This document shows, one piece after another, positions 1 to 43,549 of a stretch of 43,549 nucleotides of DNA. Source of the stretch: Armatimonadota bacterium (GTDB lineage Bacteria > Armatimonadota > Zipacnadia > Zipacnadales > UBA5352); contig JAYENL010000082.1 of NCBI GenBank assembly GCA_034722055.1, positions 1-43,549 on the forward strand. The letters run 5' to 3'. A program made the translations under genes and the position numbers. Position 1 is the stretch's first letter. Every line of letters starts with the position of its first letter. The notes below the pieces were generated by a model. That model made no database searches. It was not told the origin of the DNA and saw only the letters and a list, made by a program, of their open reading frames with translations.

Positions 1-372
1 TTCGTGGCGGAGTTCCTCGGCGTCGAGAACGTGCTGCCGGCAGCGCCCAGCGGGGACGGTCAGATCGAGGTCGGCGGCCTGCGCGTCGTCTCCGCCGAAC
101 GGCGGCGGCCGCCGGGAATGTGCGTGACCGTCCGGCCTCAGGACGTCGTGGTGGGCGAGGGCGCCCGCGGGCTGGACAACAGCTTCGAAGGCACCGTCAG
201 CGCAGTCTCAGATGAGGGCTTCTCGCTGCGCATCGTCGTCGAGGCCGATGGCGTCCAGCTCGTGGCTGAGGCCCCGTGGCGGACCCACGCTGCGGTCCCG
301 TCCCTCGGCGAGGTCGTCCCGGTGGGATTCTCGGCCGACAGCGTTCATGTCTTCGGAGAGGAGGAGCGATAG
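1..372 (+). CDS. ABC transporter ATP-binding subunit, C-terminal part with TOBE domain (ModC/WtpC/PotA-like), 5'-truncated by the window
   Basis: FVAEFLGVENVL, VTVRPQDVV, NSFEGTVSAV and terminal VGFSADSVHVF match the C-terminal regulatory region of ABC ATPases. Confidence 0.8.
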   Translation, partial: FVAEFLGVENVLPAAPSGDGQIEVGGLRVVSAERRRPPGMCVTVRPQDVVVGEGARGLDNSFEGTVSAVSDEGFSLRIVVEADGVQLVAEAPWRTHAAVPSLGEVVPVGFSADSVHVFGEEER

Positions 373-374
373 GC

Positions 375-1385
375 GTGGAGCTGTATATGCCGCTGTGGAA
401 GATCGTCAAGCGCCCGCTGATCCCTATCCGGGAGAGCTGGCAGGACGCCGTGCCGCTGGTGGGCCTGTTCGTGCTGCTGTCCCTGGCGGTGTGGGGCGCA
501 TTGCGGCTGCGGGGCCGTGCTCAGCAGCGGCTCCGCCGCGGCGTGCAGGTGGCCTCAGCACTGCTCTTCATCATCTTCCTGCACCGCTGCCTGTGCGCGC
601 TACGCGGCTGGGTCTTCGGGCTGGAGCTGATGGGTCGCAATAACCTCATCGCCTTCGGACACATGGCCATCTTCGTGGAGATCATGGCCTTCACCATCGG
701 CTTCGGGCGCGTGTATTGCGGCTGGCTATGCCCGCTGGGGGCGGCCAACGAGGCGCTGGGCGGTGTCGTGAGACTCCGCGACGGCCTCAGCCGGCGGCGG
801 AGTCTGCTGGCGGGATACCTGCTGCTGGGCGGGCTGACCGTGCTGATCGTGTGGATGGCCTGGATGGTCCGACCGGACACCCGCTTCTTCTCTGAGAACA
901 TCGCCGCGGTGTGGGGCATCCTCCTGCTGGTGCTGCTGGTCTTCGCCCTCCCACGGGCCGAGGATGATCTGCGCATCAAGCGCATCAAGTACGCCTCGGC
1001 CATCGGCTGGATGGGGCTGTCAGTCATCGGCGTCTTCGTCACCAATCCCTGGTGCGTGCTGATGGGTGATGAGCTCGACTACTCCTCCCTCGTATCGATC
1101 ATGGCCGTCCTCGCCGGGGGCGCGGTGGTGACGATGGCCTGGTGCCGCTACCTTTGCCCGCTTGGCGCCGCGGTGGGACTGCTGGCGCTGCTCAGTCCCG
1201 TCAGGATCGTCAATGAGGCCCAGTGCACCGACTGCGGGCGCTGCCAGGGGCTCTGCCCCATGAACGCCATCGACCGCACGGAGATCGACCAGACAAGCTG
1301 CATCTACTGCGGCAAATGCCTCGGCGTGTGCGAGTACACGTGGGAGACGCGCCTGATCGGGGACGAGGAGGTGGCGGCAGGATGA
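375..1385 (+). CDS. Membrane 4Fe-4S binding protein (NapH/MauN/NosR-like)
   Basis: Several TM segments, two CxxxCP motifs (GRVYCGWLCPLG, WCRYLCPLG) and C-terminal ferredoxin motifs CTDCGRCQGLCP and CIYCGKCLGVC; GTG at 375 follows GAGGAG. Confidence 0.85.
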   Translation: MELYMPLWKIVKRPLIPIRESWQDAVPLVGLFVLLSLAVWGALRLRGRAQQRLRRGVQVASALLFIIFLHRCLCALRGWVFGLELMGRNNLIAFGHMAIFVEIMAFTIGFGRVYCGWLCPLGAANEALGGVVRLRDGLSRRRSLLAGYLLLGGLTVLIVWMAWMVRPDTRFFSENIAAVWGILLLVLLVFALPRAEDDLRIKRIKYASAIGWMGLSVIGVFVTNPWCVLMGDELDYSSLVSIMAVLAGGAVVTMAWCRYLCPLGAAVGLLALLSPVRIVNEAQCTDCGRCQGLCPMNAIDRTEIDQTSCIYCGKCLGVCEYTWETRLIGDEEVAAG

Positions 1386-2887
1386 GGCGGGCAGCGGCGG
1401 TCGCCGTGGCGCTCGCGCTGGCCGCCAGCGGTCTCGTCGCGGATGATGGCGGGCAGTGGCCCACGTTCCACTACGATGCCGCGCGCCGGGGCCATCCCCC
1501 CGTGAGGTTCAAGACCTGCGCCTTCGATGAGGCCTGGCGGTTCGATCTCGGCGGGCACACCTGGCGCTACGAGAAGGGCACCTCTGTGTGGTCGGCCTCG
1601 CCGGCCATCGCCCAGGTCGGCGGCAGGACGCTGCTGTTCATCGGGGCCTACGATCACAACCTCTACGCCCTTGACGCGGCCACCGGCGAGGAGGTGTGGC
1701 GCCTCACCACCGGCGGCCGGCTCAACGCCCCGCCCGCGGTGGCGAGGGTCGGCGAGCGGACTCTGGTCTTCATCGGCAGCGGCGATCGCACGTTCTACGC
1801 CGCCGATGCTGCCACGGGCGAGAAGCTGTGGTCGCACGAGACGCTGCCGTGGTCCTACACCACCGGCGTGAGCGCACCCACGGCGCCGGTGGTCGTGGAC
1901 ATCGGCGGACGCACGCTGGTGGCTGTCGGCTTCTGGAACACCGATCGGCGGGCGCTTCGCACCATCCAGCGCTCGGACGTGTTCGCCTTCGACGCCGCCA
2001 CCGGCGAGGTGGTGTGGCGCCGCAAGCTCGCCGACACTCCCATCACCTCGCCCGCCATGATGCCGGTCGATGGCCGGCCACTGCTGTTTATCGGCGCCGA
2101 GGACGGTCGCCTCATGGCGCTGCGAGCGACGGATGGGGCGCTGCAGTGGACCTTCACCAGCGATCACGCCATCACGGCCGCCCCCATGGCGGCTGCGTTG
2201 AAGGGCCAGCCCGCGGTGTTCGTCGGCAACCGCTGGGGGATGCTCAACTGCGTGAGCGCTAAGACGGGCGCCCTGCTCTGGTCCTCGAAGACGGGGCATG
2301 AGATCAAGTCCACGGCGGCCATTGCGCCGGTTGAGGGGCGCATGAAGCTCTACGTGGGCTCCATGGACCGCTACCTGCACTGCATCGACGCCTCCACCAG
2401 CCGCTCGCTGTGGCGCTTCCAGACTGGCAAGTTCGTGGTCTCCAGCCCGGTCGTGTGCGAGGTCGCTGGCAAGCCAGCGGTGATCTTCAGCTCGCTCGAC
2501 AACCGCCTCTACATGCGCGACGCCCTCAGCGGGCAGAAGATCTGGCAGTTCGAGACCGGGGACATGCTCTGGCCGTATGAGACCCGCGGCTCCAGCCTGT
2601 GGTCCTCACCAGCGGTGGCCGAGGTGGATGGCGAGCCGCAGATCTTCTTCGGCAGCTACGACGGCAACCTCTACTGCTTCAAGGCGGTGCCGCGCTGCTT
2701 CGCGGAGGGCCAGGACCTGGGCCCCCGCCCCGGCGCGACGCCGGCCCGGGAGGAGGGCTCTCGCAGCCGCCCGCTGGTCTTCCTCCCGCCCATCCTGGGC
2801 CTGGGCATGATCGTCGCTGGCTTCGCGGTCATGCTGACCTCACGTGGTAGGTCCAGCGATGCGGGCGCCGGCGACGACCGGTGCTGA
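1382..2887 (+). CDS. Secreted PQQ-like (BamB-type) beta-propeller repeat protein with C-terminal membrane anchor
   Basis: Signal peptide, WPTFHYD..R.G start motif, repeated LYALDAATGE..W blades, C-terminal hydrophobic helix; ATGA overlap with the upstream stop. Confidence 0.85.
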   Translation: MRRAAAVAVALALAASGLVADDGGQWPTFHYDAARRGHPPVRFKTCAFDEAWRFDLGGHTWRYEKGTSVWSASPAIAQVGGRTLLFIGAYDHNLYALDAATGEEVWRLTTGGRLNAPPAVARVGERTLVFIGSGDRTFYAADAATGEKLWSHETLPWSYTTGVSAPTAPVVVDIGGRTLVAVGFWNTDRRALRTIQRSDVFAFDAATGEVVWRRKLADTPITSPAMMPVDGRPLLFIGAEDGRLMALRATDGALQWTFTSDHAITAAPMAAALKGQPAVFVGNRWGMLNCVSAKTGALLWSSKTGHEIKSTAAIAPVEGRMKLYVGSMDRYLHCIDASTSRSLWRFQTGKFVVSSPVVCEVAGKPAVIFSSLDNRLYMRDALSGQKIWQFETGDMLWPYETRGSSLWSSPAVAEVDGEPQIFFGSYDGNLYCFKAVPRCFAEGQDLGPRPGATPAREEGSRSRPLVFLPPILGLGMIVAGFAVMLTSRGRSSDAGAGDDRC

Positions 2888-3072
2888 CGTGCCCAATTCC
2901 GCGTATGTTGACGATGAGCACACTCGGGACTTGGTTGCGTTGGAGATGAGGGGCTACCCGGTGGAGGGACAGAAGGTTCCACCTGAGGATGACCGCTATG
3001 TCGCCATCATCAGACTGGAGGGAGGGGGCCTGTTCATATAGGAGAGGCGAGCGGCCGAGAGGAGGGCTGACG

Positions 3073-5238
3073 ATGGCACGGTTGCGAGGTCGTCATCGCA
3101 ACTCCGACGGCGACGTCAGCGACGATCTGCTTCCGCTGGCCGAGCATATCGCACAGCATCTGCACGCCGGGCGGGTGCCCTGGGAGGAGCTGTCCCAAAC
3201 CGAGAAGGAGCGCGCCCGCCTGACGGCGCGCGAGACGCTGCAGGCCATCCTGGCCCTCGGCTACCGCATCGAGCCTCAGCCCGCCGAGGAGACCGCCCAC
3301 ACCGAGCCCACGAGGCCGCCCGGCCTTCCCCGCGAGCGCGATGACCTGGACCTCGAGGACGTGTCGCACCTGTGGCGCGTGGCAGGGGCGGATCCGCGGG
3401 CCCGCACGCCCGAAACGCACCGCGACTTCGGCGAGTGGCTGCTGCGACTGGGGGCGCCGCTGATGGCCTACGACGTCATCGCCGAGGGCCTGGATCGCTG
3501 GCCGGAGGATGTGCGCCTGCGGCAGTTGCTGGGGCTGGCTCTGGCGCGCAGCGGTGCGACGGAGCGCGCCAACTCACTGCTGCGAGAGCTGCGCGATGAG
3601 GGCCACGCCGACGAGGAAACTCTCGGCATGCTGGCCCGCACGCACAAGGACCTCTGGCAGCAGGTCGCGGACGCGGCCACGCGTGAGCGCGAGCTGCGCC
3701 TGGCGCACGAGGGCTATGAGCAGGCTTACCGCAAGACCGGCGGCTACTGGACGGGCATCAACGCGGCCACGATGGCACTGGTGCGCGGGCTGCGAGACGA
3801 AGCGCGCGAGCTGGCGGAGGAGGTCCGGGACCTGTGCCAAGCGGAGCTCGAAGACGCCGAGTCCGAGGGCGGCGAGCACTACTGGCCGCTGGCGACGCTG
3901 GGCGAGGCGGCGCTGATCCTGGGCGACGAGGAGGAGGCCGCGCAGTGGTACGAGCAGGCGGCGGAGGCGGGCGCCGGCCAGCTCGGTGACCTGAGCTCGA
4001 CGCGGCGCAACGCGCGGCTGATCCTGGAGCACGTGGACTGCGACGCAGGGGCGATCGAGGGGTGCCTGCGCATCCCGAACGTGATCGTCTTCGCCGGGCA
4101 CATGATCGACCAGCCGGGGCGAGCGGAGCCGCGCTTCCCGCCCGACCTGGCGGATGAGGTCTACGCCCAGATCCTGGACCGGCTGGAGCGGCTCGAGTGC
4201 GGGGTCAGTTTCGGGTCCGCGGCGTGCGGCGCCGACATCCTGTTCTCGGAGGCCATGCTGGAGCGTAGCGGCGAGGTCCACATGGTGCTGCCCTACGGCC
4301 GGGAGCAATTCGTTGCCGACAGCGTGGACATCGCCGGCGGCGACTGGCGGGCGCGCTTCGACCGGGTGCTTGAGGAGGCGACGTCGGTGGTGACGGCCTC
4401 GTCCTCGAGGCTCACCAGCGGCAGCGTGTCCTACCACTACGCCGACCTGCTGGTCTACGGTCTGGCCGCCATGCGGGCGCGGGAGCTGCAGACCGACCTG
4501 GTGCCGATGGCCGTGTGGGATGGCAGGCCCGGCGACGGCCCCGGCGGCACCGAGAGCATCGTGCGGCGCTGGGAGGAGCTCGGCCACGAGGTGGAGGTCA
4601 TCGACCTCGCCGCGATCCTCCGTGCCGAGAGCCCGGCGGAGGGCGCCGCCGGCGGGCCAGGACCCACGCCATCCCTGCGCCCCGCACCAGTCCATCGCGT
4701 CATGGCCATCCTGTTCGCCGACCTGGATGACTTCCACCGGCTCACCGAGGCGCAGATCGACATCTTCGTGGAGGAGTTCCTCGGGGGCATCGCGCGGCTT
4801 GTCGATGAGACCGCGCCCGGGCTGGAGATGAGGAACACCTGGGGAGATGCGCTGTTCCTGGTGTTCTCGAGCGTCGCCGAGGCCGGCCGCTTCGCCCTCG
4901 AGCTTGATCGGTTCGTGAGCGAGACCGACTGGCAGGCGCATGGGCTTCCGGCCGAGCTGAAGCTGCGGACGGGCCTGCACGCGGGGCCGGTGCACCCATG
5001 CGTAGGGCCGATCACACACACTCCCGACTGCTTCGGCACGCACGTGACGCGGGCGGCACGGCTGGTGGAGATCACCCCGGCCGGCCAGATCTACGCCAGC
5101 CAGGCCTTCGCCGCGCTGGCCTCCGCCGAGGGCGTGACGGACTTCGCGTGTGACTACGTCGGGACGCAGGAGCTGCCGAATGAGGCCGGCACCTGCCCGA
5201 CGTATCACGTCCGGCCCGCGCAGGGCCGGATGCCGTAA
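3073..5238 (+). CDS. Multidomain protein: shortened RyR-like repeat, TPR (DUF4071/TPR-S-like), SLOG-like domain, class III nucleotidyl cyclase
   Basis: VPWEELSQTEKE..ARETLQAILALGYRI (RyR); ETLGMLARTHKDLW, YWTGINAAT, YWPLATLGEA (TPR); VFAGHMID, SAACGADILF, AVWDGRPGDGPGGT (SLOG); ILFADLDDF, NTWGDALF, RTGLHAGPV, FGTHVTRAARL (cyclase); GGAGGG before ATG 3073. Confidence 0.85.
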   Translation: MARLRGRHRNSDGDVSDDLLPLAEHIAQHLHAGRVPWEELSQTEKERARLTARETLQAILALGYRIEPQPAEETAHTEPTRPPGLPRERDDLDLEDVSHLWRVAGADPRARTPETHRDFGEWLLRLGAPLMAYDVIAEGLDRWPEDVRLRQLLGLALARSGATERANSLLRELRDEGHADEETLGMLARTHKDLWQQVADAATRERELRLAHEGYEQAYRKTGGYWTGINAATMALVRGLRDEARELAEEVRDLCQAELEDAESEGGEHYWPLATLGEAALILGDEEEAAQWYEQAAEAGAGQLGDLSSTRRNARLILEHVDCDAGAIEGCLRIPNVIVFAGHMIDQPGRAEPRFPPDLADEVYAQILDRLERLECGVSFGSAACGADILFSEAMLERSGEVHMVLPYGREQFVADSVDIAGGDWRARFDRVLEEATSVVTASSSRLTSGSVSYHYADLLVYGLAAMRARELQTDLVPMAVWDGRPGDGPGGTESIVRRWEELGHEVEVIDLAAILRAESPAEGAAGGPGPTPSLRPAPVHRVMAILFADLDDFHRLTEAQIDIFVEEFLGGIARLVDETAPGLEMRNTWGDALFLVFSSVAEAGRFALELDRFVSETDWQAHGLPAELKLRTGLHAGPVHPCVGPITHTPDCFGTHVTRAARLVEITPAGQIYASQAFAALASAEGVTDFACDYVGTQELPNEAGTCPTYHVRPAQGRMP

Positions 5239-5489
5239 TGCGGAAGAAGCACGCACTGGACCGGCCTCGATGAGCGGCGTCGGCGGGGACCGTCACGGGC
5301 CCGGTCTTCACCTGAACGGCGTGCAGGCAGGGGCGCATCCATACTGAAGACGTGGGCGGGGACGGAACCTCACCGCCGCCTGCAGAGAGAGCGGCGCTTA
5401 CCGCTCGTTATGCTCGCGGCGGGGCCGCCATGGCGGCAGCAGGCGCGTTGGCATGGCGCGGACAACACCCGAACTCTCGCCACTACTGC

Positions 5490-7238
5490 TTACTGCTCCT
5501 CGTTCTCGCCGTGCCGGGCGCTGGGAGCAAGGCGAACTTCGAACGGGCCGCCAAGACCGGCGGCCAGGTGCCCGATTGCCTCAATGAGTTCGCTGCGTGT
5601 CTCGCGGACGTCGCTGGTCCGTGGCAGGGCCTCAACGATGTCGCGCGCGCTTGCGAGCACCTCATGACTGCCCTGCACGGAGGCGCGGATCTCCTGCAGA
5701 GTCGCAAGCATCGCCTGGTCCTGCTCGCGCCGCTGCACCTCCGCCCGCCGAGCGTCCTCGCGCGCGGCGGCGATGGCGTCGAGGCTCTCTCTCATGTCCG
5801 CCAGTGCGCCGGGCGATTCGCTCAGTGCGTCATACAGAGCGCCCAGCCGCTCGCCGATCCCGTTGAGCGCCGCCAGAGTCTGGTCGTGCTGCTTCTGAGA
5901 GGCCATCTGAGCTCTCTGCAGTGTGTTGAGGCTGTCGTCTATGCCCCCGAGCGCCGCAACCTGCTCCGATAGCGCGCTGCTGTGCTTCCGGAGCGCCTCC
6001 TCGACGTTCTGCATGATCTCCGCTGCTTCGCCGATGGCTGCGGTGGTCTCCTCCACGCCGCTCACGTCCGGACCCCACGGCCGCGCGGGCTCCGCTTCCT
6101 CGCGGCTAAGCGCCGGCAGCACCAAGTCGGCGATCTGCTTGTGCACCTGGCCCAGCAGGTCATCCTCGAAGCGCTGAACGTAGGTGGTCGGTATCATCAG
6201 CAGCAACGCGACGACGAGGCCCACCAGCGTGGTGTTGAAGGCATAGGCCAGTCCGCCGGTCACCGTCACGAGGCCCTGTTGGACCTGCGCCATCTGCATG
6301 GTGCCACCGGTTCCTCCGATCATGGTGGAGAACTCGCCGATGGAGAGGCTGATGCCCAGGACGGTTCCGATGAAGCCGATAATCGGCGCCGCCCATATGA
6401 AGACACGCACGATGTTGAGGCTGCCCTCCAGTGTGTCCCCGTCGATGTATCCCTCGTCGAGCACGCTCTGGCGTACCTGAGAGATATCCCGACCGCGATC
6501 CCACTCCTCGAGCGCGGTCCGGGCCCGCCCCAGGAACACACCCAAGTGCTCGTCCGGTATGCCGTGCAGGGCCCTCAGCGCGGCCCTGGTGCTCCTGTCA
6601 TGCCCGGAACGGATCATACGCAGGATGCTCTTCGTCAGCTCGCTGTCCATCATCTGGCGCTCGCGACGCCCCAGCCACACCCGCAGCCCCAGCCAGCAGC
6701 CTCCCCACAGCAGCAGCAAGAGGATCAGCCACGGGATCGTCGCCATGGCTCCAGCAGGGAAGAGGACCGCATGCAGCCATGCGTCCTGAGGGACCAAGCC
6801 GCGCAGAAGGACATTGAGTATCAGCATCAGGACCAGGGCTGCGGCTCCGCTGCCAAGGAAGGTCCGCGTGACCTGTCCAACGAGCAGACCCACGCCGAAC
6901 GGGGGAGTGAGCTCCCGCTGCTGTTCCAGGTCCTCACCGCAGATGGGACAGACGCTGTCATCGCCGCGGGCTACCACATTCCCGCAGCTCTGGCATACCA
7001 CAAGGTCCTCTCGGGGCTCGACCGGCGGGGGTGGTGGGGGAGGCAGATCGTCAGGGCGGTCCGCCTCCGGCGCCGCCCCCTGCCTCACGGGGATTGACTC
7101 CGAGGGCCCCGGAGTGCCTGCACTCGCGTCGCCGGACCCCGCCGCGTCCCCATCGAACTGAAGTGGTTCGCCACACTCGTGGCAGTACCGCCCGGCGGGT
7201 TCCCTCAGTGGGGCATTGCAGTGCGGACATCGTTGCAT
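5490..7238 (-). CDS. MotA/TolQ/ExbB-family ion-channel protein with N-terminal zinc ribbons and a long C-terminal helical tail
   Basis: APIIGFIGTVLGI and GLAYAFNTTLVGL channel motifs; CPHC..CHECG and CQSCG..CPICG; about 220 aa heptad-rich tail; GGAGGG before ATG 7238. Confidence 0.85.
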   Translation of the reverse strand: MQRCPHCNAPLREPAGRYCHECGEPLQFDGDAAGSGDASAGTPGPSESIPVRQGAAPEADRPDDLPPPPPPPVEPREDLVVCQSCGNVVARGDDSVCPICGEDLEQQRELTPPFGVGLLVGQVTRTFLGSGAAALVLMLILNVLLRGLVPQDAWLHAVLFPAGAMATIPWLILLLLLWGGCWLGLRVWLGRRERQMMDSELTKSILRMIRSGHDRSTRAALRALHGIPDEHLGVFLGRARTALEEWDRGRDISQVRQSVLDEGYIDGDTLEGSLNIVRVFIWAAPIIGFIGTVLGISLSIGEFSTMIGGTGGTMQMAQVQQGLVTVTGGLAYAFNTTLVGLVVALLLMIPTTYVQRFEDDLLGQVHKQIADLVLPALSREEAEPARPWGPDVSGVEETTAAIGEAAEIMQNVEEALRKHSSALSEQVAALGGIDDSLNTLQRAQMASQKQHDQTLAALNGIGERLGALYDALSESPGALADMRESLDAIAAAREDARRAEVQRREQDQAMLATLQEIRASVQGSHEVLASARDIVEALPRTSDVRETRSELIEAIGHLAAGLGGPFEVRLAPSARHGENEEQ

Positions 7239-7289
7239 GGTTCTACCCTCCACATCGAACGGCAGTCCAAACTCGGGCGCGACCTTCGG

Positions 7290-7976
7290 TCAGGCTTCGG
7301 TGCCCAGGTCCAGTCCCGACCCGTCGCCCTCGCCGGTGAGGCGCTCGGAGAGCGGCCAGGTGGGAATGAATGGCTGCCAGCCCATCCCGAAGCCCCGCGC
7401 GTCCAGTACGTCAGCGGCCGCCAGGAAGACCTCGATGCTGCCGGGGTCCACGATGAAGCTGACGTAGTGCTCCTCCGGGTCAAGCTCGTCGAGCATCCGG
7501 TTCAGGTGGGAGTCCCGATCTGCGACCTCTGCCGGAAGATCCGCCCCCCCGCCGGGCGCAGGCCTGATGTGGACGCCCACGTCCAGTGAGCGCTGGCTCT
7601 GGAAGAGAAGGTCGGTCTGAAGGTAGCCGGCAAAGCCCTCCACGACGACGTAGCCGTCGGAGAGCGTCTTCCCGTCCCAGCGGTCGATGAACGAGGGCAC
7701 GCTGTGGTAGGTGGTGGGCGGGGGCACCTGCTCGACCAGGTCTTCAACCAGAGGCTGAAGCCGGAAGGGCCGCACTGTGTTGCCCTCGCAGAGGGCGTAG
7801 ATCCGCTCCTTGCCCGACTCGTGGAGCTTGGGGAGCCGTCGCTTGGCGACGATATCACCGCTGGCGAGCACGCCCTGGAGCATCATCAGCAGGACGATGC
7901 CCACCGAGCAGGTCACAATGTCGGCGAGCGAGTTGACGTCAACGCCTTGGCGAGTGCGGCTCCTGCGCCGTCGCAT
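7290..7976 (-). CDS. ExbD/TolR-like single-TM partner subunit
   Basis: Arg-rich N-terminus, then NSLADIVTCSVGIVLLMM with an Asp at the start of the TM; adjacent to the MotA-like gene; 1-nt overlap with the upstream gene. Confidence 0.65.
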   Translation of the reverse strand: MRRRRSRTRQGVDVNSLADIVTCSVGIVLLMMLQGVLASGDIVAKRRLPKLHESGKERIYALCEGNTVRPFRLQPLVEDLVEQVPPPTTYHSVPSFIDRWDGKTLSDGYVVVEGFAGYLQTDLLFQSQRSLDVGVHIRPAPGGGADLPAEVADRDSHLNRMLDELDPEEHYVSFIVDPGSIEVFLAAADVLDARGFGMGWQPFIPTWPLSERLTGEGDGSGLDLGTEA

Positions 7977-8443
7977 CAGGCCTCAGCCTCCTCATAGCGC
8001 AGACTGACGTGCTTGTCCTGCGCCACCGGCCAGTGGCCCAGGTCGATGTTGTGAGCATTGATCAGCTCTGCCAGCTCGCGGTAGTTCGCGAAGCCCGAGG
8101 GGCGAATCGCGACGAGGATGTAGAGCTGACCATCGCTTTGCTCCACCGTGTCGAGAAGCTCGCCGAACGCCGTGTCGTTGTCGCCCTCCAGCTCCTTCGC
8201 CGCGCTCCACGGCACCGGGGTCTGCCCCTCCTGACTGTCGATCACGACCTGAGAGCCGTCCCAGACCACCAGGCGCGCCTCGCTTCTCATCTCACCGGCT
8301 ATCTGCCACTGCTCCGGGACGTTCGTCATGCGCCCACAGATGAGGGATATGGCGATCATCATCAGCACGCCCAGTGCACATGACAGCCCATCGAGGAACG
8401 GGAAGAGGTCCATCTCAGCACGCCACTTCGGCCGCCGACGCAT
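7976..8443 (-). CDS. Second ExbD/TolR-like single-TM subunit
   Basis: MRRRPK..MDLFPFLDGLSCALGVLMMI resembles the ExbD N-terminal PxxD motif; C-terminal YILVAIRPSGF resembles YVSFIVDPGSI of the neighbouring gene. Confidence 0.65.
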   Translation of the reverse strand: MRRRPKWRAEMDLFPFLDGLSCALGVLMMIAISLICGRMTNVPEQWQIAGEMRSEARLVVWDGSQVVIDSQEGQTPVPWSAAKELEGDNDTAFGELLDTVEQSDGQLYILVAIRPSGFANYRELAELINAHNIDLGHWPVAQDKHVSLRYEEAEA

Positions 8444-8465
8444 CGCCGCCCGCCTCCTTGCCCGG

Positions 8466-10469
8466 TCAGGGCGCTCCCGGCGCCTCGACCGCTTCTGGAC
8501 CCTGGCTGTCGCCCAGGCTGGCCACCGGTCTGCCGAACATCAGAAGCTCGCCTGACGTGAAATCTTCGGGGACGCTGAATGCCAGTTTGCATTCCACCGG
8601 CTCGGGACCGAGCGAGTTCGGAAGCGGCGGCTCGAATGTGGCAGAGCAGCCGTCGGCGTCCTTGAAGCCCAGCGGTGTTCTGACACCCTCCGCCGTCCGG
8701 AGGCCGAAGGACGACGAGAAGGCCTCGGTGGGCGCCCGCCCCAGGTGCAGGAGCGTGACCTCAACTATCACAAACGTCTCGCCCTCTTTGGCCTTACTCC
8801 ACGCCTCGCGCGTTCGCAGCGAACCCCGGCCGTAGGCCAGGAACTCCGCTGTGAGGAGGTCCTTCTGCCGGCTGTGCACATGGGCCGAATGCACTCGCCA
8901 CGGCTGTGTGGGCTCGCTCAGTTCGGCATACTGCTCGGTCTGCTGGAGATAGTCCTCCACCAGTTGCCACCACGACGCGGCCTGCTCCCAGTCGTCCGCC
9001 GAGAGCCGTGCGTACCCTCTCTGTGCCAGCACGGTGGCGAAGTGCTCAAGCACTTGGGGCTCCACGAGCCGGCTGTGCTCTGAGATGGACCCCAGCGCAC
9101 GCGTCAGGTGCCGGTCGTGCGGGGCCTCACAGACATCCAGCGGCACCCGACAGGCGTTCAGCCACAGGGAGACCGCGAGCCGCTGGAGGAGAGACCTGTC
9201 TTGGCGCTCTTCGCCCCGCACCGGCACCTCCTCGCCGTTGGGGTCCGACGGCGGCGGGGATAGTGGCGGCAGGGACGTTGTCGGGGGCGTCAGCATGCCC
9301 TCGGGCCCGGCGTAGTGTGCCTCTGCCTCAATGTCCTCGAGGATGGGCTCCGTGAAGGCGACGACATCTGCGGTGTGAAGGGGGCCAGGAGGCCGGTTCA
9401 AGGTCTGCGCGGCAAACGCCCGGGCCAGGGCGGGGACCGCCGGATCCGCTACGGAGATGATGACGAAGAGGGCGATGAGCGTGGCGGCCACGGCGATGTG
9501 CACCGGCCTTCTCCGCGCGGACAGGCGCGCCCCCAGCCGCGCCCGGAGGGAGAGGGCACGGACCTTCAGCCGGTCAAGCGCACGAACCTCGGGGTGAAAC
9601 GCGCCCCGCACAGCCGGATGGAACCAGCGCCCGAGCCAGAGCACTATGAACGCCCAGGGAGCGGCGAACAGCAGGAGAACCCAGAACATGTCGGCGGCGG
9701 AGTTCTCTGCGCTCGCCGCCATCTCCATGACAGCGACAAGCCCCAGGATGACGAATAGGAGCAGCGCAGCGGCAACCGCCACGCTGGCGATGAGCCAGGC
9801 AATGCGGCTGCGTCGAACCAGGCCCGCCACCAAGCCGATAGTGCCTGCGGCCAGGAGCACAGCTTCGCCAATGGCCCCGGCAGCAACCAGACTGGCCACG
9901 ATCACGGCGCCGGCGAGCCCGATCCCAACGATCCACACCCACCCCTCCAGGGGGAGCCACCTTGAGGCGAGAGGGGATGAGATCAGCCGGGCGTACCGTG
10001 ACTGTCCTGACGGGTTCCTGCCGCAGGCGATGAAGCCGCTGATCGCCTGGTCGGGTATGCTGAAGCTGTAGGGCCTGACACAGTCGCAGACAATCTGGCC
10101 GGCGCCGCGGCAGCGACTGCAGCCCTCGACCTTGAGGCGGCTCTCACCGTCGCACACGGGGCAGATGAGCATGCCGCGACCGCCGCATGCCGGGCAGTTG
10201 GGCGTCGCCAGGTAGGCGGTCGCTCTTCCGGCCTCGACATCCTGCCGGCCGGGCCGAAGGGTGGGCAGGCCCAGCCCATCGAGGTGGCGGCGCAGCGCTG
10301 ACCAGACGCGCTCGGTGACGGGTCCGGGCTCGTCCTCGTCGGCTGCTTCATGCATCCGCCGAATGGCACCGAGTCGGGCAAGCGTCTCTCCCGAAGCCAA
10401 GGGTGCGAGTCTCTCGGCCAGATGGTCAAGCCAGTCTGGGCGGGCCTCAGCCCCCGGGCCGCCAGGCAT
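8466..10469 (-). CDS. Membrane protein with DnaJ-type zinc finger, several TM helices and a C-terminal DUF4352-like Ig-fold domain
   Basis: CPACGGRG, CPVCDGES, CSRCRGAG, CDC; hydrophobic helices; AKEGETFVIVEVTL..G and LAFSVP near the C-terminus; GAGAGG before ATG 10469; start uncertain. Confidence 0.6.
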   Translation of the reverse strand: MPGGPGAEARPDWLDHLAERLAPLASGETLARLGAIRRMHEAADEDEPGPVTERVWSALRRHLDGLGLPTLRPGRQDVEAGRATAYLATPNCPACGGRGMLICPVCDGESRLKVEGCSRCRGAGQIVCDCVRPYSFSIPDQAISGFIACGRNPSGQSRYARLISSPLASRWLPLEGWVWIVGIGLAGAVIVASLVAAGAIGEAVLLAAGTIGLVAGLVRRSRIAWLIASVAVAAALLLFVILGLVAVMEMAASAENSAADMFWVLLLFAAPWAFIVLWLGRWFHPAVRGAFHPEVRALDRLKVRALSLRARLGARLSARRRPVHIAVAATLIALFVIISVADPAVPALARAFAAQTLNRPPGPLHTADVVAFTEPILEDIEAEAHYAGPEGMLTPPTTSLPPLSPPPSDPNGEEVPVRGEERQDRSLLQRLAVSLWLNACRVPLDVCEAPHDRHLTRALGSISEHSRLVEPQVLEHFATVLAQRGYARLSADDWEQAASWWQLVEDYLQQTEQYAELSEPTQPWRVHSAHVHSRQKDLLTAEFLAYGRGSLRTREAWSKAKEGETFVIVEVTLLHLGRAPTEAFSSSFGLRTAEGVRTPLGFKDADGCSATFEPPLPNSLGPEPVECKLAFSVPEDFTSGELLMFGRPVASLGDSQGPEAVEAPGAP

Positions 10470-10664
10470 GCGCAATACCTCTCTTCGCCCACGGTCAACA
10501 TTGCGTTGCACTCCGACGCGCCTCGGCATGTTCGACATCAGAGTGTCGTTATCCTTCAAGGGGCCAGGTGGAAGATGACGTTGACGAGGGCAATAGCGCA
10601 AGCATGGCGGCAGGCGCAACTCGCCGGCCGGGGCCAAGGCCGGGCGCGGCGCCCGTAGCTGGAC

Positions 10665-12047
10665 CTACGTAGCGATCGCCCCACGCAGCCTGTCGAGGTC
10701 GAGTCGGACGAAGTGCAGGTCCGCCAGGGGGGGCGGTGGGTCGGGGCTGAGAGGGTCCTCCCAGAAGACGGGCCGTATGAAGCCTCCCTCACGGCGGTGT
10801 CGGTTCAGCGCATGCCGCCACTCCTTCTCAACATAGGGAGACGAGGCTGCCCTCGGCGACCAGAAGAGCTGGAACGCGTCCACTTCGTCGATGGAATCCA
10901 GCAGCCTCTCCGCCCACGGCTCGCCGGCGCGCAGCATCCGCACATCTCTCAGGTAGCGGTCGCCGATTGCCTCCGCGTAGTGCTCACACAGCTCAACGAT
11001 TGCCACATCATCGTGCGAATACGAGACGAAAACGCTTCGATACGGATTGCTCAGGCACCGGTCCATGACATCCATATGCGGCGACCGCTTCTCGCGGGCG
11101 CAGTATATCGACAGATCCACTGTGCCACAGATGAACGTGCCCTGCAGGAATGTGACGCTGCCGTTGCAGCCCCTGCCCGCTCTCTCCGGACTGACGCGAA
11201 AGGCGAACTCCGCGCTCTGCCACAGGTCTCCCGGCCAAAGCATGATCTCAGTCTCGGGAGGCGAGAAGCGCACCCCCTCCGCCTGGGGAACTACGGTGAC
11301 CGGCAGGTCCCGGTCGATGGCCGCATCGGCCCACACCGCAGAGGCTCGGATGCCGCCCCCCGCCCGCGGCTTGGCGCTGACCCTCTCCGCTGCGTCGGCG
11401 GCGACGTCGCGCAGCGCGGGTGGCTCGTGAATGTAGGTGAGCAGACTGCCGGTCTGCTCCGGCATGGCCTCCTTCGGGTGGAAGACCGCGAGCTGCAGTG
11501 CGTCCTGCTCGGCGTCTGCCTCCTGTGCCCCTCGTGTCAACTCGGGGGCCGTCCGTTTCGCCCACTGCCGGACAGCGCCCCACAGTTCGACGTGGACAGA
11601 GCGCTCGAGTTCACGTCTGCCGCTCGCCGACTCAGGCGTGTGGTGGTGGAGCACGACACGCTCGCCCCCCTGCCGCAGCCTCGCGCACAACTCCGCGTGT
11701 CGGGCAGCTTCATGCAGGAACCACAGGCGTCTCTCGGCGCCCCCGGGAAGAGGCCACTGGTCCGGGAGCATGTCGGCGAGAGCATGTGCGGCCGATGCCG
11801 CGTCTCGTCCGCCGAGGACCACCACCCAGGTGTTCCGGGCTCCGGCAACGCGCCGCAGCTCCCGGCTGAGAGCACCGCGGGTGGGGTCCCCGAGCTCAAT
11901 CTCGTGGACCCTCAGATCCAGCCTCCACTCCCGCATGGTGCGCTTCAGCCCGGGCCACACACTCTCGCGGAGGTAGCGAGCCAGCTCCGCTCCCTCTCCG
12001 AAGCCGCGGACGACGATGAGCTGCACGCAGCCGTGCGGAGTAGCCAC
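10665..12047 (-). CDS. TIR domain protein (C-terminal TIR, degenerate DUF4062-like N-terminus)
   Basis: SVFVSYSHDD, LRAGEPW, FQLFWSPRAASSPYVEKEWRHAL, FIRPVFWE; GAGGAGG before GTG 12047. Confidence 0.85.
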   Translation of the reverse strand: MATPHGCVQLIVVRGFGEGAELARYLRESVWPGLKRTMREWRLDLRVHEIELGDPTRGALSRELRRVAGARNTWVVVLGGRDAASAAHALADMLPDQWPLPGGAERRLWFLHEAARHAELCARLRQGGERVVLHHHTPESASGRRELERSVHVELWGAVRQWAKRTAPELTRGAQEADAEQDALQLAVFHPKEAMPEQTGSLLTYIHEPPALRDVAADAAERVSAKPRAGGGIRASAVWADAAIDRDLPVTVVPQAEGVRFSPPETEIMLWPGDLWQSAEFAFRVSPERAGRGCNGSVTFLQGTFICGTVDLSIYCAREKRSPHMDVMDRCLSNPYRSVFVSYSHDDVAIVELCEHYAEAIGDRYLRDVRMLRAGEPWAERLLDSIDEVDAFQLFWSPRAASSPYVEKEWRHALNRHRREGGFIRPVFWEDPLSPDPPPPLADLHFVRLDLDRLRGAIAT

Positions 12048-12262
12048 GCTGATCGCCTCCTCAGTCCGACACGATCCAGCAGGGCCGCTGTTATGATGAT
12101 ATGATGGAGACTGCACGGAAGTCAACGCAACGCCGGGATGGCGCACCGGCGGGGCCTGCTGCTATTTACAGCAATGCTGAGCGGGCCCGGGGGCCGGTAC
12201 GAAGGGATGCCTGACCCGGTGGCGAAATGGGCACCGGCCGTCCGCCGGAGAGGTCAAAGGCG
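12048..12262. promoter_or_regulatory. Probable divergent promoter region between the TIR gene and the CHAT gene
   Basis: Non-coding gap between divergent starts, with locally AT-rich stretches (gttatgatgatatgat, gctatttacagcaat); no specific site assigned. Confidence 0.45.
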
Positions 12263-14398
12263 GTGGGGACGTTGAGGGTCGTTCATCTGAGACTGCGTGA
12301 CGGGCCCGACGAGTGTGAACTGGGGATCGACTACCAGGCCTCGGACCTTGCATGGGTCGCGGCCGGTCGGAGTCGCATCGATCGGGACACCGTTGACGAC
12401 CTGATCCAACAGGTGGAGGCGCGCCGGGCTCGAATGACAGAGGGCCAGGAGTTGGGTCAGGCCCTCTACGACGCACTGCTGGGTAATGATGCCACGCGGA
12501 TCGTGTGGCGGGAGGCGGAGAGCGCGGCGGAGGATGAGCCCGTGCGCCTGTGCCTGTCCGCTGACGAGAGCGATCTGCAGCACCAACTGGACCTCGTGGC
12601 CACCCCCTGGGACGGGCTGTACGACGGGCGCAATCACCTCTGGCTCGGCTCTCGACGGGGAGTGCTCTACCGCATGCCCTGGCGGCCGGAGAACACCTGC
12701 CGGCCGGGTCCTGAACTGCGCGTGCTGGTGGTACACACCACCCCCCTGGACGCAGAGCGCCCTTTTGAGGAACGCGTTCCTCCCCTGAAGGCGCTTGACA
12801 CCAAGGCACTCAGAGACGAGCTCGACGAGCTGGCCGAGCAGACGTGCAAGCGGCTGCGATGGCGCGAGGCCGACGCCCAGATTGACGACCTCACGTTGGT
12901 GCTGAGCGATTTCAGGCCCGATGTTGTGCACTTCGTGGGCCACTCCCTTGCGGGGACCGACGATGATCCGCGGCCCGTACTGGTCTTCGTCGATGGCGCC
13001 GGACGAGCCACCTGCGTGACGCCCTCACAGTTGGGACAGTGCTTCCACAGCGCAGACTGGTATCCCCGTCTGGTCGTCCTCACCAGTTGTCGGAGTGCCC
13101 AGTTCGCCGTTGAGCTGTTGCGCGAGGGCAACCCGGTGGTGGTGGGATGCCGGTACAAGGTCAACGACCGTGAGGCCAAGAGGCTCGACAGCGCCATATA
13201 CCGCGCCCTCGCACGAGGAGCCGCTATTGACCAGGCCGTTGCTGAGGGACGCCGGGCCGTGATTGACTCCCCGGAAGCGTGGTGTCCTGCCGACTGGATG
13301 GGGCCCTTCGTGGCGACATCGCTCGACCCCCGCGCCCCCCTCGTCCTCTACGATGTGCAGGCTGACGCCCCTGAACCCGAGGCACCGCGCCCCGTCGGCG
13401 TGCGGAGGGAGGCGAAGGCGCGTCGCGGCGGAACGCTGGCGGCTGTGCTGGCGATTGCCGGTCTGCTCATGGCAGTTGCGGGCGCCTGGCTGCTGCTGGG
13501 GCATGAGGAGGTGCCGCCCGGCATGGTGCTGGTGCCGGCGACGGACGCCTTCACTTACGGCTGCCAGGACCCCGCGGCCCTCGAAGCCGCCGTGCACGAG
13601 ATAGAGGCCCGGGCCCAGGAGCGGTGGCGCCACACCATCCAGCAGGCGCGCGAGCAGGGCCAGGAGGTAACCGAGGAGGCGGAAGAAGAGGAGATCGCGA
13701 TACTCACGCACAATCTGTGGGTGATGGCCAACCAGTACGCCAATCTGCCAAGCGGCAGCAAAGCCATGGCGCCCTTCCTGATCGACAGCCATGAGGTGAG
13801 CAACGCCGAATGGGCGGAGTACCTGGCGGCCGAGGTTTCCGCACCCGTTCCCATGGACTGGGGGAGCAGAAGCTGCCCGCAGGGGCGGGAGAGCGAGCCG
13901 GTGGGTGGGATCACCTTCGCCGCCGCACAGGCGTACGCCCAATGGCGCGGGAAACGTCTGCCGACCACCGATGAGTGGGAGTACGCCGCGGCTGGGGGGC
14001 GAGCCACGCTCTTCCCCTGGGGTAACAGCCCCGATCCTGCGCTGGCGAATGTGCGGGAGTCCTGGGGAGTAGACGCAGTCCCTCGACCCCGCCCCGTGAC
14101 GTGGGGAGAGCCCTACACATTCGGCCTCTACAACATGTCCGGCAACGTCTCCGAGTGGACGGTCGGCGCTGAGGGAGAGCCCGCTCTGTGCGGCGGTGAC
14201 TACCAGGAGAGCATGGTATCGGCCCTGGTCTTCAGACGCACCACCATGGCGCCCGGAAGCCAATGGCCCGAGGTGGGGTTCAGGTGCGCGGCCGACCCGC
14301 CGGGCCGCCAGAGCAAGATCATGGCGGGCGCTCTGCTCCTGGTCGGGCTGATACTGGCCGCGCTGGGCGTGTCGTGGTTCCGTGCAGGAGCCAGTTAG
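12263..14398 (+). CDS. CHAT (caspase-like) protease, TM helix, FGE-sulfatase/SUMF1-like domain, C-terminal TM helix
   Basis: PDVVHFVGH and LVVLTSCRS give the His/Cys dyad; FLIDSHEVSN, GKRLPTTDEWEYAA, FGLYNMSGNVSEW, VGFRCA mark the FGE fold; TMs flank the FGE domain; GTG 12263 after GGAGAGG. Confidence 0.85.
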   Translation: MGTLRVVHLRLRDGPDECELGIDYQASDLAWVAAGRSRIDRDTVDDLIQQVEARRARMTEGQELGQALYDALLGNDATRIVWREAESAAEDEPVRLCLSADESDLQHQLDLVATPWDGLYDGRNHLWLGSRRGVLYRMPWRPENTCRPGPELRVLVVHTTPLDAERPFEERVPPLKALDTKALRDELDELAEQTCKRLRWREADAQIDDLTLVLSDFRPDVVHFVGHSLAGTDDDPRPVLVFVDGAGRATCVTPSQLGQCFHSADWYPRLVVLTSCRSAQFAVELLREGNPVVVGCRYKVNDREAKRLDSAIYRALARGAAIDQAVAEGRRAVIDSPEAWCPADWMGPFVATSLDPRAPLVLYDVQADAPEPEAPRPVGVRREAKARRGGTLAAVLAIAGLLMAVAGAWLLLGHEEVPPGMVLVPATDAFTYGCQDPAALEAAVHEIEARAQERWRHTIQQAREQGQEVTEEAEEEEIAILTHNLWVMANQYANLPSGSKAMAPFLIDSHEVSNAEWAEYLAAEVSAPVPMDWGSRSCPQGRESEPVGGITFAAAQAYAQWRGKRLPTTDEWEYAAAGGRATLFPWGNSPDPALANVRESWGVDAVPRPRPVTWGEPYTFGLYNMSGNVSEWTVGAEGEPALCGGDYQESMVSALVFRRTTMAPGSQWPEVGFRCAADPPGRQSKIMAGALLLVGLILAALGVSWFRAGAS

Positions 14399-14546
14399 CC
14401 TCCTGCCGCCGCCGAGCCGCGCGCTGTTTCCCTCGTCGAAGCCCAGGCGCCACACCGCAGGACGCCCCCGCCGCGCACCCACACCAGACCGCGGCGCGAC
14501 CAGCTCCGGTCCACCCCAGTGCGCGCGCACCGTGGTGTGCGGACTT

Positions 14547-15599
14547 TTACGGCCGCATGACCACACACCAGTTGCGCCACTCGCCGGTCATCAGCTCCTC
14601 GGCCCGCAGCACCAGGCGCCGGAAGGCGAAGTCGAGCTCGGCCAGCTCATCATCATCCGCGTGCCCGTCGGGGACCTGGGCGATGAGCGTGGTGAACTGC
14701 GGGGCGAGCTTCGACAGCCCGGCGGCGACATCACGATAGAGGCAGCCCAGCCGCCGGCCCTGGTAGAGGCCCTGCAGAGCCTCCACGGCGGAGCTGGTTG
14801 GCGGCAGCACGATGGCCAGGATCTCGATCACCAGGCGGAAGCTGCTCTGGTCGGCGGGCGACGACAGCCACAGGGCGGCGAAGTGCATCCCCGCTGCGAT
14901 GGCGGCTGCCCCCAGTATCCCCCGTCGCCACCCCTCGCACCGATTGTCCAGCCCGAACCACCGCTCCGACCGCCTCTCGTAGTAGTCGATCTGCCCCTTC
15001 AGCCGCGCCGTCAGATAGCGCTCCCAGGGCTTCGTCGGCGTGGGGCAGATCTGCAGCGGATAGGGTTCCCCTGCGCGAAGCTGCTCCTGCCGGGCGTCCT
15101 CGAGGGCGTCGCGCCAGGGGATGCCCGCCTCATCGGACAGCTCCACGAACTCCATGGGGTCTCTGGCCGGATCCCCGATGCTGTCGAGCCGGGTCTGGAC
15201 CGTGGTCGCGAGCTGGTCCTCGGTGGTGCACTGCAGGTAGGGCCCCACCATGGCCGTGACCAGGAACTGCTCGCGACGGAGGACCTCGGCCCGCATGCGA
15301 GCGTCAATCCACTTCTCGGCCGGGGGCGTCTGCCGCGCGTAGCCCAGCAGCAGAGCCACGAACAGGACAGCCAGTTCTGCTCCGATGAGGACGATGGAGA
15401 CCGCGCTGCGCTGGGGGAAGACCAGGATCTGGACGCTGAGCAGCAGCGCCGCCGCGGGCGGCAGCAGTGCCCGGACGCTCTCCCATCTGCGGCTTCGCAC
15501 CTGGGCCTCCTCCGCACGCTCATCCCAGTGCCTCAGCCGCTCCTCGACCTGAGCCTCGAGCGCCCGCCGTGCCTCAGAGAACGCCTCCGATGCCATCAT
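14547..15599 (-). CDS. Tandem SLATT/DUF4231-type membrane protein (two 2TM units)
   Basis: Two TM pairs; WIDARMRAEVLRRE after the first pair, YLTARLKGQIDYY before the second, and terminal AEELMTGEWRNW. Confidence 0.75.
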   Translation of the reverse strand: MMASEAFSEARRALEAQVEERLRHWDERAEEAQVRSRRWESVRALLPPAAALLLSVQILVFPQRSAVSIVLIGAELAVLFVALLLGYARQTPPAEKWIDARMRAEVLRREQFLVTAMVGPYLQCTTEDQLATTVQTRLDSIGDPARDPMEFVELSDEAGIPWRDALEDARQEQLRAGEPYPLQICPTPTKPWERYLTARLKGQIDYYERRSERWFGLDNRCEGWRRGILGAAAIAAGMHFAALWLSSPADQSSFRLVIEILAIVLPPTSSAVEALQGLYQGRRLGCLYRDVAAGLSKLAPQFTTLIAQVPDGHADDDELAELDFAFRRLVLRAEELMTGEWRNWCVVMRP

Positions 15600-15850
15600 G
15601 GGCCCTGTCCCTCCCACGGGTGATACCTCACCACCGGCATGCCCGGCTATCTTTCTCCGCCACGTAGCTATGTCCTTTCCGTGCACGTGCTGCGAAGGCC
15701 ACGTCCTTCCGAGCCCGGCTGTCAACACGGTGGCGAAAGGTCGCGACGGTGTCTGTAGGGAACCGCCATCCCACGGGTGCCAGTTCAGAGCGAAGTGGGC
15801 CGCAGTCGTGCCGCGCGATGTGATACGTGCCGGGACGGAGGCGAGGCCGG
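15600..15850. promoter_or_regulatory. Probable divergent promoter region between the SLATT gene and the AAA-SLOG gene
   Basis: Non-coding gap between divergent starts; no specific site assigned. Confidence 0.35.
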
Positions 15851-18424
15851 ATGAGCGGGCAGCGCTTCGACGGAGTGGTGACGGGCGACCGGGGGATCAG
15901 CCGGCACACCTACATCGAGTCCCTGCCCGACCGGGAGGCGAACCTGCGCGAGGCCTGGGTGACCGCCCGCGAATTCACCACGGTCCGGGTGCAGGGCGGC
16001 GCCGCCGAGGTCGCGAGCGTGCTCGGCTGCGAGTGCGTCTCGCGGCAACAGGCGCGCGCGGATGAGGCCCCGCTGGAGTCCATCTACCTGCTGACCAGAT
16101 CGTCCGCGGACGGGGGCGGCGCCGGGCGAGGGCCCTGGCAGGTGAGCCTGGCCATCGTGGCGGGGGAGCGCCAGGTCTCCTTTGAGCGGCTTGAGCTCGA
16201 GGGCCTGCCGCCGGGCGCGCCCCTGGTGGTGGTGGACTTCCGCCAGGGCTGGCTGGAGTCGAACTACGAGCACCTGCCCGAGCTCCTGCGCGGCCGGCGG
16301 TACCTCGTCAGGACCCACGACCGGGTGAGCACGCGCGGCGCCGGCAGGACCATCCCCGAGGGCTACTGGGCGACGCTGCGCGCTGAGCTGGAGGCGCCCG
16401 GCGTGTGGTTCTCGCCCTATCAGGACATGGCCGATGGGGCGCTGCGCGTGGCCGGGAACTGGGAGACGGTGTCCGACACTCTCAGCGCCTACCTGCAGCG
16501 CGACGGCGGCAACGGTCTGTGGGATGGCGAGCGGTGGCTGCAGCACATCGTCATCCAGATCAGCTACGACGGCGCGCTGGTCGTCAGCCCGCCTGAGGAT
16601 GGCGCCGACCCGCCGGGGCGGGAGACCGTGCTGCGCTTCCCGTGCGATCAGCCCGGGAGCTTGAGCAAGCGGGCGCAGGGGACCGTCGTCGGGGGCGGAA
16701 TCTGCATCGCCGCGAGCCTCGCCGAGGCGCTGAGCGGCGACCTCACGCACGACCGCCTGGTGGAGCAGACGCGAGTGGGCCTCGCGCGAGCGCGGAGGCT
16801 GGTCACGCTGGGCTACTCGGACCCGCCCGAGCGTCAAGGCCTTGCCGAGGACCCCCCGCAGAGCTGGCATCTCTTCCCTCAGCCCGTCCACGAGACGCCG
16901 CTGCACGCCGAGCTGCCGGTCCGCCTCTCGCCGCCCGAGCAGTCGATGGACGCCGCACTGCGGATCCTCACCGCCGACCAGCGCACCTATGAGCGGATGA
17001 TGGTCTATCGGTTGGGCAAGCTCTACACCTGTGAGCCAGCCTTTGCCGAGCAGCTTATCCGGCTCGAGGATCGCATCCAGTCGCACGTGCACGCTGACGA
17101 GGAGGAGGTGATGAGCTTCGCGGTGCTGGGCACCCCCGGCTCGGGCAAGTCCTTCGCGGCGAAGCAGCTGCTCGAGGCGGTCGGGGGGAAGCTGGAGCCG
17201 ATCGAGTTCAACGTGAGCCAGTTCACGAGCGAGGAGCTGCTGGTGGATGCGCTTCGGCAGGTGCAGACGCTGTCGCTGCGGGGGAAGGTGCCCTTCGTGA
17301 TCTGGGACGAGTTCGACTGCGTCCACGAGGGCAGTGAGGGCGGATGGCTGAGCCGGTTCCTGATGCCGATGGCGGACGCGCAGTTCCGAGTTGGCGGCGA
17401 CGTCGCGAGGTTGGGCAAGTGCGTGTTCGCGTTTGTGGGCAGTGTCTGGTCGAACGCGGCGGAGTTCGACGAGTGGGTGCAGCAGCCGCCGGCGCCGGGA
17501 CTGAAGGGGCGCGACTTCCACAGCAGGCTCGACCGCGTGCTCCAGGTGCCCAGCGTGGAGATCGCTCGGGGTGAGGAGCGGCCGCTTGGATGTCCGCTGC
17601 TGACGCGGGCGCTGATCATCCGGCTGGCGCTCGCGGGCAAGGGTCTGGCGTCGGTGGATCGGAATGTGGCGGAGTTCCTGCTGACCGCGGATCTGCGGCA
17701 CGGTGTGCGGTCGCTGCGCAAGATCATCGACGCCAGCCAGCTCGACCGGACCGAACGCTTCTCCGCCTATCATCTGCCCCCGGAGGAGGTGCTACAGGTG
17801 CACGCGGCTCCCGGGACGAGGCCAGAGCCGGACAGCGACACTACGCCGTTGCGTCTGGAGTGGACACGCGAGGAGGTCCGCGTGGGGGTGACGGGCCACC
17901 GCTTCCTGGCGGAGATCGAGAAGCTGCGGATCTCCGTCGAGCGGGCGCTCGACGAGGTCGAGACGGCATTCCCCGACCGCGGGCTGGCGGTCATCTCGCC
18001 GCTGGCGGAGGGGGCGGATCGCCTCGTGGCCGAGGCGGCCCTGAAGCGCGGCGCGGAGCTGCTCGTGCCGCTGCCACTGCCGAAGGATGACTACATGACC
18101 GACTTCGAGAGCGAGGAGTCGAAGCAGCAGTTCCTGGAGCTGCTGGATCGGGCTGTGGAGGTCATCGAGCTGCCTGAGACCGACGAGCGGGACGAAGCCT
18201 ACGCGCAGGTCGGCGAGTGGGTGCTGGACCACTCCGATGCGCTGATCGCGATCTGGGACGGCCAGGCCGCGCAGGGCCGTGGCGGCACCGCGGACATCGC
18301 CGGGCGCGCGCTGGACCGGGGCATGCCGGTCCTGCACATCAAGGCCGGCAACCGCAAGCCCGGCACCACCGAGCCGACCAGCCTCGGGGAAGAGCAGGGG
18401 GAGCTGGTCGTCCACAACCTCTGA
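15851..18424 (+). CDS. Degenerate PfkB-like domain, AAA+ ATPase, C-terminal SLOG domain
   Basis: VVTGD, GGAAEVA, ISYDGALV, TVVGGGI (ribokinase fold); GTPGSGKS Walker A, VIWDEFD Walker B, DFHSRL, HGVRSLRKII; VGVTGHR, SPLAEGADRLVA, IAIWDG..AQGRGGT (SLOG). Confidence 0.8.
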   Translation: MSGQRFDGVVTGDRGISRHTYIESLPDREANLREAWVTAREFTTVRVQGGAAEVASVLGCECVSRQQARADEAPLESIYLLTRSSADGGGAGRGPWQVSLAIVAGERQVSFERLELEGLPPGAPLVVVDFRQGWLESNYEHLPELLRGRRYLVRTHDRVSTRGAGRTIPEGYWATLRAELEAPGVWFSPYQDMADGALRVAGNWETVSDTLSAYLQRDGGNGLWDGERWLQHIVIQISYDGALVVSPPEDGADPPGRETVLRFPCDQPGSLSKRAQGTVVGGGICIAASLAEALSGDLTHDRLVEQTRVGLARARRLVTLGYSDPPERQGLAEDPPQSWHLFPQPVHETPLHAELPVRLSPPEQSMDAALRILTADQRTYERMMVYRLGKLYTCEPAFAEQLIRLEDRIQSHVHADEEEVMSFAVLGTPGSGKSFAAKQLLEAVGGKLEPIEFNVSQFTSEELLVDALRQVQTLSLRGKVPFVIWDEFDCVHEGSEGGWLSRFLMPMADAQFRVGGDVARLGKCVFAFVGSVWSNAAEFDEWVQQPPAPGLKGRDFHSRLDRVLQVPSVEIARGEERPLGCPLLTRALIIRLALAGKGLASVDRNVAEFLLTADLRHGVRSLRKIIDASQLDRTERFSAYHLPPEEVLQVHAAPGTRPEPDSDTTPLRLEWTREEVRVGVTGHRFLAEIEKLRISVERALDEVETAFPDRGLAVISPLAEGADRLVAEAALKRGAELLVPLPLPKDDYMTDFESEESKQQFLELLDRAVEVIELPETDERDEAYAQVGEWVLDHSDALIAIWDGQAAQGRGGTADIAGRALDRGMPVLHIKAGNRKPGTTEPTSLGEEQGELVVHNL

Positions 18425-18618
18425 GGAGTCCCGATGATGGCTGCCGAGGCGTGGAGCCCCGAGGCGGACGCATCCCCCATCCGCTCGCCATCCGCCTGAT
18501 CGAGGTGCAGCAGGAGCACGGTGTGCACGTCCGGCTCGTACGGCCGGTCCTCACTGGCCCAAATGGGGCATGTCAGCAGCGTCGCCAGGGCCACGAAGCT
18601 CAGGCCCACCCCAGGCAC
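18425..18618 (-). pseudogene. 5' fragment of a secreted LamG/ConA-like domain protein
   Basis: RBS, signal peptide and PYEPDVHTVLLLHLDQADG..GDAS..GLHA, typical of LamG domain starts; the frame then runs antisense into the AAA-SLOG gene. Confidence 0.55.
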
Positions 18619-18682
18619 TCCTCTCTCCGCGTGTGCTCTCGCCTCCTGCCCACCGCGCGCCGCGCCCCCCAGGGAGGGGGCG

Positions 18683-18849
18683 GTGCTGGAGGGCGCCAGC
18701 TTCGCCTCGCCTGGACAGGTGCGTCAGGCCATCGATCGCTTCATCGAGGCCTACAGTCAGACGGCCGCACCCTTTGAGTGGCGCAAGCGAATAGTGGCGC
18801 CCGGAACGCTCAAGGGAAAGTATGCGGACTCCTGTAAGTGAGCATCTAG
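18683..18849 (+). mobile_element. IS630-family remnant (transposase C-terminus and probable right end)
   Basis: VLEGASFASPGQVRQAIDRFIEAYSQTAAPFEWRK resembles IS630 transposase C-termini; CTAG at 18846-18849 just after the stop. Confidence 0.65.
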
Positions 18850-19601
18850 TCCCTGAACCGCGAGACCTTGATGTTGTCCCACCACAGGTTCGTGCGGAAG
18901 GTCCGCAGGCCGATGAGGCCGCGGGTGTGCGGGTCGCCGAGGTCGTCGGTGACGGTCAGCAGCACGTTGCCATCGACCGAGAACGTGATCTGGTCGCCAC
19001 GCTTGACGATCTGGCAGTGGTAGGTGCGGCCTGTGCGGCAGTGGTACTGGTAGGTCTCATCGAGGAGGTGGAAGCCGGGGCAGCGGCGGATGCGCACGCG
19101 GGCGGGCTGCTCGTCGGCCGGCAGCGCCAGAGACTGTTCGCGGGTGTCCTTGAGGAAGGTGATGATGTAGCCGGGGAGGACGTGATACTTCCCGTAGTCG
19201 GCATCGGCGCGCTCCTCGCGGGTGTCGAAGAGCGTCTCCTCGCCGGGGTAGGAGTAATAGAAGAAGAAGTTGATGTTGTTGACGCCCCTGCTGGAGCTGA
19301 TGACGTGAGCATCGTATTCGATCTTCAGGTCGCCCTCGAAGGGCCGCTCGTACCACACGGTGGCGACGTAGGGCGCGTCACTGCCCTCCGGGGGATCGGC
19401 CTTCACATAGAGGCGAGCGTCCTCCACCCACACGCGCTCGCTGCCCTCCACCCACCACCCGTCCATGCCGTCCTCAAAGTCCTCGGCGAAGATAGGGTCG
19501 CACTCCGGAAGCATCTCAAGCCCCTCCTGTGCGGCAGTGAGCGTGGCTGTTGCGATCAGCGCGACGCAGGCGGTCACGGTCAGCAGCGATCCGCGGCCCA
19601 T
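18846..19601 (-). CDS. Secreted ConA-like domain protein (YesU/DUF1961-like)
   Basis: Signal peptide, IFAEDFEDG..WWVEG, TVWYERPFEGDLKIEY, NNINFFF, GLIGLRTF..WDNIKV. Confidence 0.65.
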   Translation of the reverse strand: MGRGSLLTVTACVALIATATLTAAQEGLEMLPECDPIFAEDFEDGMDGWWVEGSERVWVEDARLYVKADPPEGSDAPYVATVWYERPFEGDLKIEYDAHVISSSRGVNNINFFFYYSYPGEETLFDTREERADADYGKYHVLPGYIITFLKDTREQSLALPADEQPARVRIRRCPGFHLLDETYQYHCRTGRTYHCQIVKRGDQITFSVDGNVLLTVTDDLGDPHTRGLIGLRTFRTNLWWDNIKVSRFRD

Positions 19602-19860
19602 GGCGATCACCCTCGATGGGGATAGCTCTCGCAGTTGGTCGCTGACCCCATATTCGCGCCGGAGCGGGGCATCTCCTGCGTTCGCGGCGAGCGCAGGGCC
19701 GCTCAGCTCAGCATGCGCGCGGCCCCGGTGCGGTCGAGCAGCAGCCGGTGACTTCCGAATGGGGATAAGAATACCTTTGCTGGGGCGCGGGCGCCCTCGC
19801 CCGCGCGTCGTTCGCCTCAGGTGGCGCAAGGGTCGAGTGGCGCTGCGCGCCACAAGCCGA

Positions 19861-19952
19861 CGAGGGCGCCGGCTTCCCAGGGATGGGATGGGGTAGCCGA
19901 GGGCGCTGGCTTCCCAAGGATGGAATGGGGTAGCGAGAGCGCTGGCTTCCCA
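19861..19952. repeat. Tandem repeat of about 37 bp (2.5 units) containing a REP-like GC-rich core
   Basis: CGAG(G/A)GCGC(C/T)GGCTTCCCA at 19861, 19898 and 19934; the linkers are also similar (GGATGG(G/A)ATGGGGTAG). Confidence 0.8.
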
Positions 19953-20133
19953 GTAATGTGGGCTGGGTCTTTCGCCTGGATGCGGTTGCCCACGCCGGAG
20001 GCCACCGGGGCGTGGCATCAGGCTCAGGGCCGCAGAGCGGTGGTGTTGCACGTGACCTGCTGACGTCCGGAGGCATCCTGATGGCGAAGCCAATGCACAC
20101 CGCGATGGTCAAGCTGGATGCCATTGACTGACC

Positions 20134-21285
<1,152 letters not shown>

Positions 21286-21492
21286 CTGAGCCACCTGCCA
21301 TTGCTCTGCAGCTTCGCTGACCTCGGCTGACTTCGGGCGACTGCGACGCAGTCGCACTCAGGATAGCTGCTCCCTGTCAGCGCACACCTGTGCGCTTCGT
21401 CGCGTTGGGCCTCGCTCCTCCCCGGGCGAGGGAGAACTCGGCGCCGGGACGAAACCTGTGCCTGCTGGTATCAGCCTGAGAGGAGCGCGGAG

Positions 21493-22482
21493 ATGCCCAG
21501 GCACATCCCCTGGTCGGTGGCGGTGCCGCCCGAGGTCTACGCGGAGTACTGCAGCGTGACCATGCGGGAGTATCACTCCGACCCCGCGGCGCAGATGCAC
21601 GTGCAGCTCGAAGGGCCGCGCATCCTGCACGAGAAGTACGGGCTGCCGCTGCGGCGGTCGGTGGCGCCGGACTTCACGACCTACCTCACCGGCTCCGTCT
21701 TCGGGCTGCGCTTCGAGGTCTTTGAGGATCAGATTCCCGCACCGGTCGGACACCCCATCACCAGCATCCAGGAGGCCGCGAAGCTGGAGGTGCCCGAGCC
21801 GATCGCGGAGGCCGGATACTACCCGCAGGCGCTGGAGTTCTTCCGCTGGATGCGGGAGCACGCGCCGGAGGACGTGACGGTGGGCTTCTCCGGCGGCAGT
21901 CAGGCGCCGCTGACCACCGCGGTGGTGCTTCGCGGTGAGGCGCTGTTCGTGGACATCGTGGACGCGCCGGAGCTGGTGCATCGCTTCATGGAGACGCTCA
22001 CCGAGAGCGCCATCCGCCAGCGGGTGCTGGCCGCGGAGCTGACCGGCAGCCCGCTGCGGCTGGAGAGCATCGGCTTCACCGACGACTATGGGGGGCTGCT
22101 GGGGCCGGAGCACTACGTGGAGTTTGACGTCCAGTACATGCTGCGCATCGCCGAGCACTTTGGGGCGACCTCCAGGACCATCCACACCGAGCTTCTGCGC
22201 AAGCCTCACCTGGCCATCCTGCAGGAGCACGGGTGGACCTTCATCGACGTGGGCACGGATCCGCACCTGACCGTGAGCGACTGCCTGGAGGTGCTGGACA
22301 TCCCCTTCCTGGTGCAGATGAAGTCATCGCAGGAGCTGCTGCTGGCGACGCCCGAGGAGATCAGGGCCACCTATCGCCGGATGGTGGAGGAGGGCGCCCA
22401 GCGGATGCTGGTGGAGCTGTGCCGGGGCGTGCCGGAGGAGAACGTGCGGGCCTTCATTGAGGTGGCGCAGCAGTACGAGTGA
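21493..22482 (+). CDS. Uroporphyrinogen decarboxylase / MtaA-CmuA family TIM-barrel protein
   Basis: APLTTAVVLRGEALFVDIVDAPELVH, DDYGGLLGPEHY.EF, ATPEEI, GVPEENVRAF; GAGAGGAG RBS. Confidence 0.8.
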   Translation: MPRHIPWSVAVPPEVYAEYCSVTMREYHSDPAAQMHVQLEGPRILHEKYGLPLRRSVAPDFTTYLTGSVFGLRFEVFEDQIPAPVGHPITSIQEAAKLEVPEPIAEAGYYPQALEFFRWMREHAPEDVTVGFSGGSQAPLTTAVVLRGEALFVDIVDAPELVHRFMETLTESAIRQRVLAAELTGSPLRLESIGFTDDYGGLLGPEHYVEFDVQYMLRIAEHFGATSRTIHTELLRKPHLAILQEHGWTFIDVGTDPHLTVSDCLEVLDIPFLVQMKSSQELLLATPEEIRATYRRMVEEGAQRMLVELCRGVPEENVRAFIEVAQQYE

Positions 22483-22568
22483 CAGGGCCCTCTCTCCGAG
22501 CGTGCTGGAGGAGCCTGGTGAGCGCGCCGCAGAGCGCGAAGTCGGTCCGGTCGTTGAACGGAAACGGC

Positions 22569-22768
22569 GTCGGGCTGGAAGCCCGACCTACGCGGGAAGA
22601 CACCGCCCCTCCGGACCACACGGGGCCGACTTCGTCGGGCCTGACAGCCCTCCTCAGGGCGGCCCCTCCGACGGCGTTTGTCGTTTCGTTTGGAGGGGCG
22701 CGACGACGTTCGCGCCCGGCCGTTGTCGTTGGCTCCAACCTTCGCGAAGGTCGGGCTTCCAGCCCGAC
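22569..22768. repeat. Inverted pair of GTAG-type REP-like palindromes
   Basis: GTAGGTCGGGCTTCCAGCCCGAC on the minus strand at 22569-22591 and GAAGGTCGGGCTTCCAGCCCGAC on the plus strand at 22746-22768. Confidence 0.75.
22622..22669 (-). repeat. GGAG-headed structured hairpin repeat, copy A
   Basis: GGAGGGGCCG-CCCTGAGGA-GGGCT(GTCA)GGCCC-GACGAAGT-CGGCCCC. Confidence 0.75.
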
Positions 22769-22903
22769 GACGGCAAACGGTGCACGGACCGAGACCAGAG
22801 GTCTCCAGGGTCCGTGCCACGGAACGGCGAAGGGGCCTCACCATTCGCGTGCGACGCCGTGCGGGTCTGAGTGGGACCTCCGGGAGGAGTGTGCCGACGA
22901 ATC

Positions 22904-23437
22904 ATGGATGAGCGGCGGCGGGTAAGGCTCTCCAAGCGCATGAGCTACTTCCTGCGCCACCATCCCGAAGACGCAGGGCTGGCGCCCGACGAGCGGGGCT
23001 TCGTGCCGCTGGCAGACCTGGCCTGCGCCGTGGGCGCGGACCAGGGAACTGTGCGGGAGGTGGTGGCCCGCGACCCGCAGGGGCGGTTCGAGATCGACGG
23101 AGGCAGCATCCGCGCCACCTACGGACACTCCATCGAGGTGCGGGAGATCGGGCGGCCGGTCGAGCCGCCGGAGGTGCTCTACCACGGGACCCCGCGGCGG
23201 AGGGTTGAGACCATCCTTCGCGAGGGCCTGCGGCCGATGGGCCGGCAGATGGTCCACCTGTCCGAGACCGCGGAGCAGGCCCGGCGGGTGGGGAGGCGTC
23301 GCGATCCGAAGCCGGCTGTCCTTCGCATCGGCGCCCGCCGGGCCGCCCGGGCAGGCGTGCAGTTCCGCCGGGCGGGGAGCGTCTATCTGGCGGGGCATAT
23401 TCCGCCGGAGTTCATCGAGCGGCGGGCCACCGGCTGA
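22904..23437 (+). CDS. kptA: RNA 2'-phosphotransferase (Tpt1/KptA family)
   Basis: SKRMSYFLRHHP, RFE, IRATYGHS, LYHGT, RQMVHLS, IPPEFI. Confidence 0.93.
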   Translation: MDERRRVRLSKRMSYFLRHHPEDAGLAPDERGFVPLADLACAVGADQGTVREVVARDPQGRFEIDGGSIRATYGHSIEVREIGRPVEPPEVLYHGTPRRRVETILREGLRPMGRQMVHLSETAEQARRVGRRRDPKPAVLRIGARRAARAGVQFRRAGSVYLAGHIPPEFIERRATG

Positions 23438-23523
23438 CCGCCATGGAACCTTCACGAAGGGCACGCGGTCATAGTGCACGGACGGCGAGGTCGGACCATC
23501 ATGGTAGCCGGGGAGTGATCGAG

Positions 23524-25731
23524 GTGCGCGCAGTGACCCGAGTGGTGCTGGTGACGCTGGTGGTGATGCCCATGATGCTCGGTTGCGGTGACGGAGAAGA
23601 GCAGGCGGCGGAGGCCGCCGTGGAGATGCAGATACCTGACTTCGACCCGCAGGCGGCGTTCAGGGCCTACTACGAGCCGGTGGCGGTGGAGGTCCACGCA
23701 CAGGTCCCGGGCTACGACCTGCCCCTGGACCTGGAGCAGGTCGTGAACACCGAGAAGCTCCAGCACCTGCTGAGGCCCGAGGTTCGGGAGATGCTCAGCC
23801 GGCAGGGATTCGTGGTCACGGACCGCGGCAGCGAAGAGGACATCGTCGATGTCTACGACTTCGCCGATGACGCAGGCATCCCGCCCTTCGTGACGGTGGA
23901 TACGCTGCTGCACCTCTACCACCTGCAGTTCGATCAGACCCTCAAGAACATCGAGGAGCGGGAGTTCTATCAGTCGGTCATCGACTTCTCGCACTCGATG
24001 CTGGATATCGCGCAACAACAGCACGGAACGCTCTCGGGTGACCTCCAGGACGCGGCGGAGCGCAACGTGGCGTACTTCGCGGTGGGACTGCGGCTGCTGG
24101 ACCCGAGCGCTGAGATCCCAGGCCTGGTGCAGGAGGATGTCTCAGCCGAGCTGGCGCTGATCGAGGAGCACGCCGGCTTCGCGGACAGCCCCATCTTCAC
24201 CTACCGCGAGGACTACTCGCAGTACGTCCCGCGCGGGCACTACACCCGCTCGGAGACGCTCGAGCGCTATTTCAAGGCCCTGATGTGGTATGGGCGCCTG
24301 TCGATGCTCCTCAAGGGCGGCGACGACGCCATCGTCACCGAGCAGGAGGCCCGTATCCAGACGCTGCAGGCCTGCCTGATCACCGGCAGCCTCTACGAGC
24401 CCGACAACGCCGAGCTGCTTCAGACGTGGCAGCGCATCTACGCCGTCACCTGCTTCTACGTGGGCTTCGCGGACGATCTGACGCCCCGGGAGTACGCCCA
24501 GAGCATTCGTGAGGTCGCGGGGACGTCCTACGAGTGGTCCACGCTTGCCGAGGAGGAGACACTCTTTTCGCTGAGGAGCCAGCTCGCGACGCTGCGGGCG
24601 CCGAGGATCTACGGTGGGACCGGCGAGATCACCATCTACCCCCCCTTCTCCCCCGAGCAGCTTGACGAGCTGCTGGCAGACACCATGGGGCTGCGGCTGA
24701 TGGGCCAGCGGTTCATCCCGGACGGCTACATGATGCAGGAGCTGGGCGCCCCGAGCGTGCTTGATTTCACCGGTGAGGGCAAGCCGTTCTCGATGGAGAT
24801 GACCGCCGGCGGCCCAGCACGCGTCTTCCCGCGCGGCCTGGACGTGATGGCGGTGCTGGGCTCCGAGCGCGCCCACGAGATCCTCGAGGCCGAGGGCGAC
24901 ACGGCTTACGCGAACTACGAGGAGCAGCTTGAGAGCCAGCGGGCGGAGTTCGGCGAGGTGTCCGACGAGGACTGGAACCGCAACCTCTACTGGAGCTGGC
25001 TGCGGGCGCTCCAGACGCTGGGCACGCCAGTGGGCGAGGGTTATCCCAGCTTCATGCGCACCGACGCCTGGCTTGACCGCAGCCTGTGGGCAGCGCTGGC
25101 CTCCTGGGCGGAGCTGCGGCATGACACCATCCTCTACGCCAAGCAGCCCTACATGCCGACGCTGGGGGCCGCTCCCATGCCGCAGGAGGAGCCGCCGCCG
25201 GGCTACGTGGAGCCGCGGCCGGACTTCTACGCACAGATGCTGGCGCTGGCCCGCATGACCCGGGCGGGGCTGCAGGACATGGATGTCCTTGACGCGGAGT
25301 CGCTGGGTCGGCTGGAGGCGCTGGAGGGCATCATCGAGCGCCTGATGCAGATCAGCCTCACGGAGCTCCGGGGCGAGGCTATCAGCGAGGAGGACGCGCA
25401 GTACATCAAGGGCATCGCCGCCAGCCTGGAGCGCACCATCGCGGGCATGGATGAGGAGGAGGACAAGACCACCATCGTGGCCGACGTCCTCACCGATCAG
25501 AATACCCGGCAGGTGCTGGAGGAGGGCGTGGGCTACGTCAAGCTGCTCATCACGGCCTACCAGGTCCCTGACGGCCGCATCGCACTGGGAGTCGGCCCGG
25601 TGCTGAGCTACTACGAGTTCAAGCACCCAATCGGGGAGCGGCTGACCGACGAGGCCTGGCGGGAGCTGCTGCAGGAGAGCCCGCCTGACGAGCCGGGCTG
25701 GACGGAGAGCTTCTTTGTCGCGCGGCAGTAG
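23524..25731 (+). CDS. DUF3160 family lipoprotein
   Basis: Lipobox MLGC; EDYSQYVPRGHYTRSE.LERYFKALMWYGR, ASWAELRHDTILYAKQ, GYVEP, SYYEF..RLTDEAW; start uncertain. Confidence 0.85.
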   Translation: MRAVTRVVLVTLVVMPMMLGCGDGEEQAAEAAVEMQIPDFDPQAAFRAYYEPVAVEVHAQVPGYDLPLDLEQVVNTEKLQHLLRPEVREMLSRQGFVVTDRGSEEDIVDVYDFADDAGIPPFVTVDTLLHLYHLQFDQTLKNIEEREFYQSVIDFSHSMLDIAQQQHGTLSGDLQDAAERNVAYFAVGLRLLDPSAEIPGLVQEDVSAELALIEEHAGFADSPIFTYREDYSQYVPRGHYTRSETLERYFKALMWYGRLSMLLKGGDDAIVTEQEARIQTLQACLITGSLYEPDNAELLQTWQRIYAVTCFYVGFADDLTPREYAQSIREVAGTSYEWSTLAEEETLFSLRSQLATLRAPRIYGGTGEITIYPPFSPEQLDELLADTMGLRLMGQRFIPDGYMMQELGAPSVLDFTGEGKPFSMEMTAGGPARVFPRGLDVMAVLGSERAHEILEAEGDTAYANYEEQLESQRAEFGEVSDEDWNRNLYWSWLRALQTLGTPVGEGYPSFMRTDAWLDRSLWAALASWAELRHDTILYAKQPYMPTLGAAPMPQEEPPPGYVEPRPDFYAQMLALARMTRAGLQDMDVLDAESLGRLEALEGIIERLMQISLTELRGEAISEEDAQYIKGIAASLERTIAGMDEEEDKTTIVADVLTDQNTRQVLEEGVGYVKLLITAYQVPDGRIALGVGPVLSYYEFKHPIGERLTDEAWRELLQESPPDEPGWTESFFVARQ

Positions 25732-25742
25732 CTGCCAGCGGC

Positions 25743-26167
25743 CAGCTATCAGCTACGAGCTCCGGCGACGCCGCACCGCGTCGGTCGCCGTCTGCTGTGG
25801 CTTTTCGTGTCACGCAACTCCTGTGCGTGGGGCAAAGGTAAGGCCGTATGGAGGGGCCGGACCACTGTCCGGCCCGCCGTCCATGCCGTACGGAGGGGCG
25901 GGCTTCCTTGCCCGCCCGGTCGTTTGGCCGTTCGCTCCCTGGCCAGGGCATGGGCCGGGGTGGAACCTGGGAGGTTCTTCGCTGCTGCGAGCTACGAGCT
26001 ACAAGCTACGGCAACGACCACGGCGCGTGGCGTTGTCGCGTCGTGGCGTTTCGCTAGCCCTTATCCGCAATCTGCGCGAGGGTCGTTTGGCGTGGAGGGG
26101 CCGCCTGAGGGCGCTCCGCAGGAGCGCACGAAGTCGGCCCGCGACTCGCCGCTGATAGCTGGTAGCT
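25743..26167. repeat. Repeat-rich gap between convergent genes: heptamer runs and GGAG-headed hairpins
   Basis: AGCTA-based heptamers at about 25743-25761, 25988-26010 and inverted at 26151-26167; hairpins GGAGGGGCCGGAC..GTCCGGCCC (25850) and GGAGGGGCGGGC..GCCCGCCC (25892). Confidence 0.65.
26094..26140 (+). repeat. GGAG-headed structured hairpin repeat, copy B
   Basis: GGAGGGGCCG-CCTGAGG-GCGCTCC(GCA)GGAGCGC-ACGAAGT-CGGCCC. Confidence 0.75.
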
Positions 26168-26725
26168 TCAGCGCGCCCCGCCCCAGTCGGCGAGCTTCTC
26201 CCCGATGGACCAGTACTCTCCGTAGAAGGACCACACCGGGTTCGTGCGCTCGTGGGCGATGCGCCGGCCGTCCAGGATCTCCTCCTCGATCCAGGCCACC
26301 TGCGCCTCGCCCATCACCCAGTCGTGATCGCCCAGGTGCGCGATCTCCACGACGCGGCACTCGATGCTCACGGGGCACTGCTCGATCAGCGGGGAGTCGA
26401 TCTCCTCCGCCGGCTGCGGCGTCCAGCCCAGGTCCTCGAACTTGTTGGTGGTGCGCCCGGAGATCCGGCCGCAGTAGTCGGCGCCGGCGAGGTGTTCCAC
26501 GTCCGGGATGTTGACGCCGAAGTCGCCGGTGCGCTTGATCAGCTCGTAGGAGTACTGATGCACGCCCATTGCGAAGCCGATGACCCAGGGTCTGGCGCAG
26601 CAGACGCTCGAGGCGCCGATGGTGATGATGTTGGGCTTGCCTCTCTCATCGATGGAGCTGACCAGGATCAGCGGCCAGGGGTAGAAGTGAGGATTGCCGG
26701 GGTTGTCGATGCGCTTCTTGGCCAT
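26168..26725 (-). CDS. Flavin reductase family protein (DIM6/NTAB)
   Basis: YPWPLILVSS..GKPNIIT, FGVNIP, DYCGRISGR, PLIEQCPVSIECRV, GDHD. Confidence 0.9.
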   Translation of the reverse strand: MAKKRIDNPGNPHFYPWPLILVSSIDERGKPNIITIGASSVCCARPWVIGFAMGVHQYSYELIKRTGDFGVNIPDVEHLAGADYCGRISGRTTNKFEDLGWTPQPAEEIDSPLIEQCPVSIECRVVEIAHLGDHDWVMGEAQVAWIEEEILDGRRIAHERTNPVWSFYGEYWSIGEKLADWGGAR

Positions 26726-26750
26726 GTGCAGGCTCCTCCTCAGAACCGTC

Positions 26751-27638
26751 TCAGATCATCCCGGAGACCTCCGGTCTCACGAACCTTCCCCACGGGACCT
26801 CCACGGGCCTGCTGGGGCTCAGCGTATGCCAGGCGCCACGGTCGCCCGCGACAAGATGCGGCGTCTGCGCGGGCATGAAGCCCTGCAGCACGAGGCCCAC
26901 GGTCTGTCCGGACTCATCGCGCGCGAGGTCCACGATCACCGCGGCGTGACCGGGGCTGCCCCCGTGCGCGAGATAATCGCCGACCGCCAGCTCCCCCAAG
27001 GTTACCGGCTCTCCATCCCTGGTGAGGGAGATGGTGCCGCACCAGGCGAAGACCGCCGAGAGGAAGGCGTCGAAGCTGGCCCGCGAATCGTCGGGCTCGG
27101 CGGTTCGCTCGAAGGCAAGCTCGTCGCCCTCCAGCCGAGGTCGCGTGCCGCGCCTCCATTGGGGCCAGGAGATGGTCCCCCCGCCGGTGAGGGCGAACTT
27201 GATCTCCTCCTCCCGCCCGGCCCAGCGCAGGTACTCCGCCCGCAGCCGCAGGATCACATCCGCGCACTCCTGGTTCTCGCGCACATCCATGTCCACGACG
27301 CCGGCCACGTGTGGCGCGTCGGAGCGAGCGATGACGTCGCCGTCCTCCCCGCGCACCGGCGTGCCCGTCGGCGCCATGGGCAGGTGCCGCAGCCACTGGC
27401 CCCAGCTCCCGTCGGCGACCTCCGCGCGCTCGAACCCCCGCGGCGCCGGGAAGCGCGCCGCGATCGGCTCCCTGTACTCCTCGAAGCGGCACGGCCAGGG
27501 GTAGGCATCGCGCGGCATTGGGGAGACGTAGACCTCGGCCGGGGGATGCGGAACTGCGTCTCGGTCTGCGTGCCGGCTGTCCCGACAGCCCAGGATGACG
27601 GCGACCGCCACGAACAGAGCCTTCCCCCATCGCATCAC
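26751..27638 (-). CDS. DUF4846 family lipoprotein
   Basis: Lipobox ILGC; RFPAPRGFER, WLRHLP, QECADVILRLRAEYL, GSPGHA..VD, QGFMPAQ. Confidence 0.8.
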   Translation of the reverse strand: MMRWGKALFVAVAVILGCRDSRHADRDAVPHPPAEVYVSPMPRDAYPWPCRFEEYREPIAARFPAPRGFERAEVADGSWGQWLRHLPMAPTGTPVRGEDGDVIARSDAPHVAGVVDMDVRENQECADVILRLRAEYLRWAGREEEIKFALTGGGTISWPQWRRGTRPRLEGDELAFERTAEPDDSRASFDAFLSAVFAWCGTISLTRDGEPVTLGELAVGDYLAHGGSPGHAAVIVDLARDESGQTVGLVLQGFMPAQTPHLVAGDRGAWHTLSPSRPVEVPWGRFVRPEVSGMI

Positions 27639-27740
27639 GTTTCAGACCTCGACCGAGCAATACTCATGGCCCGCCTCAGCATCGCGCAGCGGCCAGTCGG
27701 GGAAGCGCCCTCGCGCTCCACGGCGAACATCTCCAGCGGC

Positions 27741-28280
27741 TCACTCGCCCAACCACATCTCGTAGTCCTGGAAGTGCGGGTTGATGAGGATGCCCTCGCT
27801 CTGCGAGCGCGTCACCGCGATGTCCTCGGCGATCTCCCTGGCCTGCCCCGGGCTGTCGGCGGCAAGCTGCATGGTCCATAGCACACCCGTGTCAACGCCC
27901 CGCACGCGGTCCCCGTAGCCCAGACGCCCCCGCAGCGCGGACAGGATGCCCTCGCCTGCGGAATCATCGGGGTTGCTCACCAGCACGTTGACGGTGTACT
28001 CGCCGTCCTGCCTGGCGTCCGCTGCATGGTCCTCGGGAAACCGGACCTGGTAGGTGTGCTTGTTGGGGTTGACGAACAGGTTGGTCTCCTCGGCCAGCTC
28101 GCGGGCCAGGGCCTCGGCGGCGTCGCGGTCCCCCACGTCCAGGTCCAGGCGATAGTAGTCGCTGCGGTGGAGGGCCTGGAGAGCGTCGGCGTAGCCGAGG
28201 CGCCTGCGGATGGCGTTGGCGGCGGTGAGCGCAGTCAGATCGGGGATCTTGAGGCCAACGGTCAGCTCGACGCTGATCAT
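27741..28280 (-). CDS. Tandem PurS-like domain protein
   Basis: Two internally similar halves (V.LKIPD..A.TA..AIRRRLGY..FVNPNK and VLVSNPDD..G..ILSALRGRLGY..LINPHF) resembling PurS. Confidence 0.55.
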   Translation of the reverse strand: MISVELTVGLKIPDLTALTAANAIRRRLGYADALQALHRSDYYRLDLDVGDRDAAEALARELAEETNLFVNPNKHTYQVRFPEDHAADARQDGEYTVNVLVSNPDDSAGEGILSALRGRLGYGDRVRGVDTGVLWTMQLAADSPGQAREIAEDIAVTRSQSEGILINPHFQDYEMWLGE

Positions 28281-28368
28281 CTCTTCAACCTCCCGCCGGA
28301 ATCTTCGCCGCGCCGGCCCCGCCTCCCTCTACAGGAGCCGGAGTCTGTGCGGTCATCCGGGGAGGCAA

Positions 28369-30627
28369 TCAGCGCCTGCCGCCCAGGGCAGCGATCAGCA
28401 TTCCGTTGGGCGGCATCGACAGCAGCGCGTCCACGCCGGCGGGCCGGAAGCGGTCGGGGTCGCCCGCGAGCACGCGGTAGCCGCTGGTCTCCATGGTCAG
28501 CGGCAGCGCGATCTGAGCGGGCGTGGAGGCCCAGGAGGCGGCAACCAGGTACCAGGTATCATTGAAGCCGCGCACGGTCAGGGCCCTCACGCCACGCTCG
28601 TTGACGCTCGGCCCCACGTGCCAGGCCGGCCACCGCGCTGTCTTCCGCGCATTGGTCGAGGCCAGCAGCGCCACCGCGGAGTCCTCGAGCGTGTCGCCCG
28701 GCTCCGCGCGGCGCATTCGCTGCACGGGATGCAGCAAGGTATCGTAGCAGAGGCTGTGACCCGTGGCCCGGCGCTGGCCGTCCACGAGGAGCACGAAGCG
28801 CTCGCAGCCATCGACCTCGACTACGCCGAGCATGTCGTCGATGTTGACCCAGGGGCTGTCGATGAGTATCTCCCGGGAGGCAGCGCCGACACCCTCGACC
28901 TCTACGTCGCGGTCCTCGAAGTGCAGCCTGCGGCGGTTATCGTTGAAGACATCGTTCGCGAGGTTCAGGCACAGGCCCTCAGCCATCACCACCTCCAGCT
29001 CGCACAGGGCCCGGGCGTGGCTGAGCCAGATGCAGGTGATCCCATCGGGCAGGGCGGCGAAGGCCAGGTGGTGAAGGATGGTATCCTCGCAGGCGCTGAC
29101 ACGCCCCCGGGCCGCGATGCCGCCGTTGAAGGCCCACTGCCGACTGGCGAGAACTCGGCGGCCATCCGAGGCCCCGCGGACGTGGAAGCGGCTGAGCAGG
29201 TTCCCCTCCCACTCCGCGAGATGGTCCCCGTTCCGGGGAATCACCAGCCCCTGGACTCCACTGCGATGAGCGTTCCAACTCCAGCTTGCGAAGCGGCGGT
29301 CGCCGCGGTGGAACGCCAGGCCGCAGTCGGGCTCGATGAACGGCTCATCCAGCTCGCAGCAGTCGCCGCCACCAGGTGCGGCGACGGTGGCGTTGCGCCG
29401 GTGCCACCACCACGCCAGTGAGAGGTAATAGGGGGTGTCAACCAGTGTGCGGTAGTAGACGGACGGCGCCGGCCTGCCGGGAGCCACCCCCTCCTCCAGG
29501 CGCTCGCGCCAGCTCTGTAGCCTGCAGCCGCAGAAGGACCCGTCGGGCCCAGCCTCCTGCTCCTGCATGAGGCTCTCGGCCAGCGCCACCTCGGCCTCGC
29601 GGGCGACCTGGTCCCCGTAGTAGTGACCCATGAAGGCCAGCACGGGGAGCAGGTAGAGCTGTCCCCAGCAGTAGTGCGGGTAGTCGTTGCCGGCGGGGTG
29701 GGCCAGCCGGCCCTTCCACAGCAGGAGGCGGCGCTGGACGTTCCAGAGCTCGGGGACGTTGCGCAGCAGCAGCTCCGGGGGCTGTTCGCCGGCCTCGCGG
29801 AAAGCAATCCAGGCGCTGATGAGCGACAGCAGCGCGCGGTTGACGTAGCCGGGGTGGAAGAAGCCGTGGTGCTCGAGGGCGAAGCCGGGGTGGAGGTTTG
29901 CTCCGGCGTGCCACTCGCTCAGCGGTCGCCCGTCGTAGTCGGTGTCGTCCTCGGCGTCGGCGGGCACCGACAGGGAGTTGGCGAGGAAGGTCAGCATGGC
30001 CTTCCGCCACTGCTGTGCGCTCTGGTGGCCGGGGCTGCTCAGCAGCGCGCGGGCCAGAATGCAGGCCCGCCAGGCGTTGCTCTCCGGGTATGAGGTGCCG
30101 AAGCGCCTGGTGGGCACCGGCGGGCGCTTGCGGTAGAAGCCGTGGTCCAGGTGCTCGAGGTGGAAGGGCAGCAGCCGGTTGCAGTCGGCCTCGTACTCGA
30201 TGAGTCGCCGGAGGGCATCGCGGTCGTCATCGGGCAGGGCGGAGCCCAGGCCTGCAGCGGCAATAGCGAGCTGGTCGGCCATCTTCGGCGACATGCCCGT
30301 GCCGCCCCAGCCGGGCTCCTCGGTAATCGGATCCGGGTGGCACTGGTGTGTGCGCAGGCAGTAGCGGAATGCCGCCAGAGCGTGCTCCAGGCACTGCTCA
30401 TTGTCAAGAGGGCAGTCGGAGAGGTCGAAGGCCTCCCGCGTGGCGGCCAGGCCGTGGATGAACGCGTAGAGGGCGGTGGCCTCAACCGCCAGGGGTCCGG
30501 CGTCGGCGGCACCGAATCTGCCCACGTCCTCGGCTCCCGGCAGCATCTCGAACTCGCCGCAGCCGAAGCTGAGCCACCGCGCGACGGCGGCGGGGTAGCT
30601 CTCGCGCAACCGATGGCGGTTGACCAT
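28369..30627 (-). CDS. Hypothetical protein, possibly an alpha/alpha-toroid lyase-like enzyme
   Basis: Long ORF with host-like codon usage, helical N-half with YPESNAW and HHGFFHPGY, beta-rich C-half; function is a guess. Confidence 0.6.
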   Translation of the reverse strand: MVNRHRLRESYPAAVARWLSFGCGEFEMLPGAEDVGRFGAADAGPLAVEATALYAFIHGLAATREAFDLSDCPLDNEQCLEHALAAFRYCLRTHQCHPDPITEEPGWGGTGMSPKMADQLAIAAAGLGSALPDDDRDALRRLIEYEADCNRLLPFHLEHLDHGFYRKRPPVPTRRFGTSYPESNAWRACILARALLSSPGHQSAQQWRKAMLTFLANSLSVPADAEDDTDYDGRPLSEWHAGANLHPGFALEHHGFFHPGYVNRALLSLISAWIAFREAGEQPPELLLRNVPELWNVQRRLLLWKGRLAHPAGNDYPHYCWGQLYLLPVLAFMGHYYGDQVAREAEVALAESLMQEQEAGPDGSFCGCRLQSWRERLEEGVAPGRPAPSVYYRTLVDTPYYLSLAWWWHRRNATVAAPGGGDCCELDEPFIEPDCGLAFHRGDRRFASWSWNAHRSGVQGLVIPRNGDHLAEWEGNLLSRFHVRGASDGRRVLASRQWAFNGGIAARGRVSACEDTILHHLAFAALPDGITCIWLSHARALCELEVVMAEGLCLNLANDVFNDNRRRLHFEDRDVEVEGVGAASREILIDSPWVNIDDMLGVVEVDGCERFVLLVDGQRRATGHSLCYDTLLHPVQRMRRAEPGDTLEDSAVALLASTNARKTARWPAWHVGPSVNERGVRALTVRGFNDTWYLVAASWASTPAQIALPLTMETSGYRVLAGDPDRFRPAGVDALLSMPPNGMLIAALGGRR

Positions 30628-30868
30628 CCGGGTCTTCCCCCCGGATGACGACGTGATTGGACGCCCGCAACTGTGACGCCGTGCGGGTCGCAGCCTCGTC
30701 CGGGTCGAGGGCCTTCGATCCGGGTGAGAACACCCCCTGCGAACCTCTTTCGTCACTATCCTATCAAAGGTATAACGCCTGCAAAGGCGAATCTGTTACT
30801 TCCAGTCTTAACTCGGTGTCCAAATCGCAGCGATTTGGGGCCGGATGCGTGCGTCAGGAGGGTACCCA
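30628..30868. promoter_or_regulatory. Divergent promoter region
   Basis: AT-enriched gap with TATAAC at about 30771 upstream of the TPP-enzyme gene. Confidence 0.5.
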
Positions 30869-32518
30869 ATGACAGGGGCAGAGGCGCTTCTCGACCAGCT
30901 TCAGCGACGGGACGTGCCATTCATCAGCATGCTGTGCGGCAACGGTACCGAGCCGATCATAGACGCCGCCGACGCCGTAGGCCTGCCGCTGATACACACC
31001 CGTAACGAGCAGGCGGCCAGCTACATCGCGGACTCCTACGCCAGGCTGACCCGCCGGGTGGGGGTCTGCGTGGTGTCCAGTGGCATCGCACACGTGAACG
31101 CCATGGCCGGCCTGCTCAACGCGCACTACGACGGCGCCCCGATGCTCCTGATCACCGGCGCCAATGAGTCACCGACGCTCGGCCGCGGCGGCTTCCAGGA
31201 CGTGGACCAGGTGGCGCTGTGCGAGTCCATCTGCAAGCACGCCGAGCAGGTGGACCGGCCCGAGCGCATCCCCCAGGCCGTCGCGGAGTGCTTCCACGCC
31301 GCCACCACCGGCCGCCCCGGCCCCACGCACCTCACCATCCCGCGCGACGCCCTCCAGGGCGAGATCGCCGACGAGCGATCCATGCCTTCGTTGGGGGAGC
31401 GCGGGATGGTCGAGCATGCTGCCCGGCCCGAGCAGGAGGACCTGATCGAGGCCGTCAGGCTGATCAGTGAGGCCGAGAGGCCGATCATCGTCGCCGGCGG
31501 CGGCTGCTTCTACGCCGACGCCGGGCCCGAGCTGCTGGACATGGCCCAGACCGTGGGCGCGCCGATCGTGACGCCCATCTGGGACCGCGGGGCGGTCAAC
31601 GAGCCCAGCGAGCACTTCATGGGCGTGATCGGGGCCGCCACCGGCGAACCGCCGCTGCTGGAGGAGGCGGACCTGCTGATCATCGCGGGCGCGGACATCG
31701 ACTACCGCCTGCGCTACCTCGACCGCCCGCCGCTGCGCCAGGACCTGAAGGTCATCCGCATCGACGTCGATCCCGGGCGGCTCTATCAGGCGATCGCGCC
31801 GACCCTGCCGCTGCTGGCCGATCCCAAGAGCGCCTTTCGGCTGATTCGTTCGGCGTACGCCGACTCTCATGGTGCGACGAGGCACGAGAAGTGGATGGCG
31901 CGGGCCCGGGAGATGCATACCGAGTTCTACTCCGCATGGGACCAGCGGCCGGATGCGCCCCAGGGCGCCATGGTGGGCTATGACATCGCGCGAGCGGTGG
32001 CGGATGTCATGAGCGATGACATGATCTTCGTGATGGACGGGGGCAACATCGGCCAGTGGCTGCACATGACCCTCTGCCGCAGCTCCTACCCCGAGGCGCT
32101 GCTGACCTGCGGGGCCTCGGGCGTTGTCGGCTACGGTGTGCCGGGCGCCATGGCGGCCAGGCTGGCCTTCCCCGACCGTCGCGTGCTGCTGGTCATCGGC
32201 GACGGCTCCCTGGGCTTCTGCATCCCGGAGCTGCAGTCGGCCGTCCGCCACGAGCTGCCCTTCGTGGCCGTCGTCGCCGACGATGAGGCCTGGGGAATCG
32301 TGGTCACCGGGCAGCGGGCGCGGGGCGCGCCGTGCGTGGCCAGCGAGCTGGGTGAGTGCGGCTGGGCGCAGACGGCGATAGGACTCGGGGCGCGCGGCGT
32401 GACCGTCTCCGCGCCGGATGAGATCGCCCCCGCCATCGAGGAGGGCTTCGAGTCCGGCCAGCCCACGCTGGTGGAGGTGCCGCTGGCGGTGCTGGCGCCG
32501 GGTGAGTGCCGGCCGTAG
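30869..32518 (+). CDS. Thiamine pyrophosphate-dependent enzyme (acetolactate synthase / 2-hydroxyacyl-CoA lyase superfamily)
   Basis: MTGAEAL, TRNEQAASYIAD.YARLT, GGFQDVDQ, GRPGPTHLTIP.D, IGDGSLGF; AGGAGG RBS. Confidence 0.9.
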   Translation: MTGAEALLDQLQRRDVPFISMLCGNGTEPIIDAADAVGLPLIHTRNEQAASYIADSYARLTRRVGVCVVSSGIAHVNAMAGLLNAHYDGAPMLLITGANESPTLGRGGFQDVDQVALCESICKHAEQVDRPERIPQAVAECFHAATTGRPGPTHLTIPRDALQGEIADERSMPSLGERGMVEHAARPEQEDLIEAVRLISEAERPIIVAGGGCFYADAGPELLDMAQTVGAPIVTPIWDRGAVNEPSEHFMGVIGAATGEPPLLEEADLLIIAGADIDYRLRYLDRPPLRQDLKVIRIDVDPGRLYQAIAPTLPLLADPKSAFRLIRSAYADSHGATRHEKWMARAREMHTEFYSAWDQRPDAPQGAMVGYDIARAVADVMSDDMIFVMDGGNIGQWLHMTLCRSSYPEALLTCGASGVVGYGVPGAMAARLAFPDRRVLLVIGDGSLGFCIPELQSAVRHELPFVAVVADDEAWGIVVTGQRARGAPCVASELGECGWAQTAIGLGARGVTVSAPDEIAPAIEEGFESGQPTLVEVPLAVLAPGECRP

Positions 32519-32556
32519 GTCGTTTGCCAGGGGAATGGTGATGTGGGCAATCCGTC

Positions 32557-32961
32557 AGGGGGTGAGGCAGTCGTCGGGGGCCTCCCCCCGACCCGCGCTT
32601 CGCTCGGGCCACCCCCCTCCCTGGTGCCACACACGACGTGGCGCAGGCGGGAGGGGGGAGCGGCCGACGCGGGGTCAGTCGTCGGAGGGGCCGTCCTGAC
32701 GGCGGCTGCGCAGCAGTCGCACGAAGTCGGCCCCGCCGTGCCATGTTGGGAAGCGGGCGCCCCGAGCGGCGCATCTTGCATAGGCGGCTCAGAGCGGGCC
32801 TTCGGCCCGCAGGCGGGCGCGGGCGCCCGCCTCCCAAGGTGAGGCTCGCTGCTGCCAGCAGGCCGTTGCCGTTCTCCCCCTCTCCCGCCTGCGGGCAAAG
32901 CCCGCCAGGGGGAGGGGGAAGGCAGTTCGCGCAGCGAACTGTAAGGGGGTGAGGCAGTCGT
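32557..32961. repeat. Hairpin-rich segment bounded by 18-bp direct repeats
   Basis: AGGGGGTGAGGCAGTCGT at 32557-32574 and 32944-32961. Confidence 0.7.
32684..32734 (+). repeat. GGAG-headed structured hairpin repeat, copy C
   Basis: GGAGGGGCCG-TCCTGACG-GCGGCTGC(GCA)GCAGTCGC-ACGAAGT-CGGCCCC. Confidence 0.75.
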
Positions 32962-33000
32962 TGTCGTGAGTGTCAGCCGTTCGGATGGAGGTGCGCACCC

Positions 33001-34959
33001 ATGAACGTCCGCTTCGTCGATGCGCCCGCTGGCAGGAGCACCAGCCGCTGGTATAACGGGAATCGTCCGCCGCTGACGGCGAATCCGCTCTCGCGCCTGC
33101 CCGTGGGGGCCGTCAGGCCGCGCGGGTGGCTGGGCCACCAGCTCCAGCTCATGCGTGATGGCATGACCGGCCGCCTCGGCGAGTTGAGCGACTTCCTCAA
33201 CCAGAGCAATGGCTGGTTCGGCGGCGATGAGCCGGGGTGGGAGGAGCAGCCCTACTGGCTGCGGGGCTACTATGACCTGGCCGTGCTGCTTGGCGATGAC
33301 GCTATGCAGGCGGAGGCCCGCCGGTGGGTCCAGGCCGCCATTACCTCCCAGGACGAGGACGGCTACTTCGGCGCGCGCATGCACAAGGCCCACGAGGTGC
33401 CCGGCGGCACCGCCCCTGACCTGTGGCCGCACATGGTGATGCTCGACGCCCTCATCAGCCACTTCGAACATACCGGCGATGAGCGCGTTCCGGTGCTGAT
33501 GCGCAACTTCTTCGAGTGGTGCCGCCGGCTCTCCAGCGACGAGTTCATCCCCGCCCTCGACCCCGAGCAGACCCACTGGAAGCTGCACGTGCAGCGCAAC
33601 CGTGCCGGCGACATGCTCCCGCACCTCTACTGGCTGTTCAACCGCAGCGGCGAGCGCTGGCTGCTCTCGCTCGCCACGCGCTTCTTCGACGCCATCACGC
33701 CGCCCGAGGACGAGTGGCTGGACCACCACGTGGTCAACTTCACCCAGCGTTTCTCCTACCCCGGCACCTACGCCACGCAGACCGGCGAGCCGTGGCGCAT
33801 CGCGGCCAGCGAGCACTGGTATCAGCAGCACATGGCGACCTGGGGGCAGCAGCCGCGAGGCATCTTCGGCGCCGACGAGCGCGTCCGAACGGGCAAGACC
33901 GATCCGCGGCAGGCCATCGAGACCTGCGCCATGGTGGAGTTCGCCAAGAGCTTCTATCGCCTCGGCCGGCTGACCGGCGCCACCCTCTGGGCGGATCGCA
34001 CAGAGGACGTGATGCTCAACCACTTCCCCGCCGCCAGCGACCCGTGGCTGAAGGGCCTCCACTACCTTACCGCCTCCAATCAGCCGCAGCTCGACGCTGG
34101 CGAGGAGCACGACTACTACAACAAGGGGCGGCAGATCTGCTACTCCCCGCGCATCTACCGCTGCTGCCAGCACAACGTGGCCATGGGCTGGCCGTGGTAC
34201 GCGAAGAATCTGTGGCAGGCCACCTCCGACAATGGCCTCGCAGCGTGGCTGTACGCCTCCTGTCAGGTGACCGCACGGGTGGGCGAGGGCGGCGACGAGG
34301 TGCGCATCACGGAGGAGACCGCCTACCCCTTCTCGGGCCGCGTCTCGTTGTGCGTGGAGGCTGAGGAGCAGGTGGCCTTCCCGCTGTATCTGCGCGTCCC
34401 GCGCTGGGCGGCGTCGGTGCTCGCCGAGCTCAACGGCGAGCCGCTGCAGCCGGAGGGCGAGCCCCGCGGCTACCTGCGCATCGAGCGCATCTGGAGCCCG
34501 GGCGACACCATCGAGGTCGAGTTCGGCGTGGAGCTGGGCGTGACGCAGTGGCCGCGGACCGGCGCCGTGACGGTGGATCGCGGGCCGCTGAGCTACTCGG
34601 TGCGCATCGAGGAGCGCTGGGAGCGGTGCGGCGGCACGGACGAGTGGCCGGAGTGGGAGGTCCTTCCCACGTCGCCCTGGGCGTACGGGCTGATGCTCGA
34701 CCGCGCGCGTCCCCAGCGCCACCTGCGCGTCAGCAGGATCGGATCGGTGACCGACCAGCCGTGGACGGTGGACGACGCGCCCATCGAGATCGAGGCGCGC
34801 GGCAAGCGCATCCACGGCTGGGGGCTGGACGCCACGGCCACCGTGGAGCCCGTGCCCCGCAGCCCGGCGTTCTCGGATGAGGGCGAGGAGCCGGTGACGC
34901 TGATTCCCCTTGGCTGCGCCCGGCTGCGGATGTCAGTGCTGCCGGTGGTGGACGGCTGA
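33001..34959 (+). CDS. Glycoside hydrolase family 127-like (beta-L-arabinofuranosidase domain)
   Basis: VRPRGWL..QL, GWEEQPYWLRG, ETCAMVE, CCQHN, ETAYPF, LRVPRW, RGPLSY, LIPLGCARLR. Confidence 0.88.
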   Translation: MNVRFVDAPAGRSTSRWYNGNRPPLTANPLSRLPVGAVRPRGWLGHQLQLMRDGMTGRLGELSDFLNQSNGWFGGDEPGWEEQPYWLRGYYDLAVLLGDDAMQAEARRWVQAAITSQDEDGYFGARMHKAHEVPGGTAPDLWPHMVMLDALISHFEHTGDERVPVLMRNFFEWCRRLSSDEFIPALDPEQTHWKLHVQRNRAGDMLPHLYWLFNRSGERWLLSLATRFFDAITPPEDEWLDHHVVNFTQRFSYPGTYATQTGEPWRIAASEHWYQQHMATWGQQPRGIFGADERVRTGKTDPRQAIETCAMVEFAKSFYRLGRLTGATLWADRTEDVMLNHFPAASDPWLKGLHYLTASNQPQLDAGEEHDYYNKGRQICYSPRIYRCCQHNVAMGWPWYAKNLWQATSDNGLAAWLYASCQVTARVGEGGDEVRITEETAYPFSGRVSLCVEAEEQVAFPLYLRVPRWAASVLAELNGEPLQPEGEPRGYLRIERIWSPGDTIEVEFGVELGVTQWPRTGAVTVDRGPLSYSVRIEERWERCGGTDEWPEWEVLPTSPWAYGLMLDRARPQRHLRVSRIGSVTDQPWTVDDAPIEIEARGKRIHGWGLDATATVEPVPRSPAFSDEGEEPVTLIPLGCARLRMSVLPVVDG

Positions 34960-35159
34960 CGGTAGGCCTCGGCCCGGCTCTGTTCGTTGGAAGCTGCGTG
35001 GGCGAGGCTCTTACCCTCGCGACGCGAGGCCCTGATCGGCCGGGCGCGTAACGACGTCCACGCGAGGGCGCGTGGACTCCAACGACCTGCCCCGAGGAAG
35101 GACTCCGCGCAGCCACCGGGGAAGCGGCGTGCTACTGACAGCACGCTGCTGCCCGAGGG

Positions 35160-36494
35160 ATGGTCGCCGTGAGGTCGCCGAACATCGTATTCTATTTCTC
35201 CGATCAGCAGCGCTTCGACACCTGCGGCTGCTATGGACAGGAGCTTGACGTCACGCCGAACCTCGACCGCATGGCCGAGGAGGGCGTGCGCTTCGAGAAT
35301 GCCTTCACCTGCCAGCCCGTCTGCGGCCCGGCGCGGTCGGCGCTGCAGACCGGCAAGTATCCCGAGGCCGTGGGCTGCTGGCGCAACAACATCCACCTGC
35401 CGCTGGACGAGAAGACCATCGCGCACTGGTTCACCGAGTGGGGCTACCAGACCGCCTACGTGGGCAAGTGGCACCTGGCCTCCGGCCCCGAGCCGGAGCT
35501 GAACCATCGGGAGGACCCGGTGCCGAAGCAGTACCGCGGCGGCTGGGACTGGTGGTGCGCCTCCGACGTGCTGGAGTTCACCTCCCACTCCTACGACGGT
35601 CATATGTACCGGGGTGACGGCTCCCGCTACGAGTTCCCCGAGGGCCGCTATCGCGTGCACTGCGTGACCGACGTGGCTCTGCAGTTCCTGCGCCAGCGCG
35701 ACGACGACCGCCCCTTCTTCCTGTTCGTGAGCTACATCGAGCCCCACCACCAGAATGATCACAACCGCTACGAGGGCCCGAAGGGCTCCAGGGAGCGCTG
35801 GGCGGACTACGAGGTGCCCGGCGACCTCGTCGGCACCGAGGGCGACTGGCGCGAGAACTTCCCCGACTACCTCGGCTGCTGCCACGCGCTGGACCGCAAC
35901 CTCCAGCGCATCCGCGACGAGCTGGCCGAGCAGGGCATCGCCGACGAGACCGTGGTCATCTACACCTCCGACCACGGCTCGCACTTCCGCACCCGCAATG
36001 CCGAGTACAAGCGCGCCTGCCACGACGGCTGCCTCCGCATCCCCATGGTCGCCTGCGGGCCCGGGTTCACGGGTGGTCAGGTCGTGGAGGATCTGGTCAG
36101 CAACATCGACCTGGCGCCGACGCTGCTGCAGGTCGCGGAGATTCCGGTGCCCGACGTCTACCACGGCCGGCCGCTGCAGCCGCTGGTGGAGGGGACCGCC
36201 GAGGACTGGCCCGAGGAGGTCTTCGCGCAGATCTCCGAGAGCCAGACGGGCCGGTGTGTGCGCACGCACAGGTGGACCTACTCGGTCAGCGTGCCGGAGG
36301 TCGGCCCGCGCAGTGACGTCTACTTCGAGGAGTACCTCTACGATAACGAGGCCGATCCGCACCAGCGCACCAACCTCGTGCGAGACCCCGACTGCGCCGA
36401 GATGCGCGCCGGGCTGGCCGAGACGTTGAGGCGGCGTATGGCGGAGGCGGGGGAGCAGCCGTCTGAGATCCGCCCGGCGCGCGATGAGGACTGA
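35160..36494 (+). CDS. Sulfatase-like hydrolase
   Basis: PNIVFYFSDQQR, CGPAR (CxPxR), GYQTAYVGKWHL, TSDHG, YLYD..DPHQ. Confidence 0.92.
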   Translation: MVAVRSPNIVFYFSDQQRFDTCGCYGQELDVTPNLDRMAEEGVRFENAFTCQPVCGPARSALQTGKYPEAVGCWRNNIHLPLDEKTIAHWFTEWGYQTAYVGKWHLASGPEPELNHREDPVPKQYRGGWDWWCASDVLEFTSHSYDGHMYRGDGSRYEFPEGRYRVHCVTDVALQFLRQRDDDRPFFLFVSYIEPHHQNDHNRYEGPKGSRERWADYEVPGDLVGTEGDWRENFPDYLGCCHALDRNLQRIRDELAEQGIADETVVIYTSDHGSHFRTRNAEYKRACHDGCLRIPMVACGPGFTGGQVVEDLVSNIDLAPTLLQVAEIPVPDVYHGRPLQPLVEGTAEDWPEEVFAQISESQTGRCVRTHRWTYSVSVPEVGPRSDVYFEEYLYDNEADPHQRTNLVRDPDCAEMRAGLAETLRRRMAEAGEQPSEIRPARDED

Positions 36495-36658
36495 GCAACG
36501 GCCGACGCATCTGAAGATGCGTCGCTCCGAACGGCGGACGGCGAGGGGCCACGGCAGACGGCGAAGGGCGCACGGGCGAGGACGCCTGTCCTCCGCGGCG
36601 ACATGCGGCTAATGGCAGCGACGAAGGACAGACCGGCCACACGAAGGAGCGTGCAGCG

Positions 36659-37642
36659 ATGAGCCTGCGAGCGGCGATCATCGGCCTGGGCGGCATCTCC
36701 ACCACGCATATCACCGGCTGGGACGAGACTCCCGGGGTGGGGCCGGTGGCGGGGGCGGACATCAACGAGGATGCCGTGGCCGCGGCCGAGGAGAATCACG
36801 GGCTGGCCGGATACTCGGACTGGCGGGAGATGCTGGACGCCGAGCAGCCGGACCTGGTGAGCATCTGCACTCCGCCCTTCCTGCACCCGGAGATGGCCGC
36901 GGAGTGCCTGCAGCGCGGCGTGCACGTGATGTGCGAGAAGCCCATGGCGGCGGATGTGGAGGGCGGGGAGGCCATGGCGGAGGCGGCCGCGAGCGCGGAT
37001 GCGCTGCTGATGATCGCCTACTGCCACCGCTTCCACGGGCCGGTCCTGGAGCTCAAGAGGCTGCTGGAGGAGGGCGTGCTGGGGAGGCCGGTGCTGTTCC
37101 GCGGCTGCTTCACGGGGCTGGCGAGTCAGGAGGGCGACCATCGCGCGATTCTGGAGCAGTCCGGTGGCGGGGCGCTCATGGACAACGGCTCGCATGCTGC
37201 CGACATCTACCAGTTTCTGCTGGGGAGGATCGCCAACGTCTCGTGCCGCGCGGGGACCTTCCTGCAGGACATGGAGACCGACGACGTGGCCCTGATGATC
37301 TTCGAGGGCGAGAACGGCTGCATCGGCGAGATCCTGGTGGGCTACTCCATCCCCCCGCAGTTCACCGAGTGGCGGATCACCGGCGAGAGGGGCATGCTGG
37401 AGCTGGAGACCTACTTCGCGGGGCCGGTGCGGTTCTGGTCCTCGGCGAACGATGAGTGGCGCACCTACGCCCCGGACATCAGCCAGACCCGCTTCCAGCG
37501 CCAGTTCGCGCACTTCGTCGAGTGCATCAACTCCGGCGCCCAGCCCATCTCCAACGCGCAGACCGCGCTGCACACCCAGCGCGCCATCGGCGCCGCCTAC
37601 GAGGCCGCCAAGACCAAAGGCGTCGCCGTGGAGGTAGAATAG
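36659..37642 (+). CDS. Gfo/Idh/MocA family oxidoreductase
   Basis: AIIGLGGI, ICTPPFLH, HVMCEKP, GGGALMDNGSHAAD. Confidence 0.93.
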   Translation: MSLRAAIIGLGGISTTHITGWDETPGVGPVAGADINEDAVAAAEENHGLAGYSDWREMLDAEQPDLVSICTPPFLHPEMAAECLQRGVHVMCEKPMAADVEGGEAMAEAAASADALLMIAYCHRFHGPVLELKRLLEEGVLGRPVLFRGCFTGLASQEGDHRAILEQSGGGALMDNGSHAADIYQFLLGRIANVSCRAGTFLQDMETDDVALMIFEGENGCIGEILVGYSIPPQFTEWRITGERGMLELETYFAGPVRFWSSANDEWRTYAPDISQTRFQRQFAHFVECINSGAQPISNAQTALHTQRAIGAAYEAAKTKGVAVEVE

Positions 37643-37670
37643 CCTATCTGTGCGATGGATGTACAACCGA

Positions 37671-37703
37671 GCGAGGCCGGCGGGGAGGGCCCGCCGGCCT
37701 CGC
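37671..37703. terminator. Perfect 14-bp hairpin between convergent genes, possible bidirectional terminator
   Basis: GCGAGGCCGGCGGG-GAGGG-CCCGCCGGCCTCGC; no long U tract. Confidence 0.55.
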
Positions 37704-37725
37704 GTGCGGTTCGTGTCGCCGATCG

Positions 37726-39639
37726 CTACTCCCCGGCGGGGACCTCCCAGCTATAGACGTGCGAGCCGTGCCCGAAGTAGATGCGGCCGTCCAGCCAGTC
37801 CCCGCCCGGCGCGATCCCCACCGGCGAGTCGGCCAGCATCTCGATCTCGTAGCTCTCCGGGTCCAGCTCCGCGATGCCGCTCACGAAGAGGATGAAGATG
37901 CGGCCGTCCGGCGCCTCCACGAAGACCCGAGGGCCCTGGCCGCTGGTGGTGGAGCCGAACTGCTCGGACACATCCTCCTGGTGCACGATCTCCCGGGCCT
38001 GGGGATCGAAGACGAAGAACACTGAGCGGCCGGCGAAGCCGAAGACCAGCCCGTCGGGCCCCAGGATCATGTCCGTGTAGTGGCCGACGCCGGGCAGCAG
38101 CGGCTCGTGCCACTCGATCTGGTTGGTCGCCATGTCGAAGAGGTACAGCTCGGCCTGCTCCGCCTTGCGCTCCCCGCCGGTCCCGGGTGAGACCGTGGTG
38201 CCGCCCAGCAGCTTCCCCTCGGGCAGCGCCACGAGCGACATGGTGGACTGCCACTGGAGCAGGTCCTCGTGGGCGAGGAGCGTCTCCTCGTCCGTCTCCG
38301 TGTCATAGATCAGCAGCCCGCCGCCGGTGAGGCCGTAGCCGGGCGTGCCCGCCATGATGACGTGCTGGCCGTCGGGATGCGCCAGGAGATCGTGGGGGCG
38401 GTTGATAACGCTGCCCGCCTCGGCGAGCAGGCGGGGGTTGGACTGCTCGTTGCCCCGCTCGGTGGGCACCCACTCCCGCGACGGGTCCCACACCTCCAGC
38501 AGGCCATGGGTGTATGCCCCGATGTAGAACAGGTCATCGGTCGGAGCCACGGTGTTCCACTGCCCGAGGGCGTCGCGGTTCACCCACTCATCGGTCTCGG
38601 GGTTGTAGCTGAAGAACCGCATGGGGAAGGCCGTTCCCCCGCAGATGGTATCATTGGACGCCGCCGCCAGGCCCATGATGTGCGCGCCCTCGGACGGGTA
38701 GTCGAACTCCAACACCCGCGTCTCGCCCTCGGCGGTCTCAACGCCCAGCTTGCGGTTCACCAGGTCCAGGTAGGCCAGCCTCTCTCCGGTCGGGAACTGC
38801 CGGTGGAACAGGCCCTGGCTGCCGGTGATGATCGGCTTGGGATTGCGCTCGGCTGGCTCCTCGATCTCCGTGGCCTGGCCCGCATACAGCTCGTACCATT
38901 GGCCTGCCGGCGACCTGCCGTAGACCTTCCCGTTGAGGTCGCGATAGACACTGGCCATGCCGTGGACCCGCTCATCCTCGGGGATGACCGGCGTGGCCTC
39001 GCCGCTCTCCCGGTTCAGGATGAGGATCTGGCAGGCCGTGCTGCCGACGCCGAAGTAGATCCATCCCTGATCGTCGGCGGCCACAGAGCGTGGATATTGC
39101 GCCCAGTTCTGATCGTAGACGTGCCCGTAGTCGCGGAACTCGCCGCTCTCGGGATTGTATGACGCCACGCCGCTGTGCGGGTAGGTGGCCGCCCAGATGA
39201 CGCCCTGATCGTCCTCCGTCATGCTCATCGCCACTCGCGGCACGGTCTCGGCCACGAAGGTGAACTCGCGCCTGGCGGGGTCGAACTCGATGAAGTGGCT
39301 CCCGTAGTGTGAGTAGAAGCGGTTGCGGCTGGAGAGCACCGAGGCGAATGGTGAGTCCCCGCTCCAGGGGACCTCAAACAGCTCCGCCTCTCCGGTGGTG
39401 GCATCCACCATCAGCAGCCCGTAGCCGCCGCGGTGATCCATCAGCCACGAAAGCACCACCGGATTGCCCTCGCCGTCAACGGTGGCGACGGTCCCTCTGT
39501 GGTTGCTGATGGGTGTGGCGACTCCGTGATCCATGAAGCCATTGCCCAGGTCTTCGCTCTCCCCGGCGGCCGGATAGGCGGCCGCGAGGATCGCGGGCAG
39601 CGCCAGCAGCGCCGCCATCTTCCATACTGTCATCTCCAC
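37726..39639 (-). CDS. Secreted beta-propeller protein, paralog 2
   Basis: Signal peptide, repeated blades (DDQGVIWAATYP, DDQGWIYFGVG, GPDGLVFG); 637 aa. Confidence 0.75.
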   Translation of the reverse strand: MEMTVWKMAALLALPAILAAAYPAAGESEDLGNGFMDHGVATPISNHRGTVATVDGEGNPVVLSWLMDHRGGYGLLMVDATTGEAELFEVPWSGDSPFASVLSSRNRFYSHYGSHFIEFDPARREFTFVAETVPRVAMSMTEDDQGVIWAATYPHSGVASYNPESGEFRDYGHVYDQNWAQYPRSVAADDQGWIYFGVGSTACQILILNRESGEATPVIPEDERVHGMASVYRDLNGKVYGRSPAGQWYELYAGQATEIEEPAERNPKPIITGSQGLFHRQFPTGERLAYLDLVNRKLGVETAEGETRVLEFDYPSEGAHIMGLAAASNDTICGGTAFPMRFFSYNPETDEWVNRDALGQWNTVAPTDDLFYIGAYTHGLLEVWDPSREWVPTERGNEQSNPRLLAEAGSVINRPHDLLAHPDGQHVIMAGTPGYGLTGGGLLIYDTETDEETLLAHEDLLQWQSTMSLVALPEGKLLGGTTVSPGTGGERKAEQAELYLFDMATNQIEWHEPLLPGVGHYTDMILGPDGLVFGFAGRSVFFVFDPQAREIVHQEDVSEQFGSTTSGQGPRVFVEAPDGRIFILFVSGIAELDPESYEIEMLADSPVGIAPGGDWLDGRIYFGHGSHVYSWEVPAGE

Positions 39640-39693
39640 GACGTATCAGCCTCCTGCTCGCTGGATGCGGCACATCTGGTGCGCGTTCCTGCG

Positions 39694-41607
39694 CTACTCC
39701 TCGCCGGGGACCTGCCAACTGTAGAGGTCCGAGCCGGCGTAGAAGTAGATGCGGCCGTCGAGGTAGTCGCCGCCCCCGCTGACGCCCACCGGCGAGTCGG
39801 CAAGCATCTCGATCTCGTAGGTCTCCGGGTTGAGCCGCGCGATGCCCCGGTTGAACAGGATGTAGATGGTGCCCTCCTCATCCTGCACGAAGGCCCGCGT
39901 GCCCTGCTGGTAGACGGTGCGGCCGAACTGCTCCTCGGTGTTCGCCTCGTGCACGATGCCCCGCTCCTCGGGGTCGAAGACGAAGAAGCGCCTCCCGTCC
40001 GCGAAGCCGAACACCTCGCCATTCGGGCCCATGATCATGTCCGGATAGCCGCCCACGCCGTCAAGCACCGGCTCGTGCCACTCGATCTGTTTGGTCTCCA
40101 TGTCGAGGATGTAAAGCTCGGCCAGGTCCGCCTTCTGCTCGCCGCCGGTCCCCGCCGAGATAGTGGTGCCCACCAGCAGGTTCCCGTCCGGCAGCGGCAC
40201 CAGGCTCATGGCCGAGTGCCATGGGATGAGGTCCTCGTGGGTGAGCACCTCCGCGGTCTCCTCCCGGCGGTCCCAGAACAGCAGGCCGCCGCCGGTGTAG
40301 CCGTAGCCGGGCGTGCCGGCCAGGATCACGTGGCGGCCGTCGGGATGGACCAGCAGGTCGTGGGGGCGATGGATGGTGGGCGTGGTCTGGGTCAGGAACC
40401 TGGGGTTGGACTCCGGGTTGCCCTTCTCGGTCGGCACCCACGGCCTGGCCGGGTCCCACTCCAGCAGGAACCCGCCGCCGTAGCCCCCCACGTAGAAGAG
40501 GCTGTCCGTCGGCGCGACCGTGTTCCACTGCCCGTACGCAGGCCGGTTGATCCACTCGTCGGTCTCGGGGTCGTAGCTGAAGAAGCGCATGGGGAAGGCC
40601 GTGCCGCCGCAGATGGTCCCGTCGGAGGCGGCGGCCAGGCCCATCAGGTGGGCGCCCTCACTGGTGTAGTCGAAGTCGAACTGTTGTGCCTCGCCGTCGG
40701 CGGTGGTGACGCGGATCTTCCGGTCGATGAGGTCCACCGCATCGAGTGTGCCGCCGTTGGGGAACTCGCGGTGGAAGAGCCCCTGATGGCTGGTGATGAT
40801 GGGCTTGGGGCTCTTCTCCTCCGGCTCCTCGATCTTCGTCGCCTGGCCCTCATACAGCTCGTACCATTGGCCGTTGGCGTTGCCGTAGACCTTGCCGTTG
40901 AGGTCGCGATAGACGCTTGCGGAGCCGTGCTCCCGCTCCTCCTCCGGGATCACCGGGATGGCCTCGCCGCTCTCGGGGTCGAGCATGATGATCTGGATGG
41001 CGGTCTTGCCGATGCCGAAGTAGATCCAGCCGGTGTCATCGGCCGCCATGTGCCGTGGGTACTCCCGCCAGTTCTGCTCGTAGACGTGCCCGTAGTCGCG
41101 GAACTCGCCCGTCGCCGGGTGGTAGGAGACCACGCCCGCCTGGGGATAGGTCGCCGACCAGATGCGGCCCTGGTCGTCCTCGGTCATGCTCATTGCCATC
41201 TGAGGGGCGGTCTCGTGCACGAAGGTGAAGCCGGGCTCGGTGGGGTCGAACTCCACGAAGTGGCTGCCGAAGTGCGTGTAGAAGCGATTGCGGCTCGACA
41301 GGATCGAGGAGTAGGGGCAGTCGCCGGTCTCGAAGGGCATGGGGAACTGCTCGGCCTCGCCGTTCGTGGCGTCGATCATCAGCAGCGCGTAGCCGCCGGT
41401 GTGGTCGAACAGCCACACCAGCGCGACCGGCGTGCCATCGCCATCGACCGTGGCCACGATGCCCCGGTGATTGCTCACCGGCGTGGCCGCGCCGTGGTGC
41501 ATGAAGCCATTGCCCAGGTCCTCACTCTGTCCCGCGACAACCTGGGCCGAGATAACGATGATCGGTATGGCCAGGATCAAGGCTGCCTTCCATGCCGTCA
41601 TGTCCAT
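39694..41607 (-). CDS. Secreted beta-propeller protein, paralog 1
   Basis: Colinear with 37726-39639 over its whole length; 637 aa. Confidence 0.75.
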   Translation of the reverse strand: MDMTAWKAALILAIPIIVISAQVVAGQSEDLGNGFMHHGAATPVSNHRGIVATVDGDGTPVALVWLFDHTGGYALLMIDATNGEAEQFPMPFETGDCPYSSILSSRNRFYTHFGSHFVEFDPTEPGFTFVHETAPQMAMSMTEDDQGRIWSATYPQAGVVSYHPATGEFRDYGHVYEQNWREYPRHMAADDTGWIYFGIGKTAIQIIMLDPESGEAIPVIPEEEREHGSASVYRDLNGKVYGNANGQWYELYEGQATKIEEPEEKSPKPIITSHQGLFHREFPNGGTLDAVDLIDRKIRVTTADGEAQQFDFDYTSEGAHLMGLAAASDGTICGGTAFPMRFFSYDPETDEWINRPAYGQWNTVAPTDSLFYVGGYGGGFLLEWDPARPWVPTEKGNPESNPRFLTQTTPTIHRPHDLLVHPDGRHVILAGTPGYGYTGGGLLFWDRREETAEVLTHEDLIPWHSAMSLVPLPDGNLLVGTTISAGTGGEQKADLAELYILDMETKQIEWHEPVLDGVGGYPDMIMGPNGEVFGFADGRRFFVFDPEERGIVHEANTEEQFGRTVYQQGTRAFVQDEEGTIYILFNRGIARLNPETYEIEMLADSPVGVSGGGDYLDGRIYFYAGSDLYSWQVPGEE

Positions 41608-41672
41608 CAGCGGTCATCCTCTCAGACAGGGCGCCGAGCGGGCATCCGGCGCCGTGGATTGTGCCGGTGCGA

Positions 41673-43082
41673 CTACCGCGGCTCCTCCCACTGCGGCTGG
41701 ATGAAGTCGTCGGTGTTGCGCATCCAGGCGACCAGCTCCGAGCGCATCTCGTCCACCACCTCCAGGTGCGCCGGCTGGTCGATGACGTTCTCCAGCTCGT
41801 CGGGGTCCCGCCGCAGGTCGAAGAGCTGATCGCGGTCGTCGTGGTGGTAGACGTACTTGTAGCGCTCGCCGATCACCGCCCGCATCTTGTGGCCGCCCAG
41901 CTTCCAGCCATTGTACTCCGAGAAGGTGTGGTCGCGCCAGTGGGCGTCGCCGTCGCGCAGCAGCGGGGCCATGCTCACCCCCTGCGCCCTCTCCAGCGGC
42001 TCCATGTGCAGCAGGTCGAGAACGGTCGGCGCCATGTCGGTCTGCGAGGTCAGGTGCTCGCGGCGGCCCGCCGCCATCCCCGGGACGCGCATGATGAACG
42101 GGATGTTGACGGACCGCTCGTAGAGCACCATCTTCTGGTAGATGCCGTGGGAGCCGAGCATCTCCCCGTGGTCGGTGGAGGCGATGACGATGCTGTCATC
42201 CAGCCGCCCGGCCTCCTCCAGCGCCCCCATCACCACGCCGTGGCAGTGATCGACGAAGGCCACGTAGCCGTAGTAGGCCGCGATGGCCGGCGCCCAGCGC
42301 TCCCACTGCCAGCCGGCCGTGCCCAGCACCCCCGGCGCCTCTCGCACTCCGCGAGGGGCGTCCGAGAGGTCCATGCCCAGGCCCGGCGGCGGCTCGATGT
42401 CGTCGGGGTCGAACATGCTCATGTAGGGCTCAGGCACCAGCAGCGGCGGATGCGGCCCCGCCAGCGAGCACCACACCGCGATGGGCTCGTCCTCGGGCGC
42501 GTCGAGGATGAACTGCGCGATGCGCTCCGCCCGCTGCATGTCCGGGTGCGCCCGCAGGGGCCTCTCCCACGTGGCCGGCACGGGCACCGAGATCTGCGCC
42601 GGCTCCTCGCCCTCATCGGTCAGCGTGTGCACGTCGGCGCGCTGATCGTCGGCGTCCAGGCCCACGGCGACGAGCGCCTCGCCCTGCTCGTCGTAGGGGA
42701 AGCTGCCGCGCCTGAAGTGCGCGTACTCGCCGGTGCGGTCGTCCTCCTCCGGCCGCCGGATGTGCCAGATGCCCTCATAGGCCACCCGGTAGCCGGCATC
42801 GTGCAGCCGGTCGATGAGCAGCTCCGAGCCCCCCTCGATCTCCTGGTAGCCCCTGCCGAAGCTGGTGGCCCCGTGGGCGTGCGGCCAGCGCCCGTTCATC
42901 ATCGACGGGCGCGTGGGGACACACAGCGGCGCGGCGCAGTAGTAGCGATCGAAGACGACGCCCTCCTCGGCGAGGCGGTCGAAGGTCGGCGTCTGCACCG
43001 GCCCGCCGTAGGGGCTGATGGCCTTGCGTTGAAGCTGATCGCACAGCAGCACAACGAGGCTCTGGCGTCGCGGCAGATCCAT
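41673..43082 (-). CDS. Sulfatase-like hydrolase
   Basis: LLCDQL, TPTFDRLAEEG, CVPTR (CxPxR), STDHGEMLGSHG..K, LFDL..DPDE. Confidence 0.9.
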   Translation of the reverse strand: MDLPRRQSLVVLLCDQLQRKAISPYGGPVQTPTFDRLAEEGVVFDRYYCAAPLCVPTRPSMMNGRWPHAHGATSFGRGYQEIEGGSELLIDRLHDAGYRVAYEGIWHIRRPEEDDRTGEYAHFRRGSFPYDEQGEALVAVGLDADDQRADVHTLTDEGEEPAQISVPVPATWERPLRAHPDMQRAERIAQFILDAPEDEPIAVWCSLAGPHPPLLVPEPYMSMFDPDDIEPPPGLGMDLSDAPRGVREAPGVLGTAGWQWERWAPAIAAYYGYVAFVDHCHGVVMGALEEAGRLDDSIVIASTDHGEMLGSHGIYQKMVLYERSVNIPFIMRVPGMAAGRREHLTSQTDMAPTVLDLLHMEPLERAQGVSMAPLLRDGDAHWRDHTFSEYNGWKLGGHKMRAVIGERYKYVYHHDDRDQLFDLRRDPDELENVIDQPAHLEVVDEMRSELVAWMRNTDDFIQPQWEEPR

Positions 43083-43221
43083 CGTATCTCCTCCCGGTGT
43101 ATGCCCGGTCCGGAGCGGCTCTCTTCATACATGTGACGAACCGTGGCGTACAGGTACCAGGTGCTGACTGGCGGAAGCTTCCCGTTGCTGCACGTTACGC
43201 CAACGCGTCTGCTTCCGTTGT

Positions 43222-43275
43222 GGAGGGGCCGTCCTGAAGGGCGGTTGCCTGAGCAACCGCACCGAAGCCGGCCCC
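43222..43275 (+). repeat. GGAG-headed structured hairpin repeat, copy D
   Basis: GGAGGGGCCG-TCCTGAAGG-GCGGTTGC(CTGA)GCAACCGC-ACCGAAGC-CGGCCCC. Confidence 0.75.
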
Positions 43276-43340
43276 GTCGTTGTCTTCGCGCGCCTCTTTC
43301 TGGCGCGCTCAGGCGGCCCCCCCGCCGAGGCCGGCCCGTC

Positions 43341-43424
43341 TCAGTTCATGTCCTTCACGAAGTCCAGCACCTCTCGGGCGTGCCCCTCAGGGCTGACCCT
43401 CCGCCACATCTTCGCGACCTTCCC
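43341..43424 (-). pseudogene. 3' fragment of a peroxiredoxin (BCP-like) gene
   Basis: GKVAKMWRRVSPEGHAREVLDFVK matches BCP C-termini; the upstream part of this frame does not look like BCP. Confidence 0.55.
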
Positions 43425-43548
43425 GGATCGCCGTGGCCTCCTCGCGGACCATGGCCCGCAGCCTGGGCGCTGAGGCGATCTGCCGGATGAAGTCGGCCAC
43501 GACTTTGTCCACTGCGTCCGCTCGCTTGCTGAAGCCATCGCAAGTGCG
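43387..43548 (-). CDS. Partial ORF entering from the window edge, possibly the post-zinc-ribbon part of a large serine recombinase
   Basis: Own translation: RTCDGFSKRADAVDKVVADFIRQIASAPRLRAMVREEATAIREGREDVAEGQP*; weak resemblance only. Confidence 0.3.
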   Translation of the reverse strand, partial: RTCDGFSKRADAVDKVVADFIRQIASAPRLRAMVREEATAIREGREDVAEGQP

Positions 43549-43549
43549 G

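Follow-up and report, generated by a model that had tools for sequence, protein, structure and literature searches.

The 43,549-nucleotide window analysed here is the whole of a contig from an Armatimonadota genome (G000; 6.1 Mb, 92.7% complete). From position 3073 (2989 if the longest ORF is taken) to 18424, it is filled by nine contiguous long ORFs, g1 to g9, and both the ORF list and Pfam confirm the original prediction that no metabolic gene lies among them. All nine reading frames are intact and catalytic residues are retained. The genes form four orientation blocks (g1, +; g2–g6, −; g7, +; g8, −; g9, +), and each is present once in G000, with the exception of partial matches to g7 domains on two other contigs. 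The genes and borders are as follows.

2881..2968, unstranded: left border, interspersed repeat of ~88 bp (>30 copies in G000)
3073..5238 (longest ORF from 2989), + strand: g1, degenerate RyR repeat, TPR-S, SLOG-like domain and class III cyclase (Pfam, relatives)
5490..7253, − strand: g2, double zinc ribbon, membrane helices, MotA/TolQ/ExbB channel and helical tail of ~170 aa (Pfam MotA_ExbB)
7290..7976, − strand: g3, ExbD/TolR-like subunit 1 with membrane-helix Asp19 (D19; paralogy with g4)
7976..8443, − strand: g4, ExbD/TolR-like subunit 2, membrane Asp not conserved (alignment)
8466..10538 (longest ORF to 10637), − strand: g5, DnaJ-like zinc finger, about five hydrophobic helices, helical region and DUF4352-like beta domain (weak Pfam matches, alignment)
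10665..12047, − strand: g6, orphan N-terminus, conserved middle domain and TIR with a catalytic-type Glu (TIR_2)
12227..14398, + strand: g7, CHAT caspase-like protease, membrane helix, FGE-sulfatase domain, membrane helix (Pfam, alignment)
14547..15641 (longest ORF to 15728), − strand: g8, predicted tandem SLATT membrane effector (SLATT_1)
15827..18424, + strand: g9, pseudo-ribokinase (PfkB fold), AAA+ ATPase and SLOG, of a RyR-less subclade (models, Foldseek, tree)
18426-18618, − strand: truncated gene fragment within the right border (18426..18844)
18678-18844, unstranded: C-terminal remnant of an IS630-type transposase in the right border (82% DNA identity to a second G000 copy)

Most of the original domain assignments hold. 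Pfam recovers the class III cyclase of g1 (6.8e-9), the MotA_ExbB domain of g2 (1.8e-11, alongside the zinc ribbons), the TIR_2 domain of g6 (2e-16), the CHAT domain of g7 (5.5e-18) and the AAA+ ATPase of g9 (AAA, 3e-4); the tandem SLATT of g8 matches SLATT_1 in Pfam (1e-6) and, in two stretches, in NCBIfam (2e-16). Three other assignments stand in part. Of the two proposed SLOG domains, that of g9 matches a YAcAr-type SLOG at 0.007, below the cut-off, and that of g1 has no Pfam match, its basis being tblastn cross-matches of 27–33% to SLOG domains of the g9 family. The RyR-like repeat is present as a half repeat in g1 (1.3e-5), but it is degenerate and its pocket is deleted. The two ExbD-like subunits, g3 and g4, are paralogous (hhalign 87%, E 3.8e-6) and each has a single N-terminal hydrophobic helix, but neither matches Pfam, PADLOC or, by sequence, a solved structure, and their look-alikes in the Atlas are unnamed clusters. 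The original prediction did not include the four orientation blocks, the TPR-S domain of g1 (Pfam 6e-21), the FGE-sulfatase domain (5.8e-30) and two membrane helices of g7, or the ribokinase-fold N-terminus of g9.

The block is accessory, because both of its flanks are conserved in a genome of the same genus (G001) but lead there into other genes. Positions 1-2877 of the window are alike in G001 at 91% DNA identity, with different genes beyond; synteny picks up again at 18846, and 18846-19707 is 88% identical before the genes again differ. The second G000 copy of the IS630-type remnant at the right border matches Pfam DDE_3 at 3e-8. We found no terminal repeats or clean empty site at the island, the two flanks lying on different G001 contigs. 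GC content across the block is flat overall, and a promoter scan returned 1 site versus 0.9 expected. Codon usage, however, divides the block into two layers. Against a genome-wide reference of 3957 ORFs from a crude gene caller, g2–g7 are atypical (codon adaptation percentiles of 19, 37, 30, 15, 17 and 18, in order), whereas g1, g8 and g9 are host-like (71, 43 and 64; flanks, 46-70). Coverage of the block by four DNA runs of a single brine study is even and extends to all 30 bins, and read contigs bridge 1552-5003, 5192-9853 and 9907-19807, although none spans the whole block; long joints in reads, with sides of <30 letters, were ignored. Because the four runs cover the block and the contigs bridge most of its junctions, the reads argue against a chimera, though the assembly may itself have been built from these runs.

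We consider first the g8–g9 pair, which we call module B. In the predicted structure of g9 (pLDDT 86), Foldseek places the AAA+ domain nearest to ClpB-D2/Lon/HslU and ClpA/B, and assigns the N-terminal domain (pLDDT 84 when modelled alone) to the ribokinase fold. In the column that we take, from the GAGD anion-hole motif of ribokinases, to be the catalytic equivalent, Asp occurs in 0/60 members of the g9 family, and the ribokinase/PfkB catalytic Asp is missing. The g9 sequence shows undamaged Walker A, Walker B and arginine motifs. The family is present in 15/67 genomes of the order and in at least 367 matching GTDB stretches, and the nearest named loci are from Armatimonadota. We used local profiles to count neighbours within 10 kb of the best 80 of these at least 367 stretches. 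RyR repeats occur at 61/80 loci and SLOG at 39/80 (7 fused, 31 within 3.5 kb and 0 beyond 5.5 kb); DUF4062 occurs at 15/80, TIR or DUF4062 at 39/80, an RCK channel at 20/80 and SLATT at 9/80. TIR was found at 28/80 loci with a Pfam-seeded profile (27 near versus 5 far, with 462 kb versus 385 kb available); an iterated profile gave 30/80 but may have drifted into repeat proteins. The neighbours are concentrated within 3.5 kb, and Pfam confirmed samples of them. MotA, CHAT, FGE and TPR-S occur at 0/80 loci and a class III cyclase at 1/80.

A quick IQ-TREE phylogeny of the AAA domain groups g9 with its G014 and G008 orthologues in a RyR-less subclade on a long branch; being midpoint-rooted, the tree does not tell whether RyR was gained or lost. 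A channel-RCK-RyR gene lies near both orthologues, and local profiles find no RCK channel, DUF4062-STAND or intact RyR in G000. The only other g8 among 66 genomes of the order is in G014, directly upstream of the g9 orthologue, so the g8–g9 link comes from one other genome. Tandem SLATT proteins are reportedly linked to SLOG and TIR in papers by Burroughs and Aravind. The g9 gene is itself mosaic, its SLOG being 87% identical to a stand-alone SLOG in G001 and its ATPase 36% identical to that of G001. The RyR-less g9 subclade is new here, and the RyR-less g8–g9 pair and the eroded g1 are particular to this island. We also asked whether SLOG compensates for RyR loss and found no support for the idea: SLOG is present at 12/18 RyR-less versus 26/58 RyR loci (Fisher p=0.18), among kin that are not independent.

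The first gene of the block, g1, which we call module C, has its own distribution. Relatives of near full length occur in 2/40 sampled kin, neither within the family, and at 24 GTDB loci (leaving out a 25th, cyclase-only locus), 23 of which match at 45-53% identity. Homologues of g2–g6, g8 and g9 are missing from all 24, a single locus matches g7 in the FGE domain only, and AAA, SLATT, MotA and CHAT are found at 0/24. A TIR gene lies near 14/24 (10 acidobacterial and 4 cyanobacterial); because these represent two lineages, they amount to about two independent cases. The g1 cyclase has unusual specificity residues: both metal-binding Asp are retained, the specificity position is Asn, and the transition-state Asn is replaced by Thr. 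In the RyR half repeat, ~25 residues that include the Trp and the second His of the pocket are deleted and the Asp is replaced. The H-x2-W-x21-H-x16-D pocket is absent from both g1 and g9, and G000 lacks a working RyR, but the exact spacing is found in 18/22 g1 relatives, 27/59 AAA-RyR proteins and 1/13 channel proteins. The family profile best matches Repeat12 of animal RyR1/2.

The intact pocket resembles that of RyDEP, a phage RyR-domain protein that, in the available portion of its description, binds and cleaves 2' and 3' cADPR (H75, W78, H100, D117; PMC13232231). RyR Tad is presented in the accessible text of a related report as a sponge related to RyDEP and a RyR cADPR-binding protein (10.64898/2026.06.04.730250). 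Relatives of g1 and g9 are like RyDEP and RyR Tad (PF02026) in keeping the H/W/H/D pocket, often with exact spacing, but differ in being encoded by the host and in carrying a fused ATPase or cyclase; g1 and g9 themselves differ in that the pocket is deleted in the former and absent from the latter. In the text available for each, DUF4062 is described as an NADase (10.64898/2026.09.04.749371), and Thoeris is described as using a SLATT effector in type VII and a SLOG sensor in type I (10.64898/2025.12.03.692087). Because of the RyR binding of cADPR, the DUF4062 NADase and these Thoeris roles, our best guess, which we consider likely, is that modules B and C follow a logic in which an NAD-derived signal would pass through SLOG to a pore or a cyclase. 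For module C, g1 would be a ligand-gated nucleotide cyclase whose relatives would read the signal through the intact RyR pocket; with its RyR input lost, g1 would presumably be left under TPR-S/SLOG control. In the literature searched, we found no description of either RyR-TPR-S-cyclase or RyR/SLOG-AAA systems, and RyR is unmentioned in the available parts of PMC7159879, PMC9503650 and PMC13069673; older domain surveys or supplements may already list the architectures.

The g2–g5 genes (module A) form a compact stator quartet. g2 has what defines an A-subunit of the TolQ/ExbB type, a MotA_ExbB domain and pore threonines, and its pore-helix residues T297, T341 and T342 are invariant in 7/7 aligned sequences. 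In g3, D19 is invariant in 3/3 aligned sequences; in g4, whose stop codon overlaps the start of g3, an Asp is present at the membrane column in 3/8. Like g3 and g4, g5 has no Pfam match at E<=0.01 (its weak matches are at 0.045 and 0.012), and an Atlas search with it gave no usable match; its family is small, with 23 clusters at E<=1e-10 among 1.84 billion, and occurs in 3/161 genomes of the phylum. The order g5-g4-g3-g2 is kept in 4/4 other copies (G035, G033, L188 and G106). In a six-locus search, two loci were duplicates that we did not recount and the other four were planctomycete; 3/4 of the latter have a MotA match ahead of two long ExbD-like genes, with housekeeping genes around. None of the four other quartets lies near a homologue of g1 or g6–g9, two of the four being on contigs of <6 kb. 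The G106 quartet adjoins DISARM DrmA/B/C, and it shares with the G035 quartet a neighbour of ~1130 aa (39% identity) that we did not find in G000. Searches for the g9 family found none in G035, G033 and G023, three genomes of 86-95% completeness that have module A and/or g1; G033 carries both g1 and module A, each on its own short contig.

A pairing of one channel subunit bearing pore threonines with two unlike single-helix partners, one of which has a conserved Asp, is shared by module A with TolQ-TolR, ExbB-ExbD and AglRQS. The differences are the zinc-ribbon N-terminus of g2, the polytopic zinc-finger protein g5, which has neither an SHLS motif nor a vWA domain, and the absence of TonB, TolA and vWA genes from the block. 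A TolQ-like gene with a heterologous tolR-like gene pair has already been described in the PVC group, in the accessible part of PMC12204202. The stator quartet as such is new here. Five copies of g2 with g3 and g4 would form an ion-driven motor of the TolQ/ExbB type, and g5, which keeps its place in the gene order, would be its likely client.

Zorya is built from a ZorAB motor, in which ZorB has an OmpA-type peptidoglycan-binding domain, plus the effectors ZorC/D/E. Module A is like Zorya in the MotA-like subunit with a cytoplasmic helical tail, the accessory-island setting and a weak partial match to ZorA2 (2.8e-5). However, the tail is short, there are two different B-type subunits, and the block has no ZorB/OmpA-type domain and no PADLOC match to ZorC/D/E.

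It is very unlikely, in our judgement, that the island is partly decayed or non-defensive, with g1 and g9 as stress or metabolite signalling proteins or sensor-less relics and module A as an envelope transport or motility motor. Such an origin would fit the planctomycete MotA and two ExbD-like trios amid housekeeping genes, the missing ~1130-aa protein, the lack of an RCK channel, DUF4062-STAND and intact RyR in G000 (local profiles; 92.7% complete), and the family proteins tested with PADLOC, which match no system. It does not fit nine intact frames with retained catalytic residues, a RyR-less g9 form that is conserved as a three-genome subclade rather than lost once, or the tight clustering of TIR, DUF4062 and SLATT around the g9 family.

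The remaining two genes are g6 and g7. g6 lies on the module A strand but outside its conserved set. Its TIR has a catalytic-type Glu that we assign, presuming the motif position, to an EKEW motif. Elsewhere, the middle domain and TIR are found together behind different N-termini (Hsp70, WD40 and membrane/YukD), either with kinase and ATPase genes as neighbours or on their own, and a search with the g6 N-terminus returns only itself. The suggestion by eye of a DUF4062 at this N-terminus was rejected (hhalign probability 0.1%, E 0.48; no Pfam match). In g7, the His-Cys dyad H239 and C288 is invariant in a two-sequence alignment, and the predicted topology would make the FGE domain outward-type. 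The one full-length g7 homologue among 66 genomes of the order, in G021, is ~6 kb from a TPR-MotA gene that has one ExbD-like gene and belongs to a different subfamily, and no TIR lies within 33 kb around it. A metagenome scan with g7 found nothing, and a profile search that scored 8000 candidates recovered only g7 itself.

These observations bear on whether g2–g7 could be a single six-gene unit in which the motor would sense or power an envelope event, the TIR protein g6 and CHAT protease g7 would be its signalling and killing arm, and g1, g8 and g9 would be older neighbours. In favour of the unit, the G021 g7 homologue lies near the TPR-MotA gene and all six genes have the atypical codon usage in common; g6-g5-g4-g3-g2 are also co-directional with short gaps, and the G106 quartet adjoins DrmABC. 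Against it, homologues of g6 and g7 are beside 0/4 other quartets, the g6 TIR module is found in unrelated contexts, and TIR is missing around the G021 homologue. We regard the six-gene unit as unlikely.

Known signalling systems do not account for the block either: PADLOC matches no system to it, nor to the family proteins tested, as the check proposed with the original prediction turned out. The available text on Thoeris has types I, IV and VII passing a TIR signal to a SLOG, caspase or SLATT effector (10.64898/2025.12.03.692087). The island likewise combines SLOG pockets and a TIR bearing a catalytic-type Glu with a SLATT membrane protein and a caspase-like protease. However, it has no ThsA/ThsB match in PADLOC, its SLOG is joined to an AAA+ ATPase or a cyclase rather than to SIR2, its TIR forms the C-terminal part of a multidomain protein and is unpaired with g7 or g8 in relatives, and g7 is membrane-anchored with an FGE domain. 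There is no conserved adjacency of TIR and effector, as g6 is not beside g8/g9, its relatives lie elsewhere and the other g7 has no TIR nearby. Type IV Thoeris was ruled out for g6 and g7, whose pairing is not conserved. Another parallel in composition is Liu-DS6, a composite that joins Pycsar to type IV Thoeris, with genes for a cyclase, a membrane effector, a TIR and a caspase-like protein at a single locus, as given in the accessible part of PMC13069673. The differences are that the four corresponding genes of the island are not one operon and travel separately, that the block has no PycC, PycTM or PycTIR match in PADLOC (nor does the full-length g1 relative match a PycC-type cyclase), and that no cNMP-binding effector is present, Pfam finding no cNMP-binding domain among the nine genes.

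The original prediction was of one envelope-sensing defence system linking motor, TIR and cyclase, SLOG, SLATT and CHAT. The nine genes are contiguous and accessory, with metabolic genes absent inside, g1 and g9, both of RyR/SLOG families, flank the block, and a TIR, caspase, cyclase and membrane-effector composite is known to work in Liu-DS6, again from the available part of PMC13069673. Yet whole-gene co-occurrence across modules is found in none of the 80+24+4 related loci, the block has four orientation blocks and two codon layers, and the RyR input is broken. The single system is thus largely refuted by distribution, and we hold it to be extremely improbable. Co-occurrence is seen inside modules (g2–g5; g8–g9) but not across them (0/80, 0/24 and 0/4), so that for the links between modules the refuting result named with the original prediction, homologues that do not co-occur elsewhere, is what we observed; of the island idea what survives is an accessory, conflict-flavoured block, supported by the G001 flanks, the repeat and the IS630-type remnant, but not one system.

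We think it probable that the block is a mosaic accessory island of separately acquired modules, built in at least two steps. This reading is favoured because the distributions separate (0/80 g9 loci, 0/24 g1 loci, and the quartet alone in G035, G033, L188 and G106), and because the codon percentiles split and the borders are marked by a repeat and the remains of an IS element. The older of two layers, host-like in codon usage (g1; g8 and g9), would comprise pared-down members of NAD-signal (TIR/NIR-RyR-SLOG) families, and a later layer (g2–g7) would have brought the four-gene ion-driven motor, the TIR protein and the membrane-anchored caspase-like protease. Observations that pull against a mosaic are that g6 is on the same strand directly before g5, that g6 and g7 fall in the same codon layer as module A, that the G021 g7 homologue is near a MotA-type gene, and that G033 holds both g1 and module A.

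Within the mosaic, module B would most likely work through a TIR- or DUF4062-type NADase that makes an ADP-ribose-type signal, for which g6 or the two further TIR genes of G000 could be the source. The g9 SLOG pocket, possibly together with the inactive ribokinase domain, would bind this signal, and the AAA+ ring would open or remodel the neighbouring SLATT membrane protein g8, leading to cell arrest. A more ambitious joint reading, rather doubtful as a whole, has two undescribed machines: a RyR-less SLOG-AAA+ gating a SLATT pore, with an ADP-ribose-type signal read by SLOG and the dead ribokinase and with g1, g8 and g9 as one older locus split by the insertion of g2–g7; and an anti-phage envelope-sensor quartet wired to g6/g7 that works like the Zorya motor but is not Zorya, and that has been recruited to defence islands (DISARM, in G106).

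The claim of a nine-gene system should therefore go, and what the window offers instead is three compact units that lend themselves to testing. The quartet represents an uncommon motor variant; its partner protein is of a new kind, and one of its neighbourhoods is clearly a defence island. The g9 family occurs widely, with at least 367 stretches, and the 2026 finding that RyR domains bind cADPR makes it a candidate for a receptor pathway on the host side. The g8–g9 pair, which lacks RyR naturally, is a minimal version in which to ask whether SLOG alone gates an ATPase-driven pore.

In the acidobacterial genomes, relatives of g1, the RyR-TPR-S-SLOG-cyclase of the island, form a conserved gene pair in which a TIR protein of ∼670 aa, with a ThsB-like match, lies upstream of an intact RyR-TPR-S-SLOG-cyclase (loci L015, L020, L023-L025, L027, L028, L030, L031 and L033). 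In two genomes of the family (L177 and L178), genes for a Clp-like ATPase and a Ser/Thr kinase lie downstream of a TIR module of the g6 type, which at L177 is fused to Hsp70.

The stator quartet (g5-g4-g3-g2) directly adjoins DISARM DrmABC in G106 (C43, 1-16021; L207). This locus also encodes a zinc-ribbon protein and a protein of ∼1130 aa, the latter common to G106 and G035. In G021 (C62; L074/L180), a gene run divergent from the homologue of the CHAT-FGE protease g7 terminates in TPR-MotA and one ExbD-like gene, and an AbiJ-like gene lies ∼12 kb away.

Downstream of the island, three repeats of 36-37 bp each lie at window 19861-19958 and probably represent an interspersed repeat found genome-wide; read depth is approximately tenfold at these repeats, with many loose ends (window ∼19780-19960). 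Two 637-aa proteins in tandem (37726-39639 and 39694-41607), both with weak Kelch/Reg_prop propeller matches, are probably paralogues of one another.

An archaeal genome carries a TIR-AAA-RyR fusion (L134, 12055-14037) neighbored by SLOG, SLATT and PfkB-like-AAA-RyR genes. A version of module B (g8 and g9) fuller than that of the window is found at L202, where its members make up a single gene run:

G021:C95, 1-14000: TIR-STAND, PfkB-like-AAA-SLOG, stand-alone SLOG, DUF4062-STAND-WD40

For testing module B, L202 is better suited than the window.
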